Assembly (NCBI GenBank): GCA_964374105.1 | Contig: CAYJXI010000003.1 | Span: 13,336-77,335, forward strand | Source of the DNA: an uncultured Planctomycetales bacterium | GTDB lineage: Bacteria; Omnitrophota; Gorgyraeia; Zapsychrales; JANLHA01 | DNA: 64,000 bases | Direction of reading: 5' to 3' | In this document: piece by piece, positions 1 through 64,000 of the stretch | How positions within the stretch are numbered: position 1 is the stretch's first letter | Layout: each line of letters opens with the position of its first letter | Notes under the pieces: generated by a model | Database searches by the model: none | What the model was told of the DNA's origin: nothing | The model's input: the letters and a program-made list of their open reading frames with translations, nothing else | Translations under genes and position numbers: made by a program

Positions 1-1159
1 TTAAATCACTCTTCCATTGTGATAACAATTTTTTTCTAAATTTGAAGAATGTGTAAAAAATTGCGCTGATCATTTGTGGACGCAGTCCATATCGTTTAAT
101 GGTAATAAAAAGCGAATGAATAGCCTTATTGTACTTCCCTCGTCGGATTGTGCTTCCCAAACTTTCGCAGTAAAACTCGAATCGTAATGGGATACACTCG
201 TGAAATTTTAACCATGCATTATCAAATCCTTCAGTCAGCACAACACTGACACATTCAACTAGTCTATCTGGAGAGCATTCTGTCATTTCAATGATGGAAT
301 TGGTCGGCAGCCCCCTATACTTATAATCGTAAACAAAGGAAGCAAATACGGAAGTGTAAGCTCTTAACAATTGGATCATGGGAAGTGGTCTTGCCCAATC
401 AGATGTGCTAAGCCATGAAATACCACTTGAACAACCGATTAGCAAAGAACAATATTTAGTTAATTCGGCATTTTCACGAAAAGACAATATACTTCCATCA
501 ACAATTGATGGATGAGATGACTGTACAGAGTTATGAGAAGAAAGTATGATGCTGATATTTTGGAATTTTTCGACAAGTTTTTCGGCAGCTTGCAATGCAA
601 AACTCTGGCTTACAAATGATTGCCCACTATTTGCTAAATGTTCGAATAAGATAACATTGGATTTATGGGAAAGTTGATAAGCCTCTATGAATTGGCGGAC
701 TTTTTCGACCTCTTTAGGTGAAAGTCGAATAATAGGATTATCTGGTACTGTAATAGGTCTTGGATAGGCTCGGAAAATTGAAGAACGTACTGTCCCATCA
801 AAATTTTGATAGTTGTCCGGATCGATCTGAGTGAGAAAAATTTCATCGAATTCTCCGCACTTTTTACGATCCCATGCTTCTCTTTCCAACTTTTGCCATG
901 CATCAAACATCTGTGCATAATTTGATAAGGGGATTTCCCAAATTTGGTCAACGTAAGGATTGCCATCCAGAATTGATTTATACGCTGAACCAATAGCCCA
1001 AGTCAGATGGCAATCAGGATAATCCTTTTTAATCTGATGTGCGATAGTTGTGGCAAAAAGGCAGTCCCCATAGGAACCAAGATGACCAAGCAATATTCGT
1101 TTCGGTTTTTGAGAAGTTTCAAGAATGGGGTTAATATCTTTTTTTTTAGAAAGTCGCAT
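1..1159 (-). CDS. Glycosyltransferase family 9 (ADP-heptose:LPS heptosyltransferase-like). The 3' end runs past the left window edge.
   Basis: Hand translation shows an uninterrupted minus-strand frame from the ATG at 1157-1159 down to position 2 with no stop in the window. The ORF track misses it; track ORF 685..993 is an out-of-frame shadow. The N-terminus KRILLGHLGSYGDCLFATTIAHQIKKDYPDCHLTWAIGS and the later LLIGCSSGISWLST resemble GT9 heptosyltransferases. Confidence 0.55.
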   Translation of the reverse strand, partial: MRLSKKKDINPILETSQKPKRILLGHLGSYGDCLFATTIAHQIKKDYPDCHLTWAIGSAYKSILDGNPYVDQIWEIPLSNYAQMFDAWQKLEREAWDRKKCGEFDEIFLTQIDPDNYQNFDGTVRSSIFRAYPRPITVPDNPIIRLSPKEVEKVRQFIEAYQLSHKSNVILFEHLANSGQSFVSQSFALQAAEKLVEKFQNISIILSSHNSVQSSHPSIVDGSILSFRENAELTKYCSLLIGCSSGISWLSTSDWARPLPMIQLLRAYTSVFASFVYDYKYRGLPTNSIIEMTECSPDRLVECVSVVLTEGFDNAWLKFHECIPLRFEFYCESLGSTIRRGKYNKAIHSLFITIKRYGLRPQMISAIFYTFFKFRKKLLSQWKSDL

Positions 1160-1957
1160 GATGAAAATCCCGTGGTTTATAAGTCATCATCATTTTTGCC
1201 AGTTCCAGCAAGTGTTCAACAAGAGTAAAGCCCAGAGAATTTAAGGCCTTTGGATTAGAGATGAGACATTTTACTCGCATATAACTCCTTCATGAAGTCT
1301 GACTTAATTTCATCAAGGTTTCCCTATAATACCGGAACATAATACCAACCAATTCTCAGCCGTATAGGAATTTTTGAACTAATAATAGTTTCAAATACAT
1401 TGTTTGGGATGATTAGGGAAAAATATCTTTTACGGTATCAGCTGCGAACGACCATCTTTTTGGGACAGAAGTATCTCCCAGTTTTATTATTTCATTTTTA
1501 CTGTTGGCAATATGCAATATGCTGTGTCTCGCTCACAACCATATGGCTAATATGGTTTGGTTTGTGTAAATGACCTTTATCATGAGAAAAGTAACCCACA
1601 AAGGCTTTGAATCCTAAAGAATGGGAATATCAAGTTGCCTACACGGATTGAATAATGGCCACCAAGTAGGACTATTCCTTTCAAAGAGGGCATTTTTTGA
1701 ATAGGTTTCTCAAGATTTTTAAATTGAACACCTCTTCCTGTAATGAAAACCTTTGTATTGGGACTATGGATTTTAATGGGTTCGAGAATATTCAGAGTAA
1801 CTGTCGAGATTGTCTCATGATTCTCAAATAAGGCATCATGTCTGGTTGTTGAATAATAACGAGATGGAAAATTATAGGTAGATTTATATACTGCTCCCCA
1901 TTAACAGAATAAGTGGTTTAAGGTAGAATAAGGCTCCAAAACAAGGAGGCTTATTCA

Positions 1958-2233
1958 ATGCAAAAACGTAAATGGACCAGTCAACAAAAACTACAAATCG
2001 TGCTTGAAGGCTTATCCGGCTCAATCGAAATCAGCAAATTATGTTCCAAATATCAAATCGGGCAAACGCAATACTATCAATGGCGCGATCATTTACTGAA
2101 ATTCGGCCACCAAGCCTTTGAAACCAAAAACATCACCAAGAAAGAACAGCATTTAGAAAGCCAAGTTACCAAACTCAAAAGGATCATCGGCGATATGACT
2201 ATTGAGTTAAAAAAAAGCGAATACGAACTATGA
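1958..2233 (+). CDS. IS3-family transposase OrfA (HTH DNA-binding part).
   Basis: A 91-aa protein with WTSQQKLQIVLE and YYQWRD HTH-like motifs, typical of IS3 OrfA. It overlaps OrfB by ATGA. Confidence 0.8.
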   Translation: MQKRKWTSQQKLQIVLEGLSGSIEISKLCSKYQIGQTQYYQWRDHLLKFGHQAFETKNITKKEQHLESQVTKLKRIIGDMTIELKKSEYEL

Positions 2234-3015
2234 AAAGAGCCCAATCCTTATCCGTCGCTAAACGCAACCAAGAATTACTTGAAAAAATCAAAGAAATCAA
2301 AACCGACCACCCTCTCTGGGGTTATCGCCGTATCTGGTCGTATTTAAAATACCGTCAAGGAATAGCGGTTAATAAAAAACGTATCTACCGGATTATGAAA
2401 GAACAAGACTTAATCGTCACTAAACTCGTGCGTCTCAAGGCTAAGCGCGGGCCGATGCGCCCCAAACCGCACGCTGACCGCCCCAATCAATTCTGGGGCA
2501 TTGATATGACCAAAATCAAATTGGCTTCCTGGGGTTGGTTGTACCTGTGCGTCGTTTTAGACTGGCACACCAAAGAAATCATCGGCCACTCTTTGTCTCT
2601 ACGTTCTAAAACTGAAGATTGGCTCGACGCTTTACAAATGGCCGTCAATAACCGATTCCCCAACGGCGTCCGTGAATCGCTCAAAGATCAGAAATTATTT
2701 TTAATATCCGATAACGGCTGCCAACCCACATCACAACGATTCATGATGAACTGTTCCATCCTGGGCGTTAAACAAATCTTTACAACCTGGTCAAACCCCA
2801 AAGGCAATTCGGATACTGAACGTGTCATGCGCACCATCAAAGAAGATATTGTCTGGTGTTACGACTGGGATCATCCATTTAATTTTCAAATCGCTTTAAC
2901 CAAATGGATCAATGATTACAATACCGACTTCCCACACCAATCGTTAAACAACATGACACCAAGTCAATTTTATGAACAATTTTTGTCAAATAACAGCGAG
3001 CTAGTTCTACCTTAA
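2230..3015 (+). CDS. IS3-family transposase OrfB (DDE integrase core).
   Basis: DRPNQFWGIDMT, ISDNGCQ and TERVMRTIKED integrase-core motifs. The C-terminal FPHQSLNNMTPSQFYE is typical of IS3/rve-domain transposases. Confidence 0.85.
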   Translation: MKRAQSLSVAKRNQELLEKIKEIKTDHPLWGYRRIWSYLKYRQGIAVNKKRIYRIMKEQDLIVTKLVRLKAKRGPMRPKPHADRPNQFWGIDMTKIKLASWGWLYLCVVLDWHTKEIIGHSLSLRSKTEDWLDALQMAVNNRFPNGVRESLKDQKLFLISDNGCQPTSQRFMMNCSILGVKQIFTTWSNPKGNSDTERVMRTIKEDIVWCYDWDHPFNFQIALTKWINDYNTDFPHQSLNNMTPSQFYEQFLSNNSELVLP

Positions 3016-3206
3016 AATTCCCTTGCTTAATGGGGTGCATTACATTTACGCTTTTTAACTAAATGTTGAACTTCCTCATAAGAAAAAATATCAATATTTA
3101 TTTATTGACCAGATCGGGACACCACTATCGTCTCAATCCTATCGGCTTCACACAGAATGTTGAGATAGTAAACGCCACTGACCATTAGATTACAAGATAA
3201 TCGCAT

Positions 3207-4763
3207 TCATATCTTCTTTTTCTGAAATACCAATGTTGCAAATGTATACTGACATCCCCCATAAGAGAAGTCGGGATCAGGGCAGTCCCATTGAGGAGAA
3301 TCCACAAGCGAACAATCTTTTAATAATGGAAGAATCCTTTGGTTAAAATCCTTTTGTGTATAAAAACGAAAGTCTTCTTGCGGGATTCGATCCCCCGGTT
3401 TGTAATGGTCATTATAGTCACAGGTAAGAATTGTGATGCCACCCGGGGTAAGAAGTTCTATTATTTGTTTTATAAATAGTTCATCATTTTTTACATGCTC
3501 AAGAACGGATGTTGAGAAGATGATATGATAACTACCCTTCTTAGTGGATGGTTTGTGAAAAAATTCGTCCAAATTATAATTCAGCAAGGGATCAATTTCA
3601 TCTATACGGAAGCCTAATCGCTTCAATGCAGCTGCTGCTGTATCTTCATAGCTACCAACACACAGGACTTTGGGTAATGCAAATTTTGATGCGAACTTAT
3701 ATACGGTATCAAGGACAAATGCTTGTTGAATATTTGCTTCGGGTATTTTGCGTGCCATCATGTTGGGTACTAGAGTAAACAATGTATCTATCGATGGTTT
3801 ATATTGTATTCGTGCGGTATTATCCAATATTCGATTGAGTGATAATCCATCGGGAAGCAAAACAGGAGAATATTGAGCATTTTCTGATTCTGAGGATCCT
3901 CGATAACCATTTTTTATTTTTAGAATCCACGACATCCTCGGTCTTTGTAATATTTCCTTGCGTACCATGGATTGAATTTTTTGAATAAAGGACAATGGAT
4001 TCTTGGCTTTATCAGATTGTCTATGGAACACTTTTTCAAGAATCCGTTCATAATCCCAAATGAAGTTTGTCTCACTCCAATCGTTGTAAAAATGAGAAAG
4101 CGGTTCAAATCCATGCTTAATAATTTGTCTTAAAGTAGAATCTTCAATGCAAATGGATGGGATCGCTGGGATTATGTGCCTGAACATACTGCTCTTTGCA
4201 ATGGTAAGGGGTCTTTGCACGGCAATAGCATAATCTATGACACTGGATATCCCTCGACCAAGATATTTGTCATAAAAGAAAGCATTAATTGTATTTTGTG
4301 CCAGAAAATCTAACAATTGTTTTTTATCAAGAAAATCATGATTGATTATTAGCTTAATGCCCGGCTTTTTAATCAGCTTTTTACATTGCATTGCAATTAG
4401 CATGGCATGCTGACCATCGTTATCACAAAATTGGCCAAAGGGGATATGTAATCTTATAATCGCCTCATCAAACTCATCTTGTGTAGTAAGAATGACCCGC
4501 TCAAATCCTTTTCCTGTAATTCCAAAACCAAAACTGCCGATAGTAGGAACTTCTGGAAATTTGTAAGTATTAAGGTATTGTGGGATAAGTCTTCCGGTTT
4601 TAAACACAATTGGATTCCTGAGGAGTAAAGTCGGATCAGGAGCTATATAATATTGAAAAGAGTTGCTATTTGCTAAATCGGCACTTTCTTGTGTAACTTC
4701 ATGCATAATACCAATGGTGGGGAGGTGGAACTGTTTGATTAATTTTCTATTTAGCCATGGCAA
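3207..4763 (-). CDS. Two-domain sugar-modifying protein. The N-terminal part is glycosyltransferase-like; the C-terminal part is a class I SAM-dependent methyltransferase.
   Basis: The C-terminal VLCVGSYEDTAAAALKRLGF...ILTCDYN matches SAM-binding motifs I and post-I. The called start is TTG. The in-frame upstream sequence (4764-4979) encodes RILIISHKEQRCGVHQYGINIAEALKK, a typical glycosyltransferase N-terminus, with no ATG, so the true start is unclear. Confidence 0.5.
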   Translation of the reverse strand: MPWLNRKLIKQFHLPTIGIMHEVTQESADLANSNSFQYYIAPDPTLLLRNPIVFKTGRLIPQYLNTYKFPEVPTIGSFGFGITGKGFERVILTTQDEFDEAIIRLHIPFGQFCDNDGQHAMLIAMQCKKLIKKPGIKLIINHDFLDKKQLLDFLAQNTINAFFYDKYLGRGISSVIDYAIAVQRPLTIAKSSMFRHIIPAIPSICIEDSTLRQIIKHGFEPLSHFYNDWSETNFIWDYERILEKVFHRQSDKAKNPLSFIQKIQSMVRKEILQRPRMSWILKIKNGYRGSSESENAQYSPVLLPDGLSLNRILDNTARIQYKPSIDTLFTLVPNMMARKIPEANIQQAFVLDTVYKFASKFALPKVLCVGSYEDTAAAALKRLGFRIDEIDPLLNYNLDEFFHKPSTKKGSYHIIFSTSVLEHVKNDELFIKQIIELLTPGGITILTCDYNDHYKPGDRIPQEDFRFYTQKDFNQRILPLLKDCSLVDSPQWDCPDPDFSYGGCQYTFATLVFQKKKI

Positions 4764-5003
4764 GGTTGTTGGATGATAATTGTAAATAATGGCCGATGGT
4801 TCTATGCTGTGAATCGCATTAAATAACTCTTGCGGGTTTGAACACTCGGTATAAACAAAAAGGTATTTCGTTGATTTTTTTAGTGCTTCCGCAATATTTA
4901 TTCCGTATTGATGAACTCCGCAACGTTGTTCTTTATGTGAAATGATTAGAATTCTTGTGTTCGTATGCTTTGTCTCTTTCTAATGTTTATAAATTTTCTT
5001 TTT

Positions 5004-6263
5004 TTATTTTTTGATAATCTCAATAGTCGGGAGCGGAAATATCAAGCCAACCCCGCTTTGGAGCATCCCTTGCTCACGTTCTATAAACTCTTCTTTAAAA
5101 TGCCATGGTAAAACAAGATAATAGTCGGGGTTCATCGCACGTGACTCTTCTTCACTGACAATAGGAATGTCCGTTCCCAGAGTATGTGCTCCATATTTAT
5201 CGGGATTGCGTTCCGCAGCCACATCGATAATACGATGATCAATCCCACACCATTGAAGGATTGTATTTCCTTTGGTTGATGCACCATAGATATGAATTTT
5301 CTTCCCCTCCTTTTTTAGCTTTTTAAGAAGCGAGGTAAGTTCTTCTTTGTGAATATTAATGCGTTCTTGAAAATTTTTATACGGTTTATCGGTATCTAAT
5401 TCAAGGTCGAATTCTTCTTGGCGCAAGGTTTTGATGTTTTGAATAAACTCGTCTTTTTTATAGATAAAATTATCCGTATGAGTGGCATAGCAACGAATAC
5501 TGCCGCCATTAATTGTATTCTGTGTGACGTCAAAAACTTTCATCCCTGCCTGTTTCAAAATATACTCAATGACCGCCAAGCTATAATACTCTAAATGCTC
5601 ATGACAGATTGTGTCGTAGGAAGTCATCCTAAGCATAGTTGGCATGTATGACATTTCGAAAATCCATACACCATCAGGTGCAAGAATACTCTTAATCTCC
5701 TTCGTAAATTGAATTGGATTTTCAAGGTCATAAAACATGGCGATAGCGGTGATGATGTCGAATTGTTTATTTTGCATACGGGTTTTTAATTCATCCGTTG
5801 GAAAAATATCACGGATCACTATAATGTTACCTTGAATTTCTTGAGCTATGTCAGAGGGATCCACGCCGAATTTTTCAAATTCCTGAGGATAACATTTAAG
5901 CAGTGTCCCATCATTGCACCCAATATCTAGGACGCGGGCTTTAGGTTTTCGAAAGATAGTAACAGCTTCATTAACAATACCCTTTAAATGCTCCCGCATA
6001 GTTTTGTTGGTACCAGAACGATACCAGTAAGCAGAGTAAAGAACCTCTGGAGGGACTGTGTGTTCCATCTGTAGTAGTCCACAGGCCAGTTCATCTTTCA
6101 TGGGATCGCATCGCACAAGCGATGTAGCTATTTTTCGTGTCGGTGGCATTTGTTTGCCGGGCTTTACAAATGAACCTTGCAGATATTGTTCGCCAAGATC
6201 AATGACTTTGGTCAGAGCGCATGAACCACAAACACGACAATTCTTTCGGTGAATTAAATGCAT
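5004..6263 (-). CDS. SAM-dependent sugar C-methyltransferase (TylCIII-like) with an N-terminal zinc ribbon.
   Basis: The N-terminal CRVCGS...C motif is a zinc ribbon. VLDIGCNDGTLL is SAM motif I. The C-terminal domain with IYGASTKGNTILQ resembles the C-methyltransferase C-terminal domain of NDP-hexose methyltransferases. Confidence 0.55.
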   Translation of the reverse strand: MHLIHRKNCRVCGSCALTKVIDLGEQYLQGSFVKPGKQMPPTRKIATSLVRCDPMKDELACGLLQMEHTVPPEVLYSAYWYRSGTNKTMREHLKGIVNEAVTIFRKPKARVLDIGCNDGTLLKCYPQEFEKFGVDPSDIAQEIQGNIIVIRDIFPTDELKTRMQNKQFDIITAIAMFYDLENPIQFTKEIKSILAPDGVWIFEMSYMPTMLRMTSYDTICHEHLEYYSLAVIEYILKQAGMKVFDVTQNTINGGSIRCYATHTDNFIYKKDEFIQNIKTLRQEEFDLELDTDKPYKNFQERINIHKEELTSLLKKLKKEGKKIHIYGASTKGNTILQWCGIDHRIIDVAAERNPDKYGAHTLGTDIPIVSEEESRAMNPDYYLVLPWHFKEEFIEREQGMLQSGVGLIFPLPTIEIIKK

Positions 6264-6282
6264 TTGTTGCCTCCTCTAAAAT

Positions 6283-6732
6283 TTATTTACTCCTATGGAG
6301 TCGTTCAATCATAGTTCGGAATTGTTGATCAATTTTGTCAATACATTGATTGCGTTTTAGATTTAGAAGGGCTAGCCGTTTGACAACGGCATCTTTTTCT
6401 TTTAGAGGTACTTTTTCAAATTCATAAACTTTTTCCTGTTCATGCCATAGATTACAATTGACAGTGGTGAGTTCGGACAATAATTCTCCTATATTGCCTT
6501 GAATTTCATCAATCACGTTTCCTTCTTTTTTAAAGACTTTGTTAGAAGCGAACGTCAATCGTTCTAAGGGAATAAGCCCAGTAATAGCCCCTTGAAAGAA
6601 CTCATTAATTTCTTCTTGAAGTTGTTTTTCTTGAGTCGCAAGGCTTTTTTGGTGTTCCGGATTATCGGAATGCCATTGTTTAAGTTTGACGACTGTTAAT
6701 TTATCGCATAAGGATCCAAGTGTTTCGGCCAT
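6283..6732 (-). CDS. Hypothetical protein (149 aa), conserved-looking, in the polysaccharide locus.
   Basis: Clean ORF, no recognizable catalytic motif. Its position suggests co-transcription with the methyltransferase. Confidence 0.4.
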   Translation of the reverse strand: MAETLGSLCDKLTVVKLKQWHSDNPEHQKSLATQEKQLQEEINEFFQGAITGLIPLERLTFASNKVFKKEGNVIDEIQGNIGELLSELTTVNCNLWHEQEKVYEFEKVPLKEKDAVVKRLALLNLKRNQCIDKIDQQFRTMIERLHRSK

Positions 6733-6917
6733 GCTTTACCTCACGAACCCCTTTTATAATGAATAATCAAAAGATAAAATGTATTAAATAAATATTTCTA
6801 GCTATAAATAATTTTAGTAATCAATATAACATTCTTTTTTTCTAGTGTCTATATTGAGCAAAACTATTAATTTGCTGGATACATAATTTCTATTCCATAT
6901 GTTTTAAAAGACTTATG

Positions 6918-8228
6918 TCATAACTTCAATTTTAAAGGCGTAATTATTGCATATAACATTAATTTTAAATTATGTCTAGCTTTGGAATAGAAAAGGTCGA
7001 TAATAAATATAGTTATTGAGAACGAGACTATACTAGCCCATATTGCACCAAAGCTATGATATTTTGGGATCAGAATGTAATTAAGAAGAACGTTGAGGAA
7101 AGCCCCAATCACTGATGTTAATAATGAATAACGGAATAGATTTTCATTTATAATAAATAATAGATTCTTTGCGATACCAAAATTCGCGAAAAAAAGCCTG
7201 ATGCTTAGAAGTGAAAGCAATGCAGCAGAATATTCGTAAGCATTACCGTAAATTGTAAGAACAATAATTTTTGCAAGGAAAAAAATTGGTATCGCCGAAA
7301 AAAGAAAAAATAAAAACATCAGGCGATAATTGTTAAGAAGATAATTATAATATTGAGCATTATCATTCATTTGTGCGCGTGTTATAGCAGGAGCGATAGA
7401 GTTGCAAACTACAGTTGGGAGTAAGATAAAAATTTCTATGACCTTCAAAGCGGCAGAATATTGGCCGACCTCTTCATCCCCCAGCATTTGTCCTAGCATT
7501 ATCTGATCCATATATGATTGAATGAACAAAGCAAATGCGCTTAGCATCGCCGGCCAGCAATTTATAAGTAAAATCCTTGTCCTTTCTAAAGTCGCTTGAA
7601 ATATCTTAAGAGATCTCCCGTAAATTCGATAGGCGACTGTGAATGCTACCGCTTGTAAGAGAAGTTCTAGCCAAAAAATCCAGGCAAATGTTATTAAAGG
7701 AGTTTTTGAAACGACTAAAAGCACTTTTAGTAGAGAGATAATGAAGAAAACCAATATTTTTGCAATAACAGTATACTTAGACTGTACTTGAGATTGAAAC
7801 CAAAAGTCAACAACTTCAAATGCTGTAAAGATATAGCTTGCGGCAATAATACCTACCAACCACCATGTCAGCGTGTCTGAAGAACGTAAGGTTATAATCA
7901 CACCAAGACAGATACATAAAACAAGTATACCTCCGAAAAACTTAAGGATAAAGACAGTTGCTAATATTTCATCTGTTTTATCTTGTTCTTTTACAAGATC
8001 ACGAACAACAATACCTCTGAGACCTAAATCGGCCAGAATACCAGCAATGAAGACAAAGGCAGTAGCAAAATTCAATTTACCGTATTGTTCTGGACCCAAA
8101 TAACGCGCGATCAAACCTACAAGAAAAAGACCAAGAATGCTACGCAGGATATTTTCCACTAAAAGCCAGGATGAATTGACAAGATATTTCCCTACAACGT
8201 TTTGTTTTAATATAGAGAAAAATGACAT
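6918..8228 (-). CDS. Oligosaccharide/O-antigen flippase (Wzx-like, MOP superfamily).
   Basis: A 436-aa polytopic membrane protein with about 12 TM segments. The N-terminus LVGLIARYLGPEQYGKLNFA is characteristic of polysaccharide biosynthesis protein/Wzx. Confidence 0.7.
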   Translation of the reverse strand: MSFFSILKQNVVGKYLVNSSWLLVENILRSILGLFLVGLIARYLGPEQYGKLNFATAFVFIAGILADLGLRGIVVRDLVKEQDKTDEILATVFILKFFGGILVLCICLGVIITLRSSDTLTWWLVGIIAASYIFTAFEVVDFWFQSQVQSKYTVIAKILVFFIISLLKVLLVVSKTPLITFAWIFWLELLLQAVAFTVAYRIYGRSLKIFQATLERTRILLINCWPAMLSAFALFIQSYMDQIMLGQMLGDEEVGQYSAALKVIEIFILLPTVVCNSIAPAITRAQMNDNAQYYNYLLNNYRLMFLFFLFSAIPIFFLAKIIVLTIYGNAYEYSAALLSLLSIRLFFANFGIAKNLLFIINENLFRYSLLTSVIGAFLNVLLNYILIPKYHSFGAIWASIVSFSITIFIIDLFYSKARHNLKLMLYAIITPLKLKL

Positions 8229-8283
8229 TATGAGAAGAGGTTTTATACTGCCCCCAATTGATAGAATAAAGCTTTATTAATTC

Positions 8284-8349
8284 TAATTTATTCTCTCTCG
8301 ATATTTTTCAATTATTTTTAATGTGTTGTCCGTTGATTTACCATCGATA
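8284..8349 (-). pseudogene. GT2 glycosyltransferase remnant, downstream piece (DGKSTDNTLKIIEKYRERIN then stop).
   Basis: Immediately outside the IS982 left end, the minus strand encodes DGKSTDNTLKIIEKY, the canonical GT2 DDGSTDNT motif. The frame hits a stop after 21 codons, about 55 nt before the flippase start, so the rest of the gene is lost. Confidence 0.55.
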
Positions 8350-9362
8350 ATAACGTGAGTTCGACATAACGGTTAAGCTAAAAGGCCCAAAGAATAAACT
8401 TCCGGATACCTGATGGAAGGTTTCTTGGGAAAAAAAGTATAAGCTACTAAGCCCGAAAACAAATTAACCAGAAAGTTGGCTGGACTGCGATGTCGGGTGT
8501 GTTCAATCTGACACATATTCTTGAGTTCATCGTTAAAGCTTTCGATCAAAGCCCGTTTACGCAACAAGAGTTTATCCATCAACGGCATGAGTTTGTTGGC
8601 CATATTCTTTTTCAGTTTGGTGATTAATTGAATACCTCGTTTGAACAAGAATTGAAACAGTGGATTTGAAAGATAACCTTTATCACCAAATAGTTTACCA
8701 ATAATGTTCTTTGTTAAAGTTTTTATTAAGGACCGATCACGATCATCAACATTGCCTGGGGTTAACATCGTTGAGAGAAGTTCGCCTTTTTCGTTGACGA
8801 TCAAATGCAATTTGAAGCCATAAAACCAACCCATCGATGTCTTACCTCTTTGGGCTATTGGTTTAAACGTTTTATGTTGATGAATCCTGCGGTTGTGGCA
8901 GACCTTAAGGGTTGCGGAATCGAAAAAAGATATTCCAGTGACTTTCCCAAATCGGCAACGTTGCAGATACGTGATCAATGGGACCAGAACTCCTGGCATC
9001 AATTCCACAAACCGATTGTAACTGACTAAGCCAGGAAATTCACGGCGCAGATTTTGGGAAACGTATTTGATGTAATAATTTTTGAAAGTTCGGAATCCCG
9101 ACATATGAAAATTTATCACGATCGTCATAATTTCGCTTAAACACAAACTGCAGGGCTTGATACGTTTGGCCAAACCCTGCTTGAGTAAAAATCTTTGCCA
9201 AAATCGAAGAAATGCTTTACAAAAGTTATCAATCTCATAGAATATGTTCAGTAACATTAGGACCTCCTTGTGTTGGTTGTATTTGCTGTACAACTACTTA
9301 TAACACTAGAGGTCCTTCTTTTTTATCGGAATCTTAATTTTCTTATGTCGAGCTCACGTTAT
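8350..9362 (-). mobile_element. IS982-family insertion sequence, about 1.0 kb.
   Basis: 20-bp terminal inverted repeats ATAACGTGAGTTCGACATAA (8350-8369) and TTATGTCGAGCTCACGTTAT (9343-9362) match at 19 of 20 positions. They bracket a single DDE transposase gene. Confidence 0.75.
8373..9257 (-). CDS. IS982-family DDE transposase.
   Basis: The protein has DSATLKVCHNRRI...GDKGYLS, typical of IS982 transposases. The likely start is the internal ATG (MLLNIFYE), which is preceded by AAGGAGG. The track's longer TTG start at 9293 is rejected. Confidence 0.8.
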   Translation of the reverse strand: MLLNIFYEIDNFCKAFLRFWQRFLLKQGLAKRIKPCSLCLSEIMTIVINFHMSGFRTFKNYYIKYVSQNLRREFPGLVSYNRFVELMPGVLVPLITYLQRCRFGKVTGISFFDSATLKVCHNRRIHQHKTFKPIAQRGKTSMGWFYGFKLHLIVNEKGELLSTMLTPGNVDDRDRSLIKTLTKNIIGKLFGDKGYLSNPLFQFLFKRGIQLITKLKKNMANKLMPLMDKLLLRKRALIESFNDELKNMCQIEHTRHRSPANFLVNLFSGLVAYTFFPKKPSIRYPEVYSLGLLA

Positions 9363-9363
9363 A

Positions 9364-9504
9364 TTAGATGATAGTATATGTTTTCTCGATGACCGATTTA
9401 ATCGTTTCTTCGATATCCCATTCTGCGTTAAAACAAAGTGTAATGATTGATACCTTGGGCCTTTCTGATTTAAACAATTTTGACTTCCCCTTCCGGATAT
9501 TCAT
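9364..9504 (-). pseudogene. GT2 glycosyltransferase remnant, N-terminal piece interrupted by IS982.
   Basis: The ATG at 9502-9504 overlaps the 3' end of the GT9 gene. The frame encodes MNIRKGKSKLFKSERPKVSIITLCFNAEWDIEETIKSVIEKTYTII, the classic GT2 N-terminus (SIIT.CYNAE..I.ETI.SVL.QTY). It ends exactly at the IS982 right inverted repeat. Confidence 0.6.
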
Positions 9505-10645
9505 AATTGGAATTGATCTTTTTTTTAATAGCTGAAAAGATTTTTTCTAACTTGATGTTTCGCATACAATGGAAACTTCCTTGGCAGGTTGGGATCGTGT
9601 AACCAAATAAGGTACAAGGAGAACATTCTACATTCTCAGTGATTACAGAATGATTTTTACCGATAGGTTCCCATTTTTTGAGATTGCCAGGTCCAAAAAT
9701 TCCAATTACTGGAGTCCCCACGGCACAAGCTAAATGCATCAATCCAGAGTCTGGTCCAACAAATAATTTACTTTTTTTTATTAAAGCAGCGCTTTCCATT
9801 AATGAAATCTTCCCTACGAAATTGAAAACTCGATTATCTTTAATCCCATGTAAAATTTCACGAGCATATTGTTGAACATCTTTTCCACCCAAAACGGCAA
9901 TAGAAAAATTCCTATTTAAGATAAATCTAATGAGTTCTAAGCTTTGAATTCGATCTAAACGTCTTACAGCAATACTGGCTCCTAAAAAGACTGTGATATA
10001 AGGATGTATCATTGTTTGATCTGCCCAAATGAGAGTTTGAGAATCGATGTGAAAACAGTCATTAATATTTTCTATCTCTTGGCATTCAGGGAGAATTGGA
10101 AGGAATAACCTCTTAAAATTTTCAATTTCATAACTATTGATTTCATAATTGACTTTATAATTAAAAAGTTTTGCACGATTGAATCTAGTGCCAAATCCCA
10201 TGTTTGTTTTGTGCTTTACGAAATACGAAATCAAGGCACTTAAATAGTGCCATTGTTCGGTATCTACGATTACATCATATTGATTTTTAAATAGAGAAAG
10301 AAAGGATTGAGGTACATCATAACAATAAATATTGTCACCCATATCCTTTTGTGAGGAAAACACCGCACTATTTCTTTTTTCACATAAGATATCAACCGAG
10401 GCGGTTTTATTGAACTTTTTTAACTTACGTAAAAATGGAATTAAAAAAATGGCATCCCCAATTCCTCCCGGTCTAATAATAAGTATTTGATCGTATTTCA
10501 AGCCTTTTTGTGATACATTTTTCTTTTCCTTAACCAAAAAGGTCAACAAAAGGCCAAACGTCAAGTCAAGGAGTTTAATCATTTTTAATTTCAATGATCC
10601 AAGAGAATGAATGACTTCTAAAATGTTAATATTTACGGTTTGCAT
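9470..10645 (-). CDS. Glycosyltransferase family 9 (heptosyltransferase-like).
   Basis: ILIIRPGGIGDAIFLIPFLRKL near the N-terminus and LFVGPDSGLMHLACAVGTPVIGIFGP near the C-terminus are the two GT9 signature regions. Confidence 0.65.
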   Translation of the reverse strand: MQTVNINILEVIHSLGSLKLKMIKLLDLTFGLLLTFLVKEKKNVSQKGLKYDQILIIRPGGIGDAIFLIPFLRKLKKFNKTASVDILCEKRNSAVFSSQKDMGDNIYCYDVPQSFLSLFKNQYDVIVDTEQWHYLSALISYFVKHKTNMGFGTRFNRAKLFNYKVNYEINSYEIENFKRLFLPILPECQEIENINDCFHIDSQTLIWADQTMIHPYITVFLGASIAVRRLDRIQSLELIRFILNRNFSIAVLGGKDVQQYAREILHGIKDNRVFNFVGKISLMESAALIKKSKLFVGPDSGLMHLACAVGTPVIGIFGPGNLKKWEPIGKNHSVITENVECSPCTLFGYTIPTCQGSFHCMRNIKLEKIFSAIKKKINSNYEYPEGEVKIV

Positions 10646-11525
10646 TTTTATTTACCTTAGCAATAACCCAAACAACATTATTTGGAAAGAATAAATTTAA
10701 AGGCATGGATAGAATATATGAAATACTATCTTGAGGTAGAATTTTATTAAGAAGTCTTAGGGATTTTTTCGAAAGAAAATATTGTCTGATGTTAAACATG
10801 ATTGTTGGGATTGTATCATATCCTAGGATGACGATTTCCAATCCTAACTGCGTGAGTAAAGTTTTTAGGGAATCCCGTCCAAAATGCCATAAATGATGAG
10901 GTACAGCCCACAATACGGCATATTGCCGAAATATTTTCATTTCTAAAGAATCTGCATTAGGAACAACAATATAAAAATGAGACGCCCCATTGAGTATAAA
11001 TTTTTGTAAAAATTGATGGGGGTTTTTAATATGTTCAAGGACATGACGTAAGATAACAACTTTATTTTTAATTATATGTGGATCTTGAATTTCAATAGTT
11101 TCGTAATTGAACTGATGATAAGGAATTTCGGGAATCGATTTTATATAATATGGCCTTTCTTGAAAAGCATCCACAGAATGGACTGAATACCCCATTTTAT
11201 AAAGAACTTCAGAAAATTCACCGAATCCAGCTCCTACATCTAAGAATTCCCGAGATTTTGCATAATGAATGAACCTCTTGATTTCCCAATAATTAAGAAT
11301 TTTTTTAAAGCAGTATTTAAGTTTATTATCAGGCGCGTTGAATATTTGGGGACTATAGAGAGAACTCAGATCCCCTGGTATCGGCCATGTTTTTTTTATT
11401 TTGCAGTTAGGGCACTCAAAAATGGTATATGGATTTTTGAAGTCTGGATTGAGAATTTCTAGAACATTATTTATTTTAACTAATTTATTGCAATTGAGAC
11501 AAGTAGTAACTTCCATTGTCTTCAC
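10626..11525 (-). CDS. Class I SAM-dependent methyltransferase with an N-terminal Cys4 zinc ribbon.
   Basis: CLNCNK...CPNCK is a zinc ribbon. LDVGAGFGEFSEVL is SAM motif I. The 3' end overlaps the GT9 gene start by 20 nt. Confidence 0.55.
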   Translation of the reverse strand: MKTMEVTTCLNCNKLVKINNVLEILNPDFKNPYTIFECPNCKIKKTWPIPGDLSSLYSPQIFNAPDNKLKYCFKKILNYWEIKRFIHYAKSREFLDVGAGFGEFSEVLYKMGYSVHSVDAFQERPYYIKSIPEIPYHQFNYETIEIQDPHIIKNKVVILRHVLEHIKNPHQFLQKFILNGASHFYIVVPNADSLEMKIFRQYAVLWAVPHHLWHFGRDSLKTLLTQLGLEIVILGYDTIPTIMFNIRQYFLSKKSLRLLNKILPQDSISYILSMPLNLFFPNNVVWVIAKVNKNANRKY

Positions 11526-11535
11526 TAGGTTAAGG

Positions 11536-12408
11536 TTATAAAGGATTTGAAAGGTAGAGAATCATAATCACAAAGAGGATCCACAATATAATGTTAATCA
11601 ATAACGGTCGATCTGATAACAAGATTTCTCCCGGATCATCTCCAAATTTTTTCACATGAACAAGGTAAAGGTATCTGAAAATCCCGTATATTACAAACCC
11701 TACAGAATAGATCATATAATCTTGGCCAACTCGGATCATAATATCTGCGGACAATGTGTATAATCCATAAAAGACAATACTCAATGTTGAACATATGATG
11801 ATGATTTGATCAAGAAGATAAGTCGTATAATGGGCCAAAACACTTCTGTGCTCAGGGGCTTGATCCTTTAGAGTGGTAATCTCATGGCGTCTTTTTGTAA
11901 ATCCTAAAAATAAAGCTAATAGAAAAACACAGAGTTGAAATCTGGCTGAGGGCAAAACACCACTGGCCAGGGCGCCAGCCCAGATCCTTAACTGAAACCC
12001 AGCAGCAACAAATACGACATCAAGGATCACAATTTTCTTAGTATAAAGATTATAAATGAGGTGCAAAAGGATATATAGAACTCCCATATAAAAGATAAAG
12101 ATATCGACCACAAAACAAATCAAAAGTCCTAAACTCAACAAGCCCACAATAAGTCCAATAATTTGAGAATTCTTAAATTTTCCTTGGGCCAAAGGTCTAG
12201 AGGCTTTTTTGGGATGTAGACGGTCTTTATGACTATCGATATGATCATTAAATATATATGTTCCACTCGCAATTAAACAAAATCCTACAAAAGTTACGAC
12301 ACAATTGAGGAGGCGATTAATGTCAAATAAATTTCCGGAGAAAATAAGTGGGAAAAAGATAAAGGCATTCTTAATCCACTGTTTTATTCTCAATAACTTT
12401 GATAGCAT
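11536..12408 (-). CDS. UbiA-family prenyltransferase, decaprenyl-phosphate 5-phosphoribosyltransferase-like (polyprenyl-P-pentose donor synthesis).
   Basis: A 290-aa protein with 8-9 TM segments. The N-terminus IKQWIKNAFIFFPLIFSG and the Asp-rich NDHIDSHKD motif match the mycobacterial Rv3806c-type UbiA phosphoribosyltransferase pattern (QWVKN...NDxxDxxxD). Confidence 0.55.
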   Translation of the reverse strand: MLSKLLRIKQWIKNAFIFFPLIFSGNLFDINRLLNCVVTFVGFCLIASGTYIFNDHIDSHKDRLHPKKASRPLAQGKFKNSQIIGLIVGLLSLGLLICFVVDIFIFYMGVLYILLHLIYNLYTKKIVILDVVFVAAGFQLRIWAGALASGVLPSARFQLCVFLLALFLGFTKRRHEITTLKDQAPEHRSVLAHYTTYLLDQIIIICSTLSIVFYGLYTLSADIMIRVGQDYMIYSVGFVIYGIFRYLYLVHVKKFGDDPGEILLSDRPLLINIILWILFVIMILYLSNPL

Positions 12409-12431
12409 AAATCACCTGCCCTTGTTGAACC

Positions 12432-14402
12432 TCATTGAATAAGAATTTCGCCCAATTTGAGCACAGTCTTTTGTTCATCAAAGGTTTTTATATAAGGCAA
12501 ATCCTCTTTTGTCTGATTAGCAATTTCGATTGTCGATATTTGGTTTTGATCTGCGTTAAAAAAGAAAATTTCTAGGGAATATTGGCCTGGAGGCAGTGAG
12601 GGTGGCAAAAGGAGCCAATAATTTTCTTTGATAAAATCTCCTTTTTCCCAAGAGACTGTTGGATAAATCGAATAACCGATACGTCTAACGCGAGAATCAA
12701 CCGTTTCATCCCCCTTTTTGATATATAATACCATTTTGTAATTTTCTTTAACATCAACATCAGATTTCCAAAGAAATGTGAGCGGTAAAAGAGATCTGCG
12801 GGAATGTAAAGACGGCCCTATTTTAGAAACTAGAAGTCGGAACCGATGATCAATAAGAACTTGGGGGGATTGGGAAATATCTTCTGGACCATGATCTTTC
12901 ATCACTTCAACAAGTCTGATCCCTTCCTCGTCTTCTCTTTCTAAAAGTACTATGTCTTCAACTGCATCTTTGACCTTCCAGTTCACTTGAGAGAAAAAAG
13001 GATCTTTAAGAAGCACAATGGTGGATGGCTTCCGAATTACATCTTGTAAAACCCATTCATCCTCGAAGTCTATTAGGGCGTATGATATTTCAGGGGGTGG
13101 TCGAAAAGGATACCCTGTCAAACCATTAAATCCTCTTGTTACATTTAAAAATGAATAGAGATGTTTACGTCGGGATAGTTCATTTAAAAAATCAAATGTG
13201 GCGATAATCCCAGACTCGGGAGGAATCTGTTTTATCATTTTCCAGCGAATAGGATCGAGCTTATCAGGAATCATAGAAATACGAGAGGATAACATCGACT
13301 TATAACTTAAGGTGCTAAATAAGCAAACGAAGGCAATAATAATGAATGTTGTACAAAAAAAGCAAGTTCTTGTATTGGCTTGCAAATATTTTAATGATTT
13401 AGCAGCCGCTAAGAAAACAAATGGAACAATAGATGTATTGTAATGAAAGAAAATAGTGTGTTGTGACCATGGATAAGCTAAAATATTCTGTAGAAGAATT
13501 GGGGAAATTATAAAGAGTGTTTGAGGGTTTAATAATGGAATAAATAGAAGTGGACCAAAGAGCTCTCGATAATAATACAGATTGTCTGGATGAACAATAT
13601 GTTGTTTAAAAATTTTTATAGGATGAGATAAAAGGGTCCCAAGGATTTGTAAAGGGGTATTCCCTAAACCTAAAGAAGAATATAAAACAAGGTACTGATG
13701 GGGGCTAGGTAGATCTCTTCTGATAGTGGGTGTGATGATAAACAACACTATATAAAAATAAATGGACCCAAATAAGATCGGAATTAATCCCCATCTTAAC
13801 TTATTTGTCTTTTTAGAAAAAAGAATGTAAATACCAAATGCAAAAATAATTAATGACATGTTTTCTTTAAGGAGGGGAATTAATATCATCACAATAAAAA
13901 ATGCTTTAAATCTTTCTTCTCTATAAAAATAATACAAAAGGAAAAGAAAAATAACGGATAAGCTTTCAAAATCAAATTCGAAAAGAAGAGCAAAGATGTT
14001 GGCTGGGAAAAAGATAAAAAGAATCATCAAAATTAAGGCCATTATGGGATGGAGATCTTTTTTGACAATGGTATAAAGCATAAAGGCACCGGAAAAGAAG
14101 GAAAGAAGTTTTAAATAAATCAGGGTCAAAGAATGAGGAAAGAGGAAGTATATGGGTGTAATCAATAAAGCAATATAATTCGCATGATTGGCAAAAAAAT
14201 TCATACCTATGAGAGAAGAATAAAAAGATCCATGGGTTAGATTCCACATGGCATGGGAATATATCGCCAAATCCCAATCATAATAACCGAAAAAATAATA
14301 TTTATAAGTTAAAAGAATAAACCATGATGTGAAGCCTAACAAGGATATAAACAAAGCCACTAGATCGTAATGTTTATATTTTTTAGTCAAGGAATGTTCC
14401 AA
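12432..14402 (-). CDS. Large polytopic membrane protein, GT-C-fold glycosyltransferase candidate (DUF2079/ArnT/PMT-like), with a C-terminal soluble domain.
   Basis: A 656-aa protein with about 11 N-terminal TM helices. The acidic motif YYDWDL sits in the first extracytoplasmic loop right after TM1, which is where GT-C enzymes carry their catalytic D/E motif. The C-terminal 250 aa are hydrophilic. Start-to-stop spacing suggests an operon with the UbiA-family gene. Confidence 0.45.
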   Translation of the reverse strand: MEHSLTKKYKHYDLVALFISLLGFTSWFILLTYKYYFFGYYDWDLAIYSHAMWNLTHGSFYSSLIGMNFFANHANYIALLITPIYFLFPHSLTLIYLKLLSFFSGAFMLYTIVKKDLHPIMALILMILFIFFPANIFALLFEFDFESLSVIFLFLLYYFYREERFKAFFIVMILIPLLKENMSLIIFAFGIYILFSKKTNKLRWGLIPILFGSIYFYIVLFIITPTIRRDLPSPHQYLVLYSSLGLGNTPLQILGTLLSHPIKIFKQHIVHPDNLYYYRELFGPLLFIPLLNPQTLFIISPILLQNILAYPWSQHTIFFHYNTSIVPFVFLAAAKSLKYLQANTRTCFFCTTFIIIAFVCLFSTLSYKSMLSSRISMIPDKLDPIRWKMIKQIPPESGIIATFDFLNELSRRKHLYSFLNVTRGFNGLTGYPFRPPPEISYALIDFEDEWVLQDVIRKPSTIVLLKDPFFSQVNWKVKDAVEDIVLLEREDEEGIRLVEVMKDHGPEDISQSPQVLIDHRFRLLVSKIGPSLHSRRSLLPLTFLWKSDVDVKENYKMVLYIKKGDETVDSRVRRIGYSIYPTVSWEKGDFIKENYWLLLPPSLPPGQYSLEIFFFNADQNQISTIEIANQTKEDLPYIKTFDEQKTVLKLGEILIQ

Positions 14403-14459
14403 TTTAAAAATTCCCTACTTCGTTCGTCAGGATCACGGGTTGAGAAATATCTCAATCCG

Positions 14460-15467
14460 TCAATTTAATGTCTTATAAACCTTACGCCAATAACGAGACA
14501 AGAATTTCACTTTTCCTTCTAGCCAATGGATATGATTCTTAGCCCAAGCAATTGTCGAAATAAGACCCTGTTCGAACTTGATGTGAGGTTGCCAGCCTAA
14601 TTTTTTTATCTTGTCATAGTTTAAAGAATAGCGAAAGTCATGACCGGGACGATCTCTGACAAATTGAATGAGATCAGAAGATTTTTGTAAATACTGAAGG
14701 GCTAACCGAGCCACATCAATATTTCGCTTTTCAAAGGGGCTGCCTATGTTATAAGTTTCTCCTATTTGTCCTTTTTCTAAAATGAGCAGTATGGCGGCAA
14801 TACAATCACTGACATGCAGCCATTCCCGGATATTCAACCCCCTCCCATAAACCGGGATTTTTTTATTTTTTAAAGCCTTGAGGATAATCACGGGAATAAA
14901 CTTCTCTGGATATTGCCATGGCCCGTAGTTATTGGTGGGCCGTATAAGAATGGCCGGCAATCGGTGGGTTCGGATGGCCGCTTTAATAAGACAGTCGGCG
15001 GAAGCCTTTGTCGCGGAATAAGGATTATTGGGACTTAGAGAAGAGGACTCGTTAAATTCCCCCTTCTTGATTTCTCCGTAAACCTCATCCGTAGAGATGT
15101 GAAGGTATTTGGAAATATGAAATTTTCTGACACCATCAATGAGATTTTGTGTTCCTTTAATATTAGTTTTGATAAAAGGATAGGGGTCAAGGATACTTCG
15201 ATCCACATGGGTCTCAGCCGCAAAATGGATGATGGCCTTAGGTTTTTCCTTTTTTATAATGTCAGCAACTTTTGGAAAATGACAAATATCTTCTCGGTAA
15301 AAAATAATCTGGCCTTTGACAGACTGCAAACGGGTCAAATCCCCTGCATAAGTCAATTTGTCAATAACCACAACTTTGTAACCACGCGCCACCCCCTGCC
15401 TTACAAATTCGCTGCCAATGAATCCTGCCCCTCCGGTCACCAATATCTTGGATGAAAATTTAGTCAT
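14460..15467 (-). CDS. rfbB: dTDP-glucose 4,6-dehydratase.
   Basis: ILVTGGAGFIGSEF Rossmann motif, STDEVYG, the catalytic YSATKASADCL (YxxxK) and PTNNYGPWQYPEKFIP are all RmlB hallmarks. Confidence 0.9.
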   Translation of the reverse strand: MTKFSSKILVTGGAGFIGSEFVRQGVARGYKVVVIDKLTYAGDLTRLQSVKGQIIFYREDICHFPKVADIIKKEKPKAIIHFAAETHVDRSILDPYPFIKTNIKGTQNLIDGVRKFHISKYLHISTDEVYGEIKKGEFNESSSLSPNNPYSATKASADCLIKAAIRTHRLPAILIRPTNNYGPWQYPEKFIPVIILKALKNKKIPVYGRGLNIREWLHVSDCIAAILLILEKGQIGETYNIGSPFEKRNIDVARLALQYLQKSSDLIQFVRDRPGHDFRYSLNYDKIKKLGWQPHIKFEQGLISTIAWAKNHIHWLEGKVKFLSRYWRKVYKTLN

Positions 15468-15520
15468 ATCTTCAAAGGAAACGGGCTTAAAGCAATACTT
15501 GTAAATCTAATTCAGCGGTT

Positions 15521-16342
15521 CTAATTCTTAAGGTAACTTTGCACACATTTTTCCAGGATATCTCTGGTCTTTCTAACCGGGAACCCGATTTTTTCGAGTT
15601 TTTTGCATGTGAGGATGAGGTTAGTCCTTTTTAATTTTAATTTGTCGTATTCAATAAGTTCAAATTGAAAATCCGGGACATGTCTTTGATAGATTTTCAG
15701 AAGGTCCGGATAATAAAGAGCGCCTTTGTTAATCACGTTGAATAGACCCTTAGCATTCTTTTTAAGCAAATATTTCAGTGCCCGAATAAAATCGGGAATG
15801 TAAGTCACTGAGTTGGGAACATCAATGACCTTTTTATATTGAATCAGTTTGGTCAAGAGATTTTTAGGATGAGGCCTGTCATCCAACGGAATGCGGATCC
15901 GGGTGATTAAGATATTAAATTGGCGGGAGAGGATTTCTAAGGGCTTTTCACTGTAGATTTTGGTCCGACTATAATAAAGGTCAAAATAATCCGGAATTTT
16001 TTTTTCATCAATGGGTTTGGATTGAGAATAATCATAATGGTAGATACACCCACTGGAGACATGAACTAATTTGATGTTATTTCGCAAGGCCCCTTCCGCC
16101 AAAAGTAAAGGAACAAAGGTATTGGCCTGAATTGTTTTTTCGGGTTGAAGTTCACAGTCATCGACATTCCTATCCCCCGTATATCCGATGCAATTGATCA
16201 TGATCTTAGGGTTAAATTGATGGATTAAATCCTGCACATCTTTAAGCTGATGAATTTTGGAGTCGTTGATCGTGCCATTCAGCCCTTCCTTGAGCCGTTG
16301 ACCGATATAACCTTTTCCTAAGATCAGGATCTCTTTATTCAC
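15521..16342 (-). CDS. RmlD-family NAD(P)-dependent dTDP-4-keto-6-deoxyhexose reductase.
   Basis: N-terminal ILILGKGYIGQRL Rossmann motif and a YSRTK catalytic YxxxK. The gene overlaps rfbA by 8 nt. No rmlC epimerase is present in the window, so the product may not be L-rhamnose. Confidence 0.55.
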   Translation of the reverse strand: MNKEILILGKGYIGQRLKEGLNGTINDSKIHQLKDVQDLIHQFNPKIMINCIGYTGDRNVDDCELQPEKTIQANTFVPLLLAEGALRNNIKLVHVSSGCIYHYDYSQSKPIDEKKIPDYFDLYYSRTKIYSEKPLEILSRQFNILITRIRIPLDDRPHPKNLLTKLIQYKKVIDVPNSVTYIPDFIRALKYLLKKNAKGLFNVINKGALYYPDLLKIYQRHVPDFQFELIEYDKLKLKRTNLILTCKKLEKIGFPVRKTRDILEKCVQSYLKN

Positions 16343-17201
16343 TTAAAAGAACTCCTTTAAGATATTCGCCATAATTTGTTTTGATGGCGCTGGCCAGTTT
16401 TATAAGCTGTTGGGAAGTAATATACCCCATGCGGTAAGCAATCTCCTCGATGCAACCCACTTTAAGGCCTTGGCGGTCCTCAATGGTTCTGATAAAGGTT
16501 GAGGCTTCAATCAAAGAATCATAGGACCCGGTATCCAACCAGGCATAACCCCGGCCTAGCAATTCGACCTTTAAGGCTCCCTTTTTAAGATAGGCATTGT
16601 TCACATCGGTGATTTCCAGTTCCCCCCTCTGGGAAGGTTTCAAAGATTTGGCGATCTTAATGACTCGATGATCATAGAAATATAACCCGGTGCAGGCCCA
16701 GTTCGATTTTGGTTTTGACGGTTTTTCTTCAATAGAAATGACTTTCTTCTTTTTATTAAAGTGAATCACGCCATAGGCTTGGGGGTTTTTGACATAATAA
16801 CCAAATATCGTGGCTCCTTTCTTTCTTAAACTTGCTCTTTTAAGACATTGGGTGAGATTATGGCCGTAAAAGATATTATCACCCAAAATAAGGGCAACCG
16901 GACTCTTTTTAATAAAATCCTCTCCAATGAGGAAGGCCTCAGCAATCCCGCGAGGTTGTTGTTGGACTTTGTAATGAAAAGTCAATCCCAGATCCTTTCC
17001 CGTTCCAAATAGATTTTCAAACCGAGGGAGGTCTTTAGAGGTGGAAATGATAAGAATCTCTCTGATTCCGCTGAGCATTAATACCGAAAGCGGATAATAG
17101 ATCATGGGTTTATCGTAAATGGGAATGAGTTGTTTGCAAACAGCTCTTGTGATTGGATATAATCTTGAACCTGTCCCTCCAGCCAGGATAATGCCTTTCA
17201 A
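16335..17201 (-). CDS. rfbA: Glucose-1-phosphate thymidylyltransferase.
   Basis: MKGIILAGGTGSRLYPIT followed by QLIPIYDKPMIYYPLS is the RmlA signature. The start is TTG, preceded by AAGGAAAG. Confidence 0.9.
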   Translation of the reverse strand: MKGIILAGGTGSRLYPITRAVCKQLIPIYDKPMIYYPLSVLMLSGIREILIISTSKDLPRFENLFGTGKDLGLTFHYKVQQQPRGIAEAFLIGEDFIKKSPVALILGDNIFYGHNLTQCLKRASLRKKGATIFGYYVKNPQAYGVIHFNKKKKVISIEEKPSKPKSNWACTGLYFYDHRVIKIAKSLKPSQRGELEITDVNNAYLKKGALKVELLGRGYAWLDTGSYDSLIEASTFIRTIEDRQGLKVGCIEEIAYRMGYITSQQLIKLASAIKTNYGEYLKGVLLSE

Positions 17202-17387
17202 ATGAGCTTTCCTTTCATAATATAAAGATTAATATGACTTAATAAACTTTTTTAAGTATATCATTGATGTTATTCTTTGACTAGAAATTCAAAAATTTTT
17301 TTTAACGAATTCTTGTTTGCGATTTTAAAGATGAGATACGGGATGGAAGCGGCAGGATGGGGCCTGAGTTTTTATAATTTGTTGAAT

Positions 17388-18053
17388 TCAAGAGCAGTTG
17401 CCATAGAATTTTTCCCCAATCTCAATTCTCTCTTTACCCTTTTTGATTCGCCAAAGATTGGTATCTCTCAAAGAGTAAACACAACCACAGTATTCTTGCT
17501 GGTAAAATTCTTCTCTTTTGGCAATTTCATACATACGCTGAGAACCCCCGCCTTTTCGCCAATTATAGGTCCAATAAATAAGCTGAGGATAACGAGAAGC
17601 CGCTTTAATTCCGCAGGAATTGATTTGATTCATATCCTTCCAGCGAGAAAGACCAAGACTGCTGGTAAAAACTTTAAAGTTATGTTCATGAGAATAAAGG
17701 GCAGTTCGTTCAAAACGCATATCAAAACAGACACTGCAGCGTTTTCCCCTTTCGGGTTCCCATTCTAAACCTCGAACCCGTTCAAACCAGTTATCCCGGT
17801 CATAATCGGCATCAACAAAAGGGATTTTCATTTTCTCGGCAAAACGGATATTTTCATTTTTGCGGATTTCGTATTCCCTCTTAGGATGGATATTAGGATT
17901 GTAGAAAAAGATCGTAAATTCTATCCCAGAGGCAACCAGGGCCTCCATGATTTCTCCTGAACAAGGGGCACAACAGGAGTGCAACAGGATCTTTTTTTCA
18001 TTATGAGGAGGAATGAGCTTAATTCTTTCTACTGGCTTTTCCATAGATTCCAT
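17388..18053 (-). CDS. queH: Epoxyqueuosine reductase QueH (DUF208).
   Basis: The [10 protein letters not shown] motif and conserved cysteines/CGC near the C-terminus match the QueH family. Confidence 0.85.
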
Positions 18054-18103
18054 ATTGCCTTAAGATCTAGCTTTTGTCAAGACGGGTATTGTGATATTTT
18101 GAC

Positions 18104-19045
18104 CTATTTCACCATTGCTTTAAAGGCCAAGGGAAGGGAATCGATCATATCGCTTGCGATCATGGCGATTTTTGTTTTCTTTTTGGCAGTGAGATCCCCT
18201 GCTTTTCCATGGAAATAAGTTGCCCATTTCGCAGCTTCAAATCCAGAGAGTCCCTGTCCTAAAAAGGCGATGATGATTCCGGTTAAGACATCCCCGCTAC
18301 CCGCAGTCGCCATGCCGGGATTCCCAGTTTTGTTGATATATATTTTCCCTTGAGGAGAGGCGACAACCGTTCGATATCCTTTGAGCACTAAGACACATTT
18401 GTATTTCATGGCAAAATCTTTGGCGACCTGAATGCGGTTTTTTTCTATGAACTCCTTTTTTAAAGCAACTAATCGGCTCATTTCTCCTGGGTGGGGTGTT
18501 AAGATTTTGATACTGGATGTCTTTCTTAAACATTTAAGATTTTGAGAAATAGCGTTGAGGGCGTCCGCATCAATGACCAGACTTTGAGAAGCAGTCTCGA
18601 TGACCTTAATTATAAAACGTTGGGTACTTAAGTGTTGGGAGAGCCCCGGGCCAAGCGCAATCGCTTGAAAGTTCTTCAACTCTTTCTTTAAAGAAGAATA
18701 AGCGGACAAAGAGATTGTTTGTAGGAGCGTCTCTTTTAAGGATAAAGTCATAATCACCGCAGAAATCTTTTTTTGTAAAACAGAATTGAGACTCTTGGGG
18801 ACACCGATCGTTACCAACCCCGCCCCGGAACGCATGGCGGCAAGTCCACATAAAGCGGCTGCTCCTAGCATATGGGGGGAACCGGCTAGGATAAGAACAT
18901 GCCCAAATTGATTTTTATAAACGTTAGGAATCTGACGTAATAATGGCGCTGGCAATGGCATAATTTTGGGTATGGGAAATCGAAATGAAGATTTTGTTTT
19001 TAAATTTTTTGTTACGGTAAATACAGATGGGTTTGCCGAATTCAT
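18104..19045 (-). CDS. nnrD: ADP-dependent NAD(P)H-hydrate dehydratase (YjeF C-terminal-domain family).
   Basis: GHVLILAGSPHMLGAAALCGLAAMRSGAG and GSGDVLTGIIIAFL match the carbohydrate-kinase-like Nnr dehydratase. The true start is probably the internal ATG at about 18961, since the long form overlaps acpS. Confidence 0.75.
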   Translation of the reverse strand: MNSANPSVFTVTKNLKTKSSFRFPIPKIMPLPAPLLRQIPNVYKNQFGHVLILAGSPHMLGAAALCGLAAMRSGAGLVTIGVPKSLNSVLQKKISAVIMTLSLKETLLQTISLSAYSSLKKELKNFQAIALGPGLSQHLSTQRFIIKVIETASQSLVIDADALNAISQNLKCLRKTSSIKILTPHPGEMSRLVALKKEFIEKNRIQVAKDFAMKYKCVLVLKGYRTVVASPQGKIYINKTGNPGMATAGSGDVLTGIIIAFLGQGLSGFEAAKWATYFHGKAGDLTAKKKTKIAMIASDMIDSLPLAFKAMVK

Positions 19046-19280
19046 CGTTTAAGATTTTCATGTCCTTCCAGCTGACATGGGCATTATCTCCCAGGGCCTT
19101 TAAGACAGCCTCTTTGGCGGCAAAGCGCGCCGCAAAGTGTTGACTGGGGAATTTATGTTTTTGGGCATAATCAATCTCTTCTTCACAAAAAACATGTTTA
19201 AGGAAATGATCTCCCCAACGATTAATGGCTTTTTCGATCCTTTGAACTTCAATAATGTCAATACCAGTTCCTAAGATCAT
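18924..19280 (-). CDS. acpS: Holo-[acyl-carrier-protein] synthase.
   Basis: ILGTGIDIIEV...FAAKEAVLKALG is the AcpS signature. Confidence 0.85.
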   Translation of the reverse strand: MILGTGIDIIEVQRIEKAINRWGDHFLKHVFCEEEIDYAQKHKFPSQHFAARFAAKEAVLKALGDNAHVSWKDMKILNDEFGKPICIYRNKKFKNKIFISISHTQNYAIASAIITSDS

Positions 19281-20008
19281 GAATGGGTATGCACAATTTT
19301 AAGCATTTCCTTAACCGCGTTGGATAGGCCAACCAAGAGTGCTCTCGATATCACCGAATGGCCAATATTGAGTTCTTCTATCCCACGAATATGGGCGATG
19401 ACCGAAGTATTTTGATAATTGAGGCCATGTCCCGCATTGACGATGAGTCCGAGTTGGTTGGCATATTCAGTCATGTGTTTTAACACCCGAAGTTCCTTTA
19501 ATTGCGAGTGTTTATTCAAAGCGAGGGCAAAACGCCCGGTGTGCAATTCGATCATCTTCACTTTAAGTTCTCGGGACATATCGATTTGCCTTTTGTTGGG
19601 ATCGATGAAAAGACTCACAACAATCCCTTTGTCATGAAGCAGGTCAATGGCGTATTGGATTCGCCGGTAATGTTTGCGGACATCCAAGCCTCCCTCGGTT
19701 GTGATTTCTTGCCTGCGTTCCGGAACAATTGTGGCTTGGTCAGGCTTGAGCAAATAGGCCCAATGAAGGATTTCTCTATTTAGAGAAAGTTCCAAATTCA
19801 ATCTGGTTTTCACGACTTTACGAAGTGTCTTTACATCATTTTCATTGATATGACGACGATCTTCACGGAGATGACAGACAATACTCTGTGCTCCAGCTTG
19901 CTCACAAATTTTTGCAGCTTCAATGGGGTCAGGTTCCCATCCGCGCCTGGCTTGTCTTAAAGTCGCCACGTGATCTATATTGATACCGAGTTTCGGCATA
20001 AACCGCAA
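19277..20008 (-). CDS. pdxJ: Pyridoxine 5'-phosphate synthase.
   Basis: LGINIDHVATLRQARR, HLREDRRHI and ELHTG are conserved PdxJ blocks. The likely start is the ATG at 19999. Confidence 0.9.
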   Translation of the reverse strand: MRFMPKLGINIDHVATLRQARRGWEPDPIEAAKICEQAGAQSIVCHLREDRRHINENDVKTLRKVVKTRLNLELSLNREILHWAYLLKPDQATIVPERRQEITTEGGLDVRKHYRRIQYAIDLLHDKGIVVSLFIDPNKRQIDMSRELKVKMIELHTGRFALALNKHSQLKELRVLKHMTEYANQLGLIVNAGHGLNYQNTSVIAHIRGIEELNIGHSVISRALLVGLSNAVKEMLKIVHTHS

Positions 20009-20112
20009 AATTCTTAAATTGGTAGAAAAGCCAATTGATTGAGCCCTCGGGCAATTTCTTCCGAATATCCCGAAGGGTCATGAAGGGTTGAAAAGACACC
20101 CTGACCCGTCAA

Positions 20113-20235
20113 TTAAAGGGAGACTCGATTTTTAATTTCTTTTATTAATTCTCGGTTGACATAAATCCAAGTAATAATGGCCAATCCTAAGGCAATCAAT
20201 TTAAGTAAAACATTTTGCGTCAACAATTTTTTCAT
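20113..20235 (-). CDS. 40-aa single-TM micro-ORF downstream of cdaA (possible CdaR remnant).
   Basis: The ORF encodes MKKLLTQNVLLKLIALGLAIITWIYVNRELIKEIKNRVSL. It is not in the ORF track because it is under 60 aa. Its position matches the cdaA-cdaR arrangement seen in other bacteria. Confidence 0.2.
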   Translation of the reverse strand: MKKLLTQNVLLKLIALGLAIITWIYVNRELIKEIKNRVSL

Positions 20236-20295
20236 TTTAAAGAATGAATAATAATTTTCACTTGGAAACAACGATCATTTATTTCCAGTTAGCTT

Positions 20296-21069
20296 TCAAC
20301 GTTTCTTTTTATTTTGGGCCATAAAGAGGTTTTTTAGTGTATGGATTAAGTTGTCCTGATCTTTAACTTGAATGAACCGCCCATCGACCGCTACCGATAC
20401 CTCTGCGGTTTCCTCAGAAACCATGATGACGGCAGCATCGGTCTGCTCACTTAAGCCTAAGGCCGCCCGGTGACGCGTGCCAATGGTTTTATTAAATTTG
20501 GGATTCTCCGTTAATGGAAATAGGCAAGCAGCCGCTACAATTCGATCACCGCGAGTGATGAGTCCCCCATCGTGAATCGGAGACTGAGGCATAAAGATGC
20601 TGACAATCAAATCGGCCGAAATTTTACTATCCAGAAGAATCCCGCTTTCAATATACGTATTGAGTTTGGATTCTCTCTCAATGGCTATAAGACAACCGAT
20701 CTTATCTCTGGCCAGCTTAAATATGGCGGAGGTCATTTCATCCAAAATGGCCAGGATTTCCGATTCGGCCAGGGCAATATTAAATAAGTGCTGTTGTCCC
20801 AATCGGGCTAAACCAATCCTCAATTCCTGTTGAAAAATGATTAAGATGGCAATGATCGATATCCCGAAAAATTTGGTCAGTAGCCAGTTCAATGTGTCAA
20901 ATCCCAGAAATTGCGATGAGATGAAGGCAATCAGAAGATAGATAATTCCTTTAAGGACTTGAAAGGACCGGGTTCCTTCGATAAAAACCAAGATTCGATA
21001 AAAAACTATCCAAAGGATAATAATTTCGAAGGCTGGTTTTACGATCTTCCAGATAACAAAAAATTCCAT
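20296..21069 (-). CDS. cdaA: Diadenylate cyclase CdaA (c-di-AMP synthase).
   Basis: Three N-terminal TM segments followed by a DAC domain with the DGA (HDGGLITRGDRIVAAACLFP) and RHRAA motifs. Confidence 0.85.
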   Translation of the reverse strand: MEFFVIWKIVKPAFEIIILWIVFYRILVFIEGTRSFQVLKGIIYLLIAFISSQFLGFDTLNWLLTKFFGISIIAILIIFQQELRIGLARLGQQHLFNIALAESEILAILDEMTSAIFKLARDKIGCLIAIERESKLNTYIESGILLDSKISADLIVSIFMPQSPIHDGGLITRGDRIVAAACLFPLTENPKFNKTIGTRHRAALGLSEQTDAAVIMVSEETAEVSVAVDGRFIQVKDQDNLIHTLKNLFMAQNKKKR

Positions 21070-21149
21070 GAGAATACGCTTATGATTTTATCAGGGATCC
21101 GTTAAGTAGCTTAAAGTCCTTCGACAGCTAATTTAAGGGTGAGGACTTC

Positions 21150-22094
21150 TTAAACAAAAGCCATCGATTCCTTCTTCAAATGATTTTGTAAAGGATGAAA
21201 AACAGTTTGATTCATCAACGCATCCGTCATTTTGACAACATCAAAGATTTCTTTGACATCATGGGCGCGAACAATATGCGCCCCTTTATAAATTCCAAAA
21301 CAGATACTGGCTGCTGTTCCTAACAGACGATGTTTCACATCCTTGTTTAAAACATGACCAATAAAGGATTTCCGCGAAGGTCCAATGAGAATAGGCTGAT
21401 TTAAGATTTTCAATCTATCCAAATGATTTAAAATTTCAAGATTGTGCTGGTAATTTTTCCCGAATCCTATTCCTGGATCAATGATAATTTTATCCGATTT
21501 GATCCCAATTTCCAAGCAAATTTCTATAGAATGTCTCAATTCGCTAATGATCTCACCCATTAAATCTTTATAAAAAATATTTCTTTGCATGGTCTGAGGG
21601 GTTCCTCTCATATGCATTAAAACAATGGCGGCATCATAGCGTTTGACCATTTTAAGAAGAGGTTTTTGTAATTGTATACCCTTGATATTATTGATGAGGC
21701 TTGCCCCTGCATCCAGGGCATGCTGGGCAACGGCTGGTTTGTAGGTATCAACCGAAATAGGAACACGGATCCTGGGGACGAGGATTTTGATGACAGGTAA
21801 TATACGTTTTAATTCTTCTTCAATGGAGATTCGTTTTGATCCTGGATGGGAAGATTCTCCCCCGATATCAATCAGGTCCGCTCCCTGCCGGATGAACTTC
21901 TGGGCTAAGGTCACGGCTCGGGTAGTGAAATCGTTGGGGTTTCCTAAAAGGCATCCATCTTCACTGAAGGAATCAGGGGTGATATTGATAATCCCCATGA
22001 TTTTGGTCTGCTCATCTAATTCTAATCGAAAATTTCGGAGATATAAGGTGAACTTATCGCGAATAGAATGATTATTTGAATTAAATTTCCGCAC
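21150..22094 (-). CDS. folP: Dihydropteroate synthase.
   Basis: GIINITPDSFSDGG, DIGGESSRPG and VSVDTYKPAVA blocks. An alternative start is the internal ATG at 21998. Confidence 0.85.
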   Translation of the reverse strand: MRKFNSNNHSIRDKFTLYLRNFRLELDEQTKIMGIINITPDSFSEDGCLLGNPNDFTTRAVTLAQKFIRQGADLIDIGGESSHPGSKRISIEEELKRILPVIKILVPRIRVPISVDTYKPAVAQHALDAGASLINNIKGIQLQKPLLKMVKRYDAAIVLMHMRGTPQTMQRNIFYKDLMGEIISELRHSIEICLEIGIKSDKIIIDPGIGFGKNYQHNLEILNHLDRLKILNQPILIGPSRKSFIGHVLNKDVKHRLLGTAASICFGIYKGAHIVRAHDVKEIFDVVKMTDALMNQTVFHPLQNHLKKESMAFV

Positions 22095-22099
22095 GGATT

Positions 22100-24109
22100 T
22101 TAAGGGGAATTGGGATTCTCGTTATTTATCCCTTTGGTTAAATCAGAATCTTGGGGGCTGGTTATTGAAATTTGATCATTCTTCTTTTCTGATGAGTGGG
22201 ATTTGACTTCTTGCATACCTAAAAGGACCCTTGTTTCTTCAATATCAATAACCTCTTTTTCGATTAGTCGTTTGGCTATCAAATCCAGTTTGTCTCGATT
22301 TTCCATGAGTAGTCTTTTAGCACGGTTGTAGGATTCATCAACCAGATTGGTTACTTCTCGATCGATATTTTTGGCGGTTTCTTCGCTGTAGTCTTTTTGC
22401 TCCCAGAGGTCCCGGCCCAGGAAAACCTGCCTTTGATGTTGTCCAAAGGCCATGGTCCCGAGTTTTTCATTCATTCCATATTCACAGATCATAGCCCTGG
22501 CTATCTGAGTGACTCTTAGCAAATCATTGGAAACCCCGGTCGTTGTATCCCCAATAAAAAGTTCTTCTGCAACCAGACCACCTAAGAGGAGTGTCATGGT
22601 GCCTTTTAATTCCTTCTTATTTAAATAATGTCGATCTTCTGTAGGTGGGGTTAAGGTGTAGCCTCCCGCCATTCCTCGAGGGATAATGGAAACCTTGGTG
22701 AATGTGTCTACCTCATCAATCAACAAGGATAACAGGGCATGTCCTGCCTCATGATAGGCGGTAATTTCTTTTTCTCTTTTAGATACTGAACGACTCTTCT
22801 TCTCCGGCCCCATGGTGACGCGTTCAACGGCAGCAACAAAATCATCCATTTCCACATGTTCTTTATCTTTTCGAGCCGCTAAGAGGGCGGCCTCATTGCA
22901 GACATTGGCCAGATCCGCTCCCGAAAAATAAACAGTTTGCTGGGCAATTTTTCTTAAGTCAATATTTCTACCCAATTTGATATTCTTGGTGTGAACCTTC
23001 AGGATCCCTTCTCTTCCAATAAGATCTGGGAGGGAAACAACAATCTGGCGATCAAATCGGCCGGGTCTAAGCAAAGCCGGATCCAGGGTGTCTGGTCGAT
23101 TGGTGGCCGCAATAATAATGACCCCTCCTTGCGGTGTGAAGCCATCCATTTCCACCAAAAGGGCATTGAGGGTTTGCTCTCGTTCATCATTACCTCCCCC
23201 AATCCCGGCAAATCTTAATCGACCCACCGCATCGATTTCATCAATAAAGACAATGGCCCCTTTGCCAGAGGTCTTGGCAGCTTTTCTAGCTTGATCAAAG
23301 AGGTCCCTCACCCGAGAGGCCCCAACCCCTACAAACATTTCCACAAAATCCGATCCACTCAAAGAGAAAAAGGGAACTCCGGCCTCTCCCGCGACCGCCT
23401 TGGCTAAAAGGGTTTTGCCGGTCCCGGGTGGACCTACTAACAAAACCCCTTTGGGAATCTTACCACCCAGACGTTCGAATTTTTTGGGATCTTTAAGAAA
23501 TTCAATAACTTCTTGCAACTCCTCTTTGGCTTCATCTACACCCGAAACATCGTTGAACGTAATATTGATAGTACTTTTACTATTCATCCGAGCCCGGGAT
23601 TTTCCGAAAGACCAGATTTTATTACCCATTTGATTGCCACGATAAGAAATAAACCAAATGATAAACAGGATCACTAGAAATGGGAAAATCGACAGAAACA
23701 GCTGACTTAAAAACGTCTGGGCGGGTTTAACCGCGAAATCTTTAACATTCTCACGGATTAGTTCTAGGATTCCTTCATCATTATGAGGGATGTTGAGTCG
23801 AAACTCCTCTTCATTATCAAATGTCCCTTGAATGATACTTTCCGTGCTTTCAATGAGTTCTAACTTTTTGATTTTTCCCGTTTGAGCATTATTTTTGACT
23901 ATTTCGTAAAAAGTACTGTAAGGGATTTCCTTAGGGACTTTGATCTTTTTCACCGTTTCCGGCCGGAGCATGACTAAAAAAAGCAAAGACAGCAAAATAA
24001 ATCCCCAGACCCAATTGTTATTGGGTGGCTGATTTCGGTTACGGGGGGGTAATCCTTTTGGTAATTTCCTAAAATTGGATTTCTTGAACTTATTCATAGG
24101 GTCCTTCAT
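22100..24109 (-). CDS. ftsH: ATP-dependent zinc metalloprotease FtsH.
   Basis: Walker A GPPGTGKT, the second region of homology, and the HEAGH zinc motif, plus N-terminal TM segments. Confidence 0.95.
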
Positions 24110-24169
24110 TGCCTTGATTGTGATATTTATCTAATGTTGCTATAAATTATAGTAAAAGTAAGAATATTA

Positions 24170-25168
24170 TCAAGCTTTTCTTACAAGCCAAAGATACAAG
24201 CTATCCTTTTTGGCAAAAATTCCAGCTGGTAAATTTAATATGGATCCAGGGGGTCTATGATAAACGAGGTCAATCAATTCTCGTAAATGGACCAATGCGA
24301 TTTGATTCATATCCCCTTTTAACGCCTTAAAGGCTAGGCGAAGAAACAAACGTTGTTGGCTTTCATGAAGTTTTAAAAAACGTTGAATAGAAATTTTGAG
24401 AATATTTTTCCGTTTTGAAGGTAGAATTAAACTTTTCATAAGATTTCTGGCTTTAAGTTGCAAAAATTCATAATCCACCGCCATGTTGTTGGCGAGATGA
24501 GCCAACAGGGATCTGATATTGGGATTGTAGGATTTTTCCAATACAGGCAATAGCCTTAATCGAATCTTGTTACGGAAAAATCGAAGTTGTTTATTGGTTG
24601 GATCGAAACGAAACCTTAGTCCTTGGGAGTGAATATAGCCTTCAATTTCTTTACGACTCATTTGGATAAAGGGACGGATAATATTAAAACCCGAAATATT
24701 CTTTTTCGGGAGAATGCCTTGGAGTCCCAGTAAACCCGTCCCTCTTAAAATACGCATTAAGACTGTTTCGGCCACATCATCTTGGTGATGGGCTAAAGCA
24801 ATGGAATCCACCTTTTTTCTTTTGGCTAGCTGAATTAAGGCCTTTAATCTTGCTTGTCGGGCCAATTCTTCCAAAGAGCTTTGATATTTATTTTTTTGGA
24901 CAGTCACTTTCAGAGGAACGAAGAGGATGTTTAAATCCTGACAGAGTTTTTCAACAAAGCGTTCATCAGTTTTAGCGCCTTTGCGAAGTTGGTGATTGAC
25001 ATGCCCAACAGTGAGGGAAAAACCAAGTTTGAAACGAAGATGATACAGCACAGACAATAACGCTACAGAATCGATTCCCCCAGAAACACCGATGAGAATT
25101 CGATCCCCAGGATGGATTAAATGGTAGTCTTGAATTGTTTTTTGGACTTTATCAAGAAAACTCTTCAT
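24170..25168 (-). CDS. tilS: tRNA(Ile)-lysidine synthetase.
   Basis: ILIGVSGGIDSVALL is the PP-loop SGGxDS motif, within a TilS-length protein. Confidence 0.85.
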   Translation of the reverse strand: MKSFLDKVQKTIQDYHLIHPGDRILIGVSGGIDSVALLSVLYHLRFKLGFSLTVGHVNHQLRKGAKTDERFVEKLCQDLNILFVPLKVTVQKNKYQSSLEELARQARLKALIQLAKRKKVDSIALAHHQDDVAETVLMRILRGTGLLGLQGILPKKNISGFNIIRPFIQMSRKEIEGYIHSQGLRFRFDPTNKQLRFFRNKIRLRLLPVLEKSYNPNIRSLLAHLANNMAVDYEFLQLKARNLMKSLILPSKRKNILKISIQRFLKLHESQQRLFLRLAFKALKGDMNQIALVHLRELIDLVYHRPPGSILNLPAGIFAKKDSLYLWLVRKA

Positions 25169-25323
25169 TGCATTCGATCCTTAAAATTGATCAAACCATT
25201 TAGAACCAAAATAGGCAATACAGATTAACAAAATAACCAGAATGATCAGTGTGAAAATGAATAATGGCATCTATGGGTTAGACCCCTTTGGGCATTGGAT
25301 TTAAGGGGGATTAACATGTTTCC

Positions 25324-25986
25324 TCATTCCCCATGCAGGCCCCTTTTTTCCTGTCTTGCCTCTTGGTAGGCAATACGCAAGCTATCGGCATATTTTATAT
25401 TGGGTTGGCGAATATGCAGATTTGCCCAGCCTTGGCTCAGGATCAAGGCATTCACAAAGGTATTGTTTTCGATCAAGAAAACATAGGCTAACGTCTGGTA
25501 GTTTTCATCATTTTGGGAAACATCGAATTCCAACCGTACGTATTTTCCTTCTAATAAAGATTTAGCAAAGTCATAAGCCCGTTCTTCTAGGGAAGACAGC
25601 GGGCCTTCATCGTTTAATCCCCCGGTATTTTCCTCATTTTCAATTTTGGGGCGAGGGGGAGGTTCCGGGGCTTTAAGTCCAATGAATTTAATCTTCTCGT
25701 CATTCTCCAAAATAATGGTATCAGCACTAATGACCCGTTTAACAAGAACCTTTTTATATTTATTTTCTTCCCCCTTAAAGAGTAAGGAGGACTTTTCTGA
25801 ACAGAACCCAGGCAAAGATAGATTGATAAGGTTTACTAAGTAGCCCGTCATCAATAATAAGGAAATTCTATTTTTATATACCGAAATTTTCATATATTTA
25901 GTCTTGGTAATTATTTCGTCTTGGTGATGAAAGTTGATTGTAAAAGAGTTAAAGGAGAAGAAAAAAGTTAGGATTTTAAAATTCAA
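25324..25986 (-). CDS. Secreted thermonuclease (SNase-like).
   Basis: VKRVISADTIILENDEKIKFIGLKAPE...TLAYVFL...NALILSQGWA matches the staphylococcal-nuclease fold. The likely start is the internal ATG at about 25893, which gives a signal peptide. Confidence 0.6.
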   Translation of the reverse strand: MNFKILTFFFSFNSFTINFHHQDEIITKTKYMKISVYKNRISLLLMTGYLVNLINLSLPGFCSEKSSLLFKGEENKYKKVLVKRVISADTIILENDEKIKFIGLKAPEPPPRPKIENEENTGGLNDEGPLSSLEERAYDFAKSLLEGKYVRLEFDVSQNDENYQTLAYVFLIENNTFVNALILSQGWANLHIRQPNIKYADSLRIAYQEARQEKRGLHGE

Positions 25987-26405
25987 GATCTATTTTTTCG
26001 CCGTCTAATCGTTTCATCCAGGCTCAATTTCCCTGCTCCTATGAAAATTAAACTGAAGAATAATATGCCTGCTTCAATGGCATGGGATGCAACATTGAGT
26101 CCGTCTCCGCCCGCGAGATGTTTAATACTGGCGATGGTCATTGTAAAAAACAAAAAGGAACACGCCATGCGAAAATACAAACCCAAAATAAGACAAATCC
26201 CCCCACCGAATTCTGTGAGGCTTGCCAATAATCCGAAAAGTTCAGGGGAAAAATCGATCCCGACATGGATCATGGCTTTTCCTAACTTTTCCCAAATGAC
26301 CGGTCCCCCTGTCAATTTCCCATATCCATGATACATAAACATGAGTCCTATGCCTATTCTTAAGAATAGAAGTCCAAGATCTTGAAATTTTTCTTTGAGA
26401 TTCAT
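25983..26405 (-). CDS. DoxX-family membrane protein.
   Basis: A 140-aa protein with 4 TM segments. LLFLRIGIGLMFMYHGYGKL is the DoxX signature. Confidence 0.6.
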   Translation of the reverse strand: MNLKEKFQDLGLLFLRIGIGLMFMYHGYGKLTGGPVIWEKLGKAMIHVGIDFSPELFGLLASLTEFGGGICLILGLYFRMACSFLFFTMTIASIKHLAGGDGLNVASHAIEAGILFFSLIFIGAGKLSLDETIRRRKNRS

Positions 26406-26506
26406 GATTTATGACAGAATCAAGGAAATTTATTGCTTAAGTAACCTTTAAGTCCCTCAACTAGTTTAAGGACACGTCACTCTTTTGTAAATAATTTTAA
26501 AGCTAG

Positions 26507-26580
26507 TGGCGGCGAGTGGATTTAAACCACTGACCAATCGGGTATGAGCCGAGTGCTCTATCAGGCTGAGCTACGCCGCC
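26507..26580 (-). tRNA. tRNA with anticodon CAU (elongator Met or lysidine-modified Ile2).
   Basis: Hand-folded cloverleaf: GGCGGCG acceptor stem, CUCAUAC anticodon loop, G1:C72 rules out the initiator. CCA is not encoded. The D-loop (AGCCUGAUA) lacks G18G19 and the T-loop (UUUAAAU) lacks C56. Confidence 0.7.
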
Positions 26581-26751
26581 AAATGTCCCTGATACTTTTG
26601 AAAGCATTCTCTTCCATTGGAATTTTATAAATTTTACGTGAAAGGAAACTAAATAGCAAGTTTTTTGATGAGATCTTAAGGATTTTGATGATTTTATTCT
26701 AACTTTGGCATGAAAATATTTTTTTGAGGAATTATTATTTGATGTTCGTCA

Positions 26752-27051
26752 TTAGAAGAAAATGAGATAAAGGAGCACTAATATCATGCATAGAGAAAGA
26801 ACATAAAAATCATTATAATAAAAGAAATCCTGGGTCCTTTCTTTGAACGTATAAGGGAATTGATCTGTTTCATTAATCACGGTCCCTGTTTCCCGGAGAT
26901 TAAGAACTTCCGATTTTTTAAATCTCAAAAATTGGTTAGCAATTCGATAGGCTGTCAGTTTTTGAGACTCAATGAGGTCCATGACTTTTTTTTCTGAGAT
27001 GCCTAGCAGTTGAGCCGTTTCTCTGACGGAAATATATTGGTTTGTAGTCAT
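26752..27051 (-). CDS. Excisionase/MerR-type HTH DNA-binding protein with a C-terminal membrane anchor.
   Basis: ISVRETAQLLGISEKKVMDLIESQKLTAYRI matches HTH_17. The C-terminal FYVLSLCMILVLLYLIFF is a TM helix. Confidence 0.5.
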   Translation of the reverse strand: MTTNQYISVRETAQLLGISEKKVMDLIESQKLTAYRIANQFLRFKKSEVLNLRETGTVINETDQFPYTFKERTQDFFYYNDFYVLSLCMILVLLYLIFF

Positions 27052-27171
27052 AATATCTTAATAACCTTTTAATTAAATCGAAATAAACTTTTTAGGAGCT
27101 CACTTAGGGAGTGAGAGACATCCAGCGTTTATGGTATGAAAACTGACCAACGAATGATTCAAACGATGAAT

Positions 27172-27687
27172 CTATTTAGTTTGTCCAGTTGATGCCCAGG
27201 TATCAATTTGGGAACGTTCGAAGGTCCAGGAATCCCCATTTTTAATGGCCGGAATTTTGCCGGAATCGGCTAACTGGAGAATCGAGGCCGAGTCGATTTC
27301 TAAATATTTGGCCACCTCCTCCAGATTCAAGACATCTTCCACCATCTGACATCTCCCCTGGAAAATAGCTCCTTCTACGATGTTGAGTTTAGGGGTGGAA
27401 ATATTTCCAGTTAAAACCCCTGTGGGCATGAGGACTAGCATTTTCTTTGCAATAATATCACCCCGTAGTTTACCAGCAATAATGATGTTCTCTCCGGTAA
27501 TATGGGCTTCCACAAAAGCGGAATTTCCAATGGTTAATGTTCCTCTGATTTCCAGGGTCCCGTGAAAATTTCCATTGATCTTAAGATTTACAGGGTCTTT
27601 AAAGGAGAGAGTCCCCTGCATTTGAGCATTGATTTCAATACTTTTTTCCGCAGGCTCGATTGGCTCCTTTTTTTGTCTTAATTGCAT
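27172..27687 (-). CDS. Bactofilin-domain protein fused to a C-terminal excisionase-type HTH DNA-binding domain.
   Basis: The middle part has the beta-helix repeats GNFHGTLEIRGTLTIGNSAFVEAHITGENIIIAGKLRGDIIAKKMLVLMPTGVLTGNISTPKLNIVEGAIFQG typical of bactofilin DUF583. The C-terminal LNLEEVAKYLEIDSASILQLADSGKIPAIKNGDSWTF matches HTH_17. Confidence 0.6.
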   Translation of the reverse strand: MQLRQKKEPIEPAEKSIEINAQMQGTLSFKDPVNLKINGNFHGTLEIRGTLTIGNSAFVEAHITGENIIIAGKLRGDIIAKKMLVLMPTGVLTGNISTPKLNIVEGAIFQGRCQMVEDVLNLEEVAKYLEIDSASILQLADSGKIPAIKNGDSWTFERSQIDTWASTGQTK

Positions 27688-27817
27688 ATGTCACCTCCTT
27701 TCACTGTAAAAGTTTCTATGATTAATTAATAACCTGAGATCTAAGTTTTAAATGAAATATTCGTTTAGTGGATTTATTGATCAGACAACTCGGATTAAAT
27801 TTCCAAATTATCAATCG

Positions 27818-28255
27818 TTATCCTTTATGAATGATTCGTTCCAGTGAGCGTAAGGCTATCAAAACAAAAATAACCACGACCGTAAAGATTGTTGCTGCCG
27901 CATATTGACCAGCACCCACCGCCATCCCTAATCCTGAAACAATCCATAAAGTTGCGGCCGTGGTCAAGCCTAAAACATTATCACCTGCTCGTATAATTGT
28001 CCCGGCACACAAGAAACCTATACCGGTAACGATGCCGGAAATGATTCGTGTCGGATCAACTACTGTTGAAACGTTTTTATACGTATCAAAAATATGAAAG
28101 GAAGTCAATACGATGAGGCAGGACCCCACAGCCACAAGAATATGAGTGCGAAGACCAGCTCCTTTATGCCTTAATTCACGTTCTCCACCTATTAAGCTGG
28201 AAAGGAAAATGGTTAAGAAGATCTTACTTAACAATTCTTGCAACTCGCCGTTCAC
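27818..28255 (-). CDS. MgtC/SapB-family membrane protein.
   Basis: LIGGERELRHKGAGLRTHILVAVGS is the MgtC signature. The protein has 4-5 TM segments. Confidence 0.7.
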   Translation of the reverse strand: MNGELQELLSKIFLTIFLSSLIGGERELRHKGAGLRTHILVAVGSCLIVLTSFHIFDTYKNVSTVVDPTRIISGIVTGIGFLCAGTIIRAGDNVLGLTTAATLWIVSGLGMAVGAGQYAAATIFTVVVIFVLIALRSLERIIHKG

Positions 28256-28375
28256 TTCTATGATTCCTTTCTTAGCCTTTGTAAAACTTCATTTGAGCAC
28301 TCGGAGTAAGTTAGACTCTCTTACTCGAGGGCTCATTTATTCTAATTTAAAGATGACAGGAAAGAAATTAAAATT

Positions 28376-29398
28376 TTATTTTTTTAATAAGTGATATCCC
28401 AAGCCTGCGATCATAGCTGCATTATCAAGGCAAAGAGCTGTGGGTGGAAAGAAAAGGTCAATTGTGTATTGGGCAGTTTCCTGTTTTAACTTTTTTCTTA
28501 GCATGGAATTCGCCGCTACCCCTCCTCCCACCAGCAGTGTCTTGACCTTTTTATTAAAACAGGCCTGCAGACATTTTTTAACCACAACCGAAATGACACT
28601 CTCTTGGAAGGCATACGCTATTTGAGGGACAGAAAATTCTGATTTGGTCTTCTGATCCTGTTGGTAATAGAGGATGGCAGTTTTAATCCCACTGAAACTA
28701 AAGTCAAAGTTTCCGGGGAGTTCAGCGCATGGGAATCGAAGCGAGCATTTTTCCCCCTTTAAAGCCAACCGATCAATGATCGGACCTCCGGGATATCCCA
28801 AGTTTAAAATTTTGGCGACTTTATCAAAGGTTTCTCCCAAGGCATCATCCCGGGTTTGTCCTAAGAGTTCAAAATGGGATAAATCTTTAATATAATAAAG
28901 ACAAGAATGTCCTCCTGAGACAACCAATCCAATGGCCGGCAAGAGAGGTTTTGATAAAGGCCGATTGGGTTTTGTTGTCTCAGGAGGAAGATTGATTTTA
29001 GAACACTCGCGTGGTTTATCTTTCAGGGAATCATTCAGGAAGTTAGCATACAAATGGGCTTTAATATGATCAACCTCAATAAGCGGTTTTTGGGCGGCAA
29101 AACACAAGGCCCGGGCATAAGAAATCCCTACCAATAAGGAACCGATGAGGCCGGGAGATTGGGTGACTGCGATGGCATGAATGTTTTTTAATTTAAGACC
29201 GGCCATCTCCAAAGCCGATTTAGCAACCGCGTTGATCAGTTCAATCTGACGCCGAGAAGCAATTTCTGGAATGATTCCACCATACTTTATATGATCCTTG
29301 AGACTGGAGGCAACTACATTGGATAAAATGGTCGTTCCATTCCTCACAATGGAAGCCGCGGTCTCATCACAAGAAGTTTCAATCCCTAAGATATTCAT
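28376..29398 (-). CDS. tsaD: tRNA N6-adenosine threonylcarbamoyltransferase.
   Basis: MNILGIETSCDETAASIV, GGVAAN and the His-pair region are Kae1/TsaD signatures. Confidence 0.9.
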   Translation of the reverse strand: MNILGIETSCDETAASIVRNGTTILSNVVASSLKDHIKYGGIIPEIASRRQIELINAVAKSALEMAGLKLKNIHAIAVTQSPGLIGSLLVGISYARALCFAAQKPLIEVDHIKAHLYANFLNDSLKDKPRECSKINLPPETTKPNRPLSKPLLPAIGLVVSGGHSCLYYIKDLSHFELLGQTRDDALGETFDKVAKILNLGYPGGPIIDRLALKGEKCSLRFPCAELPGNFDFSFSGIKTAILYYQQDQKTKSEFSVPQIAYAFQESVISVVVKKCLQACFNKKVKTLLVGGGVAANSMLRKKLKQETAQYTIDLFFPPTALCLDNAAMIAGLGYHLLKK

Positions 29399-29480
29399 AA
29401 CTTGATTCCCTGCTCCTTGATAACTTAAGTCATTCCGTTAAGTATCTATTCTGAATTTGGTGGTTCACTTGAAATAAATT

Positions 29481-30482
29481 TCAATTTTTAGTTAAAGAAG
29501 AGATCATGGATTTCACCGTAACGAATTCAAACCCTTCCTTAGAGAGTTTTTCGGTTTGTTCTTTAACAATTTGCCAGGTCAGATCACGGGCATGGCCAAT
29601 GGCTATGGCCCTCCCCTTTTGTCTGGCTTTCCGTACTAATATGCGAAACTGTTTCTCTATGTATACACGATCATTGTTATTATCCAAAAAAACATCTCGT
29701 TCGGCAAAGGGGATTTTGAGTTTAGCAGTTAATCTACGGCACACGGATTTATCAGTGACACGGCTATCCACAAAATAAAGATCAAACTTAGCCATTTCTT
29801 GAAAGATAATTGACATGAGATAGGTATTTTCGGTTGCTTTGGACCCCATATGATTATTCACCCCAGATGCATAAGGAATCCCCTTAAGCGACTGTTTAAT
29901 AAGATTCAGTATGAGTTCTTTAGGCATACTGGTCTTAATGATGTAGTTATCCGGATAGTTTTCTGTATTCACATAGGGTTCAAGGGGCAGATGGAGCATC
30001 ACCTCTTTATCATTTTCATGGGCACAATGGGCGATATCCGTTGAATAAGTTAAATCCGGTAAAATAGAGACAGTGAGAGGAACCTCGATAGCTCTAAGGA
30101 ATTCGCAATCCCTGATATTGTAACCACTATCATCAATGATGATGGCGATTTGGTAACGGGATTTCGTAAGGGGTTTTTGGGGAGGGAAGGATTTTTCCTC
30201 CGGAACGATGGAAGACACCCTTGGAGTAGAGATCTTTTTAGGTAAAGCAAGATTATGGGACTGTTTGGGGATAGATTGAGGTTTCAACTTTTTCGATTGC
30301 ACAGAAGCAATAGGAACTGGCTTGCGAGTTTTTGGTCCCGATTGGGAAGGTTCTTTTAAATAACTCCTTAAGATAAGGAAACTTTGGAAAATGACGATGG
30401 CTAAAAGCAAAACAATGATTTGATTCTGCCTTGAGCTAAGAGGAGGTTTAGGTCCTGACCTTTTATGTCTGCGAGGGGACAT
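29481..30482 (-). CDS. Divergent polysaccharide deacetylase (YibQ-like) with an N-terminal TM segment and a proline/lysine-rich linker.
   Basis: IAIIIDDSGYN...PLTVSILP...HLPLEP...GVNNHMGS matches the YibQ/DUF610 family. Confidence 0.6.
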   Translation of the reverse strand: MSPRRHKRSGPKPPLSSRQNQIIVLLLAIVIFQSFLILRSYLKEPSQSGPKTRKPVPIASVQSKKLKPQSIPKQSHNLALPKKISTPRVSSIVPEEKSFPPQKPLTKSRYQIAIIIDDSGYNIRDCEFLRAIEVPLTVSILPDLTYSTDIAHCAHENDKEVMLHLPLEPYVNTENYPDNYIIKTSMPKELILNLIKQSLKGIPYASGVNNHMGSKATENTYLMSIIFQEMAKFDLYFVDSRVTDKSVCRRLTAKLKIPFAERDVFLDNNNDRVYIEKQFRILVRKARQKGRAIAIGHARDLTWQIVKEQTEKLSKEGFEFVTVKSMISSLTKN

Positions 30483-30585
30483 AGTCGGATTTTGATCAAG
30501 AGAGTCATGAAACTTAGAACGAGGAAAATCTTTAAGGATTCTTGAGACTTAGAAATTTTTAGGATGTTTCATCCCCATTGCCCTA

Positions 30586-31899
30586 TCAACTGGGGGGGCC
30601 AAAACTATTGACAGTTTTAATCCCTTTAATAACGCTCAGTGCACTCTGGATCTGATTATCATTCAGAAGACGATCACGAACTTCTTTCTCTTTCTTTGAG
30701 AGTTTCAATTCTTCTGGATCTTTGGCATCGCGTATCTGCACATCATCAAAGATTTTTTCTACGTCTTTAGATTTTTCATCCTTCTCATCTTCTTCTGTTT
30801 TAGGATAAATTTTTTTGACTTCAATATCAGGAGCAATGCCTGTTCCATGGATGGATCGGCCGGAAGGAGTAAAATATTTACTGGTGGTTAATCTGAGCCC
30901 TGAACCATCGGGCAAGGGAATGACAGATTGCACCGACCCTTTCCCGAAAGATTGGGTTCCCAGAATCACGGAGCGTTTGTTATCTTGCAGCGCCCCCGCA
31001 AGGATTTCACTCCCTGAAGCACTTCCTTCATTGATTAAAACTATCACCGGCCAATCGAGAACCTTGCCTTGGGTATTCTTAGAGCGTGTTTCGATTGTCT
31101 GAGATGCACGACGGCCCTTTGTGGAGACGATCAGTTGGCCTTCTTTTAAGAATTCTTCTGTGATTTTGATTGCGATATTAAGTAATCCTCCGGGATTGTT
31201 GCGTAAATCCAAAATAAGACTATCCGCCCCCTGTTGTCTCAATTTGTCCAGGGCCTTATGGAATTCTTTATGTGATTCCTCTCGGAATTCCGTTAAGCGA
31301 ATATAACCAATATTATCTTTGAGAACCTGGGTGTCTTTGACATCCTGGATGTGGATGATTTCTCTAACGATTGTGAAATCATGCAATTTGAATTCTTCTT
31401 CCCGTAAAATGGTGATGTGGATTTTTGTTCCCGGATCCCCGCGCAGTCTTTTGACGGCCTCACTTAAAGTTAAATCTTTGGTTAGCTCATTCTCAATTTT
31501 TACGATTCGATCCCCGGCCTTGATCCCAGCCTTCCAGGCGGGGGTATCTTCCAGAGGGGTAATGACAGTTAATAATCCATCGCGAATGGAAATTTCAATT
31601 CCCAGGCCGCCAAATTTCCCTTGGGTTTCCGTTTTGAGATCCTTGTATTCTTCTGGATCCAGAAACTGGCTATGAGGATCTAAAGAAGCTAACATCCCTC
31701 TTAAAGATCCGTAAATCAATTCCTTGGGAGTCTTTTCATCAACGTATTCCGATTGAATGGTCGTCAGACCATAACTGAAGAGTTCAATCTGGGAATACAA
31801 ATCGTCAATCGCGGATTTATCTAATTGAGAAATAGCAATGGTCCCAAGTGATAGAATCAAAAAAATAACGAGCAGAAAACAGAAGATTTTTTTACTCAT
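30586..31899 (-). CDS. ctpA: C-terminal processing peptidase (S41 family).
   Basis: PDZ domain (GDRIVKIEN), the S41 catalytic blocks GGLLNIA...INEGSASGSEILAGALQD...GKGSVQ, and an N-terminal signal/TM segment. Confidence 0.85.
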   Translation of the reverse strand: MSKKIFCFLLVIFLILSLGTIAISQLDKSAIDDLYSQIELFSYGLTTIQSEYVDEKTPKELIYGSLRGMLASLDPHSQFLDPEEYKDLKTETQGKFGGLGIEISIRDGLLTVITPLEDTPAWKAGIKAGDRIVKIENELTKDLTLSEAVKRLRGDPGTKIHITILREEEFKLHDFTIVREIIHIQDVKDTQVLKDNIGYIRLTEFREESHKEFHKALDKLRQQGADSLILDLRNNPGGLLNIAIKITEEFLKEGQLIVSTKGRRASQTIETRSKNTQGKVLDWPVIVLINEGSASGSEILAGALQDNKRSVILGTQSFGKGSVQSVIPLPDGSGLRLTTSKYFTPSGRSIHGTGIAPDIEVKKIYPKTEEDEKDEKSKDVEKIFDDVQIRDAKDPEELKLSKKEKEVRDRLLNDNQIQSALSVIKGIKTVNSFGPPS

Positions 31900-33356
31900 G
31901 CTTTAAGCCTCCTTTTGATAATTTCTCCTACCTTTTTAGGATTGGCTTTCCCTTCCGATTTGCGCATGGTCTGGCCAATGAGAAAGCCTAAGGCAGATTC
32001 TTTACCTTGTTTGATTTGTTCCACAATAGGTTCGTGTTGATTTAAAACTTCTGCAATGATCTTCTCTAGGGTCTCCTCATCAGAAATTTGGGATAGCCCT
32101 TTTTCTTGAATAATCTCATTGGCAGTCTTTCCCGTATCAATAATCGTAGCAAGGATGTCCTTCCCAACTAAATTACTGACAACCCCTTTTTCCACCTTTG
32201 CGATAAGATCGGTGAATACGTTTTCATCGAGTTTTAATTCATTTAAGGATTTTTTTCGGGAATTTAATTCTTGCTGCAGGGGCCCGATAATCCAGTTGCA
32301 GATTTTTTTAGTTTCAGGATAAAGTTTTGTGCATTTTTCAAATAAATCTGCGATTTGTTGATCTTGAATGAGGATTTGGGCATCATAATCGATCAATTTG
32401 TATTGATCTTGCAAACGTTTCAGTTTTTGAGCTGGTAATTCGGGTAAGGATTGTCGGATATCCTCAATGGATTTATGATTTAAGATAAATGGCACAAGGT
32501 CAGGTTCAGGAAAATAACGATAATCATGAGCTTCTTCTTTACTGCGCATAGGAATGGTGGTTTGGGATTTCTCATCCCAAAGGCGTGTCTCTTGATTGAT
32601 TCGTTCGCGAGCCAGGATAAGTTTTCGATGCCGTTGTTCTTCATATTCCAGAGCGGATTTGACCGCTTTGAAGGAATTCATATTTTTTAACTCAGTTTTG
32701 GTCCCCAGTTTGCTCTCTCCTTTTTCCCGGACAGAAATGTTAGCATCACAGCGCAAACTCCCTTTTTCCATGTCACAATCTGATACCTGAAGGTATTGCA
32801 GGTTGAGTTTGAGTGTTGTCAAATAATCATAAGCTTCCTGGGGAGAGCGGATATCTGGTTCCGTGACAATCTCCAGGAGGGGTGTGCCGGTACGGTTGTA
32901 ATCAACCAAACTACATTTTGCTTGAGGATCATGGATAAGTTTTCCTGCGTCCTCTTCCAAGTGAGCCCGTTTGATTCTGATTTTTTTTGGTCCTTCTGGG
33001 GTGGGAACCAGCAAAGACCCATCGCAAGCAATGGGAAGATCGTACTGGGAAATTTGGTATCCTTTGGGAAGATCGGGATAATAGTAATTCTTTCGGTCAA
33101 ATTTTATCTTTGGATTTACCCGGCTATTCAAAGCCAAAGATACTTTAATAGCATAAAAGAGAGCGGTTTGATTGAGAACAGGTAGACTCCCAGGGAGTCC
33201 TAAACAAACCGGACAAGTTTGGCTATTGGGTTCTTGCCCAAATTCATTGGCACAGCCACAGAAAATTTTGGTTTTAGTGTTAAACTGCAAATGGACCTCT
33301 AATCCGATCACTGTCTCAAGTTTCTGATCAATTGTATTTTTTAACATAGCCATCAA
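31896..33356 (-). CDS. gatB: Asp/Glu-tRNA(Asn/Gln) amidotransferase subunit B.
   Basis: IGLEVHLQ...CPVCLGLPGSLP are GatB N-terminal signatures. The GatB/YqeY-type C-terminal domain is present. Confidence 0.95.
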   Translation of the reverse strand: MMAMLKNTIDQKLETVIGLEVHLQFNTKTKIFCGCANEFGQEPNSQTCPVCLGLPGSLPVLNQTALFYAIKVSLALNSRVNPKIKFDRKNYYYPDLPKGYQISQYDLPIACDGSLLVPTPEGPKKIRIKRAHLEEDAGKLIHDPQAKCSLVDYNRTGTPLLEIVTEPDIRSPQEAYDYLTTLKLNLQYLQVSDCDMEKGSLRCDANISVREKGESKLGTKTELKNMNSFKAVKSALEYEEQRHRKLILARERINQETRLWDEKSQTTIPMRSKEEAHDYRYFPEPDLVPFILNHKSIEDIRQSLPELPAQKLKRLQDQYKLIDYDAQILIQDQQIADLFEKCTKLYPETKKICNWIIGPLQQELNSRKKSLNELKLDENVFTDLIAKVEKGVVSNLVGKDILATIIDTGKTANEIIQEKGLSQISDEETLEKIIAEVLNQHEPIVEQIKQGKESALGFLIGQTMRKSEGKANPKKVGEIIKRRLKA

Positions 33357-34796
33357 TTATATTTTTGCCTTATATTTGTGCCAATCGGTACATTGTTCAT
33401 ATGTGTAGGCAATCCTAAACATCAGTTCTTCATTAAAAGGTTTAGTGATGATTTGTAGTCCGATAGGTAACCCCTTTTTAGAAAAGCCGCAAGGAACCGA
33501 TATGGCGGGAACTCCACTCAAATTCACCGAGATTGTATAAATATCAGAAAGGTACATGGCAAGAGGATCGTTGATTTTTTCACCTAATCGAAAGGCAGGG
33601 GTAGGTGATGTGGGTGTAAAAATGGCATCAAACTCTTCAAAAACTTTATCAAAATCTTTTTTGATTAAGGTCCTCACCTTCTGAGCTTGTAAATAGTAGG
33701 CATCGTAATAACCGGAGGATAAAGAATATGTCCCTAGCATAATGCGGCGTTTGGCTTCATTCCCAAATCCAGTATCCCGAGTTTCTTCATACATGTCTAC
33801 CAGGGAGGAAAAGCGATTTTTTGTTGGTTGACAACGTAGACCATATTGAACACCATCATAACGGGCGAGATTCGAACTGGCCTCAGCGGTGGCAATGATA
33901 TAATAGGTGGCCACACAATATTCGGTATGAGGCAAAGAAATCTCTTTAAACTGGGCCCCTTGTTTTTTAAATACTTCAATTGCGGATTCAATGGCTTCTT
34001 TGACCTCCTTGTCCAGGCCATCTATAAAATATTCTTTCGGGATTCCAATTATTAATCCCTTTACGTCCTTGATTAAAGACTGGGTATAATCAGCAGCTGG
34101 TTGATTAACAGAAGTGGAATCTCTTTCATCATGTCCTGCGATGATTTTTAAAAGAAGAGCACTATCGGTCACATCTTTGGTAATGGGTCCAATTTGATCG
34201 AGGCTTGAGGCAAAAGCGACCAAACCATAACGAGAAACCCGTCCGTAAGTGGGTTTAACCCCAACAACTCCACAAAACGAGGCGGGTTGCCGAATAGACC
34301 CTCCTGTATCCGAACCCAAGGCCCAGATGGCTTCGTGGGCACAAACAGCAGCCGCTGAACCACCGGAAGAACCCCCGGGAACATATTCCGTATTCCAAGG
34401 ATTATGCGTTGGCCCATAACAAGAATTTTCGGTAGAGGAACCAAAAGCAAACTCATCCATATTAGTATGACCAAGAAAAATTGCCCCACTCGTTTTGAGT
34501 TTTTCTATAACCGTTGCATCATAGGGAGGCTTAAAACCTTTTAAAATTCGTGAACAACAAGTTGTCTCCATGTCCTTGATACATAAATTATCTTTTATCG
34601 CAATGGGAATGGGATAGGGTCCCCCATCCTGTAATTTAGAAAAATTATTTTCTGTATTTAATCTCACATAAGCTTTAATTTTATGATCAGTTTGTTTTAT
34701 CTTTTCCGTGATGGATTGATAAATATCTTGGACTGAGACCTTATCTTGTTTTAAGAGATCAAGAAGTTCATGAGCGGTGATTTCATTGAGATTCAT
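33357..34796 (-). CDS. gatA: Glu-tRNA(Gln) amidotransferase subunit A.
   Basis: Amidase signature [11 protein letters not shown] and the Ser-cisSer-Lys triad region. Confidence 0.95.
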
Positions 34797-34805
34797 AGTT
34801 CGATC

Positions 34806-35090
34806 CTATTCAATGACTTGAGGAACTTGAAAGAACCCTTTAGCCTGAGCACTCCCCATTTTCAAAACCGCTCCTTGATTTAATGAAGGTTTTCTTTTAT
34901 CCTCACGGAAAACATTCTGAAGGGGTAAAACGTGACTGGTTGGCTCAATCCCACTGACATCGAGCTTTTTTAACTTCTCAATATAATTAAGTATTTCCTC
35001 AAGATCGGTCGTTAATGCTTCTAATTCATTCTCCTCTAAATTAATCCGGGCTAGGTGAGAAATATACTTGACATTATTCTTTGAGATCAT
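34806..35090 (-). CDS. gatC: Glu-tRNA(Gln) amidotransferase subunit C.
   Basis: A 94-aa protein. VKYISHLARINLEENELE is the GatC motif. It lies upstream of gatA in the same orientation. Confidence 0.85.
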   Translation of the reverse strand: MISKNNVKYISHLARINLEENELEALTTDLEEILNYIEKLKKLDVSGIEPTSHVLPLQNVFREDKRKPSLNQGAVLKMGSAQAKGFFQVPQVIE

Positions 35091-35170
35091 AGGCTAGTAT
35101 TAAATTTTCTAATAATATTAACCAAATTTGAAGTCCTTATATTACCATCAAAGAATAGGTGTGACAAGAT

Positions 35171-35557
35171 TTAACTATTCATAAGAAGAATTTTCAGATC
35201 TTCCGGGATCGGGACTGGTTTAAATTTTTTATTGAGGCAGGCTAGACTTACTTCTGCTTGAACGATAAGGTTTCCTGAGCGTTTGTTATAAATACTCTGC
35301 TCAAAAAATATCTGGGCGGCGGTCACTTTAATTAATTTGGCCTCACAAAATAGAATGTCCCCGTATTTTGCCGGACTAAGGTATTGGATTGTGCATTTTC
35401 TGACCGCATAAATTAACCCTCTTTGCTGAAAGTGTTGTACACTTAATCCTTTTTTTTCCAGGAATTCTGTTCTAGCCTCTTCTAAATATTTGAGATAATT
35501 TCCGTAGTAGACCACTCCTCCGGCATCAGTATCATGATAATAAATTCGTTTATCCAT
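35171..35557 (-). CDS. Acyl-CoA thioesterase (YbgC/4HBT hotdog family).
   Basis: YYHDTDAGGVVYYGNYLKYLEEAR matches the hotdog-fold thioesterase motif. Confidence 0.7.
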   Translation of the reverse strand: MDKRIYYHDTDAGGVVYYGNYLKYLEEARTEFLEKKGLSVQHFQQRGLIYAVRKCTIQYLSPAKYGDILFCEAKLIKVTAAQIFFEQSIYNKRSGNLIVQAEVSLACLNKKFKPVPIPEDLKILLMNS

Positions 35558-35676
35558 AAAAGAAGTACAGAAAAATGATGTTTGCTATTAAGGATATCCA
35601 GGAAATCGGACGATAAAAACTAGCAATACTTTTATCATTCGATAAGAATTGTGTCAAGCAATACTCCCTATTTTTA

Positions 35677-35705
35677 TTGTTTAAGCGATACAAAAATTTT
35701 ATAAT
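35677..35705 (+). promoter_or_regulatory. Candidate sigma70 promoter (TTGTTT-N17-TATAAT) driving a short plus-strand transcript.
   Basis: TTGTTT at 35677-35682, a 17-nt spacer, TATAAT at 35700-35705. An intrinsic terminator lies about 45 nt downstream. Confidence 0.3.
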
Positions 35706-35744
35706 CATTCCTTGCATCACTATTATGAATATGCTATATTTAAA

Positions 35745-35790
35745 CTGGCCACGGAGAAAGAATGTGAAAATTCTGGTGGCCTTTTTTTTT
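35745..35790 (+). terminator. Rho-independent terminator (GGCCAC...GTGGCC stem followed by a T9 tract).
   Basis: GGCCAC (35747-35752) pairs with GTGGCC (35776-35781), followed by nine T's at 35782-35790. It is the only hairpin in the window with a strong U-tract. Confidence 0.5.
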
Positions 35791-35850
35791 GGCCAGAACT
35801 TAGGTTTTTTCGCTCCAATTCTAACATAATCATTTAGGGAGAAATAAGTT

Positions 35851-36276
35851 ATGTTTGCCCAATCCTCAGAAAGCAGCGATCAAACTGGCCAACCTCCGAA
35901 GGATTCCGGTAGCGATAATCGATATTTACCTCGCTGGGAAGTTCAAAATCGTATCCTCTATAAATTTAATGATGAGTCCAAGGTCCGCGAATGCCAAAGT
36001 AAGGATATCAGTTGTGCCGGAGCCTGTCTTCTAACTCCGGAACGCCTTCCTAAAAATAAAAAAATCAAGTTAACAATTTATTTGAATGATGATAAGTATA
36101 TCGAAGTTCAAGGACACATCGCTTGGACCAAGGTACAAGGGAATGAACATTTAGTTGGTATTAGTTTTTATAATACCAATGAAAAGGACCAAGAATTGAT
36201 CCTGAAATATGCTTTTGAAATTAAAAAAGAAGATGTGATTAAGCATTGGTTTAAGGGTTGGAATAGCAGCAATTAA
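35851..36276 (+). CDS. PilZ-domain protein (c-di-GMP receptor candidate).
   Basis: NRYLPRWEV is the RxxxR motif and DISCAGACL is the D/NxSxxG motif; together they form the c-di-GMP-binding PilZ signature. It is the only non-IS plus-strand gene. RBS GGGAG. Confidence 0.6.
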   Translation: MFAQSSESSDQTGQPPKDSGSDNRYLPRWEVQNRILYKFNDESKVRECQSKDISCAGACLLTPERLPKNKKIKLTIYLNDDKYIEVQGHIAWTKVQGNEHLVGISFYNTNEKDQELILKYAFEIKKEDVIKHWFKGWNSSN

Positions 36277-37112
36277 TCTGGCGATGATGTTTTTTCCCTT
36301 CTCTCCCTCCCCTGGAAGGACCTATTCGCAATATCGATGTAATTTTTCAAAGTTAAATTTTCTGCTCTTAAATTTTCATTAATTTTTAAATGATTTAATA
36401 TTTCCAAGAGTTTCCCCTTCCCAATTAATAAGGAAAGGGAATTGACAATTTTCTTTCTACGTAAAACGAAGGCCTGCTGAATGATTTGAGAAAGATAATC
36501 TTCATTCTGAGCCGGAAATGCGGGAGGAAGAAAATTCAAATGGATAAAACAGGAATTGACTTTAGGAATTGGACGAAACGAAAGAGCGGAAATTTTAAAT
36601 AGAATGGAAACATCAGCGTAATACTGAACAAAACAAGTCAAAGCCCCGTAGTCCTTGGAATTCACCGGAGCCACCAAACGTTGGGCAAATTCTAATTGAA
36701 CGGTTAAAAAGGCTTCCTTAAGTCGGTCACGATTCCGGATCAATTTTTCTAAGATGGGAGTGGAAATATGATAAGGAAGATTTCCTATGATTTTTGTCAA
36801 TAAAGGTAAAGTTTTAAAATTGATTTTGAGAAAATCTTCACAAAACATAGTGAGATTGTCTTGACTCAATTGTTGAGCGAGTTTTTCATAAAGGAGGGGG
36901 TCCGATTCAACTGTGTAAAGGTGTTTGACTCGCTTGATGATTTCTTGGGTCAAGGCACCTAATCCCGGACCGATTTCCAAAACAATATCTTGTTTAGTCA
37001 GATGACATGAAGCGATCATACGTTCTTTAATTTTTGCTTCAATCAAAAAATGTTGGCTTAAATGCTTTTTAGGGGAAAGAAAAGGAAAGGACTTTATAAT
37101 ATTTTTTTTCAT
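36273..37112 (-). CDS. rsmA: 16S rRNA (adenine1518/1519-N6)-dimethyltransferase.
   Basis: LSQHFL, VLEIGPGLGALT and NLPY motifs. Confidence 0.9.
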   Translation of the reverse strand: MKKNIIKSFPFLSPKKHLSQHFLIEAKIKERMIASCHLTKQDIVLEIGPGLGALTQEIIKRVKHLYTVESDPLLYEKLAQQLSQDNLTMFCEDFLKINFKTLPLLTKIIGNLPYHISTPILEKLIRNRDRLKEAFLTVQLEFAQRLVAPVNSKDYGALTCFVQYYADVSILFKISALSFRPIPKVNSCFIHLNFLPPAFPAQNEDYLSQIIQQAFVLRRKKIVNSLSLLIGKGKLLEILNHLKINENLRAENLTLKNYIDIANRSFQGRERREKTSSPD

Positions 37113-37131
37113 CGATTATGAATGAACTTGG

Positions 37132-38103
37132 CTAGAAAAGAAGCCTGTCTTTAGGAATCTTTGACAATTGACAAGCCAATCTGATGGCCTCACTCATGGA
37201 AGAAGGATCAGCCTTATTTTGTCCGGCAATATCAAAGGCAGGGCCATGGGCCGGAGATGTTCGAATAAAGGGAAGACCTATCGTTAGATTGACCGTTTTA
37301 CCAAAATATTGGGTTTTGATGGGGATGAGGCCCTGATCATGGTACATAGCAATAATACAGGCAAATTTTTGGGCAACATGTGGAATAAAAATTGTGTCAC
37401 TGGCCAAAGGCCCCAGAACATCCATCCCCTCTTGTTGTGCTTTATGGACGGCAGGTATGATTTGGGTTTTTTCTTCATGACCCATTGTACCTCCCTCTCC
37501 GGCATGAGGATTGATCCCACATATCGCAACCCTGGGCTTTCTGATTCTAAAATAACGCTTTAAAGCCTTTTCTGCCAAACAAATTGTTTGATAAACTTTT
37601 CGGGGAGTAATAGTCTGGCTTACATCTTTAAGAGGAATGTGACGAGTGACGATGATCGTGCGTAATTTTGGGCTGATAAACATCATCTCATATTCCTGAA
37701 CACCAAAAGCCTTGGCTAAATATTCTGTGTGTCCTTCAAATCGCTCTCCCAAAGAAGAGATGGCTTCTTTAGAAACCGGAGCAGTCACTAAGCAGTCAAT
37801 TTCCTTTATTTTCAATAGATCAATAGCCTTGTTAAGATAATTTAAAGAGGCGCGTGCACTAAACCGGTTGGGGTGACCCATTTTGAATTTTCCCTTGAGG
37901 GACTGATTTAAATCTATCAAAGAACAACGGCTGCCTTTGAAAATTTTAAATGGTAAAAGATCTTTATCTCCGATTATTTTATAGGACCCTAATCTTTTAA
38001 TCGAATCTGACTGCAAGGATTTGGCTATAACCTCAGGACCAATTCCGGCCGGATCACCGATGGTAATGCCCACACATGGTTTTGATTGAGGGAAGGTTGA
38101 CAT
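37132..38103 (-). CDS. pdxA: 4-hydroxythreonine-4-phosphate dehydrogenase.
   Basis: VGITIGDPAGIGPEV, GHTEYLA and NPHAGEGG blocks. Confidence 0.9.
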   Translation of the reverse strand: MSTFPQSKPCVGITIGDPAGIGPEVIAKSLQSDSIKRLGSYKIIGDKDLLPFKIFKGSRCSLIDLNQSLKGKFKMGHPNRFSARASLNYLNKAIDLLKIKEIDCLVTAPVSKEAISSLGERFEGHTEYLAKAFGVQEYEMMFISPKLRTIIVTRHIPLKDVSQTITPRKVYQTICLAEKALKRYFRIRKPRVAICGINPHAGEGGTMGHEEKTQIIPAVHKAQQEGMDVLGPLASDTIFIPHVAQKFACIIAMYHDQGLIPIKTQYFGKTVNLTIGLPFIRTSPAHGPAFDIAGQNKADPSSMSEAIRLACQLSKIPKDRLLF

Positions 38104-38123
38104 AAGACAACTTGCTTAAAAAA

Positions 38124-39062
38124 TTAATTCTTAATTTCAATAAAAGCATTCTTTTTTAATTTTTCTAACCAATCACGGAATCGCTTTTTAAATTTTTCCC
38201 GATACAGAATATTATAAATTTCATCTTTCGTTTCTTCCAAAGAGGCGATCTCTTCGGGCAATTTCTTTTTGACCTTAAAGAGATAAAAACCTTTTTCGAT
38301 CTCAATGATATCAGAGGAATTTCCCTCCTTCAGTTTAAAAATAACATTTTCTATCAAGGGAAGCATTTGTCCTTTTTCAATGATCCCGATGGATGGGGCT
38401 TCCGATAATTGCTTAGCGACTTTTTCAAAATCTTTGCCTTTTTTGATGAGATTCAAAGCCTGAGTGATCTTGATTTTGGCAAGTTCTGGATCCCGGGATT
38501 TAGAGACAAAGATCGATTCCAAATGGACACGTTCTTTTTTCTGATAGTTTTCAAAATGTTCTTTATAATAGTCTGTCACTTCTTGAGGATTGATAAAAAT
38601 TTTCGATTTGACTTCAGTTTCAATAGCATAATTGACTTGCAATTGGTCTCGGATTTTGTTTTTTAAATCCGTGATGGTTGCTCCATCTGCTAATAAGGCG
38701 TTAAGGAAATCTTGCTCGGAGGGATACTTAGCTTTGATCTCCTCCATTTTTTTACTGATGGCTTCTTCTCTGAGCTCCAACCCCCTTTTCTTTGCATCAC
38801 TAATAATCAGCTTATCTTCGATCAGTTGATGAATACCATTCATTTCTAGCTGGGACATAATGTTTTGGATCTGGGAAGGGCTTCGACCTTCTAACTTCAT
38901 TTGAATATAGGCCGCATTCAAATAATCTTTAAAATCTTGTAAAGTAATGACATCCTCATTAACAATAGCGATAATTCCATCTTCAATGGCCCAAGAACTC
39001 CCACAGAGGGAATTCATAACAAAGATAAAGTGTAAAATTAAAAGATAACTCTTTTTCATCAT
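38124..39062 (-). CDS. surA: SurA-like periplasmic chaperone/peptidyl-prolyl isomerase.
   Basis: Signal peptide, SurA N-terminal domain (IAIVNEDVIT) and a single parvulin PPIase domain. It sits upstream of pdxA-ksgA as in enterobacterial operons. Confidence 0.7.
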   Translation of the reverse strand: MMKKSYLLILHFIFVMNSLCGSSWAIEDGIIAIVNEDVITLQDFKDYLNAAYIQMKLEGRSPSQIQNIMSQLEMNGIHQLIEDKLIISDAKKRGLELREEAISKKMEEIKAKYPSEQDFLNALLADGATITDLKNKIRDQLQVNYAIETEVKSKIFINPQEVTDYYKEHFENYQKKERVHLESIFVSKSRDPELAKIKITQALNLIKKGKDFEKVAKQLSEAPSIGIIEKGQMLPLIENVIFKLKEGNSSDIIEIEKGFYLFKVKKKLPEEIASLEETKDEIYNILYREKFKKRFRDWLEKLKKNAFIEIKN

Positions 39063-39103
39063 AACTCCTTCAAGTCGTTGGGAGGAGAGGAATCATCTGT
39101 AAG

Positions 39104-41002
39104 CTATGATTTGTTGATCCTGATTTTTTCCAGGGAGGCCCTGAGGTGTTCAATGGAATGCTTCAAGAGACGACAATAGAGATCAAACCCCACCGTATTG
39201 ATATAACCACTCTGTTCTTTCCCTAAGAGATTCCCTGCTCCCCGGATTTGCAGATCTTCAAAGGCAATTTGAAACCCCGCCCCCAATTCACTGTATTTTT
39301 CCAAAGTTTTTAGTCTTGACTTTGCCAATTTGGATAATCCCAAGTGAGGTGGCACCATAAAATAAGCGTAAGCCTGATTACTAAATCTCCCGACTCGTCC
39401 CCGCAATTGATGAAGTTCAGCTAACCCAAAGCGGTGAGCATCATTGATGATTAAGGTGTTGGCATTGGGGATATCGATCCCTGATCCAATGATGGTTGTG
39501 CAAACCAAGACGTCAATTTCATTTTTTAAAAATTTCAACATAATAATTTCCAGCTCGCGCGAAGGTAACTGGCCATGAGCACAAGCCATTCTACCATCAG
39601 GAATAAGACGTTGTAATATTTTAGCAATTTTATCAATATCTTCAACTCGGTTGTGTAAAAAAAAAACCTGCCCTCTTCTCTTAAGTTCTCGGTCAACGGA
39701 CTGCTGAATAAGATCCTCATCAAATTCAACGATATGAGTCACCACCGGAATGCGATTTTGCGGGGGAGTTGAGATGACAGACATATCCTTGGCTCCGGAA
39801 AGGGCCAGGTAAAGAGTCCGTGGGATAGGGGTGGCGGTCATGGTCAGGACATCTACGAGAAGTTTAAAGTGTTTCAACTTCTCTTTGGCACGGACTCCAA
39901 AGCGCTGTTCTTCGTCAATGACTATAAGACCTAAGTCTTTAAAGTCAATATCCTTGGATAACAGCCGATGAGTTCCAATCACAACATCCACGGTCCCCTT
40001 TTTGAGCCCTTGGATGATTTTCTTTTGTTCCTCTTGACTGCGGAAACGGCTGAGCATGGCAATTTGTACGGGAAAATCTTTCATGCGGTTAGTGAAGTTA
40101 TAAAAATGCTGCTCGGCAAGAATTGTCGTTGGTACAAGGACTGCAACTTGTTTATGGTCCATGATCGTCTTAAAGATGGCTCTTAAGGCTACCTCGGTCT
40201 TGCCAAAACCCACATCTCCACAAAGGAGCCGATCCATGGGATGATCGGATTCCATATCGACTTTGACTTCTTGGGTGGATCGGATCTGATCCGGGGTTTC
40301 CTTAAAAGGGAATGTCTTCTCAAACTCAGCCTGCCAAGGGGTATCTTTAGAAAATTGAAACCCTTTTAAACTTGTTCGCAGGCTCTGTAAATGTAAAAGT
40401 TCCGCGGCAAGCCTTTGCAACTTTTTTTGAATTTGCGCACAAATCCGCCTCCATTCTTGCGATCCTAATTTATAAAGACGAGGAGGTTTTTTGGTAAAAC
40501 TCACATACTTCTGCACCAAGTGAATGTCATGTTCGGGAACATAGAGTTTATCTCCATCCTTGTATTCAATGACCAAATGATCCCGTTCTTTATTTTGAAT
40601 CGAGAAACGTTTGATCCCTAGAAATTTTCCAATGCCATGAGTGTTATGAACAACATAATCGCCCTTTTTTATATCGATAAAATTTTTCAGTGGAGTTTGG
40701 AGGCTAAAAATAGTTGAATCTTGGGATTTGAGGGGAAGGATCAAAACAATCTTGTGTTGCCAGATCGCCTTGCCGGATCGCATATTAAAGCTGGCGATGG
40801 AACGGATTTTATCTTCATCTAAGGCAATGCGGATGGGATTATCGAAATTGATTGGGAAAATATCAATGACTTCGCCTCGCTGGCAGAAATCTCCGACTTT
40901 TAAAACCGATCTGACCCTTTGGTATTGGTAGGCAAGGAGATTGTTGGTAATTTCATCGATGTCGATGCTCTGATCAACATAGAATTTTAAAGACTCAAAC
41001 AT
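39104..41002 (-). CDS. mfd: Transcription-repair coupling factor Mfd, compact form lacking most of the N-terminal UvrB-homology module.
   Basis: CarD/TRCF RNAP-interaction domain (KKGDYVVHNTHGIGKF...KLYVP), SF2 helicase motifs (GDVGFGKTEVALRA, DEEQRFG, the TRG region) and the C-terminal TRCF domain (GAGFQIAFEDLQIRGAGNLLGKEQSG). Only about 110 aa precede the CarD-like domain, versus about 470 aa in E. coli. Confidence 0.8.
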   Translation of the reverse strand: MFESLKFYVDQSIDIDEITNNLLAYQYQRVRSVLKVGDFCQRGEVIDIFPINFDNPIRIALDEDKIRSIASFNMRSGKAIWQHKIVLILPLKSQDSTIFSLQTPLKNFIDIKKGDYVVHNTHGIGKFLGIKRFSIQNKERDHLVIEYKDGDKLYVPEHDIHLVQKYVSFTKKPPRLYKLGSQEWRRICAQIQKKLQRLAAELLHLQSLRTSLKGFQFSKDTPWQAEFEKTFPFKETPDQIRSTQEVKVDMESDHPMDRLLCGDVGFGKTEVALRAIFKTIMDHKQVAVLVPTTILAEQHFYNFTNRMKDFPVQIAMLSRFRSQEEQKKIIQGLKKGTVDVVIGTHRLLSKDIDFKDLGLIVIDEEQRFGVRAKEKLKHFKLLVDVLTMTATPIPRTLYLALSGAKDMSVISTPPQNRIPVVTHIVEFDEDLIQQSVDRELKRRGQVFFLHNRVEDIDKIAKILQRLIPDGRMACAHGQLPSRELEIIMLKFLKNEIDVLVCTTIIGSGIDIPNANTLIINDAHRFGLAELHQLRGRVGRFSNQAYAYFMVPPHLGLSKLAKSRLKTLEKYSELGAGFQIAFEDLQIRGAGNLLGKEQSGYINTVGFDLYCRLLKHSIEHLRASLEKIRINKS

Positions 41003-41006
41003 ACCC

Positions 41007-43199
41007 TCATTTTTTCTGCCAGGCTAAAACTAATGGGGAGGCAATAAAAATCGTCGAATAGGTTCCTGAGATAAAACCAATAATAAGGCACAAGGCAAAG
41101 CTATTTAAGACCTCCCCACCCAAAAAATATAAGGACACAACAACCAGTAAGGTGGCAAAGGTCGTTAAAAATGTCCTTCCCAAGGTTTGGTTCACACTTA
41201 AGTTAATGATTTCCCCTAAGTCCATTTTTCTGAACCGATTCAGATTTTCTCTAATGCGGTCATAAATAACGATCGTGTCATTGATTGAATAACCAGCAAT
41301 CGTTAAAAGGGCGGTGATGACTAAGAGATCCACCTCTCTGCCCAACATGACCAACACACCTAAAGCCACAATCACATCGTGGACAAGGGCAATCACACCA
41401 GCGGCGGCAAAATCAAAGTGTTTAAACCGAATTCCCACATAAATCAAAATTCCGATCATCGCAAAAATAATCGCAAACAGAGCCCTTTGTCTTAAAGCCT
41501 TGCCCACTATAGGGCCAACTCTTTCCACACGCAGAACCTCAAATTCGTTATTCGGAATTCTTTCTTTGAGGGCCTTGACTACGGAATCATAGCTATCCTC
41601 ACCGGTTCGGATAATGACATTTTCTGGTTCTTGGTTGAATCGTTGAATGATGGCACTCTCCCAGCCTATCTCTTTAAGAATATTTCGTAATTCTTCGGTA
41701 GAGATCGGCTGTTTAAATCGATATTCTTGGATTTGCCCACCGGCAAAATCAATTCCATAGGCCTTATCTCCTTTTGTGATTAAGGAGGTGAGTCCTGCGG
41801 CAATAATAAGAATAGATAATATAAAGCAAATCCGTCGTATGGCAATAAAGTTAAATTTTGTGTCAGCAAAAAATTGCAGCATGGGTAACGATTTAAGGAG
41901 GTTTAAATCAAGTAAAATTAAGAAAATCGTCCTGGTCACATAAAGCGCGGTGAATAAACTTACTGTCAGTCCTATTGTCAGTGTAACCGCAAACCCTTTG
42001 ATGGGACCCGAGCCGAATTGAAACAGCATAAAGGCGGCTACCAAGGTCGTGATATTGGAATCAATGATCGCACTGAAGGCTTTGGAGTACCCGCTGCTAA
42101 TGGCGGCATGCAGAGGTCGACCGATACGGATTTCTTCCCGGATACGTTCATTAATCAGCACATTGGCATCAACCGCCATACCTAACGTTAAAATGATCCC
42201 GGCAATTCCCGGAAGTGTTAAGGTCACTTGGGAATTCGGTAAAAGGATTTTCAGTAATCCCATTGTTCCCAAAATCATAAAAAGATTGAAAATAAGGGCT
42301 ATGTCTGCAATAACACCCGCTGTCAAATAATAAATAATCATAAATCCCAACACTAAGGCAATCCCAACGATGGTCGCCATTATCCCGGCATTAATTGAAT
42401 CTTTTCCCAAAAGGGGGCCAATGGTTCGCTCTTCCTGGATCGTCATCGGAGCCGGCAGGGAACCGGATCTTAAGGAAAGGGCTAACAACGATGCCTTTTC
42501 GTAAGTGAACTGGCCGGTGATTTCGCCTTGACCGCTTAAAATAGGTTCGCGAATCTCCGGAGCTGAGAGAACTTCTCCATCAAGAACGATCGCCAGGCGT
42601 TCCTTGGTGTGTTTACGGGTGATTTCGGAAAATTTATCTGCCCCTTTAGAATTGAAACTTAGGGATATCTTAGGTTCCATTAAACCTGCGGAATCAAAAT
42701 CGACTCGGGCATCGGCAATGGTATCACCCTTTAATGCTGGCTGGGATTCGATAAGAATGGGTTCATTATCATCTTTGGAATATTTCAATTCAAACCCCTG
42801 GGGCATTTTTCCTTCCAGGGCCTCTTTAAACATTTGGGGGTTATCATTGACAAGATGAAAATTAAGCTGGGCAACCTTTCCAATCATTGTCAGGGCGGCC
42901 TCTCGATCAGTAATGCCGGGAAGTTGGACAATGATTTGATCTTCTCCCTGTCTTTGGATAACGGTTTCTCCCACTCCTAACCCATCAATACGATTTCGCA
43001 ATATCTCGATAGCCCGAATAACGGCGTCCGTTCGGGCATTGGCTTCTAATTTTTCAGTTTCTACTTTTAAAATAAGGTGCATTCCACCTTTAAGATCAAG
43101 GCCTAGGTTAATTTTTTCCTCCAAAGGAAAAGAAAAATATAACGAAGCCACAAGAACAAGGAGAACAACAAGGATTCTCCACCGTAAATTTTGACTCAT
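41007..43199 (-). CDS. secDF: Protein translocase subunit SecDF (fused).
   Basis: A 730-aa protein. The SecD periplasmic domain with GLDLKGG, then SecD and SecF TM bundles in one polypeptide. Confidence 0.9.
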   Translation of the reverse strand: MSQNLRWRILVVLLVLVASLYFSFPLEEKINLGLDLKGGMHLILKVETEKLEANARTDAVIRAIEILRNRIDGLGVGETVIQRQGEDQIIVQLPGITDREAALTMIGKVAQLNFHLVNDNPQMFKEALEGKMPQGFELKYSKDDNEPILIESQPALKGDTIADARVDFDSAGLMEPKISLSFNSKGADKFSEITRKHTKERLAIVLDGEVLSAPEIREPILSGQGEITGQFTYEKASLLALSLRSGSLPAPMTIQEERTIGPLLGKDSINAGIMATIVGIALVLGFMIIYYLTAGVIADIALIFNLFMILGTMGLLKILLPNSQVTLTLPGIAGIILTLGMAVDANVLINERIREEIRIGRPLHAAISSGYSKAFSAIIDSNITTLVAAFMLFQFGSGPIKGFAVTLTIGLTVSLFTALYVTRTIFLILLDLNLLKSLPMLQFFADTKFNFIAIRRICFILSILIIAAGLTSLITKGDKAYGIDFAGGQIQEYRFKQPISTEELRNILKEIGWESAIIQRFNQEPENVIIRTGEDSYDSVVKALKERIPNNEFEVLRVERVGPIVGKALRQRALFAIIFAMIGILIYVGIRFKHFDFAAAGVIALVHDVIVALGVLVMLGREVDLLVITALLTIAGYSINDTIVIYDRIRENLNRFRKMDLGEIINLSVNQTLGRTFLTTFATLLVVVSLYFLGGEVLNSFALCLIIGFISGTYSTIFIASPLVLAWQKK

Positions 43200-43204
43200 C
43201 GTTT

Positions 43205-43350
43205 TACTCTTTGGTTAGGGTTTAATACTTAACATTGTGTGCAACTTTTAGGTTATTTGAGGTTATAAGCAACCTGAATTAAGCTTAAGACAACCTTGGA
43301 AAGGTAACCTTGGGAACCTTTTTAACCTCATTTAACATACGTAACCTTTA
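43205..43350. repeat. Array of GGTTA / TAACC pentamer repeats in the yajC-secDF intergenic region.
   Basis: Three GGTTA copies (43213, 43251, 43261) followed by at least six (T)AACC(T) copies (43271-43347), an inverted arrangement within about 140 bp. Confidence 0.4.
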
Positions 43351-43386
43351 AAAGTCGCACACGGCGCTAATACTTAAGTTCCGGTT

Positions 43387-43680
43387 TTAACTTGTTTGAT
43401 CTTTCTTATCCTTAATGACCGCCACCGCATCCTTATCTATTTCAATCTTTACATTATCATCCACCCGGATAAGGATGGTCGTTGGTTTTATATTAACAAC
43501 CGTCCCATGGATTCCGCCAGTAGTGATGATTTGATCATTTTTCTGTAAATTGGCAATTTTTTCTTTGTGCTTTTGCTGTTTAACTTTTTCAGGTTTCCAT
43601 ACCAATAAATAAAACACAAAGATAATTAAAATGAATGGAAATAGTTGAAAGAGAATATATGCTGAGGATTGCTGAGGCAT
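43387..43680 (-). CDS. yajC: Preprotein translocase subunit YajC.
   Basis: Single N-terminal TM segment followed by the YajC consensus (LQKNDQIITTGGIHGTVVNI). Confidence 0.85.
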   Translation of the reverse strand: MPQQSSAYILFQLFPFILIIFVFYLLVWKPEKVKQQKHKEKIANLQKNDQIITTGGIHGTVVNIKPTTILIRVDDNVKIEIDKDAVAVIKDKKDQTS

Positions 43681-43722
43681 GGGTTGATCCTTAGATTTTA
43701 ATTCATCACTTTTAAATCCAAT

Positions 43723-43980
43723 TTAAGCTTTTTGGGCTTTTTTGTTTCTTTTGACGAGTGACCGAACTGTATCACTCATTTGCGCTCCGCGTTTCAGCCA
43801 TTTTTCCAATTTCTCTTCATTATAGGAAAAATGTGCCGGTTTTTTTGCCGGATCATAATAACCGAGGATATCTAAAATCCGAGTTTGCCTTGCGGAAGCT
43901 CGACTTATGGCAACGATACGATAGTTATTTCGTTTTGAGGACGATTGGCCCGGTTTTTGCATTCGAATACGTACTTCCAT
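43723..43980 (-). CDS. rpsP: 30S ribosomal protein S16.
   Basis: VRIRMQKPGQSSSKRNNYRIVAISRASARQTRILDILGYYDP matches S16. The RBS is AAGGAGGA. Confidence 0.9.
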   Translation of the reverse strand: MEVRIRMQKPGQSSSKRNNYRIVAISRASARQTRILDILGYYDPAKKPAHFSYNEEKLEKWLKRGAQMSDTVRSLVKRNKKAQKA

Positions 43981-44037
43981 GATATTTCCTCCTTATGGTG
44001 AGCTATCAGCCATCAGAAAATCTTTAAGTAGGGGCAC

Positions 44038-44065
44038 GGCATGCCGTGCCCCTACTGATAGCGGA
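44038..44065 (-). terminator. Intrinsic terminator hairpin (perfect 28-nt GC-rich palindrome) between trpE-like and rpsP.
   Basis: GTAGGGGCACGGCATGCCGTGCCCCTAC forms a 12-bp stem. A longer imperfect inverted repeat (44011-44081) surrounds it. On the minus transcript it is followed by CUUAAAGAUUUUCU. Confidence 0.5.
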
Positions 44066-44071
44066 TAGCTT

Positions 44072-45577
44072 TTAATTGTATTCATTCTGCGCTTTTTCAA
44101 TGGCTAAAATTTGCGCCTGGGCTTTATTGACCGTTTCCCAATATTCCTTTTGCGGGATCGAATCGGCCACAATGCCTGCTCCGGCCTGAATATAAGCTTT
44201 ATTCTCCCTGATAACAATTGTTCGGATGGTAATGCATGTATCTAAATTCCCAGAAAAGCTAAAATATCCGATACATCCGGCGTAAGGACCGCGGGAGACA
44301 TTTTCTAACTCATCAATAATCTCCATCGCCCGGATTTTAGGAGCGCCGGAAACTGTCCCGGCAGGAAAGGCCGCCTGTAAGACATCAAAAGCATCTTTCC
44401 CTTTTTTAAGGATCCCTTTGACATTACTGACAATGTGCATGACATGGGAGTATTTCTCAATCGCCATAAATTCAGAAACTTGAATGGACCCTTGTTGGCA
44501 TACCCGCCCTAAATCATTTCTTCCTAAATCAACAAGCATAATGTGTTCAGCCTTTTCTTTGGGATCCGTCAAAAGATCTTTGCTTAAGAGTTCATCTTCT
44601 TTTTCATCTTTTCCCCGCGGCCGGGTTCCGGCGATAGGTCGTGTTTCGACAACCCTTCCTTCACAACGCACCAAAAGCTCAGGAGAAGATCCAACAACCT
44701 TAAGATCATCAAAATTTAAGAAATACATGTAAGGAGATGGGTTAAGGGATCTTAACATTCTATAAACGTTAAAGGGATCTGTTTTGAGTTTAATCTCGAA
44801 TCGTTGAGAAAGAACCGTTTGAATGATATCGCCGCGACGAATTTTTTTCTTAGCTTCTTTGACGATATGTTCAAACTGTTTGCGACTAAAGTTCGACCGA
44901 ACCTTATGGGGATGTTTAAGGTTTGGTTTTTTATTAAACATTTTAGAAGGTTTATTAATTTTAGCAACAATTTTATCAATTTGTTGCAGAGCCCTTACGT
45001 ATGCGGAAATCAATTCTTTTTTTGTCATTTGGGAATTGACCTTAACACAGCTAACGACCTTGATATTGTGGTTCATATGATCAAAGATCACCAAATCATT
45101 GGCTTGAATCAACACCAGATCCGGCAGATGAAGATCATCTTGGGGTGGATGAGGTAATTTTTCAAAGAATCTTACAATGTCATAGCTGAGATACCCCACC
45201 AGCCCGCCGCAAAATCGTGGCAGTCCTTTGATATTAACAAATTGGTATTGAGACAGGATTTGGCGAAGATAAGGAAAAGGTGTATCCTTAATGATTTTAA
45301 TCTCTTTTTTTTGTCCCTTTTTGAAATGGATTATTTCTAGTATTTTTTCTTTGGCTTGAATCAAAAGGATAGGATCCGTTGCCAAAAAGGAGAATCGGGC
45401 AATTTTCTCTTCCCCTTCCACTGATTCCAGTAAAAAGGAATAACGAGAATGACTGGCGATTTTAGAATACGTGGATACAGGGGTATTCCAATCATCCAGG
45501 ATCTCTTTATAGATCGGAATTAAGTTGCCTTTTTTTGTCAGTTGACAAAATTCCTCCTGAGAGGGAAAAACGTTCAC
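44072..45577 (-). CDS. Chorismate-utilizing enzyme, anthranilate synthase component I family (TrpE/PabB-like).
   Basis: The N-terminal LLES motif ([12 protein letters not shown]) and the C-terminal chorismate-binding blocks ([14 protein letters not shown]). The start overlaps the hisI stop by ATGA. No other trp genes are in the window. Confidence 0.75.
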
Positions 45578-45939
45578 TTTTTCTTATCCTTTTTGATTGT
45601 TCGGTAATAACAGCTTTTGTTAAAGGTATGGCATGCCGCTCCGATTTGCCTGACCTTGATGAGAAGGGAATCACAATCGCAATCATAGGAAATACTCTTC
45701 ACAAATTGAAAGTGGCCGCTGGTTTCTCCCTTGACCCAAAATTTCTTTCGGGATCGTGACCAGAAGCAGGTTTTGCCTAATTTCAGGGTCTGTTTGAGAG
45801 AAGCCAGATTCATATAAGCCATCATCAGGACCTCTTTTGTTTTGTCATCCTGAATGATCGCGGGGATTAATCCATCCTTATCGAATCGTAAACGATTAAG
45901 TGTCTTGGGTGTAATTTCGATTGTCTCGAGTTTATTCAT
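45574..45939 (-). CDS. hisI: Phosphoribosyl-AMP cyclohydrolase.
   Basis: GLIPAIIQD...EVLMMAYMN...TCFWSRSR...VKGETSG...DCDCDSL matches HisI. It is monofunctional, with no HisE domain. Confidence 0.85.
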
Positions 45940-46691
45940 AAACGGACACTGACCTTTCTTCCTTTTAAATAGTCTTTGACACCTTGAACGGACAATTCCC
46001 CATAATGAAAAACAGAGGCCGCCAAAGCGGCATCGGCACCAGTCTTTGTCAGAACTTCATAAAAATCTTCCAATGTCCCTGCCCCTCCGGAGGCGATGAC
46101 CGGGATATTGATGGTCTGGCAGACGGCTTGGGTTAAGGGAAGATCATAACCATTCTTCGTCCCATCGTAATCCATACTGGTTAAGAGGATTTCTCCGGCC
46201 CCCAGCGTTGCGGCTTCCTTGGCCCAGCGGACGGCCTCTTTATCGGTTTTGATCCGGCCACCGTTGATATAGACATCCCAAGAGTTTTTATTTTTTTTTG
46301 CATCGATAGCAACAACAATGCATTGACTGCCAAAACGCTGGGCGGCCTCTTTGATCAATTGCGGATTTTTAACCGCGGCGGAATTAATCGACACCTTATC
46401 TGCCCCGGCATTCAAAAGTTCCCGGATATCGCTAAGATCGCGGATTCCCCCTCCCACGGTTAATGGCATAAAGACTTTTTCTGCGGTTTTTGTGACGACA
46501 TCTAGGAGAATCGCTCTCCTCTCATGACTGGCCGTGATATCAAGGAAAACAATCTCATCCGCCAAGTTCTGATCATATCCTTCGGCAATCAAGGCGGGAT
46601 CCCCGGCATCGCGCAGTTTGATAAAATTAACCCCCTTAACGACCCGGCCGTCTTTGACATCTAAACACGGGATTATTCTTTTTGTGAGCAT
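45936..46691 (-). CDS. hisF: Imidazole glycerol phosphate synthase cyclase subunit.
   Basis: [16 protein letters not shown]...GGGIR...SGGAG are HisF signatures. Confidence 0.95.
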
Positions 46692-47440
46692 AACTTCATC
46701 GCTTTTTCAAAATCTAATTTCCCTTCATAAATCGCTTTTCCTGTGATCGCACCAATGAGATGCTTGTATTCTCTACTAACGCTCACTAGCTTCTCTACAT
46801 CTTGGAGAGAGGAGATCCCGCCAGAGGCAATGACATTGATGTTGACCGCATCTAAAATTTCTGTCAACCCTTCAAAGTTTGGACCCTGAAGCGTCCCATC
46901 ACGGGTGATGTCGGTATAAATGATGGTTTGTAGACCATACTCTGCAAATTTTCTGGCTAAGTCAGCACCTTTAATTTTGGTTATTTCAGTCCATCCTCGG
47001 TAAGCTACATAACCACCTGAACAATCTATGCTGACGGCAATACGCTCTTTCCATTCTTTTAGGATTCTTTTTAGGAATCGATGATCTTGTTGAATTGAAT
47101 CTTTTCGATAATGGATTACTCGTGTTCCAATAATAACACGTTCAATACGCGTACTTGTATCTAAAACTGATCTTATGACGAGTTGCGAACGAATACCTCC
47201 ACCAGTCTGAACTGAAATCTTAACTTTTTCTTTAATTTTTTTAATAATATCCAGGTGTTTTAACTTACCTGTCTGTGCCCCATCTAAATCCACAATATGT
47301 AACCATTGGGCCCCTTGGTCTTTCCATTTTTTAGCTACCTCAACAGGGTCGTTAGAATAAACCTTCACCTGATCAAACCGGCCTTGTACCAGACGGACAA
47401 CTTTTCCGTCTTTGATATCAATCGCGGGGATAAGGATCAT
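46673..47440 (-). CDS. hisA: 1-(5-phosphoribosyl)-5-[(5-phosphoribosylamino)methylideneamino]imidazole-4-carboxamide isomerase.
   Basis: [19 protein letters not shown]...GGGIRS...ASGGISS match HisA. Confidence 0.9.
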
Positions 47441-48042
47441 GTCTTTAGCTCAACAAAATTTTTAAGGATCTTCAAACCCACGGTCTGACTTTTCTCTGGG
47501 TGAAACTGAACAGCAAAAATATTTTCTTTGCAAACGGCGGAGGTAAATTCCACTCCATATTTTGTTAAAGTTGCTGATAGATCCTTTTCTTGGGGCTTAA
47601 CGTAATACGAGTGACAAAAGTAAACATTGGTCTGGTTTGGGATTCCTTTAAACAGACGACAATCTTTTTTAACAATATCGATCTGATTCCACCCCATATG
47701 CGGGACCTTCAAGGCTTTAAATTGCTGGACAACTCCCGGCAAAACACCTAAGCCTTCTACCGACCCGCCTTCTTCACTGGTCTCAAAAAGAAGCTGTAAG
47801 CCAAGACAGATCCCTAAAAAGGGTTTCCTGGATTTTATGGTTTCTTTGATGAGGGCAGTCAAATTTAATTCCCTTAATCTTTCGATCGCGGGTTTAATCG
47901 CTCCCACTCCCGGCAAGACGACCTTGTCGGCTCTTTTAATATCCTCCGGTTTTTGGGTAATTAAGGTTTGGGCCCCGACCTTTTCTAAAGCCTTCTGTAC
48001 ACTCCTTAAATTTCCCATACCGTAGTCGATGATGGCAATCAT
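47437..48042 (-). CDS. hisH: Imidazole glycerol phosphate synthase glutaminase subunit.
   Basis: IAIIDYGMGNLRSV...LPGVGA...GICLGLQ...FHPE is the class I GATase triad. The start is reassigned to the ATG at 48040-48042 (MIAIIDYG). The track's longer start at 48072 reads through an intergenic repeat element. Confidence 0.9.
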   Translation of the reverse strand: MIAIIDYGMGNLRSVQKALEKVGAQTLITQKPEDIKRADKVVLPGVGAIKPAIERLRELNLTALIKETIKSRKPFLGICLGLQLLFETSEEGGSVEGLGVLPGVVQQFKALKVPHMGWNQIDIVKKDCRLFKGIPNQTNVYFCHSYYVKPQEKDLSATLTKYGVEFTSAVCKENIFAVQFHPEKSQTVGLKILKNFVELKT

Positions 48043-48051
48043 GTTTATCAA

Positions 48052-48130
48052 TGTCACAAGGTCACATGACACATGTCACAAGTAAAATCCCTGAATCAAC
48101 TCCTCTAACGTGTGTCTTGTGACATGTGAC
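48052..48130. repeat. Palindromic repeat element in the hisB-hisH spacer: TGTCACAAG nonamer x2 direct plus x1 inverted, and a 15-bp inverted repeat.
   Basis: TGTCACAAG at 48052-48060 and 48074-48082. Its reverse complement CTTGTGACA is at 48116-48124. GACACATGTCACAAG (48068-48082) pairs with CTTGTGACATGTGAC (48116-48130) at 14 of 15 positions. A GC-rich imperfect hairpin lies at 48133-48166. Confidence 0.5.
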
Positions 48131-58390: not shown

Positions 58391-59196
58391 GGGGGGGAGT
58401 CCATTGTCTTTGGGATTGCCTCGGTTTCTTCGTTTAGGAAAAGCTGTGTGACCGCTAATGCACTTAAGGCTGCCGTATCAACTTTAAGGACAGCGGGGCC
58501 AAGGCTGATGGGAAGACAACCTGCCTTCATCGCGAGGGCAAGCTCTTGGGGAGTAAAATCGCCTTCCGGACCAATGAGAATAAAAATCCTTTTACAATCT
58601 TTCATTTTTTCTAAGGCGGATAAAAGATTTTGCCTTTTCCCGGCTAAACAGGGAATGAGCCCATAATCAAAATGATTGATTTTAGTCAAAACACTCTCAT
58701 AATCCTGGGGGGAATAAATCTGGGGAATCTTTAAGCGTTTGCATTGTTTAGCGGCAGTGATGGCTACAGCCCTATAACGATTAAGTTTTTTTTGAATGTT
58801 GTCTTTCTTCAAATGCACTTCGGTTCTTTGGGTAATCATCGGAATAATCTCATCCACGCCTAGTTCGGTGCCTTTCTCAATAATAAAATCCAATTTTGCT
58901 TTTTTGGGAATTGCGCACGCTAAGATGACAGGAATTTTCAAGCTTGCCGTCTTGGGCTCGAAAGTTTCGATAAGCACTTTTATTTGATCTTGACTAATCT
59001 CTTTTATGCGGCCGGTTGCCTGCTTCCCTTCTCCGTTAAAAAGAGAAATGGAGTCTTCTTTTTTTAGCCGCAGAACATTTTTCAGGTGATGAACTTCTTT
59101 TTTATCAGATAGGATAAAGATTTTAGATCCGACTTCAAGGTTGGGGCAGAAAAATCGATGCATATTAAGAGTCACAGGCCACAGGTTTCTCTTCAT
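58387..59196 (-). CDS. rsmE: 16S rRNA (uracil1498-N3)-methyltransferase.
   Basis: MHRFFC...NGEG (PUA-like) and the SPOUT C-terminal domain (ILIGPEGDFTPQE). The likely start is the ATG at 59163. Confidence 0.8.
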   Translation of the reverse strand: MKRNLWPVTLNMHRFFCPNLEVGSKIFILSDKKEVHHLKNVLRLKKEDSISLFNGEGKQATGRIKEISQDQIKVLIETFEPKTASLKIPVILACAIPKKAKLDFIIEKGTELGVDEIIPMITQRTEVHLKKDNIQKKLNRYRAVAITAAKQCKRLKIPQIYSPQDYESVLTKINHFDYGLIPCLAGKRQNLLSALEKMKDCKRIFILIGPEGDFTPQELALAMKAGCLPISLGPAVLKVDTAALSALAVTQLFLNEETEAIPKTMDSPP

Positions 59197-59307
59197 ATGG
59201 GAAAAGGAGAATTAAAAAGACGATGAAAATTCCAGTACAATTTTTAAAAACCATTTTTTTCTTTTGGTTATTCTCCCTTGGCTTGTGTCCTGTGACTTTA
59301 TTTTAAG

Positions 59308-59380
59308 TGGACCGAGGGGGAGTCGAACCCCCGACCTCCTGATTGCGAACCAGGCATTCTCCCAACTGAACTATCGGCCC
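59308..59380 (-). tRNA. tRNA-Ala (anticodon CGC).
   Basis: Hand-folded cloverleaf: GGGCCGA acceptor stem with the G3:U70 alanine identity pair, anticodon loop UUCGCAA, T-arm GGGGGUUCGACUCCCCC. CCA is not encoded. Confidence 0.8.
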
Positions 59381-59403
59381 GTTGTTTTTAACTTAAATAT
59401 TCT

Positions 59404-59643
59404 TTAAAATTTCAGTTTAGCTTTACAATTTAAATAACTCTTAATAAGAAATTCTAAAACTTCCGGCTGATTTAGCAAAAACCAGATTGGAAACACAATG
59501 GCAGCAACTTTGAAAGCAGTTCTAAAATTAGGTTCAGTTGTTTTGGGTAAGAACTTTTCAAGATTTTTTGGGAAGAAGGCCAAGAAAATCAGAGATAATT
59601 CCGCAATAATTGCCAGCACAATTTTTGAAGGTTTCATCAACAA
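59404..59643 (-). CDS. Small two-TM membrane protein (79 aa), hypothetical.
   Basis: ORF with two hydrophobic helices. No motif recognized. Confidence 0.35.
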   Translation of the reverse strand: MLMKPSKIVLAIIAELSLIFLAFFPKNLEKFLPKTTEPNFRTAFKVAAIVFPIWFLLNQPEVLEFLIKSYLNCKAKLKF

Positions 59644-59741
59644 ATCTTTTTGACTCGAGTTTTTCAGTTTTTTAAAAACAACCTCATCTTAGCAAATAGA
59701 CCCCCATCTTACAAGCTCTGTTAAATCAATTTTCTTTTGTC

Positions 59742-59834
59742 ATTCCTGCTTTAAGCCCGCCTGCCGGACGGGCAGGAATCCATGAGCTTTGGGATCCCGC
59801 ATCGAGCGCGGGATGACGTGAAGCAGGACTTTTT
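59742..59834. other. GC-rich structured element with alternative pairings: a CCTGC/GCAGG triple plus the ATCCCGC-N7-GCGGGAT hairpin.
   Basis: Two CCTGC copies (59745-59749, 59760-59764) can each pair with GCAGG copies (59772-59776, 59823-59827). A 7-bp hairpin is at 59794-59814 and a T5 run at 59830-59834. It lies immediately 3' of the HTTM gene stop. Confidence 0.35.
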
Positions 59835-61200
59835 ATTCTCTCAAGGGAACAATCCAATGGGCATGCGAAAATAAGGGATATTGGACCTTCGTAAGATCAA
59901 CGGTACTGTCAATAAAGGGTTGGTAGGCTCGTCCGTTAAGGGAGGCCTGAGCTTCTACTTTGATGATAGGATCAGGAATACCAATTTTAACTAAATCTTT
60001 TTTTAAATAATGGACGTATTGTAACAGCATATCCGGCATATTATCTAACCATTGTTGTTGGTTGGTCACATGGTTTTGGAAAGGAACATAAAAGGATTTA
60101 CCGGTTTTCGGATCCGTCGCAATGATTCTCATTTTAACCAATTTGGTATTGAGTTTAAGCCGCCAGGAAAACCGGCATCCTTCAAAATCCCAGGCGGGAT
60201 GGCCCGGATATAACCATCGGCGTAAAGGGATGAAAAGCTGTAAAGTTATATAAATCGCAATAAAACATAGAACAAGCTTAGAGTAAGGTGCAGAGCAATG
60301 CAGTGGTTTCTGTGTTGACCCCGGACTGGGATCTAAAGGAAGATGAAAAAAAATTTGGATTCTATTAACAAATTTTCGTGGGGCATCAGGATTAAGAAAT
60401 AAGACAAAACCAGCAATCATGAGAAAGGGGAAAATCCCAATATCATCAAATATCCAGTGGTTAGTTAAATTGAAAACTAAGGTGCAAAAAAAGGTAAAGA
60501 TTCGATAACGATTCAAGAGCAGCAATACTAAGAGTAAAAACACCAAGATCAAGCCACCGTAGCTAAAGAGGTAGGCCACCCAAGCGTCCTCCCCCGTTTT
60601 CCCAAAGAAAGTTTTTTCCGAAAGAATTCTGTGAAGCGGTTGGGCACGCCACAACCAATCCCCATTGAGTTTAGAAACAGCACTAAAGAAATACACAATG
60701 ACAAATTGCATCCTTAAGATGAAGATTTGCCAAAAGGGAATCAGTTGATGATGAACCTTTTTCAATCTTAAAATATTCAGTGGGGGCCATTGCTGAGCTT
60801 GCGTTATCATGAAAAGAAAAATGATAAGAAGGATGAGATAGTAATGATCATTATACAGGGCTTTGTCAAATAAAAAAAAGTAGCTAAAAGTCAGTAAGTA
60901 TACAAGACTCGAGATCTTAAATAAGAGTCCGGTGGCTATACCTAAGGTCGTAATTCCCATAATAAGAAAAAGAAGCTGCATCCCTTGCGGGGATAAACGT
61001 TCAAGATGCAAGAATTCGAAAAGACTAAAGGGGAAATGATATTGAGGTAAGATGAAATTTTCCTTAATAAACTCAGGAGTAAAAATAAAAAAGGATTGCC
61101 CTAATAGGAGAAGACCAAATAACAATCGGAATAAACCTAAAGAAGAACAATCAACCGATTTAAAAAGGTCTTGTTGCCAAGATTTGAATCGAAGGTTCAC
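59833..61200 (-). CDS. HTTM-domain membrane protein (vitamin K-dependent gamma-carboxylase-like).
   Basis: A 455-aa protein. N-terminal DLFKSVDCSSLGLFRLLFGLLLL matches the start of the HTTM domain. It has multiple TM helices, and the C-terminal region with WDFEGCRFSWRLKL resembles the luminal part of VKGC-like proteins. Confidence 0.55.
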   Translation of the reverse strand: MNLRFKSWQQDLFKSVDCSSLGLFRLLFGLLLLGQSFFIFTPEFIKENFILPQYHFPFSLFEFLHLERLSPQGMQLLFLIMGITTLGIATGLLFKISSLVYLLTFSYFFLFDKALYNDHYYLILLIIFLFMITQAQQWPPLNILRLKKVHHQLIPFWQIFILRMQFVIVYFFSAVSKLNGDWLWRAQPLHRILSEKTFFGKTGEDAWVAYLFSYGGLILVFLLLVLLLLNRYRIFTFFCTLVFNLTNHWIFDDIGIFPFLMIAGFVLFLNPDAPRKFVNRIQIFFHLPLDPSPGSTQKPLHCSAPYSKLVLCFIAIYITLQLFIPLRRWLYPGHPAWDFEGCRFSWRLKLNTKLVKMRIIATDPKTGKSFYVPFQNHVTNQQQWLDNMPDMLLQYVHYLKKDLVKIGIPDPIIKVEAQASLNGRAYQPFIDSTVDLTKVQYPLFSHAHWIVPLRE

Positions 61201-61253
61201 TTTCTTTAAATTTATCCTTGAATTTAATATCTAATATCCATGAGAGAGTACAA

Positions 61254-61838
61254 CTAAAAGCTATGTCCTATTGGAGTAATTCGAGTTTCTAAGACAAATT
61301 CAGGGTTAGTCACCGGATGTTGGGCATAACCAGGATTACTTCGGTTTGTGAGTTTGACATCCAAATACATATCCCGGGTAACACTATCCAAAACAAAAGT
61401 GTACGTAAAATTTGCGGCCCCAGTGGCCGCAGTTCCTAGGACTGGATCGGTAGTGACACAGTTCCCTGGGCCAACGGCAGCGGTCCGGTTACACTTATGA
61501 ATATTATTCACGTTTCGCCAGTAACAGATCCACATGTCATCGTTGTAGGAATTGGGAGTGTGAGGATTATTGAGATCTTGGCGAACACACAAGTAGGTGG
61601 TGCTGGTCCGGACACCTCGATTATTGTTGTCTCCTAAAGCCAGTTCGGCGTTGCGGGCGATATCGGTCATCGTGGTTTGTGTTTCGATGGAAAGACGAAT
61701 ATCCTGAGCGGCCATCCTACGGGAACTGTTAATGGCATAGTCGACCGAAACCGCTCCCAACATGACAATACCTATGAGGGCAGTAGAGACAAGGAGCTCT
61801 AATAAGGTTAATCCATTTTTTTTGTTCATTTTCAGCAT
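61254..61838 (-). CDS. Prepilin-type minor pilin / pseudopilin (194 aa).
   Basis: The N-terminus NKKNGLTLLELLVSTALIGIVMLGAV is a class III signal peptide with G-1 and E+5. Confidence 0.7.
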   Translation of the reverse strand: MLKMNKKNGLTLLELLVSTALIGIVMLGAVSVDYAINSSRRMAAQDIRLSIETQTTMTDIARNAELALGDNNNRGVRTSTTYLCVRQDLNNPHTPNSYNDDMWICYWRNVNNIHKCNRTAAVGPGNCVTTDPVLGTAATGAANFTYTFVLDSVTRDMYLDVKLTNRSNPGYAQHPVTNPEFVLETRITPIGHSF

Positions 61839-61846
61839 TCTAACCC

Positions 61847-62227
61847 CTACCAGGTAATATTCAAGACTACCTTTCTTGCCGAAGTCCCTTTAGAATCAGC
61901 ACTGACGACGTAACTGGGAGCATAAGAAATACCATTAACGATAACTGGCGTTGTAGGTCCTGTAAGGGGTGGATGGGTTCCTATCGCCAGTTCCCCTGTA
62001 TTCCAGTTGTTAGCGTCAACCTGGGTTCTTAAATCTTCTAAGATCCTTTTGCCAATAAAAGCTGCGGTGACCTCTTTGCTGGAAACGTTAGTTGGCTGTT
62101 TTAACATAGAAACGGTGGCAAAGACCCCGGCGGCCGCAATGGCAAAAATGAGACTCGATACAATGATCTCAACTAAGGTAAATCCGGTATTCTTGTTTCT
62201 TCTTCGAATTTCTCCAATGCTTTTCAT
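61847..62227 (-). CDS. Prepilin-type minor pilin / pseudopilin (126 aa).
   Basis: NTGFTLVEIIVSSLIFAIAAAGVFA prepilin motif with G-1, F+1 and E+5. Confidence 0.7.
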   Translation of the reverse strand: MKSIGEIRRRNKNTGFTLVEIIVSSLIFAIAAAGVFATVSMLKQPTNVSSKEVTAAFIGKRILEDLRTQVDANNWNTGELAIGTHPPLTGPTTPVIVNGISYAPSYVVSADSKGTSARKVVLNITW

Positions 62228-62245
62228 TCTTTCCTCTCTCCTTTT

Positions 62246-62710
62246 TTAAGGACAAGTTCCTGCAGAACATCGAGGGTTATTAGTACTCGCAGGGGATGGA
62301 TTGCTCAAGTCAAAAGGATCAGTATCAATATCAGTTTGAGTAATGAGAATCGTAAAAGGCGCTGCGGGCGCAATTCTAGCAGCGGTACAATCGTAAGTTG
62401 TCCCGGTTGCAGTCCCTCGACATGTATAAGTCATCCCACTAGCAATGATATTTAATCCTAAATTTGTATTGATCAGGGCTAGATTGTAAGTGTTAGTATC
62501 AGGCGGCCAAAAACGGCCATTCCTGGCTCGATAAATGCGATTGGCGGAGTTAATGGCAATCAACTGATTGGTCGCATCATCCCGATGGGTTCTTTCAATG
62601 GTTCTAGTAAAATTGGGAATAGCGAAAGACGCCATCACCGATAAAATGATCACCACCACCATCACCTCCATCATAGTAAAGGCCTTTTTTAATAGAGAGC
62701 CCATAGCCAT
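62246..62710 (-). CDS. Prepilin-type minor pilin / pseudopilin (154 aa).
   Basis: KKAFTMMEVMVVVIILSVMASFAIP prepilin motif with A-1, F+1 and E+5. The C-terminus has 4 Cys. Confidence 0.7.
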   Translation of the reverse strand: MAMGSLLKKAFTMMEVMVVVIILSVMASFAIPNFTRTIERTHRDDATNQLIAINSANRIYRARNGRFWPPDTNTYNLALINTNLGLNIIASGMTYTCRGTATGTTYDCTAARIAPAAPFTILITQTDIDTDPFDLSNPSPASTNNPRCSAGTCP

Positions 62711-62798
62711 TCAACCCCTATCTTACTTCTTCTAATATAAGTATAGAACTTTTTTAAGACAAATTTTAGTTTTTAAATTGAAAAATTTTAACACCTCC

Positions 62799-63221
62799 TT
62801 AAAATCCCAATTTAGAACATAATCCTGCCGGGCCTCCAGCACACTCTATATTCCCATCGACATCAATCGATAACGTATAGGAACCGTTTCTTGTGATTTG
62901 TGCTACATAAAAATCGGGGCCTGGGAGGCCATTTAAGGCAACCGGTGTATTAAATAAGCTCGAGGGCCGTACTTCCAAATCAAGATCAGTGATATCGATA
63001 GTAAAAGCCCCCGCATTATCCAAGGAATACCGCTTTTGCGCTCCAAACAGCGCAATGAGAATTTGTTTACCTTCTTCAGAACGAAATTTTTCTAACGTGG
63101 TCACAAAGCTCGGGATGGCAAGACCGACAATCACAGTTAAGATAATCATGGTAATGATCATCTCCATTAAGGTAAATCCCAAAGGTAGTAAAGTTAATTT
63201 TTTTTCAATTAATCGAGTCAT
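62799..63221 (-). CDS. Prepilin-type minor pilin / pseudopilin (140 aa).
   Basis: LPLGFTLMEMIITMIILTVIVGLAIP prepilin motif. The CAGGPAGLC C-terminus suggests a disulfide loop. Confidence 0.7.
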   Translation of the reverse strand: MTRLIEKKLTLLPLGFTLMEMIITMIILTVIVGLAIPSFVTTLEKFRSEEGKQILIALFGAQKRYSLDNAGAFTIDITDLDLEVRPSSLFNTPVALNGLPGPDFYVAQITRNGSYTLSIDVDGNIECAGGPAGLCSKLGF

Positions 63222-63301
63222 CTTACCCTCTTTATAAAATAGACCTCACTACGTTCGGCACTATTTTATCCATACCCCGCCATTGGCGCCGACCCCTTCC
63301 C

Positions 63302-63335
63302 TTAACCCCGCAGCTTTCGCAAGATGCGGGGTTAA
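63302..63335 (-). other. Perfect 11-bp-stem hairpin (TTAACCCCGCA-N12-TGCGGGGTTAA) between the major pilin gene and the minor pilin operon.
   Basis: Exact inverted repeat, GC-rich in an AT-rich spacer, with no U-tract on either strand. Confidence 0.4.
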
Positions 63336-63470
63336 CAACCCCTACGTTGTATCGGGATCCTTCATTTTGAATTTCCGATACAATAAAATATATGAAACAA
63401 CACCAAGGTCAATTTTCTCTCCCCCGATGTTGCTTCATATATGGACTTCAAGTCCTCTCTCTGTGTAAAC

Positions 63471-63890
63471 TTATTTGATTCCTGTAAAAGCTGTTGCACC
63501 TGAGCGAGTAACCGTCGCAGTTCCTATAATCAAATCAATCGTGCTTGCTGAATTTCCTCCATCCGTAGTATTTCTTGTCGCCCTTAAGGTATAAGCATTA
63601 GTCGCAACGTTAACCCAAGAATAAGTAAAATGAGCTCCTGGGGAATCCTTGGGATCGGAAAGGTCGATGTTGCCAAACGTATTGCAATTTGTATAAACTC
63701 CTTGCAGTAAGTAACAACGTTCTACCGAAGAACGCAAGGCAGTCATAGCCGAGAGACCTTCCGAGCTTCGTGAGAACTCCACGGTACTCACTAGGCGGGG
63801 TAAAGCCAAACTGGCTAGAACCCCAATAATGATCACCACAATTATAATTTCAAGCAGGGTAAAACCGCTTTTTTTCATTGTTAAATTCAT
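63471..63890 (-). CDS. Type IV major pilin-like protein (paralog B).
   Basis: MNLTMKKSGFTLLEIIIVVIIIGVLASLALPRLVSTVEFSRSSEGLSAMTALRSSVERCYL is nearly identical to paralog A over the first 55 residues and diverges toward the C-terminus. Its G-1 is canonical. RBS AGGAG. Confidence 0.8.
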   Translation of the reverse strand: MNLTMKKSGFTLLEIIIVVIIIGVLASLALPRLVSTVEFSRSSEGLSAMTALRSSVERCYLLQGVYTNCNTFGNIDLSDPKDSPGAHFTYSWVNVATNAYTLRATRNTTDGGNSASTIDLIIGTATVTRSGATAFTGIK

Positions 63891-64000
63891 CTTAACTCTC
63901 CTTTTTTATACTATATATTAACTCTATATATGATTGAGTTTATTTTCTAAACTAAACCTTTGCTTGCAACTTACTAATGCTTAAATTTGTTCTTTTTATC

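Follow-up and report, generated by a model that had tools for sequence, protein, structure and literature searches.

A 64-kb stretch of Omnitrophota DNA (the window, meaning the whole stretch that we analysed) carries, side by side on its minus strand, a gene for a UbiA-fold membrane enzyme and a gene for a polytopic membrane protein of the DUF2079 family. Both ORFs lie exactly where an earlier note on this DNA had placed them, and the motifs quoted in that note, NDHIDSHKD in the UbiA-fold protein and YYDWDL in the DUF2079 protein, are indeed present in the translations (Table 1). The public annotation starts the DUF2079 ORF 14 codons later than we do, giving a protein of 642 aa. The DUF2079 gene is the upstream member of the pair. 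Given the 23-nt spacing between the two genes, the AGGTGA-like Shine-Dalgarno sequence preceding the UbiA ATG and the lack of a convincing terminator in the intergenic stretch, the sequence makes co-transcription plausible; a promoter scan returned 57 sites against 53 in shuffled sequences, that is, no excess.

Table 1. Features of the locus, with positions numbered along the window
Feature	Coordinates	Strand	Remarks
Wzx (MOP) flippase	6918-8228
GT9 (heptosyltransferase-family) glycosyltransferase	9470-10645	-	PF01075, E = 1e-31
SAM-dependent methyltransferase, 10 nt downstream of the UbiA gene	10626-11525	-	PF13489, E = 2.4e-16
UbiA-fold membrane enzyme, predicted polyprenyl-phosphate 5-phosphoribosyltransferase (PRPP-dependent donor synthase)	11536-12408	-	290 aa, ATG start
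NDHIDSHKD motif, residues 54-62 of the UbiA-fold protein	12223-12249	-	Translation, alignment to 8j8j
DUF2079 polytopic membrane protein, predicted GT-C-fold glycosyltransferase	12432-14402	-	656 aa from TTG
C-terminal soluble region of the DUF2079 protein (approximately residues 383-656), with a beta-sandwich at its end	12435-13256	-	Model secondary structure
YYDWDL motif, residues 40-45 of the DUF2079 protein, just past TM1 in the predicted first periplasmic loop	14268-14285	-	Translation
rmlA, 273-aa RmlD-like SDR and rmlB, directly upstream of the pair	14460-17201	-	TIGR01207 and TIGR01181 above cutoff
PMT_2-TPR GT-C gene next to type IV pilin-like genes	56585-58390

The surroundings are largely as the earlier note had described them: three methyltransferase genes, the Wzx gene and rmlA/rmlB are all present, but the GT9 enzymes, to which the note referred in the plural, come down to a single gene. 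A homologue of the methyltransferase nearest the pair recurs in one related locus (L005), and other methyltransferases hold its position in three more (L002, L004 and L088). GT9 is the most consistent third neighbour: genes of the same neighbour cluster occur in 11 loci, mostly one or two genes past the UbiA gene, and GT9 also adjoins DUF2079 in four loci that have no UbiA gene (L084, L097, L116 and L127). The rmlA/SDR/rmlB trio was found again in L087 and is missing from L088 and L089; it represents a dTDP-6-deoxyhexose supply for the same glycan locus and stands outside the conserved pair.

Subfamily and active site of the UbiA-fold enzyme

A Pfam HMM search matched the 290-aa protein to PF01040 (UbiA, E = 4.6e-23) and found in it no extra domain and no fused HAD phosphatase domain. 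Against the NCBIfam equivalog NF008977, 'decaprenyl-phosphate phosphoribosyltransferase', it scored 257.4 bits with a cutoff of 234, and the runners-up were further models of DPPR synthases, together with NF006088, which describes a HAD-UbiA fusion. The best match in both sequence and fold was Rv3806c of M. tuberculosis (8j8j). The two sequences align end to end (E = 1.5e-21, 27% identity), and the AF2 model (pLDDT 76), which has the nine-helix UbiA-like fold, matches 8j8j_A with a TM of 0.78 (E = 1.1e-8); 8j8j_A and 8j8k_A head the list of fold matches, above archaeal UbiA homologues.

As a member of the UbiA superfamily that shares the NDxxDxxxD motif, and whose model also matches the archaeal homologue 4tq4 (TM 0.73), the protein might be suspected of being an ordinary prenyltransferase, aromatic or lipid, from the synthesis of quinone, heme O, chlorophyll or archaeal-type lipids, that has been mis-named by homology. 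The UbiA, CyoE, ChlG and DGGGP-synthase models, however, reach 17-39 bits against 257 for the phosphoribosyltransferase model, the best of them being TIGR01474 at 39 bits, and the surrounding genes are those of glycan biosynthesis, not of quinone or heme synthesis. The assignment to a menaquinone, heme O or chlorophyll subfamily that the earlier note had named as fatal to its reading did not occur, and we regard the prenyltransferase explanation as extremely improbable. By sequence and predicted structure, then, the protein is a member of the Rv3806c phosphoribosyltransferase subfamily, as had been claimed. This subfamily spans more than 15 phyla.

The active site argues in the same direction. 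Using residue roles determined in Rv3806c (PMC10994848), we compared 12 ligands of Mg2+, PRPP and decaprenyl phosphate established by cryo-EM and mutagenesis (R22, K28, Y70, N73, D77, K87, R90, Q135, Y138, K143, Y157 and K191). All but two of these are identical in the UbiA-fold protein (10 of 12), as is E195, and 13 of the 16 substrate, Mg2+ and motif residues checked are identical altogether. The two substituted ligands are Q135, which corresponds to H116, and Y157, which corresponds to F138; Phe is found at the latter position in some mycobacteria too (PMC10994848). The ten identical ligands are invariant or nearly so among 71 homologues, and within the NDHIDSHKD motif N54 and D58, which align with the Mg2+/PRPP ligands N73 and D77, are invariant across all 71.

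The DUF2079 protein and its conserved pairing

The 656-aa protein matched PF09852 (DUF2079, E = 3.3e-43) in a Pfam HMM search; this was its sole match, and the search placed it in no established GT-C family (GT136, GT83, GT53 and GT66, for example). Sequence and profile searches against PDB chains returned nothing at E ≤ 10. Its AF2 model, a confident one (pLDDT 90, pTM 0.90), displays a GT-C-like membrane-domain fold. Foldseek against the PDB yielded ten full-length matches at E ≤ 0.001, all of them oligosaccharyltransferase catalytic subunits, namely STT3 from the yeast, human and canine OST complexes and archaeal AglB (3wak), with ArnT (5ezm and 5f15) and ALG9 (9s6s) lower in the list. With TM values of 0.33-0.47, the resemblance to GT-C folds is moderate.

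The YYDWDL motif places acidic residues in what is predicted to be the first extracytoplasmic loop, where a GT-C enzyme is expected to have one. Among 46 homologues, the most distant of them 24% identical, D44 never varies and D42 is conserved in at least 90%; an Asp of this motif is the candidate catalytic acid. The N-terminus is rich in lysine and loop 1 is poor in lysine and arginine, consistent with an in-to-out orientation of TM1. In the model the C-terminal region resembles Ig-like and ML-domain folds (NPC2, MD-2, RhoGDI and the Ig domains of GH2) and is possibly a glycan-binding module; the beta-sandwich is optional, being missing in four homologues of about 485 aa (P0168, P0171, L003 and L007). 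The predicted fold, the conserved acidic first-loop motif and the soluble C-terminal domain bear out the earlier description of the large partner as GT-C-like.

A GT-C-like fold could nevertheless belong to a glycan polymerase or ligase, or to a translocase of the lipid-linked sugar, and a translocase would be a convenient answer to the absence of any linked flippase gene. The moderate TM values and the nil sequence similarity leave room for such a function, as does the literature: in those parts of it that our search covered, no paper mentions 'DUF2079', and PF09852 is cited in a graph-analysis study of membrane-protein motifs. Yet the best full-length structure matches are bona fide GT-C transferases, the invariant Asp after TM1 occupies the catalytic-acid position of several solved GT-C enzymes, and a C-terminal beta-sandwich like those of ORF12, EmbC and AftD fits a transferase that binds its acceptor. 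We therefore give a non-transferase role for DUF2079 a small chance and treat the protein as a putative glycosyltransferase.

The pairing of the two genes is far above chance. DUF2079 occurs within 5 kb in all ten of the close UbiA loci, which are from Omnitrophota, and directly upstream in nine; in the window, L003, L004, L006-L008 and L087-L089, the gene directly upstream is DUF2079 on the same strand, at spacings of about -44 to +34 nt. Reciprocally, a scan of metagenome contigs with the narrow DUF2079 alignment A3 (the broad A2 being too diverse) found a UbiA gene directly downstream in 17 of 25 informative DUF2079 loci, eight of those 17 with a 4-nt overlap. The lack of co-conservation that would have counted against the earlier note is thus not observed, and a gene like those for polyprenyl-phosphoribose synthase (PPPRS) beside a GT-C-like gene, as in the known three-component systems, is here a conserved arrangement. 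On the other hand, the UbiA gene is missing from eight of the 25 DUF2079 loci, and about 63 UbiA loci of other phyla are without DUF2079, so neither protein strictly requires the other. Large polytopic neighbours of UbiA homologues are few in other phyla (14 of 73 loci have one, mostly the Omnitrophota loci).

These exceptions raise the question of whether the two proteins merely share a glycan locus, with DUF2079 taking another polyprenyl-linked donor and the phosphoribosyl lipid feeding a different transferase. The eight DUF2079 loci without UbiA, the distant homologues paired with GT2 or GT9 genes and the many phyla in which the UbiA subfamily occurs without DUF2079 are all compatible with this. 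The window even holds a candidate for the other user, since the PMT_2-TPR GT-C gene beside type IV pilin-like genes recalls the TfpW-type arabinosylation of pilin (PMC11127046). Against it, gene order and strand are fixed, stop and start codons overlap in many loci, and the pair is kept together while the flanking genes change. Moreover, in three distant DUF2079 loci (L083, L090 and L091) a GT2 gene occupies the UbiA position, and its best NCBIfam matches, all under cutoff, are AglJ, Dol-P-hexose transferase, PpgS and ArnC, all of which charge a polyprenyl or dolichyl phosphate carrier with sugar. Replacement in place of one lipid-phosphate-sugar synthase by another fits a donor-transferase relationship. 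We thus consider separate donors unlikely and predict, from the adjacent PPPRS-like or ArnC/PpgS/AglJ-like GT2 genes, that DUF2079 uses a polyprenyl-phosphate-linked sugar donor.

Proposed pathway and comparison with known systems

We propose, with somewhat better than even confidence, that the pair, a donor synthase and a GT-C enzyme, works as a module by which an LPS-like envelope glycan receives a pentofuranose (probably ribofuranose) on the periplasmic side. The first step is suggested by homology, and the transfer step by gene context together with the fold and the conserved motif. The UbiA-fold enzyme would work at the cytoplasmic face, moving 5-phosphoribose from PRPP to polyprenyl phosphate, and its strong homology to Rv3806c suggests polyprenyl-P-ribofuranose-5-P as the product. 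The carrier is probably undecaprenyl phosphate, because the host is a Gram-negative-type bacterium of the PVC group. A phosphatase encoded elsewhere would then strip the 5'-phosphate and a flippase, likewise unlinked, would move the lipid-linked sugar outward. Finally, the DUF2079 transferase, with its Asp42/Asp44 loop in the periplasm, would hand the pentofuranose to the acceptor, perhaps assisted in glycan binding by its C-terminal beta-sandwich. To judge from the neighbouring genes, the acceptor would most likely be LPS, in its core or O-chain region: the pair marks the conserved border of a glycan locus that is otherwise variable, and the next gene is usually a GT9 of the heptosyltransferase family. 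The Omnitrophota genomics paper makes no mention of LPS, glycosyltransferases or UbiA.

The accessory genes of comparable pathways were sought in a Pfam scan of every non-overlapping window ORF of at least 118 aa. As the earlier note had stated, no DprE1-like FAD oxidase or DprE2-like reductase is found among these ORFs; nor did ten related loci, examined out to about 7 kb from the pair, show DprE1/DprE2 or any other epimerase. A 5'-phosphatase (HAD/PRP or PAP2) is likewise missing from these ORFs and from the related loci. Among the non-overlapping window ORFs of 60-117 aa, a crude hydropathy count, in which no ORF had more than one hydrophobic segment, gave no candidate for a small 4-TM flippase (SMR/GtrA-type), and the window and related loci contain no linked MATE-, SMR- or GtrA-type flippase, Wzx (MOP) being the only flippase in the window. 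Two steps of the pathway are consequently left without an assigned gene.

Because no epimerase is linked to the pair in any of the ten related loci, the transferred sugar is most likely ribofuranose, an argument from absence of evidence within a 64-kb window where arabinofuranose is concerned. The same module could add arabinofuranose or xylofuranose if DprE1/DprE2-like or SDR-type enzymes, with their genes elsewhere in the genome, were to epimerise the polyprenyl-P-ribose, as happens in mycobacteria, in P. aeruginosa pilin glycosylation and in C. youngae O2. All characterised Araf and Xylf systems begin with the same PPPRS step (PMC11127046); what is visible here is 64 kb of the genome, and the RmlD-like 273-aa SDR, which has GxGxxG and YxxxK motifs, is located three genes upstream of the pair. 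The described systems, however, cluster their epimerases with the PPPRS gene (L082 being a complete example). We rejected the SDR as a lipid-pentose epimerase, as it co-occurs with rmlA/rmlB (L087) and not with the pair, being gone in L088 and L089, and so belongs to the dTDP-sugar pathway. An epimerised sugar is in our judgement unlikely.

Since none of the loci has a linked phosphatase gene, the donor is perhaps used without dephosphorylation. On this reading, which we consider unlikely, DUF2079 would found a new GT-C family in a minimal two-gene system that adds ribofuranose-5-phosphate to the LPS core; the charged sugar phosphate would be a conserved housekeeping decoration of Omnitrophota envelopes, unlike the side chains described to date, which are neutral and serotype-specific.

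Experimentally proven systems of a PPPRS and a GT-C transferase decorate O antigens with Ribf, Xylf or Araf (Kelly et al., PNAS 2024, PMC11127046). In the Citrobacter youngae O1/O2 genes ORF15-ORF14-ORF12, as predicted for the window, a UbiA-fold PRPP-dependent synthase lies beside a polytopic GT-C-fold transferase; ORF12 and the DUF2079 protein share a length of about 650 aa, a beta-rich C-terminal domain and an LPS/O-antigen-type locus, and serotype O1 also has no epimerase, implying ribofuranose. In contrast, ORF12 belongs to GT136, which DUF2079 probably does not, the two being set apart by description only (CDD describes ORF12 as EpsG-like). The window synthase carries no HAD phosphatase domain of its own, nor is a gene for a separate phosphatase or a MATE/SMR flippase linked to it. 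The Omnitrophota pair holds a fixed chromosomal position across its clade, whereas the C. youngae type is serotype-specific.

The mycobacterial DPA pathway (Rv3806c, Rv3807c, DprE1/DprE2, Emb/Aft) follows the same logic of a lipid-linked pentofuranose donor for GT-C enzymes, and its first enzyme, homologous over the full length, shares fold and PRPP, Mg2+ and lipid-phosphate ligands with the UbiA-fold protein. It differs in having DprE1/DprE2 and a PAP2 phosphatase, in the sequences of Emb/Aft, which are unrelated to DUF2079, and in its target, as the glycan in this host is not arabinogalactan or LAM. The ArnC/ArnE-F/ArnT and GtrB/GtrA/Gtr systems also combine a lipid-phosphate-sugar synthase with a GT-C transferase to decorate LPS periplasmically, and ArnT is among the structure matches of DUF2079, whose distant relatives pair with ArnC/PpgS/AglJ-like GT2 genes. 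Their donor synthase, however, is a GT2 enzyme that uses a nucleotide sugar, not a UbiA-fold enzyme that uses PRPP, and the window has no ArnE/F- or GtrA-like flippase. In L082 (fecal scaffold MT837543, UbiA-HAD-SMR-SDR-DUF6044) a UbiA protein 37% identical to that of the window again heads a cluster closing with a large polytopic protein, but in this locus a phosphatase, a small transporter and an epimerase are present, which are missing from the window. Its membrane protein is a DUF6044 protein, and we rejected DUF2079 and DUF6044 as one detectable family (hhalign profile probability 0.4%).

The pathway concept itself is already published (PMC11127046), and our results leave it unchanged. 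The earlier note's proposal of an unusual lipid-linked pentose pathway is supported as regards the pair, though the pathway is less unusual than supposed, a PPPRS with a GT-C transferase having been proven outside Actinobacteria in 2024; what is new is the DUF2079 partner and the missing accessory genes. If our reading is true, linkage of phosphatase, flippase and epimerase genes is not needed for the pathway to exist, and pentofuranose side chains would extend from cultivated Proteobacteria and Actinobacteria to the Omnitrophota. The latter are uncultivated and mostly ultra-small. The reading would also provide the first testable function for DUF2079, a widespread domain of unknown function, as a GT-C transferase of polyprenyl-phosphate sugars whose donor is set by the adjacent synthase gene, a UbiA-type neighbour indicating a PRPP-derived pentofuranose and a GT2-type neighbour indicating hexoses.

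A predicted phosphoribosyltransferase

The 290-aa UbiA protein matches Pfam UbiA and scores 257.4 bits against NF008977, the NCBIfam equivalog for decaprenyl-phosphate phosphoribosyltransferase, passing its cutoff of 234. In addition to two sister DPPR-synthase models, it matches the UbiA half of NF006088 (a 482-position model of the HAD-UbiA type), whereas models for ubiquinone, heme O, chlorophyll and archaeal-lipid prenyltransferases give it only 17–39 bits. The proposal of the earlier note that this is a DPPR-synthase-like enzyme, and not a classical prenyltransferase, thus withstands the comparison. Residues 4–280 align with Mycobacterium tuberculosis Rv3806c (PDB 8j8j, E = 1.5e-21), and 8j8j is also the top PDB match (TM 0.78) of an AlphaFold model of the protein (pLDDT 76).

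Cryo-EM of Rv3806c has defined the residues that bind Mg2+, ribose, 5'-phosphate, pyrophosphate and decaprenyl phosphate (PMC10994848), and we mapped these to the window protein and 71 homologues. Thirteen residues (R22, K28, Y70, N73, D74, D77, D81, K87, R90, Y138, K143, K191 and E195, Rv3806c numbering) are unchanged in the window protein and vary little, if at all, among the homologues. Y157 is replaced by Phe, as in some mycobacteria, and Q135 by His; K208 is not conserved. These data argue strongly for PRPP:polyprenyl-phosphate phosphoribosyltransferase activity, and, with gene context added to homology and predicted structure, we consider it highly probable that the protein is a PRPP-dependent enzyme of this kind.

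Rv3806c-like UbiA genes that keep all substrate residues also occur in other phyla (L009–L081; Ignavibacteria/Bacteroidota, Aminicenantes, Acidobacteriota, Zixibacteria, Myxococcota and others). In 23 loci the UbiA gene is directly followed by a DUF362 gene (about 360 aa), from a family placed in the same Pfam clan, CL0471, as the LarA lactate racemases. The DUF362 protein could be a candidate DprE1/E2-independent epimerase for lipid-linked ribose.

Pairing of the UbiA and DUF2079 genes

The two genes are separated by 23 nt, and an AGGTGA-like ribosome-binding site precedes the ATG of the downstream UbiA gene. We called the 656-aa DUF2079 ORF from a TTG; in the public annotation its start lies 14 codons further downstream. 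Both motifs reported in the earlier note, NDHIDSHKD (UbiA) and YYDWDL (DUF2079), are present. The pair belongs to a larger same-strand run comprising rmlA, a 273-aa RmlD-like SDR and rmlB, the pair itself, a methyltransferase, a GT9 gene, an IS element, Wzx, a DUF4254 protein, an NDP-hexose C-methyltransferase and a further methyltransferase; the remainder of the window holds housekeeping genes (GatA/B, His and Trp genes, RecA, AlaRS, SecDF and others). The nearest homologues of both proteins are in Candidatus Omnitrophota MAGs, at 60–70% (UbiA) and about 45% (DUF2079) identity, and Omnitrophota contigs share the flanking order FtsH-FolP-CdaA-PdxJ-AcpS-NnrD-QueH. The window thus comes from an Omnitrophota genome.

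A scan of 185,579 species genomes returned more than 600 UbiA relatives. Among the best 80, DUF2079 adjoins only the closest (at least 54% identity; L003–L008) and is absent from about 63 loci of other phyla (40–48% identity); it is present as well at three close homologues looked up individually (L087–L089). With the window counted, DUF2079 lies within 5 kb of the UbiA gene in all ten informative loci and directly upstream on the same strand in nine, where the gap ranges from about −44 to +34 nt. A search of metagenomes with DUF2079 as the starting point yielded 43 loci, 25 of them informative (at least 900 nt downstream); the UbiA gene follows directly in 17 of the 25, and in eight of those 17 the genes overlap by 4 nt. 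Taken together, the counts from both sides show that the pairing is real but restricted to one clade, which bears out the expectation that the two genes are conserved together. In L003 and L004, tandem DUF2079 duplicates stand directly upstream of the UbiA gene, hinting at two transferases with one common donor.

Coordinates of features in the window and in homologous loci
Feature	Location	Coordinates	Strand
UbiA gene	window	11536-12408	-
NDHIDSHKD motif	window	12223-12249	
DUF2079 gene	window	12432-14402	-
YYDWDL motif	window	14268-14285	
rmlA, SDR, rmlB	window	14460-17201	
IS3-type element (two ORFs, rve integrase)	window, glycan locus	1958-3015	+
NDP-hexose C-methyltransferase (Methyltransf_13/14)	window	5004-6263	
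DUF4254 protein, 149 aa	window	6283-6732	
DDE_Tnp_1_3 transposase	window, glycan locus	8373-9293	-
Pilin-like region	window	55937-63890	
PMT_2-TPR gene	window	56585-58390	
HTTM/vitamin-K-gamma-carboxylase-like gene	window	59833-61200	
Tandem DUF2079	L003	6968-9942	
Tandem DUF2079	L004	6101-9972	
DUF362 gene (example)	L068	10851-11939	
Five-gene system	L082 (MT837543.1)	898-5419	
GT2 in UbiA position	L083	7866-9551	
GT2 in UbiA position	L090	7936-8604	
GT2 in UbiA position	L091	7925-9577	

Several further features of the window were recorded. Two insertion sequences lie within the glycan locus, and the one between the GT9 and Wzx genes may interrupt the operon. Although rmlA and rmlB are present, the window has no rmlC; this, with the C-methyltransferase, suggests a dTDP-6-deoxy sugar, possibly C-methyl-branched. 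The rmlA-SDR-rmlB trio is found at L087 too. The DUF4254 gene has Wzx on one side and the C-methyltransferase on the other. A second GT-C-type gene (PMT_2 domain with TPR repeats) is surrounded by five type IV pilin-like genes with the N_methyl motif, and this region, which also holds an HTTM/vitamin-K-gamma-carboxylase-like gene, may serve pilin glycosylation or modification.

The DUF2079 protein as a predicted GT-C enzyme

PF09852 is the sole Pfam match of the DUF2079 protein, and neither its sequence nor a 46-sequence profile matched any PDB chain. A confident AlphaFold model built from the 46-sequence alignment (pLDDT 90, pTM 0.90) gave ten full-length Foldseek matches at E ≤ 0.001, every one a catalytic subunit of an oligosaccharyltransferase (STT3 from the OST complexes of yeast, human and dog, and archaeal AglB, 3wak), with ArnT and ALG9 lower in the list; E values of the GT-C matches start at 1.6e-5 and TM scores are 0.33–0.47. 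The C-terminal part resembles Ig-like beta-sandwiches (NPC2, MD-2, RhoGDI, GH2 Ig domains) and is accessory, since it is missing from some homologues, which are about 485 aa long; the carbohydrate-binding module of Citrobacter youngae ORF12 is likewise reported to be accessory (PMC11127046).

Only four residues (D44, H73, F168 and E180) are invariant among homologues down to 24% identity, and D42 is nearly so. D42 and D44 fall within YYDWDL, in the loop right after the first transmembrane helix, where several GT-C enzymes of known structure carry their catalytic acid (PMC11127046). This loop has few Lys/Arg, and the N-terminus preceding it is Lys-rich. By sequence the protein belongs to none of the families tested; judged by fold and motif, it would work in a GT-C-like manner. 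With homology and gene context considered as well, it is probably a GT-C-type glycosyltransferase, and we lean, with less assurance, towards the UbiA product as its donor.

Five more distant DUF2079 homologues (24–32% identity) are without a UbiA neighbour, and in three of them, at Omnitrophota loci, a GT2, alone or methyltransferase-fused, holds the UbiA position. Its top NCBIfam matches, all below cutoff, are AglJ, dolichyl-phosphate hexose transferase, PpgS and ArnC, enzymes that load sugars onto polyprenyl or dolichyl phosphate. Such an exchange of one lipid-sugar synthase type for another beside DUF2079 is what a pair of donor synthase and GT-C enzyme would lead one to expect, and we regard it as the best contextual support for the role proposed here. 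A GT9 gene is the other recurring DUF2079 neighbour, UbiA present or not; by association, it points tentatively to LPS as the acceptor.

Sugar identity and known pentofuranosylation systems

Among window ORFs of at least 118 aa we found no DprE1/DprE2-like protein, in agreement with the earlier note, and no PAP2 or HAD phosphatase or SMR/MATE/GtrA-like small transporter; shorter ORFs include no small multi-TM candidate. Related Omnitrophota loci lack the same genes. There is thus no gene here to assign to dephosphorylation and flipping. Ribofuranose, favoured over arabino- or xylofuranose because of gene absence within the visible DNA, has roughly even chances of being the sugar. Unlike the window, the fecal scaffold L082, filed as 'Bacteriophage sp.', has a complete five-gene system in which UbiA, HAD phosphatase, SMR/EamA-like transporter, SDR epimerase and DUF6044 genes stand in a row; DUF6044 may be a further GT-C-type partner family.

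In experiments by Kelly et al. (PNAS 2024; PMC11127046), the C. youngae O1 antigen was shown to receive alpha-ribofuranose through the joint action of a polyprenyl-phosphoribose synthase of the UbiA type, a flippase and a GT-C enzyme; given an additional epimerase, such a system adds xylo- or arabinofuranose. The C. youngae synthase has a fused HAD phosphatase, its GT-C enzyme founded family GT136, and candidate systems were named in Proteobacteria, Actinobacteria, Bacillus and one phage (PMC11127046). The window pair shares this logic, so that the lipid-linked ribofuranose donor envisaged outside Actinobacteria fits, but as a concept it was already established (PMC11127046). The pair differs in that its GT-C partner is DUF2079 and not GT136, that no phosphatase, flippase or epimerase gene is linked to it, that its place, at the border of a glycan locus that varies, is fixed, and that it comes from an uncultivated phylum. 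Its functions we infer throughout from homology, predicted structure and gene context, and the main value of the pair is that it offers a concrete, testable function for DUF2079.

Follow-up and report, generated by a model that had tools for sequence, protein, structure and literature searches.

A two-gene module of Candidatus Omnitrophota points to a scaffold, so far undescribed, between membrane and chromosome, though the domain of DNA-binding type that is fused into it looks poorly suited to grip DNA. The first gene, on the minus strand at 27172..27687 of the window (the whole 64,000-nucleotide stretch of DNA analysed here), encodes a 171-residue fusion of a bactofilin with an HTH_17 winged helix-turn-helix (wHTH) domain, which we call BacHTH. 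A GGAGG Shine-Dalgarno sequence stands 6 nt upstream of its start codon (27694..27698, minus strand), and an SD-like motif is found 5′ of the aligned Met1 in 76/80 orthologues. The second gene encodes a small wHTH protein with a C-terminal transmembrane (TM) helix. In the literature that we searched, no description was found of a bactofilin with a DNA-binding-type domain, or of this fusion.

A preliminary description of this DNA had proposed a bactofilin core joined to a C-terminal HTH_17-like domain, quoting the peptide LNLEEVAKYLEIDSASILQLADSGKIPAIKNGDSWTF (BacHTH residues 120–156), and this assignment is borne out. The Pfam check for DUF583 plus HTH_17 proposed there places both domains above their cut-offs: Bactofilin/DUF583 (PF04519, cut-off 27.9 bits) matches residues 17–114 with 80.4 bits (E 1.2e-22) over profile positions 3–98 of 98, and HTH_17 (PF12728, cut-off 27 bits) matches residues 120–166 with 39.3 bits (E 8e-10); the TIGR01764 ‘excise’ model also matches (31.8 bits against a cut-off of 28.8). 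The competing identity raised for the core, a hexapeptide-type acetyltransferase β-helix, is ruled out, as no hexapeptide or acetyltransferase family in Pfam matches BacHTH even at E≤1. Since all 120 of the 120 best database relatives, proteins of 168–190 residues, carry both domains, the architecture is neither a one-off nor an assembly artefact.

The AlphaFold2 model of BacHTH (mean pLDDT 90.1) shows a right-handed β-helix with strands at residues 15–115 (pLDDT 94–98), followed at 119–166 by a β-α-α-β-β-α arrangement whose elements (H122–129, H133–142, E148–150, E153–157, H158–166) make up the α1-α2-β-β-α3 winged-helix fold. Foldseek comparison with the PDB retrieved the bactofilins 6RIB (TM-score normalised to the target 0.78) and 2N3D for the N-terminal part, both with probability 1.00, and the wHTH proteins RdfS, BldC, Xis and RacA for the C-terminal part, at an rmsd of 1.5–2.9 Å; pSK1 Par (8CSH) and the CbpM-CbpA complex 3UCS were further fold matches. 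None of the Foldseek matches was a single solved chain spanning both parts, and the relative orientation of the two domains is not fixed by the predicted model (pTM 0.66).

Compared with the canonical bactofilins Caulobacter crescentus BacA and Thermus thermophilus TtBac, the core of BacHTH (residues 15–115; 27343..27645, minus strand) fits the Pfam profile end to end, adopts the fold of 6RIB and 2N3D in prediction, and keeps the phenylalanine of the polymerisation interface. In phmmer searches the core matched 6RIA and 2N3D, with F109 (codon at 27361..27363, minus strand) aligned opposite F105 of TtBac and F130 of BacA, respectively. Mutation of this residue in BacA (F130R) abolishes polymerisation (PMC12448750). 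F109 is unchanged in 80/80 BacHTH orthologues, over which the core has a mean identity of 79%.

The N-terminus of BacHTH is short, basic and hydrophobic, as in canonical bactofilins, and its first eight residues, MQLRQKKE (27664..27687, minus strand), are a possible membrane-targeting sequence (MTS). The family motif here is M-A-[LF]-[RN]-x-[RK]-[RKE], with a hydrophobic residue at position 3 in 80/80 orthologues and a basic one at position 6 in 77/80. The published bactofilin MTS consensus is MFSKKKK, in which M1, a hydrophobic residue 2, K4 and K7 are important (PMC12448750); the BacHTH motif is similar to it in character but not identical. This resemblance suggests that the N-terminus may bind the membrane, which makes the premise of a BacHTH without membrane contact of its own uncertain. 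Membrane-anchored clients can also replace the MTS in bactofilins, as described for PbpC (PMC12448750).

At the other end, where canonical bactofilins have a disordered tail, BacHTH instead continues into the folded wHTH after a linker of only 4 residues, a length kept in 72/80 orthologues. With so short a connection the wHTH sits at the C-terminal polymerisation face, where it might allow nothing beyond dimers to form or might change the filament.

The fused wHTH (residues 119–166; 27190..27333, minus strand) is of the HTH_17/excisionase/MerR-like type and net acidic. Its best match in a profile search of the PDB was RacA, the protein that anchors the chromosome in Bacillus subtilis (E 3e-5), followed by BldC and Pukovnik Xis. 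The mean net charge of the domain is −4.7 (range −7 to −1, n=80), and it is acidic in 22/24 diverse family members. BldC and the excisionases Xis and RdfS share the small wHTH fold and form cooperative multimers on DNA (PMC5859096, PMC11963761), an arrangement that wHTH domains displayed on a polymer would mimic; however, they are small stand-alone basic proteins (about +6 for BldC and +4 for Pukovnik Xis, by hand count over the aligned stretch), whereas the fused domain stands at about −5. A negative net charge by itself is no bar to DNA binding, since the RacA wHTH itself is at about −1 over the aligned stretch (hand count).

Residues were compared by mapping RacA onto the fused wHTH through the PDB profile-search alignment. 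The basic DNA-contacting residues of the RacA recognition helix, K15 and R19, have no basic equivalents in the fused wHTH: over 80 orthologues, the K15 position holds P, S, A, D, N or G (P in 45/80) and never K or R, while the R19 position holds E in 57 and D in 7 (64/80 acidic). In RacA itself, DNA binding is weakened by K15A, and with R19A it becomes too weak for a Kd to be determined (PMC4914108). In the wing, the residues that contact the phosphate backbone are kept, with K/R149 (RacA R30 equivalent) in 78/80 orthologues and W154 (RacA Y36 equivalent) in 80/80, and R158 is also conserved. Within the domain, conservation is lowest in the recognition helix, at 49% identity (wing 69%, bactofilin core 79%), which is unusual for a sequence-specific DNA reader. 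Because the domain is acidic, lacks basic residues at the K15 and R19 positions and is most variable in its recognition helix, direct canonical DNA binding by the fused wHTH is, as judged from sequence, doubtful, and the basic wHTH of the partner protein is the better candidate.

This partner is encoded directly 3′ of the BacHTH gene in 88/89 loci and has about 100 residues; in the window it is a 99-residue protein (26752..27051, minus strand; Pfam HTH_17, 36.1 bits). Since the partner follows so consistently and carries both a wHTH and a TM helix, the two are to be considered together, as a two-protein module. Between their genes the spacing varies from −35 to +120 nt, −4 being its mode and ATGA-type overlaps the commonest arrangement, and the partner is kept in clades only 37–53% identical whose wider neighbourhood differs. 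Its wHTH (residues 6–55; 26887..27036, minus strand; bounds from AlphaFold2 secondary structure) is net basic, with a mean charge of +2.2 and conserved K21/K22, R36, R43 and K45; it too has D at the RacA R19-equivalent position, and its closest PDB match is the excisionase Gp37. Towards the C-terminus, a juxtamembrane aromatic motif, DFFYYNDFY (residues 75–83), runs into the TM helix (residues 81–98; motif and helix together 26758..26847, minus strand). AlphaFold2 predicts helices at 69–79 and 81–98 (pLDDT 81–95), the motif starting within the first of them; hydrophobic 19-mer windows cover residues 76–99, and D75, F76, Y78, N80, D81 and Y83 are invariant in the partner alignment (A4).

The two wHTH domains of the module are homologous at the profile level only (hhalign probability 95%), as direct BLASTP between them gave no match. 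Their charges correlate weakly over 80 pairs (Spearman rho +0.24, p 0.03), in the direction opposite to simple charge compensation and confounded by phylogeny, and we regard this comparison as uninformative.

The phylogenetic survey of the fusion that the preliminary description had proposed found it conserved across the Omnitrophota: a pattern scan of genome contigs with the narrower alignment (A2) detected BacHTH in 334 GTDB species representatives. Its mean identity (69%) compares with 70% for FtsH and 60% for TsaD, and the gene lies throughout the phylum in the neighbourhood gatCAB-ctpA-tsaD ... tilS-ftsH-folP-cdaA. BacHTH is thus a core chromosomal gene of Candidatus Omnitrophota, not part of a mobile element, and this context lends no support to the plasmid tethering that had been suggested. 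The surroundings are rich in envelope genes, namely those for a CtpA-like S41 peptidase, for MgtC (47/89 loci) and for a Polysacc_deac_2 deacetylase (52/89 loci); only the BacHTH-partner pair is constant. A tRNA-Met(CAT) gene lies just downstream, with a tRNA in the same place in 38/50 loci, and an Rfam scan of the window gave two tRNAs only.

Within the window, neither further bactofilin or HTH_17 paralogues nor a ParB/parS or SMC link was found. A k-mer survey of the 150 nt upstream of the operon at 80 orthologous loci found no conserved operator; the k-mers were coding-derived or AT-rich, none was widely shared, and none gave a candidate binding site. A scan for sigma-70 promoters and terminators around the operon did not rise above shuffled expectation. 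Genes of a divergent paralogous clade of the fusion lie in a cluster with a ParA/MipZ-like ATPase, and no HTH-TM partner accompanies the most divergent clade.

Given the domain identities, conservation, operon structure and charge and residue patterns described above, we infer polymerisation, membrane binding, DNA binding and an interaction with the partner, and tentatively favour a membrane-associated bactofilin polymer that works with the tail-anchored wHTH partner to tether or organise the nucleoid. The β-helix core of BacHTH would self-assemble end to end into nucleotide-independent polymers, which the short basic-hydrophobic N-terminus may lay on the cytoplasmic membrane, and each subunit would display one RacA/BldC/Xis-type wHTH through its 4-residue linker. 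The translationally coupled partner would add a basic, homologous wHTH held at the membrane by its C-terminal TM helix, so that the two proteins could form a membrane-bound multivalent array holding DNA, either the nucleoid generally or specific chromosomal sites, at the envelope. Most DNA contacts would come from the partner wHTH. The acidic bactofilin wHTH might pair with it, comparable to the wHTH-wHTH contacts in RacA and BldC assemblies; or it might bind DNA weakly through its conserved wing, with the multivalency of the polymer making weak binding effective. In function the module would then act as a DNA-membrane tether or nucleoid organiser, with RacA-DivIVA, RocS, RicO and BacNOP-PadC-ParB as its closest analogues.

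The likeness to these systems is one of architecture. RacA combines a MerR-type wHTH with a self-associating domain and is linked to the membrane-bound scaffold DivIVA (PMC4914108); however, it oligomerises by a coiled coil behind a flexible linker of 40–60 residues and needs DivIVA, whereas BacHTH has a β-helix and a 4-residue linker, and has P, A or S and E or D in place of K15 and R19. RocS of Streptococcus pneumoniae, RicO of Staphylococcus aureus and pSK1 Par bridge DNA and membrane, each with a MerR-type wHTH at its N-terminus, a membrane anchor at its C-terminus and a region for oligomerisation (PMC11500499; 10.64898/2026.03.06.710092). Their wHTH-linker-membrane anchor layout recurs in the partner protein, and pSK1 Par was among the fold matches noted above. 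In RocS and RicO, though, an amphipathic helix and a coiled coil lie within one polypeptide, whereas the partner is anchored by a true TM helix and the bactofilin multimeriser sits on a separate protein; neither DUF536 nor a coiled coil was detectable in the two-protein module. By architectural analogy, the elements of the RacA/RocS/RicO type (MerR-type wHTH, multimeriser and anchor) are all present, split over two proteins and built from other parts, with a bactofilin as multimeriser where those have a coiled coil, and a TM helix, perhaps also an MTS, as anchor where those have an amphipathic helix or DivIVA. In Myxococcus xanthus, the BacNOP bactofilin scaffold is tied to the chromosome and the segregation machinery through PadC and ParB/ParA (PMC5703909), and the divergent fusion clade near a ParA/MipZ-like ATPase recalls this arrangement; the M. 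xanthus link, however, is a separate ParB-like protein, PadC, on the long C-terminal tail of BacP, whereas here the wHTH is fused and no ParB-like protein is encoded nearby. Recruitment of an HTH protein by bactofilins has a known example in BacR (PMC13649987).

The same acidic domain, without its basic recognition-helix residues, also fits a morphogenetic scaffold, in which BacHTH would, like most bactofilins, serve envelope or division factors as a membrane-bound landmark, its wHTH acting as a protein adaptor for the partner or other clients, with no DNA involved. Use of a MerR-like fold for protein binding has a precedent in the CbpM-CbpA complex retrieved by Foldseek, the many envelope genes around the operon are in keeping with such a role, and bitopic membrane proteins bound via their cytoplasmic tails, such as PbpC, are the typical clients of bactofilins (PMC12448750). 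Against this, the partner wHTH is still basic at K21/K22, R36, R43 and K45, like DNA-binding excisionases, the wing residues of the fused wHTH are conserved, and the neighbours are separate housekeeping genes of variable presence beside a constant gene pair. We consider a scaffold of this kind somewhat unlikely, though the likeliest of the alternatives to the nucleoid tether.

Somewhat less probable still is a regulatory switch in which either wHTH domain, or both, would serve as a transcription factor whose capture or release by the polymer or membrane ties gene expression to envelope or cytoskeletal state. The model for this is BacR (YhbD, DUF4004) of B. subtilis, a MerR-like HTH protein encoded in one operon with the bactofilins BacE and BacF; it binds to these, is kept by them at the membrane, and in the bound state no longer binds DNA (PMC13649987). 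Transcription regulation is also the role of BldC (PMC5859096), structurally a close relative of the wHTH, and the acidic wHTH could serve as a decoy for the basic partner. However, BacR is a soluble protein of its own, carries a DUF4004 domain and associates with the bactofilins non-covalently in a switch-like manner, whereas neither BacHTH nor the partner has a Pfam match to DUF4004 at E≤1, and a covalent fusion combined with a permanent TM anchor offers no obvious means of release, there being no protease site or signal-sensing domain. The upstream region of the operon lacks an operator-like motif shared among the 80 orthologous loci, and conservation at the level of FtsH exceeds what is usual for a local regulator.

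The preliminary description had gone further than a fusion, reading BacHTH alone as a self-sufficient DNA-anchoring filament whose own wHTH grips chromosomal or plasmid DNA. Part of this stands: a bactofilin with a covalently attached RacA-like wHTH and an invariant F109 does combine a polymer domain with a DNA-binding-type one, the near-neutral charge of the RacA wHTH keeps acidity by itself from being decisive, and the most divergent clade has no HTH-TM partner. The one-polypeptide part fares badly, since the partner is strictly coupled in 88/89 loci, both base-contacting residues are missing from the acidic fused wHTH, and the genes lie in the chromosomal core genome with no plasmid context; we think a stand-alone filament very unlikely. 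Finally, the idea of a mobile-element or defence remnant, with the HTH_17 genes as excisionases (recombination directionality factors) or MADS-type HTH genes beside a tRNA integration site, can draw on the ‘excisionase family’ naming of the HTH_17 and TIGR01764 models, an agreeing JGI annotation, weak mad1 and PHROG excisionase matches and the downstream tRNA-Met(CAT) gene, but is effectively refuted by core-genome synteny (89 loci, 334 species representatives) that holds, the tRNA included, over hundreds of species, by the lack of any recombinase, integrase or other element gene associated with BacHTH and of methyltransferase or MADS genes near it, and by sub-threshold scores (MADS1 MAD1, NF047737, 43 bits against a cut-off of 80; PADLOC mad1, 18.5 bits), the PADLOC and PHROG matches being weak and reflecting the HTH fold only.

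A bolder form of the nucleoid tether would make the two-gene module a minimal, nucleotide-independent chromosome-anchoring or segregation device, core to cell organisation in the ultra-small uncultured Omnitrophota, in which a filament bearing a regular array of wHTH domains would join its partner in pinning defined stretches of the chromosome to the membrane, a coupling of cytoskeleton to DNA that uses neither ParB-type adaptors nor coiled coils; this we hold to be rather improbable.

Bactofilins are widespread, and to our knowledge their recruitment of clients is known only via disordered tails or separate adaptors. In BacHTH, the bactofilin cytoskeleton would for the first time have a nucleic-acid-binding-type domain of its own. 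If the acidic wHTH is a protein adaptor, the family would present a clear case of a DNA-binding fold repurposed. If the module tethers DNA, it would provide a model of nucleoid-membrane coupling that is compact and easy to reconstitute and, in a phylum with few cultivated representatives, a first handle on the cell organisation of the Omnitrophota.

The gene at 27172–27687 (minus strand) is a single open reading frame preceded by a GGAGG ribosome-binding site, and its 171-aa product, BacHTH, carries two domains: Bactofilin (PF04519) at residues 17–114, with 80.4 bits along a near-complete profile (Pfam cut-off 27.9 bits), and HTH_17 (PF12728) at residues 120–166, with 39.3 bits (cut-off 27 bits). 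It also scores above the cut-off of the NCBIfam excisionase-family domain model. An AlphaFold2 model made from 24 diverse family members (mean pLDDT 90.1, pTM 0.66) predicts a β-helix (residues 15–115) followed at once by a β-α-α-β-β-α winged helix (residues 119–166). Foldseek comparison with the PDB relates the first part to the bactofilin structures 6RIB and 2N3D and the second to the winged helix-turn-helix (wHTH) domains of RdfS, BldC, Xis, RacA and pSK1 Par; no solved PDB chain covers both. By sequence and predicted fold, BacHTH belongs to the bactofilin and HTH_17 fold families, confirming the fusion proposed in the preliminary description, and the Pfam search returned no hexapeptide or acetyltransferase family that would recast the β-helix as an acetyltransferase. 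On the features tested, BacHTH does not qualify for the functional class 'excisionase', 'MADS1' or 'BacR'. A full-text literature search found no description of a bactofilin fused to an HTH or winged-helix domain, and a recent survey covering 14,337 bactofilins concentrated on the N-terminal motifs in five other phyla (PMC12448750).

The 120 best database relatives of BacHTH are all 168–190 aa long and 70–80% identical, with both domains present, and those that are named belong to Candidatus Omnitrophota; NCBI annotates them as 'polymer-forming cytoskeletal protein' and JGI as 'excisionase family DNA binding protein'. HMMER, run exhaustively against 1.84 billion representatives clustered at 50% identity, added about 20 clusters with both domains, at identities down to ~29%, whose named members are Omnitrophota or 'PVC group'. 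When GTDB was scanned with one genome per species, 334 species representatives encoded a relative, the best 80 being Omnitrophota metagenome-assembled genomes (MAGs), one of them a complete 3.36-Mb chromosome. Across the database relatives, the HMMER clusters and the GTDB species, we found no fusion outside Omnitrophota. Several of the best 80 MAGs are labelled generically 'uncultured Planctomycetales', and many MAGs titled 'uncultured Planctomycetales bacterium' (related loci L010, L013, L015, L016 and others) show an Omnitrophota-type locus with 70–77% protein identity and identical synteny; in these records the organism name probably serves as a placeholder and does not reflect a real Planctomycetales assignment.

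The window is core chromosome. BacHTH follows gatA/gatB, an S41 peptidase, a Polysacc_deac_2 protein, tsaD and mgtC, and precedes a 99-aa HTH_17 gene, tRNA-Met(CAT), DoxX, SNase, tilS, ftsH, folP and cdaA, with more housekeeping genes flanking on both sides; unrelated metagenomes and MAGs show this gene order too. Mean identity to the window protein across loci, which were chosen by BacHTH similarity, is 69% for BacHTH, 70% for FtsH, 67% for CtpA, 60% for TsaD and 44% for TilS. By tblastn, 88 of 89 loci have the gene for the 99-aa partner directly after the fusion gene, the sole other locus stopping at a contig edge. Spacing between the two genes varies from −35 to +120 nt, the most frequent value being −4, an ATGA overlap, which implies one operon with translational coupling. 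The partner is also directly downstream in clades of 53%, 49% and 37% identity; since the wider neighbourhood differs in the latter two, the conserved unit is the gene pair.

Several features of the surroundings were noted in passing. The tRNA-Met(CAT) gene (26506–26580, minus strand) lies just 3′ of the operon on the same strand. Of 50 related loci that were examined, 38 have this tRNA after the operon too, and the genes beyond it vary (DoxX in the window; GH16, TPR or DUF6485 proteins elsewhere). The enzyme TilS modifies tRNA-Ile2 with a CAT anticodon, and because tilS lies ~1.3 kb further on, this gene could encode tRNA-Ile2 instead of elongator tRNA-Met. Strand bias over the 64 kb is very strong: 47 ORFs reach 150 aa or more, of which 45 are on the minus strand, and one of the two on the plus strand overlaps queH; GC content is ~0.35–0.43, and no GC skew switch occurs within the window. 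An Mfd/TRCF-like ORF (39104–41002, minus strand) of only 632 aa begins at the UvrB-interaction domain and continues with CarD_TRCF_RID, DEAD and Helicase_C, with no TRCF C-terminal domain match at E ≤ 1e-5, and may represent an Mfd that is truncated or split.

The partner comprises an HTH_17 wHTH (36 bits, Pfam), a variable linker, an invariant juxtamembrane motif and a C-terminal hydrophobic helix, a layout that predicts a membrane protein anchored by its tail, with the wHTH in the cytoplasm. In the stretch 26758–26829 (minus strand), the aromatic-acidic motif, DFFY[FY]NDFY, directly precedes the transmembrane (TM) helix; it is as conserved in the partner alignment as the wHTH (72% versus 70% identity), which suggests a surface for specific interactions where the protein meets the membrane. 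The family comprises 264 clusters confined to Omnitrophota. Its wHTH is homologous to the fused one at profile level (hhalign probability 95%), and among solved structures the partner is closest to Gp37 of phage Pukovnik, a DNA-binding excisionase. The mean net charge of the partner wHTH is +2.2; K/R is retained at the equivalents of RacA K15 and R30, other basic residues (R10, R43, K45) are invariant as well, and the R19-equivalent is D.

Searched against the PDB, the fused wHTH profile best matches the chromosome-anchoring protein RacA (E 3e-5), then BldC and Pukovnik Xis, a ranking in line with the DNA anchor of the preliminary description, though the residue-level features agree with it less well. 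In RacA, recognition-helix residues K15 and R19 make base contacts, K15A weakening DNA binding and R19A reducing it until no Kd is determinable, while wing residues R30 and Y36 contact phosphates (PMC4914108). The likeness to a RacA-type DNA-binding domain holds for BacHTH in the wing, where K/R149 (78/80) and W154 (80/80) are kept, but not in the recognition helix: no orthologue has a basic residue at the K15-equivalent (P in 45/80), and 64/80 have E or D at the R19-equivalent. Within the domain, the helix is also the part that varies most (49% identity versus 69% for the wing), and mean net charge is −4.7 (range −7 to −1 in 80 orthologues; acidic in 22 of 24 wider-family members), against hand-counted values on the aligned stretch of about −1 for RacA, +6 for BldC and +4 for Xis. 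Acidity, absent base-contact residues and a variable helix together make canonical sequence-specific DNA reading unlikely; weak contacts of the wing with the backbone, amplified by the valency of the polymer, are conceivable. A 231-aa relative of the fused wHTH that surfaced in the homologue search, P0149, has three tandem HTH_17-like repeats (MNADEVARYVGLS...FNKQEVDIWKQQRE, ×3).

The bactofilin core is the best-conserved part of BacHTH (79% identity). Its F109, invariant in 80/80 orthologues, aligns by phmmer with F130 of C. crescentus BacA (2N3D) and F105 of T. thermophilus bactofilin (6RIA); in BacA, this conserved Phe lies in the C-terminal polymerisation interface, and mutating it to Arg abolishes assembly (PMC12448750). 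The start, supported by an SD motif in 76/80 loci, opens with M-A-[LF]-[RN]-x-[RK]-[RKE], which resembles but is not identical to the membrane-targeting consensus MFSKKKK, for which M1, the hydrophobic residue beside it and two lysines are important (PMC12448750), so that membrane binding is plausible. Just four residues separate the last β-strand from the wHTH in 72/80 orthologues, placing it beside the predicted tail-to-tail interface, a structural worry for assembly; given the modest pTM, the modelled orientation of the wHTH is tentative.

Our best-supported model, held tentatively, is a two-protein membrane-associated array. The bactofilin would polymerise, held on the membrane by its N-terminal peptide, the partner TM helix, or both; in C. 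crescentus, a membrane-anchored client can stand in for the bactofilin targeting sequence (PMC12448750). The basic partner wHTH would bind DNA, and the acidic fused wHTH would pair with it or provide weak wing contacts, the outcome being a nucleoid-membrane tether or organiser. RacA on DNA is organised by wHTH-wHTH contacts through wing and α1 (PMC4914108), and BldC molecules assemble head to tail into multimers (PMC5859096). The most divergent fusion clade (~29% identity; Omnitrophica WOR_2, Omnitrophota) has no HTH-TM partner, and in three of five loci examined (L093 1112–4567, L096 866–4317, L097 869–4321) the fusion lies two genes downstream of a ParA/MipZ-like ATPase, circumstantially supporting the tether. 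In these loci the ATPase is 465 aa with a C-terminal AMPK1_CBM (glycogen-binding) domain, and the intervening genes encode two unannotated proteins of ~217–273 aa; L093 starts with a gene matching the actin-like Volactin family. In L094, of the same clade, the fusion instead neighbours a two-component/sigma-54 regulator cluster, and a gene for a gas-vesicle protein follows at some distance.

A morphogenetic scaffold using the wHTH as a protein adaptor, to be weighed with the acidic fused wHTH on one side and the basic partner on the other, is a doubtful second. A BacR-like regulatory switch (PMC13649987) is slightly less likely still. The preliminary description stands in part: its DNA-anchoring cytoskeletal element is retained as a hypothesis, but BacHTH acting by itself is improbable in what is a two-gene module. 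A mobile-element or defence remnant is hardly credible in this core-chromosomal setting.

The tether would follow the same logic as RacA–DivIVA (PMC4914108), RocS, with wHTH, coiled coil and amphipathic helix, whose membrane binding requires oligomerisation (PMC11500499), RicO, whose DNA-binding domain and amphipathic helix anchor origins (10.64898/2026.03.06.710092), and BacNOP–PadC–ParA/ParB (PMC5703909). As key DNA-contact residues are not conserved, the likeness to RacA, RocS and RicO is partial and architectural. We describe the module as a 'bactofilin-wHTH + tail-anchored wHTH' pair conserved in Omnitrophota; its proposed role is, most likely, in coupling a membrane-bound cytoskeleton to the nucleoid, and its interest lies in its phylum-wide conservation, obligate partner and experimental tractability.

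Follow-up and report, generated by a model that had tools for sequence, protein, structure and literature searches.

The window, the 64,000-nucleotide stretch of Omnitrophota DNA analysed here, encodes a bona fide, though minimal, bacterial protein of the vitamin K-dependent carboxylase family (hereafter VKGC); the position and strand of its gene suggest that it closes a co-transcribed operon that begins with five prepilin genes. The same order, five prepilins and then the VKGC, occurs in at least six of the ten Omnitrophota lineages examined. This arrangement is suggestive, though not proof, of a new pilus-maturation factor. The reading that we prefer, to which we assign a probability of roughly 45%, is that the protein is a periplasm-facing, menaquinol- and O2-dependent enzyme that is tied to type IV pilins and carboxylates them.

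A compact homologue of human GGCX

The open reading frame is intact at exactly 59833–61200 on the minus strand, begins with GTG and encodes 455 residues; an identical 455-residue gene is present in two independent public assemblies. The first-pass annotation had called the product an HTTM/VKGC-like membrane protein, an identification on which Pfam profiles, phmmer and Foldseek all agree. Pfam places the HTTM domain (PF05090) at residues 13–272 (60385–61164, minus strand; E = 2.4e-54, 185 bits against a cut-off of 27.7), with the match spanning profile positions 1–258 of 259, and the VKGC_lumenal_dom (PF22777) after it at residues 307–454 (59839–60282, minus strand; E = 1.4e-39, 136 bits against 27.7). 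These were the only domains that Pfam recognised in the protein, and the search revealed no relation to known pilin-modifying enzymes. Against PDB sequences, phmmer aligned residues 13–453 with residues 56–505 of human GGCX (E ~3e-38) at ~27% identity. An AlphaFold2 model of the protein (pLDDT 89, pTM 0.89) was used as a Foldseek query, and human GGCX structures were the sole matches (E ~1e-21, query-normalised TM 0.84–0.85), the next having E > 1.

The architecture is that of a nine-helix HTTM membrane domain, which carries the quinol site according to residue mapping and conservation, followed by the first lumenal lobe (clamp A). In the layout of the human enzyme, which comprises TM9, the loop LL9, clamps A and B and a C-terminal domain at residues 603–758 (PMC12647623), the periplasm-facing domain of the window protein corresponds to TM9, LL9 and clamp A. 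Homology with the human enzyme would put the active site on the periplasmic side of the inner membrane. Clamp B and the C-terminal domain have no counterpart, as the alignment extends only to residue 505 of the human enzyme and the window protein has just two residues more. The C99–C450 disulfide is likewise absent: the window protein has F61 and Y398 at these positions, and the clade to which it belongs has no conserved Cys column. Because these three elements are missing, the human way of capturing substrate cannot apply. The lack of a conserved Cys column also led us to reject a thiol-disulfide role, which had been prompted by HTTM-DCC fusions (bioRxiv 10.64898/2026.08.19.745780).

Residue conservation was counted over 25 homologues. 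K177 (codon at 60670–60672, minus strand), the equivalent of the human catalytic base K218, is invariant (25/25), as are the equivalents of N290, F286, F299, W399 and Y162, and those of W223 and F294 are conserved in 24 of the 25. In the window protein, the quinol site thus maps to K177 (K218), W182 (W223), N247 (N290) and F243, F251 and F257 (F286, F294 and F299, respectively). The structural contacts K154, D442, Q446, R476 and W501 of human GGCX are conserved as well. The catalytic Lys and His for which the first-pass annotation proposed to look both have equivalents, K218 in K177 and H160 in H119. The positions that coordinate Glu in the human enzyme (N159, H160, Y395 and R436) are occupied by D118, H119, C342 and Q383; among 12 clade sequences the H160 position is His in six, Tyr in five and Cys in one, and those of Y395 and R436 vary. 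Ser replaces human K217. As judged from the aligned residues, the quinol half-site is kept and the Glu pocket appears to be only partly so.

The LL9 loop forms the Glu/CO2 site of human GGCX. Residues 321–364 of the window protein, which correspond to the human 374–418 region, are present and form the best-conserved stretch in the bacterial family, with the signature W-[TS]-x-E-G-x-R-F-[SA]-W-R-[LM]-K at residues 337–349 within LL9. The loop adds the basic residues R343, R347 and K349 in the family of the window protein, and these would suit an anionic substrate.

One substitution in the window copy stands out. V220 (codon GTG, 60541–60543, minus strand) occupies the position of human D263, the partner of K218, at which 24 of the 25 homologues have Asp and the window protein is the exception. 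Since an Asp codon would require two nucleotide changes from GTG, and since the identical protein is found in independent assemblies, V220 is not a sequencing error. All human D263 variants except D263E are inactive (bioRxiv 10.64898/2026.03.26.714578), and the enzyme encoded in the window may therefore be weakly active or inactive. It could accordingly be a dead or crippled pseudoenzyme, kept for a non-catalytic role such as that of a membrane scaffold or a minor-pilin chaperone, and the good preservation of the remaining protein, in which just one other, conservative deviation occurs at a conserved column, would be compatible with such a role. With only two deviations at conserved columns in total, general decay of this copy is ruled out, and the state of the rest of the protein indicates that the gene is still under selection. 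We nevertheless regard a pseudoenzyme as improbable: K177 and the rest of the active-site residues are preserved; the role of D263 is disputed between structural studies, one of which argues against it as the final acceptor of the proton (PMC12647623), so that a bacterial enzyme may tolerate Val; and a substitution in a single lineage is uninformative about the clade.

The prepilin operon and its recurrence in Omnitrophota

The first-pass annotation placed four minor pilin genes upstream of the VKGC gene. Pilins they are, but the prepilins number five, and the first is likely a major pilin. Prepilin 1 (63471–63890, minus strand; 139 residues), the probable major pilin, matches N_methyl and ComP_DUS profiles, carries the motif KKSGFTLLE, is the best conserved of the five and is 77% identical to a paralogue encoded further downstream. 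Prepilins 2 (62799–63221; 140 residues), 3 (62246–62710; 154 residues, with Ala at position −1), 4 (61847–62227; 126 residues, weakly PilV/GspI-like) and 5 (61254–61838; 194 residues), all on the minus strand and all recognised by profile matches and a prepilin motif, look like minor pilins. Each of the five has a short basic leader, Gly or Ala at position −1 and a hydrophobic N-terminal helix with Glu5. Four pass the gathering score of PF07963; prepilin 2 falls below it but passes TIGR02532.

The VKGC gene follows prepilin 5 on the same strand after 53 bp. Directly 3′ of its stop codon, a cluster of G+C-rich stem-loops (59740–59830, minus strand; z = −2.2) provides weak evidence for a possible operon end. 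Further downstream come a 79-residue ORF (59404–59643), tRNA-Ala(CGC) (59307–59380, minus strand), which sets the pilin–VKGC operon apart from rsmE and beyond, then rsmE, a PMT_2/GT-C gene with TPR repeats (56585–58390, minus strand) and a sixth pilin gene, the major-pilin paralogue (55937–56344, minus strand). The first-pass annotation placed the VKGC gene between the minor pilins and the segment from rsmE through the GT-C/TPR gene to this pilin. That segment does not belong to the conserved unit: the tRNA and the hairpin cluster intervene, and no equivalent of the GT-C/TPR gene exists at the other module loci. The GT-C/TPR gene and the sixth pilin gene are outside the conserved module, and relative to three of those loci (L006, L007 and L056) the interval 55937–58390 is an insertion that separates rsmE from recA in the window alone. 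Neither the 79-residue ORF nor the GT-C/TPR gene was retained as a conserved partner, as tblastn found no match to them in seven related loci. No NRPS/PKS, desaturase or VKOR genes were found near the VKGC gene in the window.

The pilin neighbourhood extends to related genomes, in which the first-pass annotation had allowed that it might never be found. The same five prepilins precede a VKGC in six verified lineages (the window, L003, L006, L007, L055 and L056), and the P0006 contig probably represents a seventh. Prepilin 5 directly precedes the VKGC in all module loci, with gaps of −4, 47, 3, 19 and 70 bp in the five other than the window; the cases of −4 and 3 bp, in which the frames overlap or nearly abut, are suggestive of translational coupling. 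The VKGCs of these loci are 41–54% identical in pairwise comparisons (65% for one pair), and the module pilins are 23–53% identical between loci, or 23–44% for the pilin adjoining the VKGC. Directly upstream of the module in L003, L006 and L007 are genes for PilM, PilO, a secretin, a T2SSE-type (MshE-type) ATPase and PilC, with PilC flanking the module; the window counterpart would lie past base 64000. The best explanation is that the five-prepilin module belongs to this type IV pilus system. An MFS/spermine-synthase gene occupies the upstream flank in L055. The downstream flank consists of rsmE and recA in the window, L006, L007 and L056, of tRNAs and men genes in L003, and of a TPR gene in the P0006 contig.

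All module loci fall within one clade, as determined by a genome scan with an alignment of 12 close-clade sequences; a word-based search with the prepilin-5 family returned two near-identical fragments only. Since the lineages with the module are related, its recurrence is partly a matter of inheritance, and the linkage could be inherited gene order without functional meaning if the VKGC landed at the operon end in the ancestor of the clade. Gene order is generally stable in these genomes, four loci (the window, L006, L007 and L056) remaining syntenic across rsmE and recA and as far as recX-alaS-his where contigs reach; the adjacency has also been lost in some close relatives, three of the ten with known context (L009, L059 and the P0007 contig) having no pilin gene directly upstream of the VKGC. 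We think it quite unlikely that inheritance is the whole explanation, because the pilin–VKGC junction has outlasted changes of both outer flanks (in L003, L055 and the P0006 contig), has been kept despite the extensive divergence of the VKGC and of the adjacent pilin, and shows in two loci the spacing suggestive of translational coupling. In L009, moreover, the VKGC gene has been relocated and is still found 5 kb from the PilM-PilO-secretin-ATPase genes.

Bacterial homologues with both domains are widespread, forming ~1,150 clusters at 50% identity (E ≤ 1e-30) in, for example, Bacteroidota, Myxococcota and Bdellovibrionota. They resemble the window protein in their ~450-residue architecture and in their active-site and LL9 motifs, whereas their genes neighbour DUF4856-imelysin-TonB receptor or FG-GAP/ASPIC genes rather than prepilin genes. 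The pilin module is limited to the Omnitrophota clade with at least 45% identity and is lacking in relatives with 27–33% identity, a distribution that an inherited gene order would also produce. The sole distant locus with pilins is L029 (Bdellovibrionales), in which two pilin genes are located nearby on the opposite strand. The 12 loci obtained from a metagenome scan all lay outside the close clade and had no pilin genes. The linkage between HTTM proteins and pilins is thus specific to one clade and not general to bacterial HTTM proteins. The proximity of the homologues elsewhere to genes for exported or envelope proteins (imelysin, DUF4856, TonB-dependent receptor, FG-GAP/ASPIC) fits an outward-facing active site.

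Possible cofactor, substrate and chemistry

We infer that menaquinol is the cofactor, that the pilins are the substrate and that carboxylation is the chemistry. In the mechanism that we propose, menaquinol would be bound by the VKGC and deprotonated by the invariant K177, and O2 would turn it into a strong base. At the periplasmic face, this base would deprotonate an acidic side chain of a pilin that is still anchored in the membrane and awaits assembly. CO2 would then capture the carbanion, which would leave the pilus subunit with a Gla-like residue able to bind Ca2+.

In the clade member L003, genes for MenG/UbiE, isochorismate synthase, MenD and MenB adjoin the module. No menaquinone genes were found in the 64-kb window, where the L003 men proteins match a TrpE paralogue only. 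A UbiA-family gene of the window was considered as a menaquinone gene and rejected, as it encodes decaprenyl-phosphate phosphoribosyltransferase. The proposed carboxylation reaction needs O2, which we counted against our main reading.

The alignments of five pilin orthologue sets, which covered the operon pilins, contained no Gla-like Glu cluster and no obvious propeptide-type recognition element. The conserved Glu residues of the module pilins are E5 and those at one or two positions of helix α1. Glu5 lies near the cytoplasmic face of the membrane, where PilD acts, and the active site of GGCX faces the lumen or periplasm. On grounds of topology, we therefore rejected Glu5 as the target, since it is on the opposite membrane face from a GGCX-type active site. 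The first-pass suggestion of a Glu modification of the pilins is weakened by the lack of such a Glu cluster, the variability of the Glu pocket including its His, the absence of clamp B and the Val at the D263 position. In the most specific form of the proposal, a minimal GGCX without clamp B uses menaquinol and O2 to install gamma-carboxyglutamate or a related residue on the pilins of this clade, which would make them the first natural proteins on which a bacterial vitamin K-dependent carboxylase acts; we consider this form unlikely.

The VKGC might instead share only its transcript or regulation with the pilins and act as a quinol oxygenase or epoxidase, or as a carboxylase whose substrate is a lipid, a small molecule or an envelope protein other than a pilin. 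In favour of this alternative stand an invariant quinol half-site and a drifting Glu pocket. The LL9 motif is also common to homologues encoded next to imelysin/TonB-receptor or FG-GAP genes, which implies that the chemistry is not pilin-specific. A Leptospira orthologue reportedly has epoxidase activity and no detectable carboxylase activity. Other relatives, namely MloH, as far as it is described in PMC12647623 and PMC12186529, and the giant-virus VKED (bioRxiv 10.64898/2026.03.26.714578), have non-protein substrates or are proposed epoxidases. Such a function seems somewhat unlikely to us in view of the repeated, tight position of the gene after prepilin 5 (−4 to 70 bp) despite rearranged flanks. 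Also against it are the retention and high conservation of the carboxylation-associated region equivalent to human 374–418, in which the protein differs from the viral epoxidase-only forms, and the lack of biosynthetic genes (NRPS/PKS, desaturase) nearby.

To our knowledge, no bacterial protein carries gamma-carboxyglutamate, and we know of no substrates of bacterial VKGC homologues except in the MloH pathway. The operon provides a short list of candidate protein substrates for a bacterial VKGC; our literature search for HTTM together with pilin found nothing. If the pilins do receive gamma-carboxyglutamate or a related residue, this would represent a new class of pilin modification and Gla chemistry on proteins outside animals, it would confer Ca2+-dependent binding on the pilus, for instance in attachment to host cells or minerals, and the 455-residue protein would be a compact model in which to study how vitamin K-dependent carboxylation works and how it evolved. 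If the pilins are unmodified, the locus still encodes an accessory membrane protein associated with type IV pili in a poorly understood, largely uncultured phylum.

Comparison with known systems

Human GGCX and the window protein have in common the HTTM domain and clamp A, a fold similarity of TM 0.84–0.85 and the equivalents of K218, N290, W223, F286, F294, F299 and W399. The human enzyme, with 758 residues, also possesses the clamp B jelly-roll, the C-terminal domain and a bipartite propeptide clamp, all of which the window protein lacks. Unlike human GGCX, the window protein has an LL9 motif of its own, EGxRF[SA]WR[LM]K, and its gene is partnered by a type IV pilin module, with no Gla-domain substrate in evidence.

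MloH, the Streptomyces VKDC orthologue (Law et al. 2018), alpha-carboxylates an aspartyl residue in malonomycin biosynthesis, according to the accounts given of it in PMC12647623 and PMC12186529. These accounts, by which carboxylase chemistry is established in a bacterial GGCX homologue and the family is catalytically active in bacteria, supersede the first-pass premise that no function has been established for bacterial HTTM proteins. As described there, the substrate of MloH is a PKS-NRPS intermediate within a biosynthetic cluster, whereas the neighbours of the window VKGC are prepilins, a tRNA, rsmE and recA. The giant-virus VKED keeps K218, and vitamin K epoxidation for a non-Gla purpose has been proposed for it (bioRxiv 10.64898/2026.03.26.714578). 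VKED lacks human residues ~374–418 and occurs next to, or in fusion with, desaturase and VKOR genes; in contrast, the window protein keeps this region and has no such neighbours.

The known pilin modifiers, namely the peptidase and N-methylase PilD, the O-oligosaccharyltransferases PilO/TfpO/PglL, the GT-C arabinosyltransferase TfpW and PptA, are polytopic inner-membrane proteins, often encoded beside their target pilin, and act on membrane-anchored pilins before assembly. We know of no quinol/O2-driven carboxylation of pilins. Without any sequence relationship to these enzymes, the window VKGC resembles them in being a polytopic inner-membrane protein encoded beside pilins.

Identity and active site of the VKGC protein

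The VKGC gene occupies positions 59833–61200 on the minus strand, exactly where the first-pass annotation had proposed an HTTM-type membrane protein. The open reading frame has a GTG start and encodes 455 residues, and gene callers produced the identical 455-aa protein in two independent public assemblies. Pfam searches confirmed the HTTM domain (residues 13–272, E=2.4e-54) and added a VKGC lumenal domain (residues 307–454, E=1.4e-39), both far over the gathering score; no NCBIfam model was found for the protein. Residues 56–505 of human vitamin K-dependent carboxylase, GGCX, align with residues 13–453 (E~3e-38). With 25 homologues as input, AlphaFold2 gave a confident model (pLDDT 89, pTM 0.89). 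Its only matches in the PDB were to human GGCX, with sixteen entries at E 1e-13 to 1e-21 and a query-normalised TM that reached 0.85; the best non-GGCX match had E>1. Thus, sequence, domain and fold matches identify a complete, compact vitamin K-dependent carboxylase relative, more than an HTTM-domain protein, and both its place in the family and its fold are secure.

The closest relatives, at 45–54% identity, are from MAGs that bear the title Candidatus Omnitrophota or "uncultured Planctomycetales"; those at 27–33% identity belong to Bacteroidota, Myxococcota, Bdellovibrionota and other Omnitrophota. An exhaustive search returned 3,616 homologue clusters (50% identity) at E<=1e-3 and 1,151 at E<=1e-30, and the close clade accounts for only about four of these clusters.

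The residues to which the 2025 human structures draw attention (PMC12589487, PMC12647623) were mapped onto 25 homologues via a HMMER alignment. The catalytic base K218 corresponds to window K177 and is invariant (25/25), as are N290 (N247), F286 (F243), F299 (F257), W399 (W346) and Y162 (Y121), with W223 (W182) and F294 (F251) conserved in 24 of 25. In the human enzyme, F299 stacks on CO2 and W223 on K218 (PMC12589487, PMC12647623). The structural contacts K154, D442, Q446, R476 and W501 are kept among the aligned homologues. Among the substrate-side residues, N158 is retained, N159 is Asp or Asn, and the Y395 and R436 positions are variable. The catalytic Lys and His equivalents that the first-pass annotation proposed to look for are both present in the window protein, the His at the H160 position; across the close clade this position varies (six His, five Tyr, one Cys). 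Compared with human GGCX, K217 is replaced by Ser and the C99–C450 disulfide is absent.

The window protein departs from the family at the human D263 position, where 24 of 25 homologues have Asp and it alone has Val (V220; codon GTG, 60541–60543). In the human enzyme, D263 is essential; it forms a hydrogen bond to vitamin K and pairs with K218, and D263 variants were reported inactive except D263E, which retained 25% activity (bioRxiv 10.64898/2026.03.26.714578). A non-catalytic role for the window copy is a rival reading that this change brings in. The change is radical and isolated in a gene that is otherwise well conserved; R95K is the single other window deviation in columns conserved at 90% or more. 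The window copy may be impaired or the change tolerated, and the clade as a whole keeps the Asp.

The five-prepilin–VKGC module

Five prepilin genes (139, 140, 154, 126 and 194 aa; 63890 down to 61254) lie 5' of the VKGC gene on the same strand, all five with a class III signal motif, and prepilin 5 is separated from the VKGC start by 53 bp. Prepilin 1 is probably the major pilin, because it is the best conserved of the five and a paralogue with 77% identity lies at 55937–56344. The window ends 110 bp past prepilin 1, and a PilM-to-PilC region would fall outside it. Three elements follow the VKGC stop codon on the 3' side: a hairpin cluster rich in G+C (z=-2.2), an ORF (59404–59643) whose 79 residues include two hydrophobic helices, and tRNA-Ala(CGC) (59307–59380). 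Beyond these come rsmE, which exceeds its NCBIfam cut-off, a PMT_2/GT-C+TPR gene, the pilin paralogue, recA, an HtrA-type protease gene, recX and alaS. Two independent assemblies annotate the small ORF as a gene of 77 aa, but none of seven related loci contains an equivalent. Given the elements that precede rsmE, the VKGC gene is the last of the pilin operon, and the rsmE–GT-C–pilin segment is a separate unit. The earlier placement between four minor pilins and this segment therefore holds for the pilins directly upstream, of which there are five, but not for the segment as part of the same unit.

The same order of five prepilins and VKGC is found in five further loci, L003 (P0008, a 515-kb contig), L006 (P0010), L007 (P0005), L055 (P0004) and L056 (P0009), and probably in the P0006 contig, so homologues in related genomes do neighbor pilin genes. 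In L003, L006 and L007, genes for PilM, PilO, a small protein, a secretin, an MshE-type ATPase and PilC precede the pilins, and the module of these loci therefore belongs to a type IV pilus system. The flanks of the module differ: on the upstream side there is PilC or, in L055, an MFS/spermine-synthase gene; on the downstream side there is rsmE-recA (window, L006, L007 and L056), a TPR gene (P0006 contig) or, in L003, tRNA-Thr, tRNA-Tyr and tRNA-Gly (11543–12186) and then menaquinone genes. The gap between prepilin 5 and VKGC is 53 bp in the window and -4, 47, 3, 19 and 70 bp in the other module loci measured, six in all. The module VKGCs are 41–54% identical to one another (one pair 65%) and the prepilin-5 orthologues 23–44%; the lineages are deep.

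The linkage might also be inherited synteny without function, and it is not universal in the clade: the VKGC gene follows uvrA in L009 and L059, with PilM-PilO-secretin-ATPase genes 5 kb downstream in L009, and a small TPR gene in the P0007 contig. Against this stands the repeated tight placement after prepilin 5, with both flanks changed and at deep divergence, which makes a functional tie of VKGC to type IV pilins the best-supported reading.

Several other features were noted. Prepilin 5 (C-terminus at 61254–61275) and its orthologues share a terminal motif in which a His stands three or four positions before the end and usually precedes Ser/Thr/Ala and then an aromatic residue (for example GHSF, GHAFK, QHTY, AHTW), despite their low identity elsewhere in the sequence. 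TPR proteins adjoin close-clade VKGCs in L009 (1991–6611; 826 aa, downstream, then ExbB/ExbD) and in the P0006 (680 aa, downstream) and P0007 (227 aa, upstream) contigs, and the TPR-containing GT-C gene of the window is two genes from VKGC; this may reflect no more than an abundance of TPR genes in these genomes. That GT-C gene (56585–58390) adjoins the pilin paralogue, which has a perfect TTGACA-17-TATAAT promoter match at 56469–56441, and the pair is an insertion compared with relatives that have recA directly after rsmE. A decaprenyl-phosphate phosphoribosyltransferase gene (257 bits, cut-off 234) lies next to a DUF2079 membrane protein gene at 11536–14402. The GT-C enzyme TfpW of P. aeruginosa arabinosylates pilins from a decaprenyl-phosphate-linked donor, and by this analogy the pair and the phosphoribosyltransferase could form a separate pilin glycosylation system. 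The left window end has a cluster of polysaccharide/methyltransferase genes that contains two insertion-sequence genes (2230–3015 and 8373–9293), which encode an rve integrase carrying HTH_21 and a DDE_Tnp_1_3 transposase.

Candidate substrates and cofactor

A rival to the pilin reading is the same chemistry on a non-pilin substrate. A prepilin-motif scan that recovered all six window pilins found pilin genes near VKGC in one of 39 loci of distant homologues. This locus, L029 (Bdellovibrionales MAG; 7489–11239), is the one place beyond the Omnitrophota clade where pilins were found close to VKGC; two PilA-like genes diverge from a two-gene unit in which the gene for a 338-aa protein overlaps that of the 423-aa VKGC homologue by 4 bp. 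The neighbors of distant homologues are envelope proteins of other kinds. In Myxococcota/Bradymonadia, the context is iron-uptake-like: a conserved DUF4856-imelysin-VKGC cluster occurs in L017 (7158–13904), L019, L024 and L035, with 15–38 bp between imelysin and VKGC, and a TonB-dependent receptor gene is near VKGC in L017, L019, L024 and L040. Saprospiraceae homologues neighbor FG-GAP/ASPIC and giant repeat proteins. L058 (330–4852; 42% identity) carries a tandem VKGC duplication without pilins. Three paralogous ~150-aa proteins, each with an N-terminal membrane anchor and conserved Cys, divergently flank this pair; they have no Pfam match or prepilin motif and are possible alternative VKGC substrates.

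Among the pilins, alignments of the five orthologue sets contain no Gla-like Glu run. Glu is conserved at E5 and, in pilins 1 and 2, at one or two sites within the exposed portion of helix α1; E5 is, from its topology, an unlikely target.

Directly beyond the module in L003 (12486–21362), MenG/UbiE, isochorismate synthase, MenD and MenB score above curated cut-offs, with a UbiA-family gene beside them; the classical menaquinone pathway therefore exists in the clade. A PIF1-type helicase gene and an NTP_transf_2/HEPN pair interrupt these genes. The proximity of a vitamin K-type enzyme to vitamin K2 synthesis genes, found in this genome only, is suggestive. No men genes were seen within the 64-kb window, whose UbiA-family gene is instead the decaprenyl-phosphate phosphoribosyltransferase.

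In the most economical mechanism for action on pilins, an outward-facing VKGC would use menaquinol and O2, by way of the invariant Lys, to produce a strong base, which would activate an acidic residue of a membrane-anchored pilin before assembly; the resulting carbanion would be trapped by CO2. We infer all steps beyond the conserved quinol site.

Comparison with known carboxylases

The window protein ends at the position of human residue ~507 and therefore has clamp A of the human propeptide clamp, whereas the clamp B jelly-roll, with its R513 bridge helix, and the C-terminal domain are absent; a two-lobed clamp of the human form cannot exist. Giant-virus "epoxidase-only" homologues lack human residues 374–418 (bioRxiv 10.64898/2026.03.26.714578). 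In contrast, the window VKGC retains this region, and no other block is as strongly conserved across the bacterial family as a whole. Its motif, W-[TS]-x-E-G-x-R-F-[SA]-W-R-[LM]-K, is more basic than the human one and common to pilin-linked and non-pilin-linked homologues.

Bacterial homologues are known, and for one of them, MloH, a role as a carboxylase in the biosynthesis of an antibiotic is established (PMC12647623, PMC12186529), which makes the first-pass statement that bacterial HTTM proteins have no established function outdated. Our literature search found no paper tying HTTM/VKGC proteins to pilins. The window VKGC thus belongs to a known family; what is new is its conserved association with a pilin module and its minimal clamp-A-only architecture, which together provide a directly testable hypothesis.
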